This document shows positions 1 through 64,000 of a stretch of DNA of 64,000 nucleotides, in pieces (position 1 is the first letter of the stretch; the number at the start of each line of letters is the position of its first letter). This stretch comes from Giardia intestinalis (taxonomy: Eukaryota), in the NCBI GenBank assembly GCA_000002435.2, contig CM018793.1. The stretch is one strand, 5' to 3'. Both the position numbers and the translations under genes were made by a program. The notes below the pieces were generated by a model. It saw only the letters and a program-made list of their open reading frames with translations. It was not told the DNA's origin and did no database searches.

Positions 1-98
1 TTTTAATACAAACGTGCTATTCATAAATGTTACTAACCAAGGTAGCCAAGGCTCTACAGTTGGCTCTACAGTTTACAGATGCTATTTTTATATAACAA

Positions 99-1436
99 AT
101 GGCAGCAAGCGCGCGTCAAGGAATAATAACCATAACCTTTTGCAGTCTAGCCTACATGTTTTCTTATATTCACCGCATATGCATCACAAGTATTACTGAC
201 CTAATGCAAGGCGTGTATGCAGTTGAGCTGGACAAGATTGGAATCCTGGTATCAACCTTTTTCTACACCTACAGCGCCCTCCAGCCATTCGCTGGGCTTG
301 CAGTAGACATTCTGCAGGCACGGTGGGTTGTGTTTGTGTCGGGGTTCCTCATAGCTGCTGGATCCATACTAATGGGGTGTATCGTGAACTTCCCTGCTGC
401 CTGTGCGTTCCGTGGCTTGGCTGGAATAGGTAGCGCGTGTCTCTACGTAGCAACAGTCAAATACGCTATGCTTTGGCTTGCACCCAAGCAGTTTGTGATA
501 TGCACAGGCAGTCTTGCGGCGTCATCAGGGCTCGCGAGCCTTCTGGCTTCAGCACCGTTAAGGCACCTCGCCGATGCTATCGGAATAAGGTTGTTGTTTG
601 TTATCCTCGGTGTATGTCCGCTCATAGCTTCGATAATCGTGGGGATAGTGGGAAGCTATCCTCCTTCGTATTACGCAGGTGGGAAGCAAACAACAAAGGA
701 CGCAATTAAAGACTTCAAAAACGGATTCCGAGAATTAGGCCGTACGCGGGCCGCAGTATCCCTCATACCTCTCCTGATCTATTACTTCTTCTTTTCTGGG
801 GCAAACTATACCATCTCCGCATTCCTTGGCGTGGTGTTCATAACATCCTTAAATCAATCCCTGTCACATACATATGCTACATGGATGTTTCTGCTTCAAA
901 GCATTGGGCTGATCATTTCAGGGCTTGCTATACCCCACATGGCAAAATACATTGGAAGGAAACCTCCACATATTATAACACCGTTACTTGTCTCAGGATT
1001 GATGTTCTGTATAGCGTTTTTCAAGGAACAGGCAGCCGGATGGAAGTTCGGAATGGTGTACTTCTTCTACGGGATCCTGACTGGGGCCACTGTTCCCATC
1101 GGCTACACGCTGTGTAAGGAATTGGTGCCTCCAGATATCCTTGCAACAGCGATAGGCTTATTTAACTTCTTCCCCGCACTCGGTGGGGCTATTTTTCAAA
1201 ACACATTTCCGCTTCTATTGCGCACCAACTCACTGACAGAATACCAGACAATTGCTTTTATCCTCGCAGGGCAGTATCTCCTTTGTGCCTTCATAGGAGC
1301 GTTTCTGAAGGAGACGTCTGGGCTGACAATAGGACGCACATGCAAACGGCCACAGCGCAGAAGCGCAATCTCAGACAATAACGCAGGTGCTGATGGTAAA
1401 GAGATCCAGATGAATAGTACTCAGATAAGTGCATAA
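99..1436 (+). CDS. Major facilitator superfamily (MFS) transporter, 445 aa, multi-TM
   Basis: ATG at 99 preceded by AT-rich 'tatataacaa'. About 12 hydrophobic helices, glycine-rich loops (GLAGIGSAC) and overall MFS-like topology. Confidence 0.65.
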   Translation: MAASARQGIITITFCSLAYMFSYIHRICITSITDLMQGVYAVELDKIGILVSTFFYTYSALQPFAGLAVDILQARWVVFVSGFLIAAGSILMGCIVNFPAACAFRGLAGIGSACLYVATVKYAMLWLAPKQFVICTGSLAASSGLASLLASAPLRHLADAIGIRLLFVILGVCPLIASIIVGIVGSYPPSYYAGGKQTTKDAIKDFKNGFRELGRTRAAVSLIPLLIYYFFFSGANYTISAFLGVVFITSLNQSLSHTYATWMFLLQSIGLIISGLAIPHMAKYIGRKPPHIITPLLVSGLMFCIAFFKEQAAGWKFGMVYFFYGILTGATVPIGYTLCKELVPPDILATAIGLFNFFPALGGAIFQNTFPLLLRTNSLTEYQTIAFILAGQYLLCAFIGAFLKETSGLTIGRTCKRPQRRSAISDNNAGADGKEIQMNSTQISA

Positions 1437-1452
1437 GTGGTGGCCTCCTCAG

Positions 1453-2313
1453 TCAATAGAAATACGTCGGCTTTGCGGATATGGACAGAATGCTCATCTT
1501 GATGGCGGAGAGCAACCACTTACCATTGTAGTAGCGGTAACTGTAGTCTACCAGGTAGTCTCTAGACTTATTATACCCCCCATTGACTGTTTGTCCGGAC
1601 CTATTTGTCACGGCATACGCTCCCGTCAGTATAGCAGTGAAGTGTAGCTCCATCGAATGTAGGTCAAGCCCTGTGCACTTAACCCCTCGAATGTGATGAA
1701 GGCGGAAGTGTGTATCCACGTCCTTTCGGATACGTTCCTGGATGCCTTCGAGTAGCTGCTTTTGCAGTTTGCTGGTGCAATTGTCAAGCAAATATGCTAT
1801 CGTTTGCCGAGGATAGCTTTGTGGATTGTAGGTATTAAAGATATTGAGGTATCCACCAAGGATTGCCACTAAGGTGTCTATGCCATAGTTCTCAGTGAAG
1901 TGTGGGAGGTCGAAGCTGGGCAGCAAAGATCGAAGACGGCGAAAATCAAGGGCAAGAATAGCCTTAACTTGCTCGACATATGGCCTTAAAAGTGAATAGT
2001 TGGATGCTCGCGTTAGGACAGAAGAGATGAATCTACCATGCTGCTTCGTATGGTTGTAAAGGTCTTCATTATGCGGGTTGGTGGCCGTTTCTCCATCCAA
2101 GAGAGCGTTAGAGATTGTTTCGTTAATTTCCCTCAATCGCGTGCGTATGTCCTCCTCGCAGGTACTTTTGTCCTTTAGCGACGCGGGTGCCATGCGCAGG
2201 ACAGGTCGTTGGCCCAGCAGTTTTCGCCACTCCTTAGTTTCCATCAGCGAGTTCATAAATGCATCTGCGACTCCTTCAAACAGTACTAGCCGATAGGGCG
2301 TAAAACTTTTCAT
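1453..2313 (-). CDS. Hypothetical protein (~287 aa from first ATG). The track ORF extends to 2415 but begins with TTG.
   Basis: Long ORF with no internal stops. The track start codon is TTG (not ATG); the first ATG (MKSFTPY...) is near 2313 with A/T-rich upstream sequence. No recognisable domain. Confidence 0.4.
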   Translation of the reverse strand: MKSFTPYRLVLFEGVADAFMNSLMETKEWRKLLGQRPVLRMAPASLKDKSTCEEDIRTRLREINETISNALLDGETATNPHNEDLYNHTKQHGRFISSVLTRASNYSLLRPYVEQVKAILALDFRRLRSLLPSFDLPHFTENYGIDTLVAILGGYLNIFNTYNPQSYPRQTIAYLLDNCTSKLQKQLLEGIQERIRKDVDTHFRLHHIRGVKCTGLDLHSMELHFTAILTGAYAVTNRSGQTVNGGYNKSRDYLVDYSYRYYNGKWLLSAIKMSILSISAKPTYFY

Positions 2314-2382
2314 GAAGCAGTCGTCCCAGAAAAAGCAAAAGGCGTAGAAGCCCAATTTTAAAGCTAGAACGGAAATCGTCGT

Positions 2383-3651
2383 ATGGAGAATGTGCCTGGT
2401 ATTGATCTGTTTCAAACCGCCGCACGCAAAACCAGTAGTTTCATACCTGTGCCAGTTAGACGGTCAGATCCTATACTAGAGCGTTGTTATGTACCAACAG
2501 TGGATTCTGCCTATCTGAAGCTCACAGATAGCGTCACGAGTTTCAACAGCTCTACGTCCTCATCTATGGTGGGCTCGCACATAGTAGAGTCTCATTTATC
2601 TAATCGTCCTCCTCAATCTGAGAGTTCATTGGCTGCTCCCCTGTCACGGCTCCTTATTCCTGAGGTATCTACTAGCGTTCATCATGCACCACCATTGGCT
2701 ACTACCAATCCAGCTGATGATGCTTTACCTGCTTCGCAATCTGCATCTAAGGTGACTTTTGAAGGTCTTCACAGCGCGGAGACGGTATCGTCGGCAACTC
2801 TTGCCAAGCTTCTAACCGCTACTACCCCTTCACCGTCCCATAAGTTTCTAAATTACATCTACTCGACAACATCTGTAGATCCTAATCAAGAACGAGTCGT
2901 AGATGAACCTGCATTCACAGTAACTTCAGTTAGGCGATCAGATAGAGAGATCGTTAAAGCAGTGCGTCAGAAGAAGGACTCTCCAAATCCTCCGCAGGAC
3001 CCGTACATTCAGAGCGTTACCATGCTGACACAGCTAGTTACTCAAAATACGCACCTAGTAAAAACCGCTTTGGATGCCATATCCGTCGCGGCCATCAAGC
3101 CACATCAAATCACTACACCCAGCCATCTTGTATCTACCACTGTACCCTCGCCATTAGAAAGGCCGACACCGCAGACACCCCAGGCAGCGCAGCCACCTCA
3201 AGTGCCCCATGCACAACTAACAAGAATGACAGAGAAGACACACCCACAGCAGCCTTCTAGGGTGCATCAGAGTATCACCAAGCCACTTCAGAGAAGACCC
3301 ACCAGAATCCCTAAGCCGACAACACCGCCCTGTGCCACGCAACAGTACGCACCGTCGACGCCTATGTTTACTCTCAACAACCATTCTGACGTGAAAGTAC
3401 GCGCTCTCTCCCACGATGACCTTATTGGTGTTCCCATCAGGGCTCAGGAATACATGCCTAATGGGCCAACCTTTGACTTTCTCAACGCACTCATTAAGGA
3501 GGAGTGTCATGAGGCTGTGATTGGCACGCAAGGAGGTCGCTCTTCCGCGCCTGTTTTCGATCCATTTCTGAACGATCTGGTTAACGCAGCATCTCAGCTA
3601 GATGAACTCGTTAACAGTATGTGCTCAGATGTCTCATATCCTGGTAAGTAA
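2383..3651 (+). CDS. Hypothetical Ser/Thr/Pro-rich low-complexity protein, 422 aa
   Basis: ATG at 2383 preceded by 'cccaattttaaagc'. Long ORF, S/T/P/Q-rich and probably disordered. No recognisable domain. Confidence 0.4.
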   Translation: MENVPGIDLFQTAARKTSSFIPVPVRRSDPILERCYVPTVDSAYLKLTDSVTSFNSSTSSSMVGSHIVESHLSNRPPQSESSLAAPLSRLLIPEVSTSVHHAPPLATTNPADDALPASQSASKVTFEGLHSAETVSSATLAKLLTATTPSPSHKFLNYIYSTTSVDPNQERVVDEPAFTVTSVRRSDREIVKAVRQKKDSPNPPQDPYIQSVTMLTQLVTQNTHLVKTALDAISVAAIKPHQITTPSHLVSTTVPSPLERPTPQTPQAAQPPQVPHAQLTRMTEKTHPQQPSRVHQSITKPLQRRPTRIPKPTTPPCATQQYAPSTPMFTLNNHSDVKVRALSHDDLIGVPIRAQEYMPNGPTFDFLNALIKEECHEAVIGTQGGRSSAPVFDPFLNDLVNAASQLDELVNSMCSDVSYPGK

Positions 3652-3697
3652 GGACTACCAACGTAGCACCAGTTTAACGAGCAGACAAGATCTACAC

Positions 3698-6600
3698 TTA
3701 CACAGGCATGTCACGAAAATCTACCGTTGCATCATTGTCACTCTTTAGAAGTTCAATTGGAGTATTTCTATAAAAGGTATCTGCTGCCATTACACTGAAA
3801 ACCATATTAGGTGTGATATCGAAGACTTTTAAGAACGTAGCAAAGCTTCTATTAGTTTGCAGAGACTCAGCCGCCTTCAGATAGACGTTTTTATTCCAGC
3901 GAGTAATGTTGCCGACATCAAATACAAAGTCGTCTCTAGAGATATTGTTCTCGCACATCAGGTGTCGGATGTAAAAAGTCTGAGTCTCGTTTATCCCCAG
4001 ATGAAGGTCCACAATTCTACGAACTGTGCTGTGAGTGTAGATATCGCGTACAGCACTGGTAGCATTTGATGATTTGCCCACCAAACCTCTTTCTTCCTTA
4101 CTTTCGCTGTCTCGGAGTGACTGAATGTCTCTGGTACTGTTGCAAAGCAAAGCTTCCAGTCTACCTCTTAGGCCCAGGGCAGCCATAGGCTTCATATACT
4201 GCTGTGTTGACGTTTTGGAGTCGTGCTGCATAACGGTGTATAGCGCCTCTATGATTACATTTTGTATAACCGTTATCCTCACATGAACAATTGACGAATT
4301 GGATAGAGCAGGATATCGCGAGACTGACTTCAGAAGCTCTGCAAGCTGTGGAGTAAGCATGTCTACTGTGCCGCGATAGATAACTAGGAGCTTTTTCTTA
4401 TTCTGCCGGCAGTTTTCCATCTGCCAAATAGCCGGGCCTCCTATCCCTTGGGCTGCCGTAGATGGAAGATCACTATAACTGAGGAACAGAGGCTCTTCTC
4501 TGGAACATATAGGTCGGTAAACCTGCGCATACTCGTCTCCTATGTAGATATTTTCCAGCCACCTGACCATCAAGCGCTCGATTCCCCCAATACAACGGAA
4601 AAGCTTGGCCAAGCAGTCCAGTGCGATATAGACTAAAAGGTAATATCGGTCAGGGCCCCCATGTGTCTGATTAGATGTTTGTTGGCTAGAAGACACAAGC
4701 ACCTTGTGCAATTTGCTGACAAATACGTTTAGGCAAACGAAGCAGCGTTTAATGTTTTCTTCAACGCCCGTAGATTCTTTAATCAGCTCTATCGCACACT
4801 GCGAGAGGTACAGCACATAGTAGTTAATCAGGACCTTAGCTATTAGCGGTATCTTTTGATATTCTTCTGAGGAAGCATCAGCTATGGATGTTTCTAAACA
4901 GCCGGTAATGATGAATAATAGTTCATTTATGAGGGTGCTGCTCAAGTACTTAGTCCCCTTGCTTGTCAAGTAGACTACTAAGAGCCCACATATACAAGAG
5001 CATTCTATAGCAGAGCAGGTGGAAGACTGAGAGGCATCCTTTTTGATAAGTGCAGCAACCATGTTATTCGCTAGAACATGAGAGCATCTTTTGCTGTGAA
5101 AGTACATCAAGAAAGTTGTTTCAAAGATAGATAGCTTTACGCACTTAAGGGCAATGGACATGCACGCCTCGCTGGTATCTATCTGATCAGTAAAAGATTC
5201 TGAATAGGATATAATGGCTACATGCAGATATGATTTGAGGCAAGTGATGCATGAATTGGCAATCTCAGTTGACTGCTTAGGGGATGTGGTGTCGCCCTTC
5301 TCTGCCTCATTGCAAAGCCATCCTCGACCTGCTATCAGGCTCAGGTAGCACTCAACACCCTTATCAATGAGGCCCCATATTTCTTTCTCCATGACCTCTC
5401 TTGACTTAAGGTTTGGATCTGTCACCATGATATAGGGGTGTAGATTCACGTCCTGTATCATGAACTTTATGAAGCGGGGCATGTTGGCATGGAGTAGGGC
5501 TCTTTTAGCGTCATCCATGCTGCCATACTCTTCGCTCTGGCTTGCTCCAGTAAACGCTATTTTGAGAATCTGGAGGACTATCTCTTGCCTCGCCAAGGTT
5601 TCGTGCATAATTGGCGTTGATTGGGATAAGTCCCTGAGCATCTCAAATACATTGTCCATTGTGAAGATTTGCAGGACATTCCCTTCAGATATGCTCTTCT
5701 TCATCTCCTGAATGGGATGCTTTGAAGACAGAATAGAGAAGTACGTAAGATATGGACACACCATCTGTATGTCTTGCAGAGCAGTTAGCAGGATAGTCAT
5801 CGTGTAACCGTCATCTATAGAGCAAAGACCCTCGGGGTTGGTCTGTCCTGCTGGGTAGGAGTAGTGCTGATGTATCTGGTCAAGACACTTTGCAGGCATC
5901 AAGATTCCGCTTTCTAGAAGCATTGTGGTTGTTTCTCCAGACGGACACAGAGTGGAGGCAGAGTCAGAGATGGAATGCAGCGACCGTGCAGACGCAGAGA
6001 TGCCTGTGGTACTGGATTTCTCAAGCTCGTCGACCTCGATACTACTTGGTAGTGCCAGCTCGTTGGCCCCATCCTTTATGGAGCTCTCAATATCAGACGG
6101 CGGTATCAAATGCCCGACAATACCAGAAGAACCCGAAAGCTTTGATAACCGTGCTTCTACAAAATCAAGCATCGTTTTCAGCTGGCACACTCTATCCGAT
6201 GATCGGAGCTTTTCAACCGTAGCATTAAAGGACGGATCCGGCTCGACGAGTAGTTTGGTGCAGAGTTTAGAGTATATGGAAGCCAGAGACTGCAGGTCAC
6301 AGTAAATATTATCAGATTGAGAATCTGTTCTCAATCCATAAAAGGTTAATTTTAGCTGACCATTAGGATACCGGTAAATGGACGAAGGAGTGAGGAGCCC
6401 ATGACTATACGGAATATCGGGATCTTTCTTACGAAGTGTCGTTAGCACTTTGTACAGCTCCTTGAGGGCTTCAAGGATCTGCTTACAAAGCTTGTAGATA
6501 TATGCCATCTTATCAATGGGATCAAGGTCCATTAGTCCACGGACTCCCTGAGATTGCTTAGTGTCATTATCTGAAAAGAGGGTCTCTAATGTAGATACTC

Positions 6601-6832
6601 CCTTAGTTGCTTTGATATTTGGGTAAAGCCGTACTGAAGTAATGTTATCTGATGTTTTGTACTTTTTAGCTCTATAATATAATAGGAAGCGTGAATCTTT
6701 TATAAGCCTTGAAGAACTCCAAGAAGAGAGAGACTCAATGTCCGAAGCATCTCCGGGCATAGACACGCTTTTAAACTTACTGCCGCGAATGCAAGCATTT
6801 GTGGGAATGAGAACGTGATAGGTTGTGGACAT
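3698..6832 (-). CDS. Large hypothetical protein (~1044 aa from first ATG; track ORF to 6841 starts with GTG)
   Basis: 3.1-kb uninterrupted ORF with ordinary Giardia-like codon usage. Antisense ORFs are short. No confident domain assignment. Confidence 0.55.
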   Translation of the reverse strand: MSTTYHVLIPTNACIRGSKFKSVSMPGDASDIESLSSWSSSRLIKDSRFLLYYRAKKYKTSDNITSVRLYPNIKATKGVSTLETLFSDNDTKQSQGVRGLMDLDPIDKMAYIYKLCKQILEALKELYKVLTTLRKKDPDIPYSHGLLTPSSIYRYPNGQLKLTFYGLRTDSQSDNIYCDLQSLASIYSKLCTKLLVEPDPSFNATVEKLRSSDRVCQLKTMLDFVEARLSKLSGSSGIVGHLIPPSDIESSIKDGANELALPSSIEVDELEKSSTTGISASARSLHSISDSASTLCPSGETTTMLLESGILMPAKCLDQIHQHYSYPAGQTNPEGLCSIDDGYTMTILLTALQDIQMVCPYLTYFSILSSKHPIQEMKKSISEGNVLQIFTMDNVFEMLRDLSQSTPIMHETLARQEIVLQILKIAFTGASQSEEYGSMDDAKRALLHANMPRFIKFMIQDVNLHPYIMVTDPNLKSREVMEKEIWGLIDKGVECYLSLIAGRGWLCNEAEKGDTTSPKQSTEIANSCITCLKSYLHVAIISYSESFTDQIDTSEACMSIALKCVKLSIFETTFLMYFHSKRCSHVLANNMVAALIKKDASQSSTCSAIECSCICGLLVVYLTSKGTKYLSSTLINELLFIITGCLETSIADASSEEYQKIPLIAKVLINYYVLYLSQCAIELIKESTGVEENIKRCFVCLNVFVSKLHKVLVSSSQQTSNQTHGGPDRYYLLVYIALDCLAKLFRCIGGIERLMVRWLENIYIGDEYAQVYRPICSREEPLFLSYSDLPSTAAQGIGGPAIWQMENCRQNKKKLLVIYRGTVDMLTPQLAELLKSVSRYPALSNSSIVHVRITVIQNVIIEALYTVMQHDSKTSTQQYMKPMAALGLRGRLEALLCNSTRDIQSLRDSESKEERGLVGKSSNATSAVRDIYTHSTVRRIVDLHLGINETQTFYIRHLMCENNISRDDFVFDVGNITRWNKNVYLKAAESLQTNRSFATFLKVFDITPNMVFSVMAADTFYRNTPIELLKSDNDATVDFRDMPV

Positions 6833-7357
6833 AGGCCACACAAAGTATTTTTAAAATTGGGATAAGTAATTATGCTATGCTACCTATCAGTGTGTGGAGC
6901 ACAATGAAGTCGGAAATGCACGAGCCAGCATATGGAAGGATGCCATGCACAACTGCCTGATTGTTCTTTATTGAAGTGATTGACATTGATAGAAGGTCTA
7001 ATGATAATGATTTACAAGGAAAAACTTTGATGAAGTACTGATGCCTGGAGACTCGAGCAAAGGCATAATATATGCCGCTGTTCAGTACCATCCCTTGTAC
7101 CCCCCAAAGCTAGATGTCGAAAGACTGCCGATCTATATCAACCCCAGACGCCTAAGCACTCTGACGAATTACCTCGAAGCCACTGACAAGGACTTGACTG
7201 CAGCGCTCAAGCGACGATTGATCCCTGTCGCTGGCAACGCTCAGCCAGCACACGGTAGCCGGCATGTAGACCCTGCTACCTCATGCTCGGCGGTACAGAC
7301 ACTCAAAAAAACGCTGTTGTGAATTTTTTGAACAGGATATTAAAAAGTAACGGGGAG

Positions 7358-8878
7358 ATGTCCAAGGCCCAAAAGGTGAAGAGTAACAAGGTTCATTTCT
7401 TCAGCTTCGACTGGAATATACCCTCGTTCCTTACTCTGCCCAAGATTACGCGCCAGATAGACGATGATGTGCGCAAGGAAGTCATCATCGTGCCTGCAGA
7501 CACTGTCATTGCCGGATCGGTCGTAGTCAGCAACTCCGGAGGAAAGAGCCTTGCTTATGACTCTGTTGTCGTCGAACTACAGGGAGTTGTTGAGACTAAC
7601 GACGAGCAGGCCATTCGCCTTCCATTTTTCTCCGTTGCAAGGATAGCCAAGGGTGCAGGGACCCTCACATATCCCGAAACGTTCGGGTTCGATTTCTCCG
7701 GGAACACGCTCCCCTGTGAGACTATTAACGCGATGGATGCTGCGTTCTGCATAAAGTACTTTCTAGTCTGCACTCTGAAGACCAAGACTGGCAATTACTC
7801 TGGAGATACAGAGTTTGCTTGTCTGAAGTACCTTCCTAAACCGCTAGAGACCATCCCCATCAGGACGGAAATAGGAGTGGAGGACACTCTGCAACTGGAG
7901 CTGGAACTCAACAACACGTTCCTTGACATTTCAAGGGACATGCTGGTTGGGCGCGTTCACTTTGTGCATGCGGCCAAGAAGCTGGAAGAAATGGCCATTA
8001 TCATTAGAAGGAGGGAGCTCTTCCGTAAGAGCAAGAGCTCTACGGAGTGGTTCGCCTCTGCCTGGCACGACATACACTACTACGATATCATGGAAGGTGC
8101 CCCAACTCGCGAGGAAGTCATACCGTTCAGAATATACATGTCAAACTTGCAACTATCTCCATCCTTTAGTACAGATATTGCAAAACTAGAGTATGCGGTC
8201 GTCCTTTCGCTGATCGATTCGGAGAGTAGGAGCTACTTCCGGTCACACGAGCTCACGCTCTATAGAGGCTTCCCAGACGGGAAGGAAGCCGGAGAGCAGA
8301 ATATCAACCCGCCAGTGGATCAAGCTATGTCAACAGCAGGAGGTGCCCGCTACGAGACCCAGGTTTCTTTCCCTGGAGCTGCTGCCCCGTCCACAGCCAT
8401 GCCCTACGGCGATCCTACAGCTGGCTTGTCATCCATGATGCCTCAGGCGGGTGTGCCTCAGCAGCAACCTCAGTATGGAAGTGCATATGGTGGAGGATAC
8501 GGCGCTGGGATGGCGTACGGCGCTCCCCAGCCACACCATTCCGGGCCTGTCTCTGGGGCTGCCATGCCTGTTGGGCCAGGGCCGCAACAGTACCAACAGT
8601 TTGGAAACCAGCAGGGGTCTCAGATGCCTCCTCCTATTCAGCCCCAAGGGCAGCTAGGCGCTGCTACCATCCCTTCAGTCACTTCCGTTGAAGCTACGCC
8701 CCAGATAGGATCAACACCAAGTGGCCCTTATGGCGCACCTCCCCCACAATCTTCGATGTACGGTGATGCTTATAAGTCAGAGGGCTCTGGGATGGCAAAC
8801 CCTTATGGCACTCCTAGTTTTAGTCAGAATCCCTATGGCAATCCCTATGGTGCCTCGACTGGTCTGTACGGTTCGTAG
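7358..8878 (+). CDS. VPS26: Vps26 (retromer, arrestin-fold) with a long G/Y/P/Q-rich C-terminal extension
   Basis: Strong collinear similarity to eukaryotic Vps26 (e.g. EIGVEDTLQLELELNN...VGRVHF...IMEGAPTREEVIPFRIYM...YFRSHELTLYR against human EVGIEDCLHIEFEYNK...VGKIYF...IMDGAPVKGESIPIRLFL...YFKQQEIILWR). The ATG at 7358 sits directly behind AT-rich 'atattaaaaagtaac'. The track's upstream ATG at 7283 lacks an AT-rich initiator. The C-terminal ~200 aa is low complexity (NPYG/YG repeats). Confidence 0.85.
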   Translation: MSKAQKVKSNKVHFFSFDWNIPSFLTLPKITRQIDDDVRKEVIIVPADTVIAGSVVVSNSGGKSLAYDSVVVELQGVVETNDEQAIRLPFFSVARIAKGAGTLTYPETFGFDFSGNTLPCETINAMDAAFCIKYFLVCTLKTKTGNYSGDTEFACLKYLPKPLETIPIRTEIGVEDTLQLELELNNTFLDISRDMLVGRVHFVHAAKKLEEMAIIIRRRELFRKSKSSTEWFASAWHDIHYYDIMEGAPTREEVIPFRIYMSNLQLSPSFSTDIAKLEYAVVLSLIDSESRSYFRSHELTLYRGFPDGKEAGEQNINPPVDQAMSTAGGARYETQVSFPGAAAPSTAMPYGDPTAGLSSMMPQAGVPQQQPQYGSAYGGGYGAGMAYGAPQPHHSGPVSGAAMPVGPGPQQYQQFGNQQGSQMPPPIQPQGQLGAATIPSVTSVEATPQIGSTPSGPYGAPPPQSSMYGDAYKSEGSGMANPYGTPSFSQNPYGNPYGASTGLYGS

Positions 8879-8924
8879 GAATAATAAGTGGACGAATAAA
8901 CTTTCGCAATTCAAATTTTATTAG

Positions 8925-11528
8925 ATGGAAACTGAAGCCGCTCGCGAGCTCGAGCGTGTGCAGAAGGAGAACTTCACCTTGAAGCTCAGGGTGTTTTCTC
9001 TGGAGCAGGAGCTTCACCCAGACCGTTCAACCGGCAAAGAGGCAGCCTTTGCATCTGAAATCAGTACGGAGATAGAAAAGAGGGACCAACTTCTTCTCAA
9101 AGCAAAATTGTCCATACAGTCTCTTTCCTCTGAGAACGACACCCTCCGCCATCGCCTCCAGTCAGTGGAGACGCTCCTTTCAGAGACAGAGACTCAGGCT
9201 TTAGAATGGAAGCAACGAGTGTCTGCATTTGATGCAGAAAGCGTGCTAAGGGGCAAGCAGGCAGAGTCTGCGCAGAATAACTTCAAACTAGCATGCCAAC
9301 AAATAGAAGAGCAGAAGCAGAAAATCAAGCAGCAGCACTATCTCATTTTACAACTTCAGAACAAGCTGAATCCATCCACTGGGGTCCCATCTGCTCCTCA
9401 GCCAGGCGGAGCAAGCACTGCAGGCCTCACGCAAGATGAAAGCGAGTGCCTTTTAGAGGACATAGGCGTTCAGTGGCGAAGGTATGTCTCTTCATTAGAG
9501 GTAAAACACGCAGAAGAGTTAGATGCAATCAAGAAAGGACATCAGCAGCAGCTGGAGCGCTTCTTCCAGGGGAAAAATAGCGAAATAGAAACATTTCAAA
9601 AGGATTACGCACAGCTTCAGGAGACAATCTTCGGATTGAGAAATCAGAACGCTGATCTGCATCGTGTGGTAGAAGATATGAAGCTTCAGGAGGACCAGTT
9701 CCGCCAGACAGCAGAGCACTTCAAAAATGATTCTATGGAGAAGGCGGGACAAATACAGCAGCTCAAGCTCGCATTAGGAGAGGCAGAAGATATAAAGATG
9801 CATGCGCAGTCTCTGCAGGCGGCTAATTCGTCTTTGGCAGATCAAGTTTCCGACCTCACCAGTAGAATTGAAATTCTTATCAGAGAGGCGTCCGATCGTG
9901 TGGCCGAAATCTCAAATCTCCATAGTGAAAAACTAACACTGGAGACCAGGGCAAAGCAGGCAGACACGCTTGAAAAGACGTTAGAGGCCAGAAGTACAGA
10001 ACTAAGCGAGCTACGGCGCGACAATATCAAGTACCAGGAAGACAATAAGGCTCTCTTTTTAGAAGTTGAACACCTGAGGATGGTGGCCAGCTTTGTACCA
10101 GAGAAGGAGGAGACCATAAGAAAACAACTTGAAATGATTACCGAGCTGCAAAACATCAACGTCCAAAATTCCTATGAAATTAATTCTTTGAAGGATACAG
10201 TTGCCAGTCTCAGTGCAAAGGAGGTGACAATAGCAGCTCTTACCAAGCAGCTGGAAACGGCAGATGCAGAGCTAAAGAGGCGCCAGATGGACTCTGTGGA
10301 GCTGACGAATCTGCGCTCAACTAACGACCAGGTGATGCTGGAGCTCACAAAGCTCCGAGCAGATCACGCCAGCGCTGGACGAGAGCTCAGAGAAATCAGG
10401 GAGGCTCATGATACCCTCAAGGCACTGCACAGTCAAGTGACCATGGAGGCCGACACTAGATCATCGGAGCTAACCGCAGAGCTGACTGCTTATAAAGCAC
10501 AGGCTTCCCAGCTGAAGACAAGAGTTGCAGAGCTGGAGCTGCAAGGGTCTTCCTTAAAGGCAGAGCTGGACACCGCTCTGGCCCATTTAGAGAGCAGAAC
10601 AAAGGATATTGAATTCGTCAAGACTGAAAAGTGCTCCTCAGAGAGGATTCTCACGGAGTATCGAGAGAATTTGAAAAGGCAGGAGCAAGAATTTGAGGCC
10701 ATGATGACTGAGCAGAATGAACGCATAGCAACGCTTGGGAAAGAGCTTGACAGCGTTTCCATTACGTTTCGTTCTGCATGCAAGGCTGTGGAGGACATGT
10801 CCGTGAGGCTACGTGTCAGTAAGATAACAAACGTGAAAACCCTTGAAGACATTCTCAGTATTACCTCAGCCGTAATTCGGCGGCACGAAGGAGTTCTTGC
10901 GGAGCTGGATGCGTCAAATACTCGAACATATGAGATCCAGCTGAAAGCCGACCAGACCCGCAGCGAGCTGGCTAGAGTCAAGAAGGAGCTGGACTACTGT
11001 AACGGAGAGATCGAGGGAAAGGACAAACGCACACGGGAGTATCTGGCGGAGATAGATACGCTAAACAGATCGATAGAAGGCATGCGGCAAGAGGTTTCTG
11101 TTGCAGAGAAGAATCTGAAGGAGGCTCTTGACCAGCGGTCAAAGCTCAAGACATATAACAATGAATACAAAGATAAAATTGCCCGTCAGGAACTAAGAAT
11201 CACGAGTTTGCAAGAAAAGATAAAGTCCCAGGAGGTTCTAGTGGCAGAGCGAGTTAAAGAGATCGAGCTTAGCATGCAACGCCAGGTCAAGACATTTCTA
11301 GACGCCATGACCGATCACATCTCTCGAAGGGTATCTCCAGAGATTGCCTTATCAGAGATCAAGCGATTCGAGTTAATCTTTTTGTCGACAGAGGATGCAC
11401 TTAACCGGCAACACGTACGGATCGGCGAGCAGCTCAATCCTCCCGCAGATCTACTGAACGATCCCCTCTTAGGGCATAATTTAGGCCCGGGTGTCCTGAT
11501 ATCTAGTAATGTTAGACCTGTTCTGTAA
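8925..11528 (+). CDS. Coiled-coil protein, 867 aa
   Basis: ATG at 8925 after 'caaattttattag'. Heptad-rich, E/K/Q/L-rich sequence throughout. Confidence 0.6.
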   Translation: METEAARELERVQKENFTLKLRVFSLEQELHPDRSTGKEAAFASEISTEIEKRDQLLLKAKLSIQSLSSENDTLRHRLQSVETLLSETETQALEWKQRVSAFDAESVLRGKQAESAQNNFKLACQQIEEQKQKIKQQHYLILQLQNKLNPSTGVPSAPQPGGASTAGLTQDESECLLEDIGVQWRRYVSSLEVKHAEELDAIKKGHQQQLERFFQGKNSEIETFQKDYAQLQETIFGLRNQNADLHRVVEDMKLQEDQFRQTAEHFKNDSMEKAGQIQQLKLALGEAEDIKMHAQSLQAANSSLADQVSDLTSRIEILIREASDRVAEISNLHSEKLTLETRAKQADTLEKTLEARSTELSELRRDNIKYQEDNKALFLEVEHLRMVASFVPEKEETIRKQLEMITELQNINVQNSYEINSLKDTVASLSAKEVTIAALTKQLETADAELKRRQMDSVELTNLRSTNDQVMLELTKLRADHASAGRELREIREAHDTLKALHSQVTMEADTRSSELTAELTAYKAQASQLKTRVAELELQGSSLKAELDTALAHLESRTKDIEFVKTEKCSSERILTEYRENLKRQEQEFEAMMTEQNERIATLGKELDSVSITFRSACKAVEDMSVRLRVSKITNVKTLEDILSITSAVIRRHEGVLAELDASNTRTYEIQLKADQTRSELARVKKELDYCNGEIEGKDKRTREYLAEIDTLNRSIEGMRQEVSVAEKNLKEALDQRSKLKTYNNEYKDKIARQELRITSLQEKIKSQEVLVAERVKEIELSMQRQVKTFLDAMTDHISRRVSPEIALSEIKRFELIFLSTEDALNRQHVRIGEQLNPPADLLNDPLLGHNLGPGVLISSNVRPVL

Positions 11529-11535
11529 ATAGAAA

Positions 11536-13161
11536 ATGTCATGGAACAAGGCCGACCTCTCGCGAGTCAAGCAGTTTGCGCGAGATGAAGAAGATCTCCG
11601 CCGCCTTATGGAGATGACAGTCGTAGATCGAGAGGTTGAGATAGAGCGCCGCCACAACAGTCAGATTTGGGGGTCTGCCAAACCATACAGTACTACACAG
11701 CACTTCAATCCCACGCAGATAGATCTGGGGCTTGGAGATGATGACAATGTGCTGAAGGAGAGCTCAGAGTCATTTGTGGTTGAGGATGAAAATGAGGAGT
11801 CTGAACAGTTTACTAACTTCGCTACCCAGGAGCCCATTGAGCCCCAGATCACAGCAAAATGCTATCAGAATGTCATCTTGCCTGCACAGTTTCTTGTTAT
11901 GTATTCTCCGCAGTGGTTCTTTGAAGAAGTGATCCGGAAGCACGCGATGTTTCTTCTTCGGCTCAATAAGCTGGGAGCTAACGTCCTCCCCCAGTATAGC
12001 CGTAATCTTCTTATCCCTGTCCGTGTTTCTCCCGACATGTGGCAGTCTGACGCCAATTCATTCGGCGAAGTGTATCAGGAGAGCAGGGAACATATCTATG
12101 ACAGCTACTTGGCCAATCCTGAAATCTCTCGCTACTACGTAGAAATACTCTTCCCCGAAGATCTGCAGAAGGAGAAGCTTAGGGTTTCATGTGCAGATCT
12201 GGTTCAGGACGAAGAGCAGTACAATGAGAAGATAGAGGCGTCGTCTCTTTTCACGGACACAATGCTGCGGGAGCTCATGAGTGTCAACCAGTGTCCATAT
12301 AGAGCAGTTACATACCGTGAACTTGTGGAGTCTGGATTGGCAATCAAGGCAATCATGCAGGCTGTGATAGGGACTAAGCCAGAGCGGGAATACGTTTCTA
12401 AGTTGATCCAGTTTGAGAACTATATCATAAAGGCACTTAGCCCATTCCCCAATATTAAGATTAACCAGATTCACATGAGAATAGACGCCATAAATGACAG
12501 TGAAAAGCAAATTTTACTATGCCACCACGTAAAAGTAGAAGACTCAACACAAGATGAGTTGGAGGCTAGATACTCAGAGAGCAGCAGAAGGCACCTAAAG
12601 CAGCTTAGAGAGGAATTGCTTCGGTGTGAAGATGCATATAGAAAGTCTCTTACTGCAAAGAAGGAGATTAGCTATTCCCTATACAACACGTCTACTGGCA
12701 CCCAATCAAGCCTAGAGTTTATGTGTTTCAATTCCGCAGGATCATTGCAGCAGCTCTGGCAGAAAGCCTATAAGGAGCTCCTCACCAGCCATACGAAGCC
12801 GCAGTATGCAGAAAAGCTAGCTACACTCAAAGCGCATCTGAAGCTAGACAAGAGTGCGTCCGTTCAGACACAGCTGGGGAAGACCCTTCTGATGGCTGAG
12901 GCCATCGACACCTTTACACTTAATAGTGTGATTAACATCGCAGATGGCTTCTTCACTATCAAGGACCACGCGGACCTTGGCTCCTGGCCTTTATTGGGCC
13001 CCCGGTATCGGGTGGACATCTTGGGGGCCTGCACCGAAGCTTTCAAAGAAAACAGACGGAATGGAGCCTTCTACTTTTGCCATCGCTACGTCGAGGACGG
13101 CTGCACTGTTCTCAAATTCGCGAGCGAGCCGGCTCCCTGCCCGTCGTCTTCGCCCACTTGA
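11536..13161 (+). CDS. Hypothetical protein, 541 aa
   Basis: ATG at 11536 after 'taaatagaaa'. Long ORF with no recognisable domain. Confidence 0.5.
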   Translation: MSWNKADLSRVKQFARDEEDLRRLMEMTVVDREVEIERRHNSQIWGSAKPYSTTQHFNPTQIDLGLGDDDNVLKESSESFVVEDENEESEQFTNFATQEPIEPQITAKCYQNVILPAQFLVMYSPQWFFEEVIRKHAMFLLRLNKLGANVLPQYSRNLLIPVRVSPDMWQSDANSFGEVYQESREHIYDSYLANPEISRYYVEILFPEDLQKEKLRVSCADLVQDEEQYNEKIEASSLFTDTMLRELMSVNQCPYRAVTYRELVESGLAIKAIMQAVIGTKPEREYVSKLIQFENYIIKALSPFPNIKINQIHMRIDAINDSEKQILLCHHVKVEDSTQDELEARYSESSRRHLKQLREELLRCEDAYRKSLTAKKEISYSLYNTSTGTQSSLEFMCFNSAGSLQQLWQKAYKELLTSHTKPQYAEKLATLKAHLKLDKSASVQTQLGKTLLMAEAIDTFTLNSVINIADGFFTIKDHADLGSWPLLGPRYRVDILGACTEAFKENRRNGAFYFCHRYVEDGCTVLKFASEPAPCPSSSPT

Positions 13162-13232
13162 TCCGCTGTGTGATAAAAAAATAAATTGATTTTGAATTCG
13201 TATTGGCCTTTTTTGTTTCTGGCTCTGTGAAG

Positions 13233-13988
13233 ATGGGACGCAGGATCCGTGTACAGCGTAAGGGTGCGGGATCGGTCTTCCGCGCACACGTAGCACGACG
13301 CCTTGGGGCCGCGAAGCTCCGCGCCAACGATTTTGCAGAGCGCACAGGCTCTGTCCGTGGCGTCGTCAAGGCGATTCTCCACGACAGAGGCCGCGGCGCG
13401 CCCCTCGCAAGGGTTCAGTTCCCCAACATGCGTGGGGAGGGCCGCGTGAACGAGCTCTTCATCGCCCCGGAGGGTATGTACACAGGCCAAGAGGTCTTCT
13501 CTGGAAACAAGGCCACTCTGCACATCGGGAACATCCTCCCAGTGGGGAACATCCCCGAAGGTACCTACGTCTGCAACGTCGAGGAGAAGCCCATGGACCG
13601 TGGCTGTCTAGCGCGAGCATCCGGGACCTACTGCCTGGTTGTCGCACACAACATGGAGACAAACAAGACCCGCATCCGCCTTCCCTCCGGCCAGAAGAAG
13701 CTGATCTCCTCGAAGGCTCGTGCCATGATCGGCCTTGTTGCTGGCGGCGGCCGCACAGACAAGCCCCTTCTCAAGGCAGGAAACGCTTACCACAAGTACA
13801 AGGCAAAGCGAAACTGCTGGCCGGTCGTTCGTGGTGTAGCAATGAACCCTGTTGACCACCCCCATGGTGGTGGTAACCATCAGCACATTGGTGTGTCTTC
13901 CTGCGTCCCGCGCAATGCGGTCCCGGGTCAGAAGGTTGGTCTTATTGCTGCTCGCCGCACTGGTTGCTCTGGTGGTAAGCGCAGATGA
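13233..13988 (+). CDS. RPL8: 60S ribosomal protein uL2 (L8)
   Basis: [16 protein letters not shown]...[13 protein letters not shown]...[11 protein letters not shown] are canonical uL2 motifs. The real ATG is at 13233 (the track start at 13203 is TTG), preceded by AT-rich 'ttttgtttctggctctgtgaag'. Confidence 0.92.
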
Positions 13989-13998
13989 AGCACCTCGA

Positions 13999-14005
13999 AG
14001 TAAAC
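13999..14005 (+). promoter_or_regulatory. Giardia-type polyadenylation signal AGTAAAC (AGTRAAY) 11 nt after the uL2 stop
   Basis: Exact AGTAAAC after the TGA at 13986-13988. It lies between the uL2 stop and the AT-rich initiator of the next gene at 14039. Confidence 0.55.
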
Positions 14006-14038
14006 ACTGGAGCAAATTGTTTCTCTTATAAAAAAGCT

Positions 14039-15829
14039 ATGACGGAGACCTTTTCCCTGCGCATAATTAAGGTCGATGACCACCAAGAATGGACTGTCAG
14101 TGTCACTACGGATGCAACCATCGATATGCTGATCGGACTTGTAGCAGAGTCTACTGGCATAGAGCGGGGTCAATTTCGATTGGTTTTTAGGGGTCGGATA
14201 ATATCAAACTTACCCCCAGGGCACCTCATTAATGAGTGCGGGATTAATAGCACAAACAATTCTATCATTCTTGTCCAAAGGCGTTCTCATAATTTGGATC
14301 CTCCTGCGGAAAGACAGTCCACTCAGGCTCTGCCCCAGGCCCACGCAGCTGACGAGCAGCCCACGATTGAGGAGATAGCACCAAATGTCTATCGACTCAG
14401 GAGGCCTGTAGACGTTGCGAGTTTGAGGATGAGTGTGAGCCCAGAAATGTCGAATGTTAATCCTGTCGATATAGCACGCGATATATTGCAGGGTCTGTTC
14501 ACAGTTCAAGATGGGAGCGGGTCTCGTGTAGCCCCTCCCGCTAGTGGAACGTTTACCACAACTCTCCGCAGCAACTCTACTGAAAGGTCTGGAGATACCT
14601 CTAACCCCATGGTAGCCCTAACAACACTTCTGCATAATCTTTACTCCGACGAATCTCCCAACGATGGCACTAGTGATTCGTACAATGCAGTGATAAACAT
14701 CACCACCAACACTACCGCTCCATCCGAAGGAGCCAGCTCCTCACCGCAGCAAATAGTTTCGCCGACAGAGCATGCTACTGTTTCAGTTCTAATTCCTACA
14801 GACGCACAAAATCAACAGAGCCGTGCAACGCCGACTGACGGTGCTACCCATGGTCCTGTATTAACAGCTTTCCATGTTCCGTCCGTTCCGAATACTACAC
14901 CAATAAACGGGCGATCACTGAATGCTCCACGTCGTGGACAGTTCTCTTCCAGACCTGTTGGTTCTGCAGACCGCGCTCCATTCAGCCAAATATTCTTGGG
15001 CTCAATTCCAGGACAGGGGTCTACTTACCCTCGTGACGCACTACGTTACTCATCTAATAGCACGCAAACAGAGAGGGTCCTCTTGCCATTCGGCTCGGGT
15101 CCTGTCCGGCACGAGTGCAACTCCAATGTTTCAAGTATTACAGGCCCCCGGCCAGCCAGGAAGAACAGACAGCAAGGGAGCACAGCCATTTCGAAAGCGC
15201 GACGGTGCTTGCAACGTGCACGCGACGTCCGGTATCTGCACACAGATGAGTTACAAGCGCTGTTGAGCGATCTATCAGACATGTCTTCGACGCTTTCCAC
15301 AGATATCAACATATTTATGCAGAAATTAACGAGTCTAAATCGTCGCACGACACCTAGTGTCAATCATTCACACGAAGTAAAGAGAGGCAGAAGCGGACTG
15401 TCTACTTCCACAACATCGGCAGTGGTCGTTGGCGGACATCCAGTGACTCAGTCGTTGGTTATCCCGCTGCATGGACACGATCAGCTCCGTGGAAGTACTA
15501 CAAATTACTTTCACGAGAGCATACGCAAGCGAATCCTCAACCTTATGGGCATGTTGATCCACATCAATGCTGCCATTCCTCATTGTATCGATGCCCTCCG
15601 TAACTCTCTTTCCAACAGCATGCTTCAGATAGCAGCCCACAGGTCAGGCATCAGCAGCGACAGCCCCATAACGGAGTTTGGCAACAATGAACTCTTCAAC
15701 GAATTTATTTACAGGATTACGACAAACGAATTCGAAGAAAGGAATCTGCCCTCCACTGATGGCGATAGCGACGATAGCTCGTATGACTGGGATGACAAGT
15801 CATGCACGGCTTCGTTTCTGACAGAATGA
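14039..15829 (+). CDS. Ubiquitin-like (UBL) domain protein with S/T/P-rich linker, ~597 aa
   Basis: The N-terminus MTETFSLRIIKVDD...TIDMLIGLVAESTGIERGQFRLVFRGRIISNL fits a beta-grasp ubiquitin-like fold. The ATG at 14039 is preceded by 'cttataaaaaagct'. An alternative ATG at 13985 overlaps the uL2 stop and is less likely. Confidence 0.55.
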   Translation: MTETFSLRIIKVDDHQEWTVSVTTDATIDMLIGLVAESTGIERGQFRLVFRGRIISNLPPGHLINECGINSTNNSIILVQRRSHNLDPPAERQSTQALPQAHAADEQPTIEEIAPNVYRLRRPVDVASLRMSVSPEMSNVNPVDIARDILQGLFTVQDGSGSRVAPPASGTFTTTLRSNSTERSGDTSNPMVALTTLLHNLYSDESPNDGTSDSYNAVINITTNTTAPSEGASSSPQQIVSPTEHATVSVLIPTDAQNQQSRATPTDGATHGPVLTAFHVPSVPNTTPINGRSLNAPRRGQFSSRPVGSADRAPFSQIFLGSIPGQGSTYPRDALRYSSNSTQTERVLLPFGSGPVRHECNSNVSSITGPRPARKNRQQGSTAISKARRCLQRARDVRYLHTDELQALLSDLSDMSSTLSTDINIFMQKLTSLNRRTTPSVNHSHEVKRGRSGLSTSTTSAVVVGGHPVTQSLVIPLHGHDQLRGSTTNYFHESIRKRILNLMGMLIHINAAIPHCIDALRNSLSNSMLQIAAHRSGISSDSPITEFGNNELFNEFIYRITTNEFEERNLPSTDGDSDDSSYDWDDKSCTASFLTE

Positions 15830-15862
15830 GGTCTTAAAAGTTCTAGTAAATTATAGCTGGCG

Positions 15863-16825
15863 ATGAATTCTGCTGCGAAGCTGGATCGGCAGCTGTCCCA
15901 GATCCTCGAGCAGGTGCGGATACGGGCAGGGTCGCTGAGCACTGGGAGCCGTATAATCATAGAAAAGTGGGTTCTGAAGCTAATGGAGCAGCAGAGCCAT
16001 CTGGAATGGAAGAAGAATCGCAACCTCTACGGGGTCTATCTCCTCGACATGCTCATGAAGCGAACGCTTGACGATCCGTTTAATAAACGTCCACCAGACA
16101 CAGCGCTTCCAACTCTTCCGTCACACATAAAGCAGTATTACGGACGCATGACAAGCGAGATTTTGACGCGCAGCATAGACGAAACAGGCCTAGATCATGC
16201 TGTAGGGAAGTCAGGAATGGGAAAGTCTGTTTTGCGAGCCTCTTCTACATCTAGCGTTGGTAAGCTCGGGTTTAAGAATTCAGCCGTTAACAACACTCCC
16301 GCGTCTAACGACAGCAGGCTGCGCTCCTTATCTAATGCATCTAAGGTGCTTACTTCTGCTACAGCCATATACACACCTCATTCTAGTAACCACCCGTCCG
16401 CTCCCAATCTCAATGCCGACTTTGGGCTATCAAAGCCTTCTGCACCGTCTACTGCTTCTTTAACTGACAACTATCCTCCCGACCCTGTCGGGGCATTGCT
16501 AAGGCGGATTTATAACCCTGCGCCGGTACATGCCGAGGGCATCCATCATGAAAACAATGAGTATCAGCAACACTCAGCAATGCAAGGTGCCCCTTTGCTG
16601 TCTTCTCTAGACACGCTAGCCACTGCACCACATTCAGACCAGGTAGAGCATCAACTTACTGCTTCAAAACTTCGAATCCAGGAGCTAGAGAGCGAGATTC
16701 TGAACTATAAGAATGAAATAACGTCCCTTAAGCGTGTTATAGAGGCACTCAAGGCAGAGGATTTTGCACTAGAGAAAACGGCCAGACAAATCCACGCTGA
16801 AGCTTTATCAATCGTATCTATGTAA
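15863..16825 (+). CDS. Hypothetical protein with C-terminal coiled coil, 320 aa
   Basis: ATG at 15863. ORF with heptad region (LTASKLRIQELESEILNYKNEITSLKRVIEALKAE). Confidence 0.45.
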   Translation: MNSAAKLDRQLSQILEQVRIRAGSLSTGSRIIIEKWVLKLMEQQSHLEWKKNRNLYGVYLLDMLMKRTLDDPFNKRPPDTALPTLPSHIKQYYGRMTSEILTRSIDETGLDHAVGKSGMGKSVLRASSTSSVGKLGFKNSAVNNTPASNDSRLRSLSNASKVLTSATAIYTPHSSNHPSAPNLNADFGLSKPSAPSTASLTDNYPPDPVGALLRRIYNPAPVHAEGIHHENNEYQQHSAMQGAPLLSSLDTLATAPHSDQVEHQLTASKLRIQELESEILNYKNEITSLKRVIEALKAEDFALEKTARQIHAEALSIVSM

Positions 16826-16863
16826 ATTATTTTGCCACATATACTACGCCAATCTCGTGTTCG

Positions 16864-17080
16864 CTTCGGGCTCTACGTGGAGACGCGGGGCGCGCGGGTC
16901 GAGGCCTACGGGGCGGGCGCGGCCGGGACGCGGCTGCTCGGGGCGGCAGAGGTCCGGCTCGGGGGCCTGCTCGACGGGCGGGAGGTGCAGGCGGAGGCCC
17001 CGCTGGTCTGGGCAGGCGCAGAGATCGGGCGCGTGGCGGCGCGGATCGCGGCGGAGCAGGCGCTCCGAGTCCAGAAGTAA
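16864..17080 (+). other. Orphan duplicated fragment: 3' terminal 217 bp (about 70 codons plus stop) of the coiled-coil gene at 23809..25800
   Basis: It encodes GLYVETRGARVEAYGAGAAG...RIAAEQALRVQK*, identical to the C-terminus of the minus-strand gene in the right arm. It is very GC-rich with GC3 near 100%. Confidence 0.8.
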
Positions 17081-17135
17081 ACAGCACAACCTGCAAACAC
17101 AGAAGCGCTTGTACTGTATGTGTTGGCGCTCCCGC

Positions 17136-17206
17136 GCATCAATGGTTTAGGGGTAGAATGCTTGCTTGCCAAGCAAGAGAGCCGGGTCCGAGTCCCGGTT
17201 GATGCA
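17136..17206 (+). tRNA. tRNA-Gly (anticodon GCC), 71 nt
   Basis: Cloverleaf by eye: acceptor GCATCAA/TTGATGC, anticodon stem CTTGC/GCAAG with loop TTGCCAA, T stem CCGGG/CCCGG, discriminator A, and TTTT immediately downstream. It resembles canonical eukaryotic tRNA-Gly-GCC. The T loop reads TCCGAGT, i.e. C at position 55. Confidence 0.75.
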
Positions 17207-17535
17207 CTTTTCGCCCGGCCCGAGAAAACGGCCATCATATCATTACAGGGAGCGGGCTCAGGTGCATCGGCCCACACTGCGCCGAGACCTCATGAGGACC
17301 TCCCGCCTACTGTGCGTACAGTTACCTAAACGCATCTGTAATGGCTAAAGCACGCGGCGAGTAAGCGACCAGTTGAGAGAGCAAAGGTAGCTACCTCAGC
17401 AGGCCAGAGCAAGCAAGTAGGCAGTAGATGTGTTCACTACCGAGCTCCCTCCTGGGGCAGCCCTCGGAGTGGGAGTCTCAGAGAGGAGGCCGCCGGGCAC
17501 CCCCACCCGCTGCACGCAATCCGGTCCACACCACA

Positions 17536-25826: not shown

Positions 25827-28800
25827 ATGGACGAATCTCACAGTGATCAACTACTGGATTATAGTGACGCAGTGCGCAGGATTTTATCAGCAAGTAGGTC
25901 ATCACTAGACCGTTCTGGTCGCCTTCATCAAAGGAGCCTTCCCATGACAACCGAAGACAGTTCCTGGCAAGGCGGAGCAGCAGCCTTGCAGGATTCTTTG
26001 GACGAGCCTCGCACCATCCCTCCAGTAGCAGAAGGCTCGCAGAAGCCTAATACAGCCGATGGCTATCTAACCTCATCTATGTTGGAGTTAGCAAACTCTA
26101 TGATCCACCAACCACGCCAATCTCCTGTTGTCGAGATTTTATCTCAAGCGCGACTAGAGATAGAAAGAAATCGTCAAGAAATCGACTTGCTACGCGCAAG
26201 CCTGTCTACAAAAGACAAACGGGTGACAAGCTTAGAGCATGAGCTGGATGCGTCCAGACAGCTTGCTTCCTCACTAACAGATCAGCTCAAAGCGCAGATC
26301 CAGGTTGCATCATCGGGATCTGTGCACGATCCAGTGCTACTAGCATACTCATTTAGTATGCAGACAATAGGCCCTGCTGTCTTGGATACTGGGCTCCAGG
26401 CGGATAACTTGAATGATAACACAGATCACAAGGAAGTAGAGAGATTGCAAGCAAAATTAGAGCAGATTACAAGTGAATATGAGGCACTGAAGATGGAGCA
26501 TGAAGACTCCCAGCTGAGGTTGGCGTCGGCCAAAAGCGAGAACGAATTCACTTCATTCAAAGCATTCCTCGAGTACAATCAACTGAAAACTGCACACGAA
26601 AATGCACTTACGCAGATCAATGCTGTCGAAACAGAAAACAGCCTGATGGATCATCAGGTGAAAGAGCTGACCTCTCAGCTTGAGATACTAAAAGAGGAGA
26701 ACGGCAAGCTTCTTTCTAAGGTGTCGGCCCTCGAAACAGAAGCTCTAAGCATACAGACACGGTATGACTCTGTCAAGGAGCAGAGCAGCATCTTGTGCAC
26801 GGAGAGTAAAAAGGTCGAGGAGTTGCTTAAGCAGCGAATAAACAATTGTCTGGATGAGTTGGTAGCAGCACGAACAGAAAGTGCAGAAAAGTCAAGTCGA
26901 CTTGACGATTGCACAAATGCATACATGAAAAAGTCAGAAGAGTTAGCAGCGGAGACGCAGCGATTCAAATCGCTGTTGCAGGAAGCTGCAGATTCCAACG
27001 AGCAGCTTGTAAGCCAGTGCAGAGACTTGGAAGAACGCTTGGCCAAGCAACAGACAGCGCATACGTCCGCAAGCAACGCTGTTAGTACAGCGCTGGTAGA
27101 GGCACAAAAGGGTAAAGAGGCACTTGAAAGCGAAGTAAGCGATGTACGCACGGCGCTCAGTCAAGCCATGGATGCGATAGAAGTTCTGAAAGCCGAAAAT
27201 GCTTCTTTACGGAAGAATACGGAGAAGAGCAACATATCAATAGCTGCACGGATGGATGCGGCCATATTAGCAAACAAGGCCAGTTTCGAGCTGCGAATAG
27301 CTCAACTAGAAAGAGAATTGGACGGAGCCCGCTCCGAGACATCTGTAGTCAATATAAAGCTCGCAACCCAGACAGCGCTAGTGGGGCAATCTCAGAAGGA
27401 AATTGACATTCTTAAAATATCCTTAGCAACGGCAGAAAATACTATTTCAACGCTGCAGCAAGCACTGGCCACATATACCGAGGAGGGGAACCTTAAACAG
27501 CAATATGATGCAACAACAGAGCAAAATGTAAAGCTCGCTGAAAGGGTTAAAGAGCTAGAAGTAGAACTGGATAAGCGGAAAACAAAGGAGCACGCCCTGA
27601 GCAAAGACCTCGAGTTTCTTAAAGAAAGCGCTGATAACTTGGCGAGAAAATGTGAACGTAGAGGTTCAGCCAAGTCTGAGCTACAGAATGCACTAAAAGA
27701 AAGGGATGCACAGTTGTCAGAGAAGGCTGTAGAGTTAGAAGTTCAAAAGTCCGAGTTTTCTGCACAGATTGCCCTATTGGAGGCTCACGCTCAGAGCGAT
27801 GCAGAACAACTGCGGAAGCTTAGCTTAGAAAAGGAAGAGCTGAACTCACAAATAAACGGCCTGAAGCAAGATGTTGCCAAACTCCAGATAGAGTTGGACA
27901 AAAAGGACATACAAACAGAGCAGGCCCGCACAAATACTATCAATACCATTAACTCCATATCGGCTGAGAACAAGTCACTTCTTCTCCGCCTTGAGCAAGC
28001 CACTGATGAGACATCCCGGTTACAACTGTCCAGCCAAAAGGCCACCACAGACATCATTCACCTTAAGCAAGAGATGGAGCAGCTCAGACAAGAGAATTCA
28101 GGCCTTCGCATGGAGTTAAAGGAGGCACTTACAAATAAGAACAAAATAGAAGCCCAAGCGAATGCTGATGTTGATGCATTGACTGCACGGATAAGTGAGA
28201 TGGTTAATGAAAGAAATGCTTACGAAAAAGAGCGACAGGAGCTGATGACTCTGTTAGAAGACAAGGAGTCGAGTCTGGACGCTGCACAGATAACAATTTC
28301 CAGCCAGATAAGCCACAAAAGGATCGCAGAGTCTTTATGCACAGAAAATAGCGCACTCAGGCTAGAACTGGAGCAGATTCGTCTCAACTCTGAACAGCTT
28401 ATTACTGAATCGAGACGGCAAAACGAAGAGTTGCTGCGTAAAAATCATTCCGTGCAACGTGCTCTCAACGAAAAAACACACGCACTTGATATGACGGTAG
28501 GCTTACTGAAGGAAGGCAAAGACACAGTGCAGCAGCTTCAGCAGGAAAAGGATATGCTGTTGAAGAAAATCGCTGAGCAGCAGGGGCTTGTGGGGTCTCT
28601 TCAAAGCAAGCTTGTTGCAAGGGACGCAGAACACGCCTCCCAACTGTTACAACTGGAGCTCCAGACCCAGGAGTATGCAACAGAGCTACGACAACTTACG
28701 GACCTTCACAAGAACTATCGCAAATCCATCGAGGCAGGAGATATCGCGGTCGCAGAAAAGCTTAATGCGCTGGCAGAGATCAATAGGGAGATAAGCCGAA

Positions 28801-29087
28801 GCTCTCATAGCAGAACACCTACATCACTCTCTACCGTAGACAGTATTAACGAGGGTAATTTGAGCAAGTCTACTAGAGCTCCTTTCGCGTCTAACATATC
28901 GAGTAAGCTGGGACTATCAGGGATAGGTGGCCACGGTTTCCGGGCCAAGGAAAAGCCTGCTTCTGCCTCATCAAATTGGGATGCCGTTGCTAGCATAGAT
29001 GAAGAAGTCACGCGGCTCACCATGCTTCGAGAGGAGCTCCAGCGCTCTATGCAGGGCAACAAGCACCCAATAAAGTATACCGAGTGA
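25827..29087 (+). CDS. Coiled-coil protein, 1086 aa
   Basis: ATG at 25827 after 'caaaaattagaa'. Near-continuous heptad repeats (SMC/myosin-tail-like composition) with no globular domain recognised. Confidence 0.6.
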   Translation: MDESHSDQLLDYSDAVRRILSASRSSLDRSGRLHQRSLPMTTEDSSWQGGAAALQDSLDEPRTIPPVAEGSQKPNTADGYLTSSMLELANSMIHQPRQSPVVEILSQARLEIERNRQEIDLLRASLSTKDKRVTSLEHELDASRQLASSLTDQLKAQIQVASSGSVHDPVLLAYSFSMQTIGPAVLDTGLQADNLNDNTDHKEVERLQAKLEQITSEYEALKMEHEDSQLRLASAKSENEFTSFKAFLEYNQLKTAHENALTQINAVETENSLMDHQVKELTSQLEILKEENGKLLSKVSALETEALSIQTRYDSVKEQSSILCTESKKVEELLKQRINNCLDELVAARTESAEKSSRLDDCTNAYMKKSEELAAETQRFKSLLQEAADSNEQLVSQCRDLEERLAKQQTAHTSASNAVSTALVEAQKGKEALESEVSDVRTALSQAMDAIEVLKAENASLRKNTEKSNISIAARMDAAILANKASFELRIAQLERELDGARSETSVVNIKLATQTALVGQSQKEIDILKISLATAENTISTLQQALATYTEEGNLKQQYDATTEQNVKLAERVKELEVELDKRKTKEHALSKDLEFLKESADNLARKCERRGSAKSELQNALKERDAQLSEKAVELEVQKSEFSAQIALLEAHAQSDAEQLRKLSLEKEELNSQINGLKQDVAKLQIELDKKDIQTEQARTNTINTINSISAENKSLLLRLEQATDETSRLQLSSQKATTDIIHLKQEMEQLRQENSGLRMELKEALTNKNKIEAQANADVDALTARISEMVNERNAYEKERQELMTLLEDKESSLDAAQITISSQISHKRIAESLCTENSALRLELEQIRLNSEQLITESRRQNEELLRKNHSVQRALNEKTHALDMTVGLLKEGKDTVQQLQQEKDMLLKKIAEQQGLVGSLQSKLVARDAEHASQLLQLELQTQEYATELRQLTDLHKNYRKSIEAGDIAVAEKLNALAEINREISRSSHSRTPTSLSTVDSINEGNLSKSTRAPFASNISSKLGLSGIGGHGFRAKEKPASASSNWDAVASIDEEVTRLTMLREELQRSMQGNKHPIKYTE

Positions 29088-29098
29088 ACAAAAATAAA

Positions 29099-32000
29099 AT
29101 GCAAGAGCTGGCATCTGCTATTCGTCTTTCTTGCTCCACACTCCAGCAAGAGCTAATGCAAGCGCAGGAAGTTGTTGCTAGGCTAAAGAACTCCAACGAA
29201 TTCGATCAAATTTGCATTTCTCTGATTGAGAACTATTCGGCTCTTAATTTGGAGCCACAACATGTCTTTGCCGTCGTGATCCAGCTCCGTTTATGGGTTA
29301 AGGTTGAGGATAATATCAAGGGAGTCGGGGAACTTGTAGCCTTCAGTGAGAAGCTTATTGTGCTGGCCCACTCCGCATTGAATGTTCAGATCCTAAAGCT
29401 TATTGCAGAGACACTTGCTTTAGCAATCGCGCACATTGACACTCCTACTTTGTGTACCCTTGTTTCCAAGCATATTGGAACACTTATTGCAAACAGCTCT
29501 GTGACGCTCACCGAGGACGCCTACCTCAAGGAGCCCTTGCCGATTGGCAACGTTACGACTAACTCCGCATACATCCAGAAGCTTGCAAGTATTTACATTC
29601 TAGCAACGGTCGTAGCTCGCTTCCGTACAGTGACAAACAACCGCAACAGGCTCGACCAGATTTTATCTGCAGATTGCATTAATGGCCTTTTGAAGAATAT
29701 CAGGACATCAGGGAGTTTCGTAGCTCGCTCTGCCGCAGATTACGCCTTTCAGTACAGTTTGATGATATTTACATATTCTTTTTCACCAATGATTGTGACA
29801 ACTATTTGCATGCAGATCGAAGAGATCTACTACACTATCCATAAGGCTTTTGAGCACACGCTAGCCGACGGACAGTACCTCCAGTCGTCTCTTTACACGG
29901 TAATAATCTTTATCATTTTCTATCAAAACCTATGGCTGGCTGAGTTCAGGGTTAGAAACCGGCCGCTGGCTATGCGTACCACTGAACTAAATGCCCTCTT
30001 GGAGTTTTGGAAGACCCATAGGCTCAATGATAGCATCTTCCAGCTCATGCTGAGTTGCTTGGAGTTTTTCTCGAACATGATGTTGAAGCCCTTGCCCATG
30101 TCCTTGCACAATGTGACCTGCGAACACGTCCTCGGCTTAATATATAGCTTTATTTCAGTGATTGTGAAATCTATTGATCCGGTGTCCCAGTTAGACAACA
30201 TTATGCATCTCACCAAAAGAATTCTTTCGATCAGCGACATGCTCATGCACAAGGTTCTCGGTGACTATCTATCTCAGTCGAGTCTTTGCGAGCAGCAGAA
30301 GCCAATAAAGTTGTTCTCAAGGGAGCCCAAGGAAATAGCTGCTCTTGCTACGGAAGAGGTGGAAGAGCTGTTTTATGTTACGTTTGGGTCATCCGTGAGC
30401 ATGACAAAAAAAGACGCCGAGGAAGCTGAGCAGCTGTCTCAGATCGATGTCGGCATAGACTTTAAGATACTACTAGATGAGATTGTCAAAACAAATGCAA
30501 GTGTGATGAAAGTTTTGTCCGAGGGAGAGCTTCAGATGATACTCACCAAGTTGTCTGAGATGGCGAAGCAGCTTCTCCACGGACCTGTCGCCGCAGCATC
30601 CCAGTTAGGTCCGCTCACTCGGATAATTTCAATTGACAACACGTCTACTGTAGAGTTTTTCATTGCTCTTACGAATGCACCAGGCGCACTCCTTCAACTA
30701 TGCAAGATAGTCCCGGATGCAGAAAGCCATGAATTTAATAACAGGGTAGGAGAGCTTATCAATCTACTGCTGAGCATAGGTCCTTATCTCTCGTCGTTTT
30801 TAAACAGCAGGATCTTTTGGCTGATAAATGAGTTCATGACGGGTAACATCATCATCAACGAATCGTTGCTGCTGCCTATGCTGCCCATGCCCATCCTGCA
30901 GCATCTCGAGAATAGCAAGAGTAGCACCGAAGCCTACCTAGCTATCGTCTTGTGCAAAAGCCTCATGACCCGTCTCTATATCTCGATAGAGTTTCAGAAG
31001 GATGATCCTAGCACAGATGTTTCTTCCCTGCTTAGCAATATTCAGCCGTCTGTGATGATAAGCTCCCTGGCCACAATGCTTGCAAGGGTTCCTTCTGACG
31101 CTACGTTTCACGCCGACCTATTTGAGTTGCTAACCTCTTCGTTGGAGGTTTGCAGCTTCATAGACCCGGTGAGTACTAATCAGTGCTTAGAGATGCTTCT
31201 ACGGTCGATTGTCCAAGGCTGGGAAGCCCAAGCCCCCGGATATGCGGTGTTTGATGACTACTACAGGCAGAACGATACAATACACCCGTCCCTCCTTACA
31301 ACCAGCAATATTCTGGCGACCGTCACGACCATTTGCATCTCAGCTTCGATCCCGTTGTCGCATGCCTTCTTCTGCTATGTCTGCTCTCTTGTCAAGCACA
31401 TTTTTTGTTTTCTGCATCCAATTCTGGAGTTCGCCTACTCCAACCTTCTAACGACTGCTGTATCAGCCCTGAGTGCAGTCTATAGCTCAAAGAGCATCTA
31501 CCACCAAGAGGATGCTATCAAGCAAGCCATAACCCGCCAGCTCCTAGCAACCATAGTTGAATTCGTCTTGCAATATGATGAGGAGTTCGATCTTCTTCCA
31601 GAGTGCCTTCCTCTATTCATCACTATGACTAATTATTTGGGAGTTGTTGGGGATAAAGAGGTGATTAGCTTTATCCAGAGTTCGTTCACACTGCAATTAG
31701 CTGCTAGCCCTGACTATCTCTTCACGTCTAGATTGTTGTCTGGTGCATACTTCGCAGGATTGTTGACAAATTTCCTAATGGCATCTCCAGGGACGGATAG
31801 CTCCCTCAGATTACCGCCAGACAGCTACATAGCGATTGTAGACGCAGCAATGGGCTCCTTTTTCGATATTACCGTCTCTAGTAGGCAGGGATACTCGACT
31901 ATAGAGCAGCACATCTGCGCCCTTCTGTACATGTCCCTTGCTGCTGCTGCCCTTCTAGTTACAACCACACATAGCCTAATCTATTTTGAGAAGTATTCGT

Positions 32001-32434
32001 CTCAGAAGATGGCCGCGCTATTTTACACACTTCCTCGGACGCTTGTCCCCGACTTTCCCTCCTGCGACTTAGCAACAAGTACTTCCATGCTTGTGAGATC
32101 CTTGTTGGCAGGACTCACGGCTATCCCGCAGGGGCAAGAGTTCTTGGCCGGCGGCGTCTACGGCCAATCGCTGAAGCTCTCCACCCAGCTGCTCACAGCC
32201 CCTGAGGGGGATGCTTCTGGGGGTAAGCTGGCCCCGTCCAGAGATCAAGTTTGGGCCAGCATTCTGCAGGCTGGATTTCTTGCGGCGCCGGAGGAGGATC
32301 CATGTGCAGGCGCCGACACGTTCAGCCTGTTCGTCGAGGCGATGGACCAGATCGTCAGCGACTCCTTCGTCTACGCAGAGGCGATCCTGCAGGTGCGGCT
32401 CGTCGGCGTCGCGCTCGAGCGGGCGGGCGAGTGA
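29099..32434 (+). CDS. Large hypothetical protein (~1111 aa), possibly alpha-solenoid, with GC-rich 3' terminus
   Basis: The track start at 29084 is GTG. The first ATG at 29099 is preceded by 'aacaaaaataaa'. Leu-rich helical composition. The last ~60 codons switch to GC3 near 100%. Confidence 0.55.
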   Translation: MQELASAIRLSCSTLQQELMQAQEVVARLKNSNEFDQICISLIENYSALNLEPQHVFAVVIQLRLWVKVEDNIKGVGELVAFSEKLIVLAHSALNVQILKLIAETLALAIAHIDTPTLCTLVSKHIGTLIANSSVTLTEDAYLKEPLPIGNVTTNSAYIQKLASIYILATVVARFRTVTNNRNRLDQILSADCINGLLKNIRTSGSFVARSAADYAFQYSLMIFTYSFSPMIVTTICMQIEEIYYTIHKAFEHTLADGQYLQSSLYTVIIFIIFYQNLWLAEFRVRNRPLAMRTTELNALLEFWKTHRLNDSIFQLMLSCLEFFSNMMLKPLPMSLHNVTCEHVLGLIYSFISVIVKSIDPVSQLDNIMHLTKRILSISDMLMHKVLGDYLSQSSLCEQQKPIKLFSREPKEIAALATEEVEELFYVTFGSSVSMTKKDAEEAEQLSQIDVGIDFKILLDEIVKTNASVMKVLSEGELQMILTKLSEMAKQLLHGPVAAASQLGPLTRIISIDNTSTVEFFIALTNAPGALLQLCKIVPDAESHEFNNRVGELINLLLSIGPYLSSFLNSRIFWLINEFMTGNIIINESLLLPMLPMPILQHLENSKSSTEAYLAIVLCKSLMTRLYISIEFQKDDPSTDVSSLLSNIQPSVMISSLATMLARVPSDATFHADLFELLTSSLEVCSFIDPVSTNQCLEMLLRSIVQGWEAQAPGYAVFDDYYRQNDTIHPSLLTTSNILATVTTICISASIPLSHAFFCYVCSLVKHIFCFLHPILEFAYSNLLTTAVSALSAVYSSKSIYHQEDAIKQAITRQLLATIVEFVLQYDEEFDLLPECLPLFITMTNYLGVVGDKEVISFIQSSFTLQLAASPDYLFTSRLLSGAYFAGLLTNFLMASPGTDSSLRLPPDSYIAIVDAAMGSFFDITVSSRQGYSTIEQHICALLYMSLAAAALLVTTTHSLIYFEKYSSQKMAALFYTLPRTLVPDFPSCDLATSTSMLVRSLLAGLTAIPQGQEFLAGGVYGQSLKLSTQLLTAPEGDASGGKLAPSRDQVWASILQAGFLAAPEEDPCAGADTFSLFVEAMDQIVSDSFVYAEAILQVRLVGVALERAGE

Positions 32435-32442
32435 ACGGAAAG

Positions 32443-32516
32443 TGATCCGACGGAGACTCGAACTCCGGACCTCTCGCACGTCAAGCGAACGTGCTAACCA
32501 GCTACACTATCGGACC
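32443..32516 (-). tRNA. tRNA-Val (anticodon GAC), 74 nt
   Basis: Reverse complement reads GGTCCGA-TA-GTGT-AGCTGGTTA-GCAC-G-TTCGC-TTGACGT-GCGAG-AGGTC-CGGAG-TTCGAGT-CTCCG-TCGGATC-A. All stems pair (G-U at acceptor pair 2), with U33, R37 and T loop TTCGAGT. It begins 8 nt after the stop of the upstream gene. Confidence 0.8.
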
Positions 32517-32579
32517 GCGCCGCCGCGTGAAAACGCATAATGAATAAAATCGTTTTGTCTGAGCAGTAGGCTCTCGAAA

Positions 32580-32855
32580 ATGGCGGCCCTGGACGAGATC
32601 CGCGAGAAGCGCGCCCAGATCCTCAAGGAGCTCTGCATCCGCCGCGACTACACACATGCGCTCCTAGCCACGCCGGCAGCCGTGTGCCGTGCCCGTCGCG
32701 CCGTCAAGGACGCCCAGGTCCTTGACTCCTGCACCATGGTCTTCCGTGACATCGACCGCGACGCCATTCAACGGGCCATCCAGCGCGAGCCCGTCCGCTC
32801 CTCTTGGAGGAGCAACATGGCCAAGATCGACCCCATTGCGGCCGTCAAGAAATAG
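32580..32855 (+). CDS. Small conserved-looking protein, 91 aa, with extreme GC3 codon bias
   Basis: ATG at 32580 after 'ctctcgaaa'. About 85% of codons end in G or C, with clear 3-nt periodicity. There is no ORF on the opposite strand. Function unrecognised. Confidence 0.45.
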   Translation: MAALDEIREKRAQILKELCIRRDYTHALLATPAAVCRARRAVKDAQVLDSCTMVFRDIDRDAIQRAIQREPVRSSWRSNMAKIDPIAAVKK

Positions 32856-32890
32856 TGTAAATATTCAATCGTGTAATGATTTACAGAAAG

Positions 32891-35800
32891 CTAAAGCTGC
32901 ACCATGGATGACTGTCTGGAGCCACTCAGCAGAGGCGCGGTAGAGTACATAGACGCAGTAAGACTAGAATTGTGAGTGAGTTGCGGCTTGGGGAGTCCAG
33001 GAGGTTTCCGCGGGGCGCGCTCCCTCAGTGGGCCGCCTCTCCTGGGCCGTATCACGAACCACCAGACGAGGAAGCCGGCCACCGCAACGAGGACGAGGAG
33101 GACGACGACCACGATCGCAGCCGTCGTGCCACCCGAGGATTTGTTAGATGGAGCAGGGACTCCGCAGACGAAGTCGCTTGTGAGAGAGAAGCCTTCATCG
33201 CATATGCAAGTGGGCTTTACGCCGTTCTCAGACACGCACCTGCCGTTGCCCCCGCAGATCGTCACGGTGCCGTCGGTGCCGCGCTGGACGCACTGGCTGC
33301 TGATACAGAGCTGGTCAAGAACACTTTCATACCCATACTTGCACTCGCATGTACTATCTGTGGAAAGTGGACAGTTGCCATTCCCCCCGCAGAGTGTCCC
33401 GCCGGAAACGCAGGCCGATGGGTAGCAAAGGGTCCCGTGGAGGGTCCAGCCCTGGCTGCAGCTGCAGGTAGCAGAGGATCCCTCGCCGGAGCACGTGCCG
33501 CCGCCGTTGCAGACTTTCCCGTCCTTGAGACACCTTGTGGGGATGCAGTCCCTTCCAACCAGGGTGTAATAGTTAGCACACAGACACATGTAATTGCCAT
33601 TGTTATTCTCGCAGGCGCCGAAGCCGCTGCAGAGCTTCTGGTCCGACGAAATACAATTGCTGTGCACGCAGCCATTCTGGCCAGGAAGATTTTGGAAACC
33701 AGAATTACAATCGCACTTCTTAGTATTTTCATTACACGTTCCACCACCGTCGCATACCTCTGCAGAGATGCTTGCATGCGCCCCGAAGCACTCCTTGACA
33801 AAGCACTGGCCGGTCTTCTTGTCTGTGCGATACTGATCACTGCACTGGCACATTCCCTGGCCAGCCACAAGGCTCGCGATGCATACTCCGCGCCCCTTAC
33901 ACACTGTTTTAGAGCCGTTCTCATCCGAGATGCACTGGCTATAAACACAGATGTTTGTCCCGACTAGGGTTGTCCCGGGGTTGCAAACACACGCCCCAGT
34001 GTCCTCGCCGTTATCATTACACGTACCCATGCCATAGCACGTTTTTTCTGTCTGATCGTATGGATCCGACCAAACGCATCTGGATTTTCGGCACTTCTTG
34101 CTAGCACTGTCAACGACGAAGCTCGAGTTGACGCAGACGCAGTCAAAGCTACTGCCACCAAACTGACAGCTTCCTATGTCAGTACTCCCATCGACACCAC
34201 ATCCATCTGTCGGACAGTTGTCAAGATAGCAGGCTCCGTCACTGTGTCTCTTATAATTTGTGGCACAGTTTTCACACTTTGCCCCAGTATACGCTGGAGG
34301 ACACTTGCAGGTTTTCGACTCAAGGGAACAAGTTCCTACGTTACCGCATATTTTATTAGTATCCGTTGAGGAATCAACACACGCATTTGGTATGCACAAG
34401 TACTCTCCAAAGATCCCATACTCAGAATCACACTTGCACGAGTAATGGCTCTTATCATTTGTTGCGCATTTCCCATGACCAGAGCACTCAACATTCTTAT
34501 CCGATCCTCCGGGTAAAGTTGCACTGCGACAAACCTCCTTCATGCACTTTCCATCCTCCATCTTGATGACATCATACCGTTCTCTTTTGCACTCACAATA
34601 CGACTTAGTCGGGTCAGTAGAATTAATGACACACGATCCAAAGTGACGACCGCCACACATCGTATCTACTTCAGCTCCTCCATCAAGCCTTGGAACTTTA
34701 AATATGCATTGCTTTGGTAGACAAAATCCATCAACCTCTGCATAATTATCAGGTTGCTGTGGTTGCTTGCACTTGCAAGTATAATCGAGGTGATTACCCT
34801 CTGATCCCACTTTTGTGCATTCTCCGACAGTCTCGCCACCGCAGATAGTTCTGGTAACTTTTCCTGTACTATCTGTAGTGTTAATTAAGCACATAGGACT
34901 CACACAGGTCTTTTCAAATGGCTCTGTTCCTCGATCGCATTCGCATCCATTGGGTCCGCATCTGCCCAAGCCTCCACAGATGACTGGTGTATCTGTCTCG
35001 GCTCCGCTAGAAATGCACCTATCCGAAATACATGTACTTCTCAACTCGCCGTTCACATCTCTAAGTGTGACCAATTTAGCATTATTATTGCACCTGCACT
35101 TCTTGTCCTTGAGTAGAGAATTTTCTTCAGCACATGTCCCCATTCCGCTACATACAATGGGCGGATCATCCGACAACCTTCTGTAGATGCACTTACTTGG
35201 AATGCATTGGGAATTGAGTTGGCCTCTTTCGTAGCCCTCGGAGCAGACGCAGCCGTAACGATTACCGCTCTTCACACATCCAGCCAGGACATCTCCTCCG
35301 CAATAGACATCGTTATATGATACGCAACTAGGATGGACGCAGATATTATTAATCAATTTAAGGGAAGATCTGCACTTGCATGAATAACTTCCGTTATCAG
35401 AATTCTTGTTGCACGTACCAAGGTATCCGTCATATACCTGACATTCAACGTACTTAACTTCGCTGTCATGAATCACCTTTCCAACGCACCCTGGATGAGT
35501 GCAGTAACCTCCAAAGGCCTCCAGGCCACTTTCGCACTCGCAGCCGTACCGGCCAGTTAGCTGGTTGTATGCGCAGACCCCCTTTCCGGAGCAGACAAGC
35601 ACGTTGATATCCGGATTCCTTATGTTATCTGATATGCCAACTGGCAGGCAGTCGTAGCTGTAGCACATGTCACCGATCTTGAGGAAGCCATTGCTGCAGA
35701 CGCAGGTTCCAGTACTGTCTATATATCCCGCACCAGGACCACCGCAGAGTCCCCTTGCTCGGTGGGTCTGTGGATTTGCGTTCTTACTCTTTGAAATGCA

Positions 35801-37924
35801 CGTCTTGTTGTACGTAACATAGTCCCCAGTGCAATTACACTGCCACGTTGTGTCCCGGCCAACAGTGCATTGATACATAAGGTTAGACTGAGGAATGCAG
35901 TAGTCTGGTGCATAGGGGCCAGCAAGTGTTTTGTCAAGCTTGCATGCATCAGTAACACACGCCTTCAAGTCGGGGTTCCACGTAGCATCTGGACCGCAGT
36001 CGCATTTATATCCTCCGCTTTTATCCTTCTTTTTGACACAGTCTCCCACACCGCCGCAGTAATTGTACCACATGTGACTATCGGGTTGGCCATCGTGACA
36101 GTCATTATGCATGCAGGTTTTATTGTGTTCTCCAAAGTGTACAAGGTGAAAGCCATTTGGACACTGAGTGCACGTTTCAGGTAGATCGGGTTTGTCGGAA
36201 GGTTTAGCGCACGTAGGCAAGTCATTAGCTGGCAGGTTTTCTGTTACATTCTCAAGGAATCCACAAAAGAACCTTCTCGTCTTGTCTATCTTACTGATAA
36301 ATACACATCCAGGCTTAGCGGAGAAGGTGCCGTTGTAGGCGGAGACATTCCCATCACTGGAGTCTTTAGGAACGCATGTGATGAACGGATTGCTAGGATC
36401 GCCGAAGGTAGTGTACTGACCATCTGGTCCGCAGACGCGTGAGTCAGCAGCACGTGCGGTGGGCGGTTGCGGCGTCGATATGATGCATTTTTTGGCGGTG
36501 CATACGCCATCTATCTCCTCTGCAGTGGTTGTATCACAAGTTTCGCACTTATTGCCTGTGTAGATAGGCGAACACTGGCAAGTCATCGTATCAGGAGCCT
36601 CAGCACTAACGACAATGCGTCCATGATCGCTGCAAACCGTGGCAGGGATATCCACCAGACTGCTCAAGATGCAGCGCCCTGGAGCGATGTAAGTATAGTC
36701 CTGATCACAAGTGCATTGTATATTTCGTAGATCGTCCGTCTTGCACGTGCCGTGTCCCGAGCAGACCTTCCCCAGCTCCTCGTCCATGCATGCAGGGGAC
36801 GTGCACTCTCCGCTGACGGCAATGAGCATGTCCGGGCAGCGGCAGTGGTACTCGCCATCGGACTTGACGCATGTTCCTCCGTTCTTGCATGATTCCTGGT
36901 TGTTTGAGGTGAGGCACCCCACTGGAACGCACTTGTCGCCTACCTGAGCGGATTTCCCAGGAGTGCAAGTATCACAGAGGTCGCCCGTGGCAAGCCCTCG
37001 GCAATCGCACTTATAGCCAGCCCCGTTGCGCACACAGGCGCCCACTCCACCACAGATCTCAGTAGCAGCGCTGTCTGTGCACGCGGAGTATGTGCAAAAC
37101 TTATCGACCTGGACTGCGTCTGGGTCGCAGGCGCACTTGGGGGCACCGTCGCCTTCTTCTATACATTTTCCAAAGCCCCCACAGACGACCGGGGACCCGT
37201 CGATTGTGGCCACGCACTCTGTCCTGACGCACTTGTGCCCAACGCGTGTGTAGCCAGCATTGCACTTGCAGCGGTAGTGATATGATTCGCGATCGAGGCC
37301 CACGTCGAGGGTGCACGTTCCCTGGCCTGAGCACACGACCCCATCCGAGTCCTGGCAGGCCCGCGCATTGCACGTAGGGAGGGCGTCAGACGAAGAGCTT
37401 TCCACAGCGATCGCGTTGGCGTCGTCGCACGACTGGCAGAGGCCCCCGCGATAGATCGGGTAGCAGTCGCACGCGTAGTCGTCAGCACTCAGCCCGGCCA
37501 GCCCGGGGTCCTTCAGGAGGCAGCGGCCGCGGCCGTTGCAGGGGGCCTTCGTTGCCTCCTGGTCTGAGTAATCGCCGGTGTTGAAGCAGCTCTTCGGCAG
37601 GCACTCGCCCTCGTAGGACACGAAGCCATCGGGGCAGGGGTCGCACGAGTACGCCCCCGCGTAATAGGTGCACTTGCTCGACCCTGTGCACTCCGTCCCG
37701 TTCACGAGGCAAGCGTAGTTGACGGCCCTGTCTGCGGGTGTCTGCCCACTGGTAGTTACCCTGCGGAACCCTGCACGGGGAGCATCGCACGCAGCCCCCG
37801 CCCAGCCCCGCCTGCACTGGCAGAAGTATGCTCCGTCCCCGTAGGCGCAGTCTCCGTTAACACATGCAGGTCCTGTCCCGCATGCACTGGCGAAGAATAC
37901 AGTAGCATACAGGAGAATCAGCAT
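32891..37924 (-). CDS. High cysteine membrane protein (HCMP; VSP-like CxxC-repeat type I membrane protein), 1677 aa
   Basis: N-terminal signal peptide (MLILLYATVFFASA), hundreds of CxxC / GxC motifs across ~1600 aa, a single C-terminal TM (AAIVVVVLLVLVAVAGFLVWWFVI) and a ~60-aa cytoplasmic tail that does not end in CRGKA. ATG confirmed at 37922-37924. Confidence 0.85.
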   Translation of the reverse strand: MLILLYATVFFASACGTGPACVNGDCAYGDGAYFCQCRRGWAGAACDAPRAGFRRVTTSGQTPADRAVNYACLVNGTECTGSSKCTYYAGAYSCDPCPDGFVSYEGECLPKSCFNTGDYSDQEATKAPCNGRGRCLLKDPGLAGLSADDYACDCYPIYRGGLCQSCDDANAIAVESSSSDALPTCNARACQDSDGVVCSGQGTCTLDVGLDRESYHYRCKCNAGYTRVGHKCVRTECVATIDGSPVVCGGFGKCIEEGDGAPKCACDPDAVQVDKFCTYSACTDSAATEICGGVGACVRNGAGYKCDCRGLATGDLCDTCTPGKSAQVGDKCVPVGCLTSNNQESCKNGGTCVKSDGEYHCRCPDMLIAVSGECTSPACMDEELGKVCSGHGTCKTDDLRNIQCTCDQDYTYIAPGRCILSSLVDIPATVCSDHGRIVVSAEAPDTMTCQCSPIYTGNKCETCDTTTAEEIDGVCTAKKCIISTPQPPTARAADSRVCGPDGQYTTFGDPSNPFITCVPKDSSDGNVSAYNGTFSAKPGCVFISKIDKTRRFFCGFLENVTENLPANDLPTCAKPSDKPDLPETCTQCPNGFHLVHFGEHNKTCMHNDCHDGQPDSHMWYNYCGGVGDCVKKKDKSGGYKCDCGPDATWNPDLKACVTDACKLDKTLAGPYAPDYCIPQSNLMYQCTVGRDTTWQCNCTGDYVTYNKTCISKSKNANPQTHRARGLCGGPGAGYIDSTGTCVCSNGFLKIGDMCYSYDCLPVGISDNIRNPDINVLVCSGKGVCAYNQLTGRYGCECESGLEAFGGYCTHPGCVGKVIHDSEVKYVECQVYDGYLGTCNKNSDNGSYSCKCRSSLKLINNICVHPSCVSYNDVYCGGDVLAGCVKSGNRYGCVCSEGYERGQLNSQCIPSKCIYRRLSDDPPIVCSGMGTCAEENSLLKDKKCRCNNNAKLVTLRDVNGELRSTCISDRCISSGAETDTPVICGGLGRCGPNGCECDRGTEPFEKTCVSPMCLINTTDSTGKVTRTICGGETVGECTKVGSEGNHLDYTCKCKQPQQPDNYAEVDGFCLPKQCIFKVPRLDGGAEVDTMCGGRHFGSCVINSTDPTKSYCECKRERYDVIKMEDGKCMKEVCRSATLPGGSDKNVECSGHGKCATNDKSHYSCKCDSEYGIFGEYLCIPNACVDSSTDTNKICGNVGTCSLESKTCKCPPAYTGAKCENCATNYKRHSDGACYLDNCPTDGCGVDGSTDIGSCQFGGSSFDCVCVNSSFVVDSASKKCRKSRCVWSDPYDQTEKTCYGMGTCNDNGEDTGACVCNPGTTLVGTNICVYSQCISDENGSKTVCKGRGVCIASLVAGQGMCQCSDQYRTDKKTGQCFVKECFGAHASISAEVCDGGGTCNENTKKCDCNSGFQNLPGQNGCVHSNCISSDQKLCSGFGACENNNGNYMCLCANYYTLVGRDCIPTRCLKDGKVCNGGGTCSGEGSSATCSCSQGWTLHGTLCYPSACVSGGTLCGGNGNCPLSTDSTCECKYGYESVLDQLCISSQCVQRGTDGTVTICGGNGRCVSENGVKPTCICDEGFSLTSDFVCGVPAPSNKSSGGTTAAIVVVVLLVLVAVAGFLVWWFVIRPRRGGPLRERAPRKPPGLPKPQLTHNSSLTASMYSTAPLLSGSRQSSMVQL

Positions 37925-38800
37925 ACAGTGATTTTAAAGATGGCCCTGGCTTACCATGTGTTAGTATGTTACAAACATAAGAAGGGTAATCCATAGGTTG
38001 GTCATTTGCGAATAAGAGTAGATTGCCTCTGAACTGTCCTCAGATGCTGCGTATAGCAGGATTAAATCGATACGTCACAAGGTTGAGCCTATTTTGGATT
38101 TTTCTTGAAACATTTGCTCTTTTCCATGGGGTGTTAGATCCATTTGACATGCATAACAGCGCGGGATTGCATGTGCAATACAGCGAGCTGCAAGTTCAGC
38201 AAGCTGATATTCTTTGGGCTGGAGAGCTCGAGTAAAGGTGGTAGTAGAGCCAAAACCCATCAGGCACCCATTAAACTGAGGAGCTGAACATACGATAGGT
38301 GGAGCACCGGTGCCCAGTCCCATGCATCTCAACTTAAGCGCGTTAGACAGAGCGATAGTGGAGACCAGCCTTCTCCGGTGCTTTCGTAAAACTACTATGC
38401 AGTGGTCTCCTGCTGAATCTACTACCGGTCATTTGAACGCTTTGTGCAAACTCTAGATCGACAGCGACGATCTATCGTTAGCCTTGACGTTCATAGATGA
38501 CGCATGACCACGAGATGTTAATGCACTTAGATTCCACGTGCTATCCTAGTAATGGAGACATGTGCCACTATCATCTACGATCGACCTCCACGCCGCCTTG
38601 TTTCTTGCTGCAGGCAAAGGACTTGGGTGTGATTTACTTGTCTGTAGTATCTACCACTGCGCGATGCTCCTCAGGCGGGGAGGCAGGCATGGCTCACCGT
38701 CCATGGTGATGTCATAGCAGCTTGCGCACGAGCATCAGCATTCCTTTGTCAGTGGTAAACGGCCACGAAAACGCAGACCCCGTGGGAGCTTCGGGGCTGT

Positions 38801-39265
38801 TCACAAAGGCTTTCCGCTCTCGATATGGTTGAGGATGCTGCGGCAGGTTCGCTCGACCATGGAGTAAACCAACTCAAAGCGGCCGCAGTAGTATGGGTCG
38901 GGGACATCTCCCCTTCCCTCCGGGTCATAGTCCCGGAACATCCGAACCTTGGACTGGTCGCGCCTCCCCACTTCCCGCATTATGTCTTGAAAGTTGCTTT
39001 TGTCCATGGCGAGGATGAGGTCAAAGTCGTCATAGTCCGACTTGCGCCAGTGCCTAGACTTCTTTGAAAAGGAGATGCCGAGATTGTCAGCTATGGCTTT
39101 CTGTGTGCCGTATTCCGTGGAGGTGTCTTCAGGATGCCCGAACATGCCACAGGAGTCCACCTGTACCTGGCTAGACAGGCCCGCCTTCCTCACTAGATGC
39201 TGCATGACCCCATGCGCCATGGGGGAGCGGCATATGTTCCCGAGGCACACAAAAAGGATCTTCAT
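38801..39265 (-). CDS. Low molecular weight protein tyrosine phosphatase (LMW-PTP)
   Basis: MKILFVCLGNICRSPMA P-loop signature (CLGNICRSP). C-terminal DPYY motif (VPDPYYCG). 154 aa. ATG confirmed. Confidence 0.85.
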   Translation of the reverse strand: MKILFVCLGNICRSPMAHGVMQHLVRKAGLSSQVQVDSCGMFGHPEDTSTEYGTQKAIADNLGISFSKKSRHWRKSDYDDFDLILAMDKSNFQDIMREVGRRDQSKVRMFRDYDPEGRGDVPDPYYCGRFELVYSMVERTCRSILNHIESGKPL

Positions 39266-39377
39266 GGTCTGCTTGGGGGGAAAGGGAAAATATCACACAA
39301 AGATGTGAATTTATCACACTTCAACAATGTAAATCAAATTGCATTTGGTGCTTAAAACCTTCGAGCCCCCGAGACAG

Positions 39378-39566
39378 ATGGCGAAGCTGAAGAACCACAC
39401 CTCCAAGAACCAGAACCGCAAGGACCACCGCAACGGCATCAAGAAGCCCAAGAAGTCGGCGTACACGTCACACAAAGGCATGTGTCCCAAGTACCTCAGA
39501 AACCTGAGGAGGTCTCGCGCCAATGACCCCCGCCAGTCTCTCCGTCCGAACCTCAACAAGGAGTAA
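39378..39566 (+). CDS. RPL29: 60S ribosomal protein eL29
   Basis: [26 protein letters not shown] matches the eL29 N-terminus ([24 protein letters not shown]). The ATG at 39378 follows the non-ATG track start at 39339. Confidence 0.85.
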
Positions 39567-39819
39567 ATAAGGGTGTAACTTGCTTCTTCATCAGTGCTTC
39601 TGGTCTCCAGTACAGGAGTGATCAGTGCAGGCCCTAGCTAGAGCCGGGGAGAAAGATCTAGGCTTCTGACGGGCTTCTCACCGGCCTCTTGAGAATCCAG
39701 AGGGCAGCGAAAAGCGCGCTGAATGCCGTGTGCTGAGGCTAAACTGAGAAGTGCGAGTGTTAGATGGCTTGTGAAATTTCCAGGTAGCGAAAAAATAAAA
39801 CTCTGTCCAGCAGCCTGCA

Positions 39820-41778
39820 ATGTCCAAGGACACGGTCTTTCCTATTGCCGTTTTGATAGACGACCTGAAGAATGAAGACGCAAATGCCAGGCTCAGTGCA
39901 GTCAAACGCATAGATCAGATAGCTGTTGCCTTGGGCCCGAAGCGTACGAGGGATGAGTTCATTCCGTTTCTCTGTGAATGCGTTGACGACGATGACGAGA
40001 TTCTTATCGAGCTGGCGCAGAAGCTGGGGAAGTTTGTGGACCCAGTGGGAGGGCCCAACTACGCTCCAACCCTTCTGAACCCTCTTCGTCTTCTGGCGTG
40101 TGCTGACTCAAAACTCGTCCGGGATGAGGCCATAGCCTCTGCAGTGCGGGTTGGAAGCAAGCTCACCGACAAAGACTTCGCAACATCATTCGTCCCCATG
40201 GTCGAGGCCCTTATCAAGGGCGAATGGTATAATCACAGAACTTCCGGAGTGGGGCTTGCTCACCTGGTGTTCAAGCGCTGCACAACGTCAACTATTCGCA
40301 ATGACCTCCTTGAGGCCATCCAGCGCTTGGCCCAGGACACGTTACCTATGGTCAGGCGAACCGTGGCCGAGTGCCTCTCTCAGATCGTCGAAGATGCAAC
40401 GGGGCAGGAGATAGCATCCTCCATTAAGACAGTTCATCAGCTTCTGGGAGATGACTCGCAAGATTCAGTGCGAGCGGTGAATATTGCTACTACTCCCTAT
40501 GTGATGGTGGCCCTCAATAAGCTGCTAATTAGCGGAAAAGATGTCTCGGAGAATGTCATTCAATCAATAAGGGACGAGCTCTATCGTAAGTTCCTTTCTG
40601 TCTTCTGCGTAGATGAGTCGTGGCGTGTTCGTCACGCGTGTGCAGATATCTTTATCAACGTCCTAGAAGGATATCTAGGCTATACGACCGTCTTCGAAAA
40701 GCCTGCTGCCGCGAGAGCATCGACGACTGATGTGCCAGACTGCAACGAAGCCATAGATCTCATTTCTGACAATAAGCCCAACACTCTCGACACTCTGAAA
40801 GAAGCCAGTTTGAAGATCCTTAACAGTAAGCCGTCTGCGCCTGCAGGAAGCAACTACGACGCCGCAAACGTCGTGAGGGCCTTTGCAAAGCTTCTCTCCG
40901 ACGAAGAGCCAGAGGTCCGCTGCATCGCAATTCAGAGGGTTGTGCGCGTTGCCAGCCGCATCAGCCCGGCAAATATCCTTGCCTATCTCTTACCGGTTCT
41001 TACGGACCGCGCGTCCAACGATAACAGCATCTTTGTACGCTCTGCTTTGGCGAGAAACGTCGTCGGTCTCGCGCAATTTATTGGAAAGGATGACTCCATC
41101 AAGACAATTAAACCGATCATAGCAAAGCTTCTCGAGGATCGAGATCCCGACGTGCGTGTAACCACACTTCTTAGCCTGCCGCACATCATCGAGGTCACGG
41201 GCGTCCAGCCGTTCACTACCAACATCCTTCCCACGGTTGTCTTGTTAGCAGATGACAGCGACTGGCGCATTAGAAAGTCCGTGGTACAGGCCATCCCGGG
41301 GATAGCAAAAGACCTCGGTGTGGCCTTCTTCGATGAGAAACTCTCTGGTCTCTGCATGAATTGGCTTTCAGACACCGTTAACTACATCAGAAGGGCTGCG
41401 GTGCGCAATCTCGTTCAACTTTCGACTATCTTTGGGCAGGAATGGACGCTAAGAGTGCTCGTCCCCAAGATAGCAACTCTGAAGCAAAATTCAAACTATC
41501 TGCAGCGAATCAATGCACTCTTCTTCATCCAAGAGCTTGCGGCCGCTAGCAAGTCGAACATAGTGGCACAGCACCTAGTGCCCATTGCACTTCGCATGGC
41601 TACAGACCCCATCCCTAACGTCAGATTTATGGCAGCCGAAACACTGGGCAAGTGTGCCCCTTATGTGCCTGCGCAGTGTCGTGAGAGCCAGATGAAACCT
41701 TGCCTGATGAACCTGACGAGTGACGTCGACGTCGACGTCAAGGCCTTTGCAAAGGATGCTCTGAAGAGTTTACAGTAG
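39820..41778 (+). CDS. Protein phosphatase 2A regulatory subunit A (PR65 HEAT-repeat scaffold)
   Basis: Collinear with PR65: YPIAVLIDDLKNED...RLSAVKRIDQIAVALGPKRTRDEFIPFL... through ...KLSGLCMNWLSDTVNYIRRAAVRNLVQL...DVDVKAFAKDAL (PR65 has ...[28 protein letters not shown]...DQDVDVKYFAQEAL). Confidence 0.9.
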   Translation: MSKDTVFPIAVLIDDLKNEDANARLSAVKRIDQIAVALGPKRTRDEFIPFLCECVDDDDEILIELAQKLGKFVDPVGGPNYAPTLLNPLRLLACADSKLVRDEAIASAVRVGSKLTDKDFATSFVPMVEALIKGEWYNHRTSGVGLAHLVFKRCTTSTIRNDLLEAIQRLAQDTLPMVRRTVAECLSQIVEDATGQEIASSIKTVHQLLGDDSQDSVRAVNIATTPYVMVALNKLLISGKDVSENVIQSIRDELYRKFLSVFCVDESWRVRHACADIFINVLEGYLGYTTVFEKPAAARASTTDVPDCNEAIDLISDNKPNTLDTLKEASLKILNSKPSAPAGSNYDAANVVRAFAKLLSDEEPEVRCIAIQRVVRVASRISPANILAYLLPVLTDRASNDNSIFVRSALARNVVGLAQFIGKDDSIKTIKPIIAKLLEDRDPDVRVTTLLSLPHIIEVTGVQPFTTNILPTVVLLADDSDWRIRKSVVQAIPGIAKDLGVAFFDEKLSGLCMNWLSDTVNYIRRAAVRNLVQLSTIFGQEWTLRVLVPKIATLKQNSNYLQRINALFFIQELAAASKSNIVAQHLVPIALRMATDPIPNVRFMAAETLGKCAPYVPAQCRESQMKPCLMNLTSDVDVDVKAFAKDALKSLQ

Positions 41779-41915
41779 GAGCTGGATGCCCGTTGTCTGC
41801 AGCAGCCCTTACTTGCCTTGAGTATCTTATTGCTGCAGTCACCAGTTGCGGATAGTACACAAAGCGTAGTAAACCTTACCTCTTAGTGTTAGCGTTCGAC
41901 TATGCTTTGGCAGTG

Positions 41916-42524
41916 TTACTTGCAAAGGATCTTCCTCATAGCTTCAATGACGGTAGACGGAAGCTCGTTCATAGTGGAGACCTCGGCTACTTGTAAAGAG
42001 GCAGGGATGGCAACGTCCTCTGGGTCTATGTTCTGATTTGTGGAAATGAGGCTGGAGACATGGCTAAGAACTTCATGTCCGGCAATACCCATGGCGAGTA
42101 TTAGAAGCAGCTTCAGAGTAGACTGGTGGGTCTCCATCAAGGTCACAATGTTAGCGCTGTCACAACCTTTGGTTGCTATGTAGACAATAATTGCTGGAGG
42201 CGAAGCAAGCGCCTCTGAAGAGCAGCACCGCTGATCGGATGGGATATCGCAAAGACGCAGCAGTCTGCCTGGAAGAGAATCGATACACCCAGTATAAATA
42301 GCTCCGTCGACCGTCTTGACAGTATCAAAGGAGGCTGGTGACTCTGTCGGAGAAATGAGGGAATAGTAGAGTTTCGTTTTCCCGGAGTGGGCGTCCCCGC
42401 AGAGGTATACTGTGGTGATCTTGGATCCTGGCCCGGATATGCGTGAAATCCTCCACAAGATTATAGACAACAAGACCGTCAAGCCAATGGCGAGAACAGA
42501 GGCAATGGCCAGATGTTTGCTCAT
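41916..42524 (-). CDS. Arf-family GTPase with N-terminal TM anchor, signal recognition particle receptor beta (SR-beta)-like
   Basis: N-terminal hydrophobic helix (LAIASVLAIGLTVLLSIILW), then G1 (LCGDAHSGKTKL), DxLPG (IDSLPGR) and TKxCD motifs, matching SR-beta architecture. Confidence 0.5.
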   Translation of the reverse strand: MSKHLAIASVLAIGLTVLLSIILWRISRISGPGSKITTVYLCGDAHSGKTKLYYSLISPTESPASFDTVKTVDGAIYTGCIDSLPGRLLRLCDIPSDQRCCSSEALASPPAIIVYIATKGCDSANIVTLMETHQSTLKLLLILAMGIAGHEVLSHVSSLISTNQNIDPEDVAIPASLQVAEVSTMNELPSTVIEAMRKILCK

Positions 42525-43265
42525 GGGCGTCTGGTCGACCTATGCTGTCGCTTGCCTTTTTTTGCGCTAAAGTGTTCTGGATGGACATCAATAGGTTTCA
42601 ATACAGTGGCTGCGATTGAGCTAGCCGAAAGGTCACTAAAAGGGAGACGTGAGAAAGTGCTGAAGGTAATCGGTAGCCTGCCATAAAGCCGCCAAAGAAA
42701 AAAAATCCAGAGATGGCGTATGTTTCATTGCTCGTTCCACCCGACGTCTAACACGCAGAAAGACAGAGAAGCACGCTCCCGTTGCACGCATCTCCCCCAA
42801 GAGCGTCTTTCGCGCGTCCTTTATCTTTATCGGCATAGTGCTTTCATTGCACTTTGCAACGGCACTTGTAACGAAAAAGTAAATCGAGGCTGCTAAAACA
42901 CAGGGCTGCACAGCATCCTTGCACCTGCGTAGCCGATAGGTACGGGTGACCGTTTATCCCGGGCTCGTGTGGGCCCGGGTAGGCACGGTCAAAGAGTTTC
43001 CTTCATTCAATTTTTAGATCCATCTGGCGCACGTTACGAGGCCTGGCTCCCGGTCCGGCCCTACCTTGCGTGCGCATATCTCCGGGATCTGCGCCGCGTC
43101 TGCTCGCGGCGATTTCGGTTATGCCGGCCCGAACACTCCTTCATTCAACAGGCCCGGAAGAGCGACTTCACCCGAACAGCGGCTGACCAGATACAAAGCA
43201 GGATGGGGTATTTACACCATAATCTACACAGACGATCCATTAGTGAGCAAACTCCTGGGGCGAGC

Positions 43266-44369
43266 CTATGGAGAGATGGTTCGGAGGCCGGAGGGGCTGA
43301 CACCCCCTACTCTTCCTGGGGTAGAAACTGTCTGTGAAGCACCGAGATTCATCCTCCCAGTGCGGCTGCCAAGGTTCGTTCTTGACGCTGCGCCGGGAGA
43401 AGCCTTCGAGACACGCATCCTCTCAACGGTGGATGTGGACGTCGGAATTCTTGCTCGAGACGTGGACCCTGCGCGGCTCGGGGTCATGGTTGCAGAGCTT
43501 GGGATAACGCCTTGACAAAGGGTACAAGCTCTGCTACCGCTGCGACTAGTTGATCTGGACGAGGAGCGTGGGCCGGATTTAATGTATGACGTGAGAGGAC
43601 TCTTTGCCGTTTTAATGGTCTGCTTAAGCTGACTCGTGTGGTTCTTTGTGTCGTCAAGTGTCATCCTCTGCTTTGGATTCAGCGCGGTGAATATTTTGTT
43701 AGCCTCGTGGCGCTTCAACGCCTCGAAGTGTTTCTGTAGGGCCTCCAGATCTGCTGCCCACCTGGTCATAATGTCGACTTTTCCGGCCTCGATGCGCTGC
43801 TCTAACGAGTTCTTTCGAATCTCAAAGCGCTTGTGAATTGGCTCGCTTCCTTGCTGCTCTAGGAAATCTTGGAGCTTCTCATGTGCCTGGATCTCCTCGG
43901 CCTCCATGGCATCTGCCTCCCGCTTCAGAATAATGGCCTCCTCAAAGTGCCCCGTGCGACCGGCGGAGATCTGCTTTTCGCGGAGGTTCAGAAGTGCAGC
44001 AGAAAACTTGACTGGAGCGCGCTGGAACGCAGTCTCCCCGTTCTTCAGCTCATAGTTGTACTCTATTTCAAGCTCGTCACGTTTCGCGCGCGCTTTGTTC
44101 TCGAAAGCGAGGAGGCGCTCCTCCCACGTTCTATTAAATCTCTCTAGCTCGAGTTCGTACTGCTGTTCAATGCGACGGCACTCGTCATTGTACTGGGACT
44201 TCTGCATGTTTACCATATCTTCCTGCTGGCTCCTGGCTAGTTCGCCGATCTGGTCCCGCATTTTGGCCGCCAGCACGTAGTCCTGTGCATCAACGGCCTC
44301 CTGCATGCGCTGCTTGAGTGTTGCAATGGTGCTTGCGATGTTAGACGCCTCCAGACCAAAATCAGCCAT
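43266..44369 (-). CDS. Coiled-coil protein with UVR-like helix near the N-terminus and S/T/R-rich C-terminal tail, 367 aa
   Basis: ATG confirmed at 44367-44369 with an AT-rich upstream region. Heptad repeats. 'DYVLAAKMRDQI' resembles a UVR motif. The last ~100 codons run through GC-rich DNA, so the true stop is uncertain. Confidence 0.5.
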   Translation of the reverse strand: MADFGLEASNIASTIATLKQRMQEAVDAQDYVLAAKMRDQIGELARSQQEDMVNMQKSQYNDECRRIEQQYELELERFNRTWEERLLAFENKARAKRDELEIEYNYELKNGETAFQRAPVKFSAALLNLREKQISAGRTGHFEEAIILKREADAMEAEEIQAHEKLQDFLEQQGSEPIHKRFEIRKNSLEQRIEAGKVDIMTRWAADLEALQKHFEALKRHEANKIFTALNPKQRMTLDDTKNHTSQLKQTIKTAKSPLTSYIKSGPRSSSRSTSRSGSRACTLCQGVIPSSATMTPSRAGSTSRARIPTSTSTVERMRVSKASPGAASRTNLGSRTGRMNLGASQTVSTPGRVGGVSPSGLRTISP

Positions 44370-44717
44370 TTAAAATTCTAGGGTTAATTTTTTCAAATTT
44401 TTCCATTGCACTTTGGCCATAATATGCATTTTTATTTTGATTTTCAATTGTATTTTAGATGTACGCCTCTTAGATCGGAGGGATGGTATGCAGGGTTGTT
44501 TAGAAACCAGCTCGGCAAACTCAGAAAGAAATAGAGAAAAAGATCGGAGAACTTATAACCAGGGGCTGCCTCGGCGTTGACTCTATTACAAACAGATCGT
44601 GCTCGGCACCGCACATTCTACCCTCTTCTTTATCTAAACACTCTAGCCCTAAACGATGTTGTAGAGTAGTATTATAAGGTATAGTATTAACTTATCTGCG
44701 TTTAATAAATTTAGGTT

Positions 44718-47700
44718 ATGATTTCGTGTCCCTCTGACATTATTCTCATGGAGCCGAGGGGACTGGCCGCCTACTTTCAAAACATGGGGGCTCTATGTGG
44801 ACTTGCAGACAGTATTATCTACTCTGAGGTGTCTGGGGCCATGTTTGCCGCGATGACTCCTGAGGCCTTTCTAACGGCACTTAACAGGCCTCTGGACCCC
44901 TGTGTGCTTAAGGAGTTGCGGCTGATCCAGAGCCTTATTCAGCAGAAGATAAAGGATAGCGTGCCTTCGTTTTTGGACAGCGTTTGCAAAGGTGTTATCC
45001 TGGGATGCTCTCCCACCCTCAATACTGAATGCAATGGTGATTCATCTGGTGAAAACATAGCTGACCTCCGGAGAGACTGTCCCTCATTTGGGGACGCGCC
45101 CAGATCTAGTCGATTCTATGAGATAGCAGTGCTTGGTTGCTGGAACAGTTCTATTTTGTGTGTTCCAGTCGACACCGTTGGATGCTACTTAGATGAATGT
45201 AATTACCCTAATCACCCGTCTCCTTCTATGCTCCCTCGCGGGTCTCTAGTCGACATTGTACTGAAGAGTGGATGTTCTGCCAGGTCTTCGATTGATACCG
45301 ATAATATAAAATTAGTTATTCCTTGCTCTAACACGTGGGAGGCGTCTCTAATGGGGCTTCTTTCCATGGTACATGACTATCTGAATACTGCACGGAAAGC
45401 CACCCACCCACCCTTTCATATTGGGATGTATTCGGCTCTTCCGTTCGCCTCGTCAGTCAGTCAATCTAGTAACCATGATGGTAATGTACTCACTACAATA
45501 ACTCTGGCGGATGTTCTAGAGTCCCCGGAGGCTATGTCCCAGGAACACACGTCCTACATGGAGCAAACTGCGTTTAGGTCTATCGACGAAGATATAGCGT
45601 GCAACAGCAGCTCACACGATGGCCTGTGTAACCCTAACGCTGATCAATGTACGGATTCTCTCAAACCCGTATCTGCCCCAAGCCCGATTGAATATGAGCC
45701 TTTGTCTCCACCTTCAGAGCAGCTGTTTCCAAGTTACCTGTTCTCTAATACTTCAGGTGCCTATAAGGAATTATTTGGCAGGCTTTCAGCCAGCGCGTCT
45801 GGTGAGATCCCATGCTACACTGACATTTGTGCTACTGGGATACCTCCATCCGGTTTCTATGCCCCTCTTCCCCAGTCTTCTGGGGTGTCTATTGGTATGC
45901 ATAAAAGCCTTTCTGACATGCCTCTACCATTCATGAACGCTCCCAATATTCTTCTACCTAATACAATCGCTAACGCCCACGTGAACAATAGGCTGCTTAG
46001 TAGTACGATGCAGTGCTTTAATGGATTTATTTACAAGTATAACCCTATGCTGGTCTTGCCCCTGTCCACTCGTTTCCGCGGAAGGATAGAGTTCATCCAG
46101 GACGGATACGGTTGTATAGTGTGTCCCCCTTTCAGCAAGCAAAGTCAAACAGCCCAGAGCATACCCACCTTCATGAATCCCGAGTTTGTCATGAGCGCAG
46201 AGAAGGCCGGGTGCGCCAGTATGCGAAAAGTGTTCCAATCGCTCGTGAACATTCCCCAGGATGTCCATAGCATGATGAACTATTCTCCACCAAATATCTC
46301 CTCGCTAAGCTCCTTCAATATCGCTGACGGGCTGTCGCTGTGCTGCTTCTTCGCAGCCCCCTGGGTCCAGACATCCCCTAACACCCCTGACTGTTCACTG
46401 ATAAGAGGGGACATTGTTGAGTTCAATCTTATACACGGGTATGGATATCTAGACGAGTATGCCGTCTATGGGAGTGCGAATCAGCCATTCTATCCGCTTG
46501 TCTCCAATGCAGCCCTAGAAGCTATGGCTAAACACGGTGGTCGTTTGGCCAAAGGGAAAGGAGAAAAGCAGCGCACAGAGAAGAAGAAAGGAGACGAGGC
46601 CCAGATGAAGCACAGTCTCTCAGCTCCTGCCGTCTCCACGAACCCCCTTATGAAGTTTAATCGAGCTGATCTCACCGACTACTATTTCCTGCATCAGTCA
46701 ACGAGTAATACCGCTGAGTATATCACGCTTCTGGCAGACAAGATTACCGTGGTCAAAAACACCCGTGTAACCAAATCACAGTGGCACAGCCTTCTCGTTG
46801 ATGGCCACATATATCAAGGAATTGTCTACACTTTCAATGAAGCAGAAAATTACGGATTCATTAAGTCCTACGGTAATCGTATGCAGGCAGGAACGCTGAG
46901 TCAAGGCATAGAGGTTTATTTTCGTCCCTCTCCTTCTAGTACCTGGAAACCGGAAAGAGGGTGCTTTGTTTCGTTCAAGGCGAAGTGGGTGGATTCTAAG
47001 GCCCAAGCAAGAGAGGTCAAGCCCATCTATAGCCGCACAAGCAGCTTCTTCTTTGGGCAGTGCCTGGGGGTCTTTCCTCCTTTTGCTATAATCAGAGCAG
47101 TGGCGCATATTGAGCACAAGATGAGCACGGAGAAATACGGCTTTTCCGGCCGCACGGTAGACTTTCTGCAGTGCCGTGGTCTCTTGACGGCAGGGGCCGA
47201 TCCAGAGCCATATGTCTATGATGGTCAAGACCCTTCGTTCTCTTGCAGAAAGATAGACCCGTATTGGGCCAGCGATGTTTACTTCGTCCGTACAAAGACT
47301 CTTGCTCAGGCGCTCAAGATATCCCTCGGGGTGGGCTCCTATGTCGGGTTCAACATCGACCCTGACATTAGCACGCATCTGCGAGCAGTCAATCTGTCAG
47401 TAATTGACCCTAGTATTTTCACTGATATCCTCAGCTATATTCAAAGGTACTCATCTAATGCCATTATACCTTCCCTCCGACATTCTGTATTAACGCAGCA
47501 GTCTATAGAGAAACTACCGTGGTCCCTTAACTTCCACATGCCAACCAGGGCAGAGCCCACTCCGTTACGCGCCTTTACATTCCACCTTGAGCTTGGCTCG
47601 CTGCAGGCAGTGTTCCAGGAAGGGACACTCCAGGATACGGGCTTTCTTCACAATTGTCAAATCAGGCTATCGTCTAAGTACGACACTCAGCTTTTAACGA

Positions 47701-48221
47701 TTCCATTGAATAGCGTCTTGAGACCGCTAGAGGTTGCTATTCCTTCCTCGCAATATGTATTTGTATGCTCAGAGATAGACTCTACCAACGTGCTGCCTAA
47801 TCAGCTCTATGAGCTGGGATATTCTAATACACTGTTACCGAGCACGTCCCCTCAGACCCATACAATAAGTCTAGCCCTACTTGTGAACTCCTCCACGACT
47901 TGCTATGCAATGCAAGTGTCCTACATAACTGATGAGTACGTCATCCTTAATAGCTTGACGATCAAATACGATACCTGTACAGCAGCGGAGTACGTGGAGC
48001 CCAGCCTCTTCTATATAGGAGTACCCAGATCAACATACCCACTGGGGTACATGTTCTTCGGGATGACGGTATATCTAACGGTATTGTCCACTAAACCGGA
48101 GCAGCTAGCCAACGGTCTAGTGCTTGGAAAGCTGTTTGCAAACAGAGATTATATATTAGTAGTATTTATTCTGTCTTCCGTTGACATAGAAATTACAGCA
48201 CCTACTCAAGCGCAGAGTTGA
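44718..48221 (+). CDS. Large hypothetical protein, 1167 aa
   Basis: ATG at 44718 after 'aataaatttaggtt'. 3.5-kb ORF with no recognisable domain. Confidence 0.5.
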   Translation: MISCPSDIILMEPRGLAAYFQNMGALCGLADSIIYSEVSGAMFAAMTPEAFLTALNRPLDPCVLKELRLIQSLIQQKIKDSVPSFLDSVCKGVILGCSPTLNTECNGDSSGENIADLRRDCPSFGDAPRSSRFYEIAVLGCWNSSILCVPVDTVGCYLDECNYPNHPSPSMLPRGSLVDIVLKSGCSARSSIDTDNIKLVIPCSNTWEASLMGLLSMVHDYLNTARKATHPPFHIGMYSALPFASSVSQSSNHDGNVLTTITLADVLESPEAMSQEHTSYMEQTAFRSIDEDIACNSSSHDGLCNPNADQCTDSLKPVSAPSPIEYEPLSPPSEQLFPSYLFSNTSGAYKELFGRLSASASGEIPCYTDICATGIPPSGFYAPLPQSSGVSIGMHKSLSDMPLPFMNAPNILLPNTIANAHVNNRLLSSTMQCFNGFIYKYNPMLVLPLSTRFRGRIEFIQDGYGCIVCPPFSKQSQTAQSIPTFMNPEFVMSAEKAGCASMRKVFQSLVNIPQDVHSMMNYSPPNISSLSSFNIADGLSLCCFFAAPWVQTSPNTPDCSLIRGDIVEFNLIHGYGYLDEYAVYGSANQPFYPLVSNAALEAMAKHGGRLAKGKGEKQRTEKKKGDEAQMKHSLSAPAVSTNPLMKFNRADLTDYYFLHQSTSNTAEYITLLADKITVVKNTRVTKSQWHSLLVDGHIYQGIVYTFNEAENYGFIKSYGNRMQAGTLSQGIEVYFRPSPSSTWKPERGCFVSFKAKWVDSKAQAREVKPIYSRTSSFFFGQCLGVFPPFAIIRAVAHIEHKMSTEKYGFSGRTVDFLQCRGLLTAGADPEPYVYDGQDPSFSCRKIDPYWASDVYFVRTKTLAQALKISLGVGSYVGFNIDPDISTHLRAVNLSVIDPSIFTDILSYIQRYSSNAIIPSLRHSVLTQQSIEKLPWSLNFHMPTRAEPTPLRAFTFHLELGSLQAVFQEGTLQDTGFLHNCQIRLSSKYDTQLLTIPLNSVLRPLEVAIPSSQYVFVCSEIDSTNVLPNQLYELGYSNTLLPSTSPQTHTISLALLVNSSTTCYAMQVSYITDEYVILNSLTIKYDTCTAAEYVEPSLFYIGVPRSTYPLGYMFFGMTVYLTVLSTKPEQLANGLVLGKLFANRDYILVVFILSSVDIEITAPTQAQS

Positions 48222-48347
48222 CGCAAAGCGCAGGTGCCATCGGTTAATGATTAGTGTCTAGTGAATTGATTCTTCAACCCCTACCCTTTCCACTATCGAG
48301 TCGAAATATCATGCTTAGAACCTGGCTATGATAGTGGCTGGCATCAG

Positions 48348-48926
48348 CTAACAGTAGCACCGTGAAGAAGGAGGAGCTATCTCGAGGTCCTCAAGGGAAA
48401 GGACAGACTTCGGCATGCTGCTGGCCATCTTGCGAGCAATGATTGTGCTCATTTCAGCTATTACTTGATTGGTGCCAATTCCAGTGAGGCCACAAATGAA
48501 GAATATCGGAGAGTCATAGAGCGCAGCGAACGCCCGGGCCTCCTCATGAGTTACAGCAATCTTGTGATTCAGCTCTGCTAAGTCACACTTTGTCGCCACG
48601 AAAATAATAGAGAGATCCGGTTCCAGCCCAAGAACCTTCTGCACATACTGCGAGGCCGCCACAAAGCTTGGCCTGGAGACGAAATCGAAGACTACCAGAC
48701 ATATACATGCGCTCTTGTGCGCTAGAGACGAGACACCTCCCATATATTCGCCCTTCATTGTGTCCCACAATCGGATGCTCACGGTTTCGCTTCCGACACG
48801 CAGGCGCATACTGTGGATGTCTACGGTCTCGGTTGTATCTCTGGGTGGTCTGTTGTATGCAAGAGAATGAACAAGGGTGGTCTTCCCGCAGCCCGCCGAC
48901 CCCACCACACTGACTTTGTACCGCAT
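48348..48926 (-). CDS. Rab-like small GTPase (divergent), ~192 aa
   Basis: From the first ATG: MRYKVSVVGSAGCGKTTLV (G1), WDTxxxE (G3), TKCDL (G4), C-terminal CYC prenylation-type motif. The track start at 48959 is TTG. Confidence 0.7.
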   Translation of the reverse strand: MRYKVSVVGSAGCGKTTLVHSLAYNRPPRDTTETVDIHSMRLRVGSETVSIRLWDTMKGEYMGGVSSLAHKSACICLVVFDFVSRPSFVAASQYVQKVLGLEPDLSIIFVATKCDLAELNHKIAVTHEEARAFAALYDSPIFFICGLTGIGTNQVIAEMSTIIARKMASSMPKSVLSLEDLEIAPPSSRCYC

Positions 48927-48982
48927 GGCTGTTAGGATTTTTTGTGTCTCAAGCGCCAAAGGGATTTACTAGCCGGGTTCGC

Positions 48983-49753
48983 CTAGACAATATTAGCACG
49001 GCAGCGGTCTTTTTCTGCAGCGGTGATCGTTTTCAGAAACTGTTCAAGGCTTTCTTGAGCATTGTTTGTGTGCCTCTTCTTTTCAATCTCCTCGCCGATC
49101 GCCTTAAGTTTAGAGCCAGCTTTGCCGAGCTCCTCGCCAGTGACCTTGCTGGCCGTGATAAGGCCCTGAAGGACTTCCCAGTCAAGGGTTTCCATTTGAT
49201 TGCGTAGGCCAACGAAGCGCTTGTTGACGTCAGCAAGTTGCTCAGTGATTTCTTCGCTCTTCTTCTCGAGTCTTGCTTTCTCCTTAAGAGTGCTACTGGA
49301 TGGCTCCGATCCGTCAAGCTTATGAGAAAGAGTCGTCATTGCCGTGTTGGTTTTGTGCTTGTCGCTGTCCAGCTTTGCCCGCTCCTTGAAGGACTTATCC
49401 ATCGTTGCCTTGAGAGTCGCAAGTTCTTTAGTATTCTCTTTGTATGCGTCTTCTAGCTTTGAAATAGACTGGGCCTCAAACTGTTCTGAAAGCTTCTCTA
49501 AAGTTTGGCAAACGGAGCTGCAGCTGTCTGCTATAAAGTTCTCGCTGAACGGTAGGGTCTTTGGATGGGGTGCAACAGACGCGTCCACTAGCTTCTGGAA
49601 GTCCTTGGTATAGTGGTCAAGGGCGGCCTTAAACTCCTTCTGGAGATCGATGAGCCACTTACAGTTGGCTAGGCTATCGGCAATATGCGTTAGCCCCTCT
49701 CCTTCCTTATTCTCAAGGGCAGTCTCATATCCAAATGTCTGCTTGCTTGGCAT
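48983..49753 (-). CDS. Hypothetical all-helical protein (~256 aa)
   Basis: The track start is TTG. The first ATG (MPSKQTF...) is preceded by 'attgattaataaa'. Amphipathic helical, K/E-rich sequence. Confidence 0.45.
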   Translation of the reverse strand: MPSKQTFGYETALENKEGEGLTHIADSLANCKWLIDLQKEFKAALDHYTKDFQKLVDASVAPHPKTLPFSENFIADSCSSVCQTLEKLSEQFEAQSISKLEDAYKENTKELATLKATMDKSFKERAKLDSDKHKTNTAMTTLSHKLDGSEPSSSTLKEKARLEKKSEEITEQLADVNKRFVGLRNQMETLDWEVLQGLITASKVTGEELGKAGSKLKAIGEEIEKKRHTNNAQESLEQFLKTITAAEKDRCRANIV

Positions 49754-50102
49754 TTTATTAATCAATTGTGGGTATGGCCAGTGCAGTACAGTACCGTTCA
49801 ATCCTCTCTTGACAAAGGAGTTTCCCGGCAAAACACAATCTACCGGTTCGTTAGAGTTTATGCCTTGACGCTCTAATGCTTGATCTGATTACAGTAAATA
49901 TTTGTGACGTACACTTTATAAGATATATGAAATCAATGGAGTTAAAGAAGTGAACTAAGAGGACTAGCCAGCATTCGGATTCTGAAGGGTCTCACAATAC
50001 CAAAACTTGGCGGCTTGTTCCAGAATTATGTCCAATTGTAATTAAAATTACGACAAATGCGATAAAATATTGAAGACCTTTGTTTTCAAGACCTGGTGAC
50101 AA

Positions 50103-50426
50103 ATGTCCGAGTATCGTGACTACGTAGTCCGCTACAAGAAGCCAACTACAAACAATGCAAACAAGAAGCCGGCAGGAACTTACGACAAAGATCCCGGAGA
50201 CAATGCATTCGGCCCCAAAGCTATCGAGTTTGAAGTGCGTCGCAACCTGGAGCGTGCACGTGCCGCGAAGGGCATGAACAGAAAGCAGCTAGCTGATGCA
50301 GCGTATATCAAGGAATCGCAGCTCGCAGCTTGGGAATCCGGCTCTGCTCCCATTCCTGATGCTGTCATTCCTAAGTTGGAGAAGGTCCTCGGTACAAAGC
50401 TAGTCCCAGAGAAGGATAAGAAGTAA
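50103..50426 (+). CDS. MBF1: Multiprotein bridging factor 1 (MBF1), HTH_XRE-type
   Basis: 107 aa. The C-terminal HTH region (KGMNRKQLADAAYIKESQLAAWESGSAPIPDAVIPKLEKVLGTKL) matches MBF1. Confidence 0.8.
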   Translation: MSEYRDYVVRYKKPTTNNANKKPAGTYDKDPGDNAFGPKAIEFEVRRNLERARAAKGMNRKQLADAAYIKESQLAAWESGSAPIPDAVIPKLEKVLGTKLVPEKDKK

Positions 50427-50642
50427 GGGCTTGTGCATTGCTACTACTGAGTCTACTTGAGGGTGGATGCATCTACACTCTGACTTCGGCTTTGATCTTT
50501 CAGACACCTCAAAGGCTGTAACTGTGTAAACAGATGCGCTTTCTTGCAGAGATAACCCCTTACAAAGTCTGCCTATGAATGCCTTGTCCTTGCTCACATG
50601 TAACAGAACGGCTTAGTCAAGAGGCCATTGAATAATTAAACC

Positions 50643-53600
50643 ATGAGAGGCTTCACGTTCAGCGTCGGCGGGGGCTGCCGGAATGCTCCTGTCGACTTTG
50701 GACCGTGTAGAGCAGGGACTTCCACGGTGATAGAGGTTCTCTTTAGCTCCACGCTCTCTGTAAGCGTTAACGTTAGCATCTCAAATTTGCCACGGCACAT
50801 TGATGCTGTTCCCAAGCAATTTATTCTCAATCCCTCGAGCAAGATGAATGTGAAGTTCACATGGGTCTCAAAGGATACTAAATTTCAAATCCTCAACGAA
50901 ACTCTGAATGTTGAAAGCCAGAAGTCAGTGCAGCACCTTGTGCTCTTGGGCTTAGCAACTGAGAAGGAACTGAACATCTTTTTTTCGGCATCCAATGAGA
51001 AGCTCTACTTTCGTATTTTGGGTCGGCCCGAGACTTTCTTTGTCCAATCTCCTATTTTTGAGGACACAGCGGGCAGCGAGGCCTTTATATCACGAACTGC
51101 TTTGGCTCAAAAAGGGACAGACCCATTTGTGCTACTCAGCGATAGGGCCATATATGATAAAGTACTACACCACGGCTCCAACATTCTCAACAACTTCACT
51201 AACTCACTCCTACACACCTCATACTTGGCTGGGTATGAAGTTTTTCAGGCAACCTTCTTGAGGGACACCCTCCCCAACATTCTTATGACTGCACACAGAA
51301 GATACAGCCAAGCGATACCGGCAATACGGCGTAAGATTACCTTTAGAGGAGACATTTCTGCCCCTCTCGATCAGCAATGTAGATCCATGCTATCGCTAGC
51401 TTTGGAGTCCATCGACGGGGCGATTTTCCGGTTAGTTTGCGATTGTTTGTATAGGCCCCAGCCCAATCTTTTCGCCCTCTTTGATTTGCCACAAGTGCGT
51501 ATTGCAGACATCCTGCTCAAGTTGCAGCAATCAGAGATAGTGAAGCAGCTCTTCTGTAGGGGGTCAGCTGGGCTACAGAACAGAGCCCTCAGCATAGAAG
51601 ATCAACGGGTGAATAAGACTCGGAACTGTAACCTCTTTATCGTAGTTCTCTGCTTTATCGATCTATCTCTCATAGTGTATAAAGCATCAGGAATACTCCG
51701 GCCCCTGCAGCACCACGTGGAAACTGTTGCAGCGACAGGAAAGCGTAGTAGTATAACGCAAGCAAGAACGTTGACAGAATTTCTCAACTCGTACTATACT
51801 ATAATTGGCTCAACTGGGGGACTTAGCACAATTTTAAATGACCTAGGATTTAGTTGGTTCAATCAGTCGATAGAACAGCCTCACCCTATTTCCTCCATAA
51901 GCTCACCACTTAAGAATGAAAACATTGCTAACTTCAGGACTCTTCTCCCCCATCTGCTTCTCTATATGTCGAGGAAACGCGAGTACTGCCCAGGCGCATT
52001 AAAGATACCTGCAGAGACGTATGAAGAAATAATAGAAAATATGCGGATACTTATATCCTTCTGCTGGCCACACAAGCTTGTCCTCGAGGCATCGAAGGGA
52101 CTCAACAAAAATTTGGCATCTCTCCCATCTTTGACGAAGACAATGCTGAATAAAATAATATTAACCATCATCAAGGAGAACCAAATGGCTGGACTTTTAT
52201 GTTCAGAAAAGGTCTTCTTGGCCTGCCTCAATAGTACAGTGGAAACCTCTATGATTAGCATCTCCTGTCAGCAGATATTTAAAAGATTGAAGTACGTTTT
52301 CAACCCGTCTAATAGCCCTATTGTTCGAACGGTTGATCGTATGTACGACGAGTTCAGGCGTAAGCAGGAAGCATTGACTCGTTCCTCTGTTATGCTAAGC
52401 AATGCCAGCGTGCTGGATATCATCATATCCGGGTCACAGGCACACCCCTCCTTCACCGGAAAGAAGCATCGTACGCTTCTGGCCACCCTGGAGCGTCACC
52501 TCAGTTCCCACAGATATTCAGAATTTCTATTGCTTGCTTTGCAAATGGTCGCGTTAGTCCATGGATATGATCTAAACGGTGTAATATTTGACCCGCGGGA
52601 TTGTGTCAACAACGGCCTTCTTTTGATAATGATAGCTCGTGTTATTCTTCCCACAGGAAGACGGATATTTCCAGGCAAGACGCTCTGGAAGTTTAACTTT
52701 GCAGGCACGTTGCAATCATCCATGGTATTATCCACGTACAGCGAACCAGAGTGTTACAACAATGATGATGTTAGTGAGCCTGAAGATGGGTTTAGTTGTT
52801 CTCTCCGTAAGAGTAGCACGACGGATCCTTCTGGCTGGGATGATACCAGGAGTTCTAAATTTGAGCGCTTCAGCTCCACGCGGATTGCCACTTTGTCTGA
52901 GAAAGAACCAACCCTTTCGCAAATCATCATGCAACAGCAAGAGCGCGATGGATATGTGAAGCCAGAGCATAATGTTCTCAGGCTCGCCGACTTCTATAGC
53001 TGCCACTTGGCGTTTATCTCTGCACTCGAGCGCTACGAAGAGCTACTACAAAAGTGGGACTATAGTCTCTCCCTTGAGGTTTTTGCTAACAGACACTCTA
53101 TCCTTCGCGTTTTGCCCAGCTTCGTTTATTCTGATAACATCCGTGAACGGACGCGATATAGTTTTTCACTATTTAGATTGATTGATGCCTACACACGTAG
53201 TATGGGAAGCACACTTCCTAATACTAGCATGTTGTCATACTACGTATCAATTCTGTTTGTTACTGCACTTGTTTCCAATGATTATTGTCTGACAGGAGAC
53301 ATTAAATTAGAGCTTCTGCACATTTCACCTGAAGAACGCGACTATCAGAACCTTCTAAACAAATATGCAAAGAAGACAGAACAATACAGAATACGGACCC
53401 GTGTAGACCGCCGAATAGCAGCCATTCAAGCGTCATGCAGAGGCTTTCTTGCCAGACAGTACTACCGACGTGTTCGGTACAGCGCACTTGTCATCCAACA
53501 CATGTGGCGTACAAAGCTTTATCACTTCGAAAAAGGCTACCTTCTTACGGCACAGGCTCGCCGAAATCTCTACTTACGAGCTCTTCTCACACATGAGTCA

Positions 53601-56600
53601 CGCCCCCAGGATGATATATTTAATACTGAGCCTGGAAAAAGAGTCCTGAAGGCTGTTTTGTCCATTCAACGCTATGTCAAACAGAGAGCTCTTAGAAGAG
53701 TGATGCCTACAATTCAGATATATCTTGCAACAAAGCGACGTACCCTTGCAAGTCACACAACTATGCAGGCAGTTCGCGTCTTGCAGTACCACATGCTAGC
53801 ATACAGTCTGCTATCCTTTCTTAGGCTTTTGGCGGATGCTGAGCGCATCTTTAAACTTTCATGGAGTGACGTAAAGCTGTTTTTGCCCACTGCTTTGCGT
53901 GGCTCACTCTCGTTGGCAGAGTCTTGTGATCTATTGGAGCTACAAATCACAGGTACTGCCACCTCTCCGAATACAAACAGATTTACTAACCTAGGATTTT
54001 CCACGCAATATTTGCACATAGGACCATACCTATCTATTTCACGCAGCAAAGCACAGCTCGAGGAGTACATAGCACGTATTTCTAGTGTGGGGACAGTGTT
54101 TCGCGCTAGTTACGCTGGGTATATAGTTAGAAGGACTCTGGCACTGATGCTCAGCAGGGCATCTTCTTATCCGCATCAGAGCATAAATCACAAACAGAGC
54201 ATCTTTTATGGCGCGCGCTGGATGCAGTATCATCCTGCAGACGTTCTACATGTATTACTCAGTCGCCAGTATTCTGTGGAGAACAGAGAGTATGTTCTTA
54301 GCGCATACATAGCTGAATACCATGGTCTTCTATCGAGTGTGTTGCTCATTCAAGCATTTTTCAGGGGCACAAAGGAGCGACTTCGTGCCAGGGTTCTTCA
54401 GGCGATTGTTAGGCAGATGATAGGCACTTCCAATCTACAAGACATTACTGACTCTTTTTATATATTTGTCCTTCGTGAGGCAACAAGGAGTGTCGGTTTG
54501 TTAGAAGCTGAAGCACTAAAAAAGCTAGGTAAGCGTTTAACTGTGGATCAGTACATTCAGATGATAACTTTATTCATGGATACGCTCTTACTGCGAGTGT
54601 CTAGGATACAAGCAGCGTTTAGAGGATGCAAGTTACGGACTACGCTTTATCGAATTCGGTGTGCTTGTTGCAACGACTTTATACTCATGCGCTTTGCCAT
54701 TTCCAACGACTTCAACTACTATGCGCTAGTTGATGCAGAGATGATAATTTTACGGTGCATGAGAAGACATCGCCAACGAGTCCTGGTTGCCAGGGCCATT
54801 CAAGCGGCTCCTTCTGCAGTAAAGCTGTTCATAGACGAAGCATCTCTTCGAGGCATCCAGACAATCGCTGATTTCAACGCTTATCAAGATAGGATACTTC
54901 GCGCAGCAACCCTTTTGCAATCTATGGTGCGCATGCTCATAACCATAAGGAACATTAATTGTGTCATGACGGTAAGCCCAATACTGCTCAGATATCCAAT
55001 AATTTGTGATGGTCTGTTGCTACCAACCGTTATCTTTCGCGAGGTTATGCTCAAGCATGTTATTGACAATACTGTGCGTCTACAGAGCTGCGCACGAGGA
55101 TATAGAGTTCGACTACGCCAACAACTGCTTCATTTACTTCTCGAGAAGATGCTTGGTATCACATGCTCAACCTCTTTTCATCATGATACTGCGTCGCGGA
55201 TCAAGCAGATTGTAATCCGTCGACTAGATCTAGTTACGTGCAGCCCTAAGGATATTCTTGAGCATACCGATGGTGTTTCCAGGTCTGTGGTTATTCTCCA
55301 GGCTCACATCCGGGGATGGGTTGTGCGTAGAAACTATAGGGATGGTGTACTAGTTTCTGTGAGAATAATTCAAAGGGCAATAAAGACTTATCTACACAAC
55401 TTATTTACTAAGCTGGTGAAAAAGCATGATACACTTTTGAATGACCTTCCACTTCTTATTTCTGTTGGTATAGTTAGCCAAGATATTGACGTAGGACTTC
55501 GTCGAGATATACCCTATCTTTCCGCTGGTAGCCTTGCTATGCTACAAGATACGTGTGACAGACTCTTATGCGCATTAGCTAGTTTTCGTGGAGTGGTTGT
55601 CAGGCTAAGGCTACGAAGGCTCAGGGATATATCTACGACACAGTGTATATTTAGAATGCTATGGCACCAAGCTTCTGTGCACGATCAGCTTCCACCGTCC
55701 GTTACCTCTACACTCAAGATTTACGGTTTACTAAATAGCAAATCCATCATTCTTCAGACATACATGCGTCGCCGCTTAGTGCACTTGAGACTAGGCTTAA
55801 TACAGCACCTAACCAATAAGCTGGTGAATTTAGAGATGCAGTCACAGTCTTCTGTGGCGCGTTTCGTGAAGCAAACCGTTCTCTATGTTGCGTTGCAGGC
55901 GGGTCTTACTGATGCAGCCATTTTCGATGCACTCGATGCGACTACTGAAAGCATAACTCTCATCCAGCAAACTATCAGACGGAGAGTGCTTATACGGAAT
56001 ATAGGTCTATTGAAAATTATGCACCTAACATTCAGCAATCTGTCGCCTCTACCTTTTCACATGATAATTCAGTTTTTTAGAAACGTAGCAGCTGACCGTC
56101 TGCTGTGGACGATTCGCAGTAGAAAACGCTCCACTGCAATATTGTATATTATAGACAAGAGTTTGGAGCGTGTACAAGCCCGTGCTCTCAGTTATCTCGC
56201 TCTTCAGATGCAGCACACCTACAATCGTCTGGAATTGGATCCTATTCTTTACGATTTGTTGTGTGACCCCAACGTGCAAAGCAGTAGTGCGTTACAGAGG
56301 GCTTATGAAGAGTTAGATAGATCAACACGCATGATACAAGCCTGGCTTCGGGGGTGCAGGGCTCGCCGGCTAGTGTCCACTTGCCGGGCGACATTGCTTG
56401 CTCACTGCAGCCATGTTGATTCACGGTTACAGAGGATCCTACTCCACCATTTGCACAGGTGTGAAAATCAGCTAGAAAGCGTAGAGTCTGTTGTATTGAC
56501 TTTGGTGAGTGCAGCGACTTGCATTCAGCGATACTATCGTGGCTGGTGTGTACGTTGGACTCTTAAACGCATTGCTCCATCACTAGCCTATTTAATGCTT

Positions 56601-64000: not shown

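What the first reader, a model, noticed from the sequence alone, without database searches (positions are those of the whole stretch)
7358..8878. Retromer Vps26 carrying a ~200-aa low-complexity G/Y/P/Q-rich tail with NPYG/YG repeats
The arrestin-fold core aligns along its whole length with eukaryotic Vps26, which is typically about 300-340 aa. Here the ORF continues for about 200 more residues of low-complexity sequence (...QYGSAYGGGYGAGMAYGAPQP...NPYGTPSFSQNPYGNPYGASTGLYGS). The tail resembles prion-like or FG/YG segments and the ALG-2/ESCRT-binding PYxxxY regions of ALIX/annexin-type proteins. In a reduced endomembrane system this may be a lineage-specific interaction module on the retromer cargo-selective subunit.
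Basis: seen in the sequence. Interest (0 to 1): 0.5.

Follow-up and report, generated by a model that had tools for sequence, protein, structure and literature searches.

The report
Giardia Vps26 with tyrosine-rich disordered tail
The retromer subunit Vps26 of Giardia intestinalis really does end in a conserved 200-residue floppy Gly/Pro/Gln/Tyr-rich tail that close relatives lack; the gene is already annotated, but no paper I could read describes the tail, and its role (probably a multivalent docking or clustering region) is untested.

Summary
Window 7358..8878 (+) is one uninterrupted 506-codon ORF, identical to RefSeq XP_001704251.2 (Vps26, G. intestinalis WB, GL50803_100864). Residues 1-306 are a Vps26 arrestin-fold core (Pfam 1e-29; solved Vps26 structures 2e-28). 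Residues 307-506 form a tail of G17 P15 A12 Q11 S10 Y7 %, with 6 % charged residues and no predicted structure (pLDDT about 30).

It is not a frameshift or a missed stop. Three other G. intestinalis lineages and G. muris keep the tail in frame at the syntenic locus. Tail dN/dS is 0.13-0.21, against 0.003-0.02 for the core. Tyr, Gln and Gly are the conserved residues. NPY occurs 3-4 times (9 in G. muris) against 0.06-0.26 expected.

The tail is lineage-restricted. Two unidentified GC-rich Giardia-like relatives (syntenic), Hexamita, Spironucleus and Anaeramoeba all end at about 290-317 aa. The free-living fornicate Aduncisulcus has a tail of the same composition (QGYG repeats) that does not align with Giardia's.

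ALG-2, ESCRT, EH and clathrin motifs are absent.

My best reading is a multivalent Tyr-motif interaction or self-association region on a retromer that lacks sorting nexins. The function is inferred, not shown. Interest is moderate: a new variant of a known kind.

The parts
7358..8878 (+). Complete Vps26 coding sequence: 506 codons plus TAG. This is GL50803_100864 / XP_001704251.2.
   Evidence: ORF list. Exact database match. Gene id VPS26_100864 is used in PMC12548405.
7283..7357 (+). In-frame upstream extension of 25 codons from ATG 7283. The older annotation (531 aa, XP_001704251.1) used it, but it is probably not translated. The stretch 7320-7349 is AT-rich (tgaattttttgaacaggatattaaaaagta), like a Giardia initiator region.
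   Evidence: The annotated P15 and G. muris proteins start at MSKAQK/MSRASK, and the gene calls for both GC-rich relatives start at the aligned MKSAVK. That AT-rich elements mark Giardia promoters is from general knowledge.
7358..8275 (+). Arrestin-fold Vps26 core, residues 1-306, ending ...LTLYRGFP. It includes the IMEGAPTREEVI loop (residues 244-255), which aligns with the Vps35-binding loop of mammalian VPS26.
   Evidence: Pfam PF03643 on residues 35-289. PDB Vps26 alignments. The AF2 model is all-beta with 19 strands, and its top Foldseek hits are Vps26 chains at E=6e-17. dN/dS is 0.003-0.02.
8276..8875 (+). C-terminal low-complexity tail, residues 307-506. Composition G17 P15 A12 Q11 S10 Y7 %. 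Predicted to be disordered.
   Evidence: Composition and motif statistics. pLDDT 28-35 and no secondary structure. dN/dS 0.13-0.21. GC rises to 0.60-0.61 here.
8348..8356 (+). R331-Y-E333. It is RYE or RYD in three of the four G. intestinalis lineages. It might echo the QRF/YE motif of mammalian VPS26 tails. This is a weak lead only.
   Evidence: The motif is described in PMC8635440. It is absent from lineage P4 and from G. muris.
8399..8530 (+). First tyrosine patch, residues 348-391: MPYGD...QYGSAYGGGYGAGMAYGAPQ. The run YGGGY (8486-8500) is invariant.
8585..8602 (+). QQYQQF, residues 410-415. QQYQQ is invariant among the G. intestinalis lineages.
8603..8722 (+). Spacer rich in Q/P/S/T, residues 416-455. 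It makes up most of the 43-residue interval between F415 and Y458, the longest aromatic-free stretch of the tail.
   Evidence: largest aromatic gap is 43 residues.
8723..8875 (+). C-terminal PYG/NPYG cluster, residues 456-506. GPYGA (8723-8737) is invariant. NPYG copies lie at 8798-8809, 8828-8839 and 8840-8851. The last two are a perfect 12-nt tandem repeat (AATCCCTATGGC). Copy number differs between lineages by in-frame indels.
   Evidence: alignment.

Best explanation
This is the genuine Vps26 subunit of the Giardia retromer trimer. Its canonical arrestin-fold core (residues 1-306) is followed by a translated, intrinsically disordered 200-residue tail.

The tail most likely arose once, in the common stem of G. 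intestinalis and G. muris. Since then it has evolved quickly by substitution and by in-frame gain and loss of short repeats. Selection has preserved its composition and its tyrosine motifs: P-Y-G/A, mostly as N-P-Y-G/A, plus x-Y-G.

The mechanism I consider most likely is as follows. The tail is a flexible, multivalent 'sticker' region. Its 5-10 PY[GA] motifs make many weak contacts, either with a partner domain not yet identified or with other Tyr/Gln/Pro-rich regions, its own included. This would concentrate or anchor retromer at the peripheral endocytic compartments. Giardia lacks the usual recruiting and coat-forming partners: sorting nexins and WASH/FAM21 according to the literature, and Rab7 from general knowledge.

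Shown here: the protein's identity, the continuity of the ORF, conservation, purifying selection, motif enrichment, predicted disorder and phylogenetic distribution.

Inferred: that the tail binds anything, what it binds, and the link to the missing partners.
For: - Identity and core: Pfam and PDB matches, and an exact RefSeq match.
- The tail is real coding sequence. It is in frame in WB, P15 and two Logan lineages (79-92 % identity) and in G. muris. All sit upstream of the same Cnn_1N coiled-coil gene.
- Selection: tail dN/dS is 0.13-0.21 at dS 0.5-2.5.
- Selection acts on stickers and composition. Among the four G. intestinalis lineages, 11 of 17 Tyr columns are invariant against 79 of 309 other columns (Fisher P=0.001). 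By residue, invariance is Y 79 %, Q 77 %, G 74 %, against A 17 %, S 29 %, V 0 %.
- Motif enrichment: NPY occurs 3-4 times in G. intestinalis and 9 times in G. muris, against 0.06-0.26 expected. PYG occurs 5-7 times against about 0.4.
- The G. intestinalis and G. muris tails keep weak positional similarity beyond composition (z=2.7, P=0.003).
- Disorder: pLDDT about 30 and no secondary structure for residues 305-506.
- Lineage restriction: tail-less syntenic orthologues in two GC-rich relatives, and in Hexamita, Spironucleus and Anaeramoeba. The NJ tree gives (G. intestinalis + G. muris) 100 % bootstrap support, sister to the GC-rich pair.
- Context: sorting nexins, WASH and FAM21 are reported missing in Giardia and the role of its cargo-recognition trimer is unknown (PMC8552679). 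Vps26 is recovered in pulldowns of an ARF paralogue that associates with peripheral endocytic compartments (bioRxiv 10.1101/2025.10.20.683495).
[quoted passage not shown] The short mammalian VPS26 tails are functional regulators (PMC8635440).
Against: - No partner is known.
- No established short linear motif class fits. There is no NPF, DP[FW], PPxY, YPxxL or clathrin box in any tail, no ALG-2 motif, and no P[ST]AP in G. intestinalis.
- The aromatic residues are not evenly spaced, unlike well-studied phase-separating prion-like domains.
- A dN/dS of about 0.2 is also compatible with selection merely to stay soluble and disordered.
- Two close relatives and the Hexamitinae do without a tail, so it is not needed for basic retromer function.
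- I have no protein-level evidence (mass spectrometry or immunoblot) that the tail is present in the mature protein. The one paper likely to show it (Miras et al. 2013) was not held.
Confidence: 0.5

Rival explanations
1. The tail is tolerated, largely functionless extra sequence. It would have arisen by loss of a stop codon and repeat slippage, and selection would only keep it disordered, soluble and harmless.
For: It evolves roughly 10-70 times faster than the core in dN/dS. Only 28 % of tail columns are invariant against 89 % in the core. Repeat copy number varies between lineages, and there is a perfect 12-nt tandem repeat. Close relatives lack a tail altogether. Disordered C-terminal extensions of quite different compositions occur on many Vps26 homologues.
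Against: dN/dS is well below 1 at saturating dS. Tyr, Gln and Gly are preferentially conserved. NPY is retained, and even multiplied, in G. muris although the rest of the tail is almost unalignable. A tail of the same composition sits on Aduncisulcus Vps26.
Confidence: 0.22
2. The tail is an enlarged version of the autoinhibitory tail of mammalian VPS26A/B. It would fold back on the Vps26-Vps35 interface and gate cargo or adaptor binding.
For: In human, zebrafish and Chaetomium Vps26, a short disordered tail with a QRF/YE motif weakens binding of SNX3 and cargo (PMC8635440). The Giardia tail has R-Y-E/D at residues 331-333, about 25 residues after the fold, in three of four G. intestinalis lineages.
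Against: There is no QR[FY]E in any tail. The RY[ED] motif is missing in lineage P4 and in G. muris. Hexamita and Spironucleus have no tail, so the ancestral motif was probably lost before the Giardia tail arose. Giardia is reported to lack sorting nexins, so SNX3 would not be there to be gated (PMC8552679). This idea also does not explain 170 further residues or the repeated NPYG.
Confidence: 0.1
3. The tail is a binding platform for a small GTPase, analogous to the Entamoeba Vps26 extension that binds Rab7A. It would recruit retromer to membranes.
For: The Entamoeba precedent (PMC2575791, citing Nakada-Tsukui 2005). Giardia Vps26 co-purifies with an ARF1 paralogue (ARF1FB1), and the authors state that all three ARF paralogues and ARFGAP1 interact with retromer components, with Rabs in the same pull-downs.
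Against: No sequence comparison with the Entamoeba extension was possible. That paper was not held, and no Entamoeba sequence was identified among the hits. Giardia has no Rab7 (general knowledge). GTPase effectors usually bind through folded or helical elements, and none is predicted in the tail. The co-purification data do not map to the tail.
Confidence: 0.1
4. The tail is an artefact of assembly or annotation: a frameshift, a missed stop or intron, or a fusion of two genes.
For: The more distant orthologues stop right after the fold. An older annotation of this same gene had a wrong start.
Against: The same continuous frame appears in independent assemblies of at least five Giardia lineages, including a chromosome-level WB assembly and G. 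muris. All indels are in frame. Substitutions follow the pattern expected for this coding frame. The next gene starts only 46 nt after the stop.
Confidence: 0.02

Closest known systems
Canonical Vps26 (human/mouse VPS26A/B, Chaetomium Vps26; Pfam PF03643)
   Same: The two-lobed arrestin-like core aligns end to end (residues 33-306 against 23-291 of chain 6h7w_J). The IM[DE]GAP loop that contacts Vps35 is conserved.
   Different: The canonical proteins end 0-35 residues after the fold, in a short tail carrying QRF/YE (PMC8635440). This protein has 200 more residues of G/P/Q/Y-rich sequence and no QRF/YE.
Entamoeba histolytica Vps26 with a long C-terminal extension (Nakada-Tsukui et al. 2005, as cited in PMC2575791)
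   Same: A gut protist with a reduced retromer system and no SNX partners, whose Vps26 carries a long lineage-specific C-terminal extension used for recruitment.
   Different: That extension binds Rab7A, and Giardia has no Rab7 (general knowledge). Its sequence could not be compared here. Nothing is known about what the Giardia tail binds.
Aduncisulcus paluster Vps26-like protein GKT23809.1 (464 aa)
   Same: A fornicate relative. Its Vps26 core is followed by a 168-residue tail of nearly the same composition (P17 G17 Q14 Y11 A10 S8 %), with 11 YG dipeptides.
   Different: The repeat unit is QGYG/GYG, not NPYG. There is no NPY at all, and no alignable similarity beyond composition (z=0.8-2.1). 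Parsimony on the sampled taxa favours independent origin.
Prion-like Gly/Tyr/Gln/Pro low-complexity domains (Sup35 N-domain PQGGYQQYN repeats, FUS [G/S]Y[G/S] domain). These comparisons are from general knowledge.
   Same: Composition dominated by G, Q, P, S and Y, with very few charged or aliphatic residues. Tyrosines are the conserved positions. Predicted disorder.
   Different: Only 1-2 strict [GS]Y[GS] triplets. Tyrosines are clustered in three patches rather than evenly spaced. The tail is attached to a membrane-coat subunit, not to an RNA-binding protein or a translation factor. No aggregation or condensation data exist.
ALG-2-binding proline-rich regions of ALIX, annexin A7/A11 and Sec31A
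   Same: A Pro/Gly/Tyr-rich disordered region on a membrane-trafficking protein.
   Different: The defining motifs PPYPXnYP and PXPGF (PMC4346919, PMC3397542) are absent from all the tails. Whether Giardia has a penta-EF-hand protein at all was not established.

Membership tests
Vps26 (retromer cargo-selective trimer subunit, PF03643) | Sequence match to the family profile above the curated threshold | tested here: met
   PF03643, 103.7 bits against a cutoff of 27, E=1.1e-29, profile positions 25-274 of 275.
Vps26 (retromer cargo-selective trimer subunit, PF03643) | End-to-end alignment with solved Vps26 structures, and an arrestin-like all-beta two-lobe fold | tested here: met
   phmmer against the PDB gives E=2e-28 over residues 33-306. 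The AF2 model is all-beta. Its best Foldseek hits are Vps26 chains (E=6e-17), then VPS26C, then arrestins. Model quality is low (core pLDDT about 50-85, TM 0.35) because the alignment had only 8 sequences.
Vps26 (retromer cargo-selective trimer subunit, PF03643) | Conserved Vps35-binding loop in the C-terminal lobe (human VPS26A residues about 235-246, IMDGAPVKGESI; numbering from memory) | tested here: met
   Giardia residues 244-255, IMEGAPTREEVI, align with it. M245, E246, G247, P249-E253 and P256 are invariant across all Giardia-clade sequences.
Vps26 (retromer cargo-selective trimer subunit, PF03643) | Physical assembly with Vps35 and Vps29 | not testable with these tools
   The title of Miras et al. 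2013 reports a giardial multimeric retromer complex (cited). The paper was not held.
Mammalian-type autoinhibitory VPS26 tail | A QRF/YE motif in a short disordered C-terminal tail | tested here: not met
   No QR[FY]E in any tail. Only RYE/RYD at residues 331-333 in three of four G. intestinalis lineages. Motif definition from PMC8635440.
ALG-2 (penta-EF-hand) binding proline-rich region | Type 1 motif PPYPXnYP / PXYPXnYP, or type 2 motif PXPGF | tested here: not met
   Zero matches in the WB, P15, P3, P4, G. muris and Aduncisulcus tails. Motif definitions from PMC4346919 and PMC3397542.
ESCRT / Nedd4 'late-domain' type motifs | P[ST]AP, YPxnL or PPxY | tested here: not met
   None in any G. 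intestinalis tail. G. muris has three P[ST]AP within a P/A/T-rich run, against 0.5 expected.
EH-domain and endocytic-adaptor ligands | NPF, DP[FW] or a clathrin box L[LI][DEN][LF][DE] | tested here: not met
   All counts are zero. The repeated motif is NPY, not NPF.
FUS-like / prion-like low-complexity domain | G/S/Q/N/Y-rich composition, few charges, predicted disorder | tested here: met
   G+P+Q+S+Y+N+A is about 75 % and charged residues are 6 %. pLDDT is about 30.
FUS-like / prion-like low-complexity domain | Many [G/S]Y[G/S] triplets and evenly spaced aromatic residues | tested here: not met
   1-2 strict triplets per Giardia tail, against 11 in Aduncisulcus. The spacing coefficient of variation is 0.82-0.98, no lower than in shuffles (P=0.4-0.74).
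FUS-like / prion-like low-complexity domain | Self-association, condensation or amyloid formation | not testable with these tools
   Needs recombinant protein or live-cell imaging.
Entamoeba-type Vps26 recruitment extension | A long lineage-specific C-terminal extension on Vps26 | tested here: met
   200 residues beyond the fold. Precedent in PMC2575791.
Entamoeba-type Vps26 recruitment extension | Sequence relatedness to the Entamoeba extension, and GTP-dependent Rab7 binding | not tested
   No Entamoeba sequence was at hand, and the source paper was not held. Binding needs experiments.

The most novel reading that the evidence does not exclude
Tyrosine-rich G/P/Q tails were acquired independently on Vps26 in Giardia and in the free-living fornicate Aduncisulcus. 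They act as a self-associating (condensate-like) or partner-clustering domain. This would let a retromer stripped of sorting nexins, and in Giardia of Rab7 and WASH, assemble or concentrate on membranes: a coat organised by a low-complexity domain instead of by SNX-BAR scaffolds.
Probability: 0.12. Interest if true: 0.7.

Novelty: new variant of a known kind. Interest (0 to 1): 0.35.

Why it matters
Giardia keeps the Vps26-Vps29-Vps35 trimer, but it is reported to lack the sorting nexins and the WASH/FAM21 machinery that normally recruit and organise it. The role of the trimer is described as unknown (PMC8552679).

A conserved add-on on the cargo-side subunit, specific to this lineage, is an obvious handle for finding out how the minimal retromer is anchored at the parasite's peripheral endocytic compartments. 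The handle is practical: deleting residues 307-506, or mutating about 14 tyrosines, is a simple experiment.

Two comparisons help. The tail-less close relatives offer a natural control. The look-alike tail in Aduncisulcus hints that the solution may have arisen more than once.

On the other side, the gene and its full length are already in RefSeq. Disordered tails on Vps26 are common. Nothing here shows a function. The finding is therefore a useful lead rather than a surprise.

Tried and rejected
- Word-indexed homology searches with the full protein, the core alone and a 12-sequence fornicate/eukaryote profile returned only 5-7 Giardia-clade proteins. Wider sampling came only from the exhaustive HMMER search, which carries no names. 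Two cluster look-ups named a few hits. No Kipferlia, Carpediemonas, Chilomastix, Trepomonas or Entamoeba sequence was identified.
- The two key papers were not held: Miras 2013 on Giardia retromer and Nakada-Tsukui 2005 on Entamoeba Vps26. Papers that mention Giardia Vps26 say nothing about the tail.
- I tested for evenly spaced aromatic residues, a hallmark of phase-separating prion-like domains. The result was negative.
- I tested ALG-2, ESCRT, EH, AP-2-appendage, clathrin-box, NPxY/NxxY and YxxPhi motifs. None is conserved. The only YxxPhi match is a single YQQF, found in two lineages.
- I looked for a decayed tail downstream of the stop in the GC-rich relatives. L004 has only 120 nt before the next gene. 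The 458-nt spacer of L001 has one or no tyrosine codon in each frame. It shows only a weak P/A-rich resemblance to the G. muris tail in one frame (z=3.2 among 12 comparisons), which I judged unconvincing.
- I checked whether a TAA/TAG=Gln genetic code could extend the 'tail-less' orthologues. Read-through gives no Y/Q-rich sequence, and in L004 it runs into a second stop.
- The AF2 model came from only 8 sequences and is low quality (mean pLDDT 49, inter-lobe geometry poor, rmsd about 14 Å to Vps26 structures). I used it only for secondary-structure class and tail disorder.
- The two GC-rich organisms could not be identified (SRR14944320/21/25 and SRR31929897).
Full report
**1. What is in the sequence**

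The region holds one open reading frame on the + strand, 7283..8878. It gives 506 codons and a TAG stop at 8876-8878.

This 506-aa protein is letter for letter XP_001704251.2 / KAE8304819.1, 'Vacuolar protein sorting 26 [Giardia intestinalis]', found on a 4.0-Mb contig. The older record XP_001704251.1 (531 aa) started at 7283. Recent literature calls the gene VPS26_100864 (PMC12548405).

The start at 7358 agrees with the annotated P15 and G. muris proteins and with the aligned gene-call starts of both GC-rich relatives. An AT-rich stretch lies directly upstream of it.

So the window is G. intestinalis assemblage A (WB). The gene, tail included, is already annotated.

**2. Core**

- Pfam Vps26 (PF03643) matches residues 35-289, covering profile positions 25-274 of 275, at 103.7 bits against a cutoff of 27.
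- Solved Vps26 chains from Chaetomium, mouse and human align over residues 33-306/322 at E=2e-28 to 1e-22.
- An AF2 model built from 8 sequences is all-beta with 19 strands and only moderate confidence in the core. Its best Foldseek hits in the PDB are Vps26 chains (E=6e-17), then VPS26C, then arrestins. The TM-score is poor (about 0.35), so I use the model only qualitatively.
- The loop IMEGAPTREEVI (residues 244-255) aligns with the IMDGAPV[KR]GESI loop of mammalian VPS26. From memory, this is the Vps35-binding loop. It is almost invariant across the Giardia clade.

**3. Tail**

Residues 307-506 (nt 8276-8875) follow the last strand (...LTLYRGFP). The composition is G17 P15 A12 Q11 S10 Y7 %. 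Charged residues make up 6 % and ILVFWC 8.5 %, against 24 % and 33 % in the core. Local GC rises to 0.60-0.61. AF2 gives pLDDT 28-35 and no secondary structure over residues 305-506.

Compared with 2000 composition-preserving shuffles:

| Motif | Observed | Expected |
|---|---|---|
| YG | 11 | 2.35 |
| PYG | 5 | 0.36 |
| NPY | 3 | 0.06 |
| NPYG | 3 | 0.01 |

No shuffle reached any of these observed counts.

The tyrosines fall into three groups, with one more, Y332, nearer the fold (see section 8):
- residues 348-391 (MPYGD...QYGSAYGGGYGAGMAYGAPQ);
- residues 410-415 (QQYQQF);
- residues 456-506 (GPYGAPPPQSSMYGDAYK...NPYGTPSFSQNPYGNPYGASTGLYGS).

A 43-residue interval with no aromatic residue lies between F415 and Y458. 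The last two NPYG copies are a perfect 12-nt tandem repeat at 8828-8850. No other ORF in the 64-kb window has a comparable stretch.

**4. Artefact or coding sequence?**

Orthologues were recovered from G. lamblia P15 (520 aa), two further G. intestinalis-like lineages from public read assemblies (511/554 and 523 aa; 79-92 % identity) and G. muris (627 aa). All lie directly upstream of the same Cnn_1N-like coiled-coil gene. All carry the tail in the same frame, and every length difference is an in-frame indel.

Nei-Gojobori estimates among the G. intestinalis lineages give dN/dS of 0.003-0.02 for the core and 0.13-0.21 for the tail, at dS of 0.5 to more than 2. The tail is therefore translated sequence under purifying selection, although the constraint is much looser than in the core.

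**5. What selection preserves**

Only 28 % of tail columns are invariant among the four G. intestinalis lineages, against 89 % in the core. Conservation is uneven:
- 11 of 17 tyrosine columns are invariant, against 79 of 309 other columns (Fisher P=0.001).
- By residue type, invariance is Y 79 %, Q 77 %, G 74 %, P 43 %, against A 17 %, S 29 %, T 30 %, M 22 %, V 0 %.

The G. muris tail is longer (321 aa) and richer in P and A. It is barely alignable: local alignment gives z=2.7 over shuffles, P=0.003. Yet it contains nine NPY motifs (NPY[A/Q/S]) against 0.26 expected.

The persistent features are therefore the disordered G/P/Q matrix and the repeated P-Y-[G/A], mostly N-P-Y-[G/A].

**6. Distribution**

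Two groups of contigs from public read sets carry clear syntenic orthologues: SRR14944320/21/25 and SRR31929897. Both are about 67 % GC. Both have the same downstream coiled-coil gene, with the conserved opening RELERLQKENFNLKLRI.

Their proteins are 54-59 % identical to the window protein. They end at 313 and 317 aa, two residues after the YRGxP that closes the fold. Reading through the stop, as a TAR=Gln code would allow, yields no Tyr/Gln-rich sequence. In L004 the next gene starts 120 nt later. The 458-nt spacer in L001 shows no convincing relic of a tail.

The exhaustive HMMER search, with names, adds:
- Hexamita inflata (297 aa), no tail;
- Spironucleus salmonicida (286 aa), no tail;
- Anaeramoeba flamelloides (303 aa), no tail.

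A neighbour-joining tree of the cores gives these bootstrap values:
- G. intestinalis + G. muris, 100 %;
- the two GC-rich sequences together, 80 %, as sister to that pair;
- the whole Giardia-like clade, 100 %;
- diplomonads, 100 %.

On this sampling, one gain in the G. intestinalis/G. muris stem is the most parsimonious history.

One striking exception outside the diplomonads is Aduncisulcus paluster, a free-living Carpediemonas-like fornicate. Its Vps26-like protein (464 aa) has a 168-residue tail of almost the same composition (P17 G17 Q14 Y11 A10 S8 %), built on QGYG (6 copies) and GYG (10 copies). It has no NPY, and its alignment to the Giardia tails is no better than to shuffled sequence (z=0.8-2.1). 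Two independent gains cost two steps. An ancestral tail with losses costs at least three. The sampling is thin, so this stays open.

Other Vps26 homologues with long C-terminal extensions exist: a flatworm, Chlorella and several unnamed ones. Their tails are acidic, Ser/Thr-, Ala- or Gln/Asn/Met-rich. A disordered tail on Vps26 is therefore common. This particular composition is not.

**7. Comparison with known motif classes**

- The published ALG-2 motifs (PPYPXnYP or PXYPXnYP; PXPGF; PMC4346919, PMC3397542) are absent from all tails.
- PPxY, YPxxL, NPF, DP[FW], NPxY and a clathrin box are absent from every tail. P[ST]AP is absent from all G. intestinalis tails and occurs only in G. muris, as three copies in a P/A/T-rich run.
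- Only 1-2 strict [G/S]Y[G/S] triplets occur, and aromatic spacing is no more regular than chance. The tail resembles prion-like domains in composition, Sup35-N more than FUS (from memory), without meeting their finer hallmarks.

**8. Known biology that bears on function**

- In mammals and Chaetomium, the short disordered Vps26 tail with its QRF/YE motif weakens binding of SNX3 and cargo at the Vps26-Vps35 interface (PMC8635440). Giardia has R-Y-E/D at residues 331-333 in three of four lineages, but no QRF/YE, and nothing there in G. muris.
- In Giardia, sorting nexins, WASH and FAM21 are reported absent and the role of the trimer is described as unknown (PMC8552679). Vps26 and Vps35 are recovered in pulldowns of ARF-family proteins that associate with peripheral endocytic compartments (bioRxiv 10.1101/2025.10.20.683495).
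- None of the papers I could read mentions the tail. The original Giardia retromer paper was not available.

**9. Interpretation**

The secure part: this is a bona fide Vps26 with a conserved, disordered, lineage-restricted C-terminal extension. Its tyrosine motifs and G/Q content are under selection.

The inferred part: the tail works as a flexible multivalent region. Its PY[G/A] motifs either engage a partner that is still unknown or associate with similar regions. This would help to recruit or cluster a retromer that has lost its usual organisers.

I put this at about 0.5. The main alternative is a tolerated, essentially functionless extension (0.22). After that come an enlarged autoinhibitory tail (0.1) and a GTPase-binding platform (0.1). 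An artefact is effectively excluded (0.02).

**10. Verdict**

The protein is already in the databases, and tails on Vps26 have precedents. The finding is therefore a new variant of a known kind and of moderate interest. The most useful new points are the tail-less syntenic relatives, the selective conservation of Tyr, Gln and Gly and of NPY, and the look-alike tail in Aduncisulcus.

Noticed in passing
window 8925..11528 (+): An 867-aa coiled-coil ORF starts 46 nt after the Vps26 stop. It has a near-threshold match to the centrosomin N-terminal motif Cnn_1N (27.5 bits against a cutoff of 28.5). The gene pair is syntenic in every Giardia lineage examined and in both GC-rich relatives.
   Followed up: partly
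window 3698..6841 (-): A 1047-aa ORF with no Pfam match. Genes of 1044/1045 aa sit at the same upstream position in the P15 and P4 loci; I did not compare their sequences with the window ORF.
   Followed up: no
L001/L002/L003 (SRR14944320, -25, -21) and L004 (SRR31929897): Contigs from two unidentified organisms with about 67 % GC. Their Vps26 locus is syntenic with Giardia's. In the Vps26 tree they branch as sister to G. intestinalis + G. muris. They may be undescribed or unsequenced Giardiinae.
   Followed up: partly
P0060 (Aduncisulcus paluster GKT23809.1), residues 297-464: The Vps26-like protein of a free-living fornicate carries a P/G/Q/Y tail with six QGYG and ten GYG copies. The composition nearly matches the Giardia tail, but the two tails do not align.
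   Followed up: partly
window 7283..7357 (+): The 25 codons upstream of the accepted start are in frame, and the older RefSeq version included them. They are also conserved at the protein level in one other lineage (P0003). I attribute this to low divergence rather than to translation.
   Followed up: partly
L001 6943..7400: An unusually long (458 nt, 71 % GC) spacer follows the tail-less Vps26 of one GC-rich relative. One frame is P/A-rich and weakly resembles the G. muris tail (z=3.2), but it has no tyrosines.
   Followed up: partly
P0048 (ENA metagenome contig, 362 aa): Another Vps26 homologue with a different low-complexity tail, rich in Gln/Asn/Met (…MQQQMIMNSQMFMNMMQNQGQNPGNMQM…). It shows that compositionally odd tails recur in this family.
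   Followed up: no

What the first reader, a model, noticed from the sequence alone, without database searches (positions are those of the whole stretch)
50643..60218. 3191-aa ASPM-like protein with at least 25 IQ motifs in a diplomonad
The IQ-type consensus [IL]Q..[FY]RG....R occurs at dense, fairly regular spacing along about 2000 residues. It follows an N-terminal beta-rich segment that could be an ASH/MSP-like domain, as in abnormal spindle (ASPM) proteins, which organise spindle poles and bind calmodulin or centrin. No calponin-homology domain is obvious. For an organism with two nuclei, median body and eight flagella, a giant calmodulin/centrin-binding ruler protein is a plausible cytoskeletal organiser. 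It is also the largest gene in the window.
Basis: partly seen in the sequence, partly recalled or inferred. Interest (0 to 1): 0.5.

Follow-up and report, generated by a model that had tools for sequence, protein, structure and literature searches.

The report
Giant Giardia IQ-motif scaffold, ASPM-like layout
This is a real 3191-residue Giardia gene, listed in databases only as an "IQ motif protein", whose domain order resembles the spindle-pole protein ASPM, although true membership of that family and any spindle role remain unproven.

Summary
The ORF at 50643-60218 (+) is real. It is identical to Giardia intestinalis WB GL50803_113219, annotated "IQ calmodulin-binding motif-containing protein".

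Pfam IQ scores E=5e-33. I count 26 clear and about 5-6 degenerate IQ sites over aa 921-2960. 24 of the 26 sit in the same alignment column in G. muris. Their key residues are 82% identical, against 22% for the rest of the array.

Several points count against membership:
- No calponin-homology domain is detectable.
- IQ motifs are about 80 aa apart on average (23-228), not contiguous at roughly 25 aa.
- An exhaustive profile search of the N-terminal 925 aa found relatives only in Giardia and one unnamed Giardia-like organism.
- The AlphaFold database library was unavailable, so no direct structural comparison with ASPM was possible.

"ASPM-like" is partly supported as an architecture but not shown as orthology. 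It is most likely a light-chain-decorated microtubule-organelle scaffold. Interest is moderate.

The parts
50643..60218 (+). Whole gene: 3191 codons plus stop, about 363 kDa, pI 9.8. Identical to GL50803_113219.
50643..51047 (+). N-terminal beta-rich ASH/MSP-type Ig-like domain (aa 1-135). The Pfam ASH match covers aa 8-98, which is nt 50664-50936.
   Evidence: Pfam ASH E=0.019 in WB, best 3.6e-5 among relatives, 0.0027 in P0035. Other top weak hits are CFAP74, Cep192 and HYDIN Ig-like domains. The only PDB hits are Hydin.
51063..52712 (+). Conserved, mostly helical region of unknown fold (aa 141-690). It is the best-conserved part of the protein, 32-58% identical to G. muris.
   Evidence: No Pfam or PDB sequence hit. 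AF2 model unusable, pLDDT 32.
52713..52967 (+). Poorly conserved Ser/Asp/Glu-rich linker (aa 691-775), net charge -7, variable in length between species.
52968..53402 (+). Conserved helical domain directly before the first IQ (aa 776-920). This is the position where ASPM has CH domains, but no CH signal was found here.
53403..59522 (+). Basic IQ-motif array (aa 921-2960). It has 26 clear and about 5-6 degenerate IQ sites, net charge +147, pI 10.2 and 44 prolines. Two myosin-like tandem pairs lie at aa 928/951 and 1552/1576.
57975..58817 (+). Sub-region of the array with a regular 50-53-aa period of IQ and degenerate-IQ sites (aa 2445-2725).
59523..60215 (+). C-terminal all-helical ARM/HEAT-like domain (aa 2961-3191). 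Its core, aa 2980-3075, is 46-62% identical to G. muris.

Best explanation
The gene encodes a 363-kDa modular cytoskeletal scaffold with the same domain order as ASPM/Asp. The order is one N-terminal ASH (Ig-like) domain, a conserved helical region, a 2040-residue very basic array of about 26-32 IQ motifs, and an ARM/HEAT-like C-terminal domain.

Shown: the motifs, their excess over chance, their selective conservation, and the domain order.

Inferred:
- Each IQ helix binds a calmodulin or calmodulin-like EF-hand light chain. Giardia has no myosin, so these are not lever arms. One molecule would therefore carry two to three dozen light chains.
- The ASH domain and the conserved helical region target it to microtubule structures such as spindle poles, basal bodies or axonemes.
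- The C-terminal solenoid recruits partners.
- The IQ sites are separated by 25-200-aa spacers containing Pro and Gly. The array is therefore more likely a segmented chain of light-chain-bound helices than one rigid rod.

I regard it as either a very divergent ASPM-lineage protein or an analogue. Orthology itself I put at about 0.35-0.4.
For: IQ motifs:
- Pfam IQ E=5e-33 with 15 stretches.
- 26 sites at >=5 bits against 0 in shuffles.
- I/Q/R key residues are 82% identical to G. muris and 64% to P0035, against 22% and 17% for the rest of the array. 24/26 and 16/26 sites are retained in the same column.
- The array has net charge +147 and pI 10.2.
- The weak best PDB matches are myosin IQ lever arms.

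Other domains and context:
- ASH.
- C-terminal ARM/HEAT-like fold.
- The ASPM definition (ASH, CH, IQ, HEAT/ARM) comes from PMC10047693.
- Giardia lacks myosins: PMC2375034.
- The same architecture is kept in G. muris (3023 aa) and in a more distant relative, P0035 (3453 aa).
Against: - No CH domain was detected by Pfam or hhalign.
- IQ spacing averages 81 aa, with 44 prolines in the array, unlike ASPM's contiguous IQ repeats.
- The region between ASH and the IQ array is ordered and conserved. From my own knowledge, ASPM has a long, poorly structured basic stretch there.
- An exhaustive profile search with aa 1-925 found no ASPM or other non-Giardia relative.
- The C-terminal fold match is generic.
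- The ASH hits are below Pfam's curated cutoff of 27 bits.
- There are no localisation or binding data.
Confidence: 0.5

Rival explanations
1. It is a Giardia-lineage invention that only converges on the ASPM layout. On this reading it is a light-chain-binding scaffold of Giardia-specific or flagellar microtubule organelles (axonemes and their cytoplasmic portions, median body, ventral disc, funis), not a spindle-pole focusing factor.
For: - The family was found only in Giardia spp. and one Giardia-like Logan assembly. It was not found among 1.84 billion representatives or in JGI metagenomes.
- ASH domains are typical of ciliary proteins. The weak hits are to CFAP74, HYDIN and Cep192.
- No CH domain is detectable.
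- The sparse, spacer-interrupted IQ array is unlike ASPM.
Against: - I know of no other family with the order single N-terminal ASH, long IQ array, C-terminal ARM/HEAT, which is exactly the ASPM order.
- Giardia proteins are often too divergent for sequence searches, so failure to detect ASPM homology is weak evidence.
Confidence: 0.35
2. The IQ sites bind centrin or another EF-hand protein rather than calmodulin. The protein would then be a contractile or elastic, Sfi1-like fibre component at the basal bodies.
For: - Giardia has two basal-body centrins (abstract of PMC12307541, listed).
- Long arrays of EF-hand-binding helices are how Sfi1 works (PMC2063913).
Against: - The Sfi1 consensus AX7LLX3[F/L]X2W and looser forms have 0 matches.
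- The motifs are canonical IQxxxRGxxxR.
- Giardia has its own Sfi1-repeat protein, used in the repeat logo of PMC2063913.
Confidence: 0.1
3. The 'IQ motifs' are merely Arg/Gln-rich helices without light-chain binding.
For: - Only 12 of about 26 sites have the complete IQxxxRGxxxR form.
- Pfam's model counts 15 stretches, not 26.
Against: - Pfam E=5e-33.
- The excess over composition-matched shuffles is enormous.
- Motif positions are conserved (82% identity) while the surrounding array has drifted to 22%.
Confidence: 0.03

Closest known systems
ASPM / Drosophila Asp / C. elegans ASPM-1 (abnormal spindle family)
   Same: - N-terminal ASH/MSP-type domain.
- Very long array of calmodulin-type IQ motifs. 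The array spans about 2040 aa, similar to my recollection of about 1960 aa in human ASPM.
- C-terminal HEAT/ARM-like domain, in the same order.
- Giant size: 3191 aa, against 3122 aa in mouse and 3477 aa in human (PMC10047693).
   Different: - No detectable CH domains.
- 26-32 IQ sites at a mean spacing of about 80 aa with Pro-containing spacers, against 24-81 essentially contiguous IQ repeats.
- A conserved, ordered 550-aa helical region follows the ASH domain.
- No sequence-level homology found outside the generic ASH and IQ modules.
Myosin lever arms (e.g. myosin-Ic, scallop and Physarum myosin regulatory domains)
   Same: The tandem IQ pairs or triplet at aa 928/951/1008 and 1552/1576 have 23-24-aa spacing. 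They are the best, though weak, PDB sequence matches (E 0.04-0.6).
   Different: There is no motor domain. Giardia has no myosin at all (PMC2375034). Most IQ sites are not in tandem.
Sfi1 (centrin-binding repeat filament)
   Same: A long helical protein built from many EF-hand-protein binding sites at a microtubule-organising centre. This is an analogy of mechanism.
   Different: The Sfi1 consensus is absent, with 0 matches, and there is no 33-aa period. Sfi1 has no ASH or ARM ends.
Hydin / CFAP47 / CFAP74 (ASH-domain central-apparatus proteins)
   Same: ASH-type Ig domain and giant size. Hydin is the only PDB sequence hit of the N-terminal profile.
   Different: Those proteins have many ASH domains, or ASH plus CH, and no IQ array (PMC7999657). 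This protein has a single ASH domain.

Membership tests
ASPM/Asp | N-terminal ASH (ASPM-SPD2-Hydin)/MSP-type domain | tested here: met
   Pfam PF15780 covers aa 8-98 and profile positions 5-96 of 98. E=0.019 in WB, best 3.6e-5 among 5 relatives (4/5 hit), 0.0027 in P0035. Other top weak hits are CFAP74, Cep192 and HYDIN Ig-like domains. The only PDB hits are Hydin. Caveat: all scores are below Pfam's curated cutoff of 27 bits.
ASPM/Asp | Calponin-homology domain(s) upstream of the IQ array, tested by sequence | tested here: not met
   No CH, CAMSAP_CH or related Pfam hit at E<=10 in WB, G. muris or P0035 segments. hhalign against 10 CH domains gave a best hit at aa ~611-653, E 0.012-0.03, probability 2-3.5%, which is not significant.
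ASPM/Asp | CH fold, tested by structure | not testable with these tools
   The AF2 model of aa 1-925 has pLDDT 32 and is unusable.
ASPM/Asp | Multiple calmodulin-type IQ motifs | tested here: met
   Pfam IQ E=5e-33. 26 clear sites plus about 5-6 degenerate, conserved across species.
ASPM/Asp | IQ motifs arranged as an essentially contiguous tandem array (about 23-27 aa per repeat; my own knowledge of ASPM) | tested here: not met
   Spacing is 23-228 aa, mean 81, median 70. Only two tandem pairs exist. The array contains 44 Pro.
ASPM/Asp | C-terminal HEAT/Armadillo-like domain | tested here: met
ASPM/Asp | Detectable sequence homology to ASPM-family proteins beyond generic modules | tested here: not met
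   The profile of aa 1-925 searched against 1.84e9 representatives returned only the Giardia lineage. The full-length word-indexed search returned only Giardia. The C-terminus was not searched exhaustively.
ASPM/Asp | Spindle-pole or minus-end localisation; calmodulin binding | not testable with these tools
   No paper in the searchable library names the gene. The supplements of the ventral-disc proteome paper do not list it.
Sfi1 | Repeats with consensus AX7LLX3[F/L]X2W, about 33 aa apart | tested here: not met
   0 matches to strict or loose forms. Consensus taken from PMC2063913.
Myosin | Motor (myosin head) domain N-terminal to the IQs | tested here: not met
   Pfam finds only IQ in the full-length protein. 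Giardia has no myosins.
Hydin/CFAP ASH-repeat proteins | Many ASH/Ig domains along the protein | tested here: not met
   The single ASH-like hit is at aa 8-98. The rest of the protein is predicted helical.

The most novel reading that the evidence does not exclude
The protein represents a new kind of IQ-array architecture. In it, light-chain-binding IQ helices are embedded in 50-80-aa helical modules, forming a segmented, Ca2+-tunable chain of up to about 300 nm. In a myosin-free cell it would be the main multi-calmodulin platform, and it would set the spacing or mechanics of Giardia's unusual microtubule organelles. This arrangement would either have evolved independently of ASPM or be a radically remodelled descendant of an ancestral eukaryotic ASPM.
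Probability: 0.2. Interest if true: 0.6.

Novelty: new variant of a known kind. Interest (0 to 1): 0.4.

Why it matters
Giardia divides with two spindles anchored at basal bodies. It lacks myosin and many canonical centrosome and actin regulators. How its spindle poles and eight axonemes are organised is poorly understood.

A conserved 363-kDa protein with ASH, about 30 IQ sites and an ARM-like end is a concrete, testable candidate for an ASPM-type organiser. It would also be a major calmodulin sink.

If orthology holds, the ASPM module would extend to metamonads and therefore probably to the last eukaryotic common ancestor. It would also show that the IQ array can evolve from a contiguous rod into a sparse, spacer-interrupted chain.

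If orthology fails, this is a case of convergent architecture. Either way the practical value is a target for tagging or knockdown, not a conceptual surprise.

Tried and rejected
1. AF2 of aa 1-925 with a 5-sequence alignment gave pLDDT 32, so no fold search was run on it.
3. The search for homologous proteins with the N-terminal alignment returned nothing, not even the Giardia proteins themselves, so that search was wasted.
5. Profile searches against PDB sequences with the N-terminal and C-terminal alignments gave 0 hits at E<=10.
6. Pfam scans of sub-segments of WB, G. muris and P0035 for CH or anything else found only noise.
7. hhalign against 10 Pfam-validated CH domains, including versions with the aa 691-775 linker spliced out, was not significant. 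My by-eye CH-like motifs at aa 180-276, 625-672 and 838-880 are therefore unsupported.
Shuffled controls reached 0.049, so there is no signal.
9. The Sfi1-type centrin-repeat reading was rejected, with 0 consensus matches.
10. IQ spacing as multiples of about 25 aa (a degenerate contiguous array) was rejected. Many spacings of 55-63 and 83-86 aa do not fit, and the spacers do not score as IQ.
11. There are no DNA tandem repeats in the gene.
12. Two metagenome scans found no further relatives.
13. Literature and supplement look-ups for the gene ID found nothing.
14. The supplements of the ASPM evolution paper contain no usable ASPM protein sequence.

Full report
**1. The observation**

The ORF runs from 50643 to 60218 on the + strand, starts with ATG and encodes 3191 aa plus a stop. 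It is the largest ORF in the window; the next largest is 1677 aa. An exact look-up shows it is Giardia intestinalis WB GL50803_113219 (XP_001704110.1, UniProt A8BZ05). Sources name it "IQ calmodulin-binding motif-containing protein" or "uncharacterized protein".

Orthologues of nearly the same length exist in the other assemblages: P15 at 86% identity, GS/B at 72%, and a further lineage at 68%. G. muris has one at 31% identity and 3023 aa. Conservation starts at residue 4, which supports the annotated start codon.

**2. The IQ motifs**

Pfam's independent IQ model scores the protein at E=5.1e-33 (110 bits) with 15 stretches. No other family appears for the full-length protein.

| Pattern | Sites observed | Mean in shuffles |
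|---|---|---|
| [IL]Q..[FY]RG | 6 | 0.01 |
| [ILVM]Q...RG | 15 | 0.15 |
| Canonical [FILV]Q...[RK]G...[RK] | 12 | 0.02 |
| [ILV]Q...[RK] | 27 | 4.9 |

An HMM built from the protein's own sites finds 26 sites at >=5 bits, against 0 in shuffles. It also finds about 5-6 degenerate sites that keep the RG...R half. This is circular for discovery but useful for counting. All sites lie within aa 920-2960.

The decisive argument for function is conservation:
- 24 of 26 sites are retained as [ILVMF]Q...[RK] in the same alignment column in G. muris, and 16 of 26 in the more distant P0035.
- The I, Q and R key residues are 82% identical to G. muris and 64% to P0035.
- The rest of the array has drifted to 22% and 17%.

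The array is strongly basic, with net charge +147 and pI 10.2. That fits binding of acidic EF-hand proteins. "At least 25 IQ motifs over about 2000 residues" is therefore right.

"Dense, fairly regular" is not right. Spacing ranges from 23 to 228 aa, with mean 81 and median 70 (median 61 if degenerate sites are counted). The array contains 44 prolines. Only aa 2453-2709 has a regular 50-53-aa period.

Only two places have myosin-like tandem spacing of 23-24 aa, at aa 928/951 and 1552/1576. These give the best, though weak, PDB sequence matches, to myosin-Ic and scallop/Physarum myosin IQ regions.

**3. The other domains**

*N-terminus.* Residues 8-98 match Pfam ASH (PF15780) over the whole profile:
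- E=0.019 in WB.
- Four of five family members hit it, with best E=3.6e-5.
- P0035 hits it at 0.0027 even as a full-length query.
- The other leading weak hits are CFAP74, Cep192 (SPD-2) and HYDIN Ig-like domains.
- The only PDB sequences hit by the N-terminal profile, among 177,635, are Chlamydomonas Hydin (E about 1.3-1.8), on several of its ASH repeats.

All scores are below Pfam's curated cutoff. The consistency still makes an ASH-type Ig domain probable.

*Residues 141-690 and 776-920.* Together with the C-terminal core, these are the best-conserved parts of the protein (32-58% identical to G. muris in 50-aa windows). They are separated by a variable Ser/acidic linker at aa 691-775. They have no Pfam or PDB sequence match. 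AlphaFold2 with the shallow alignment failed, with pLDDT 32.

**4. Comparison with ASPM**

The review PMC10047693 defines the family by four features: an N-terminal ASH/MSP domain, CH domains, many IQ motifs (24 in fly, 60 in mouse, 81 in human) and C-terminal HEAT/Armadillo repeats. The Giardia protein has three of these in the same order.

The CH domain is the missing one:
- Pfam finds no CH-type family in WB, G. muris or P0035 segments.
- hhalign of these against Giardia segment alignments gave at best E 0.012-0.03 and probability 2-3.5%, for aa ~611-653 against CH helices A-C. After testing about ten segments this is not significant.

A structural test was impossible. The model was poor, and the AlphaFold-database library needed to compare with Asp/ASPM-1 is not installed.

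Searches for relatives gave the following:
- An exhaustive hmmsearch of the aa 1-925 profile against 1.84 billion representatives returned only Giardia proteins and P0035.
- P0035 is 3453 aa, comes from Logan assembly SRR31929897 on a contig of 59% GC, and has the same ASH-IQ-C-terminal layout.
- Two metagenome scans found nothing more.
- As a lead only, an hhalign of the C-terminal alignment against a human ASPM C-terminus recalled from memory (unverified) scored no better than shuffles.

The resemblance to ASPM is therefore architectural. Orthology is possible, since Giardia proteins are notoriously divergent, but it is not demonstrated. Two features differ clearly: the sparse, interrupted IQ array and the ordered 550-aa region after the ASH domain.

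**5. Alternatives**

- Sfi1-like centrin binding is excluded at motif level, with 0 matches to AX7LLX3[F/L]X2W (consensus from PMC2063913).
- A myosin is excluded. There is no motor domain, and Giardia has no myosins (PMC2375034).
- Hydin/CFAP-type proteins have many ASH domains and no IQ array.
- "Just Arg/Gln-rich helices" is contradicted.

**6. Mechanism**

*Shown:* a conserved modular protein with one ASH-like domain, about 26-32 selectively conserved IQ sites in a very basic 2040-aa region, and a helical-repeat C-terminus.

*Inferred:*
- The IQ helices each bind calmodulin or a calmodulin-like light chain.
- The ASH domain and helical N-region bind or target microtubule structures.
- The solenoid recruits partners.
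- The Pro/Gly-containing spacers make the array a segmented chain rather than one rod. If fully helical and extended, it would span about 300 nm.
- Whether it acts at spindle poles (ASPM-like) or on axonemes, median body or disc is open.

No searchable paper mentions the gene, and the ventral-disc proteome supplements do not list it.

**7. Verdict**

- The ASPM-like interpretation is partly supported: the architecture matches, membership is unproven, and function is untested.
- The IQ annotation already exists in databases. The ASH domain, the ARM-like C-terminus and the ASPM-like layout appear undescribed.
- I rate it a new variant of a known kind, with moderate interest (0.4).

Noticed in passing
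window 16864-19658 and 21231-24025: A perfect 2795-nt inverted repeat, 100% complementary, with a 1572-nt spacer, in a GC-rich stretch (0.56-0.60). Each arm carries a tRNA (17136-17206 +, 23683-23753 -) and a 331-aa ORF with a weak Pfam VSP hit (E=1e-10). It looks like a recently duplicated or homogenised inverted VSP-like gene pair.
   Followed up: partly
window 50103-50426 (+); L001 20812-21159 (+): A 107-aa MBF1-like HTH_3 gene lies 216 nt upstream of the IQ gene. In the distant relative's contig, an MBF1 that is 51% identical lies just downstream of the orthologous IQ gene. Adjacency is conserved but the order is switched.
   Followed up: partly
window 42852-42997 and 43026-43139 (+): Two adjacent Giardia H/ACA snoRNAs, GlsR25 (186.6 bits) and GlsR26 (142 bits), plus a third tRNA at 32443-32516 (-).
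   Followed up: no
window 48348-48959 (-), 60312-63479 (-), 39820-41778 (+), 32891-37924 (-), 15863-16825 (+): Neighbouring genes: a Ras/Rab-like GTPase (203 aa); a 1055-aa ankyrin-repeat protein; a 652-aa HEAT-repeat protein of the PP2A-A type; a 1677-aa Cys-rich EGF-like protein in a GC-rich stretch; and a DUF4485 protein.
   Followed up: no
L001 (Logan SRR31929897 contig, 59% GC): The 3453-aa homologue P0035 comes from an unnamed organism more distant from G. intestinalis than G. muris is. It is about 33% identical in the ASH region and 51% in MBF1. Its contig also encodes DM10, LMBR1, Nop53, RPS23 and TPH-domain proteins. It is probably an unsequenced Giardia-like diplomonad.
   Followed up: partly
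window 44718-48221 (+): An 1167-aa ORF with no Pfam family at E<=0.001. It is a second large uncharacterised protein near the IQ gene.
   Followed up: no
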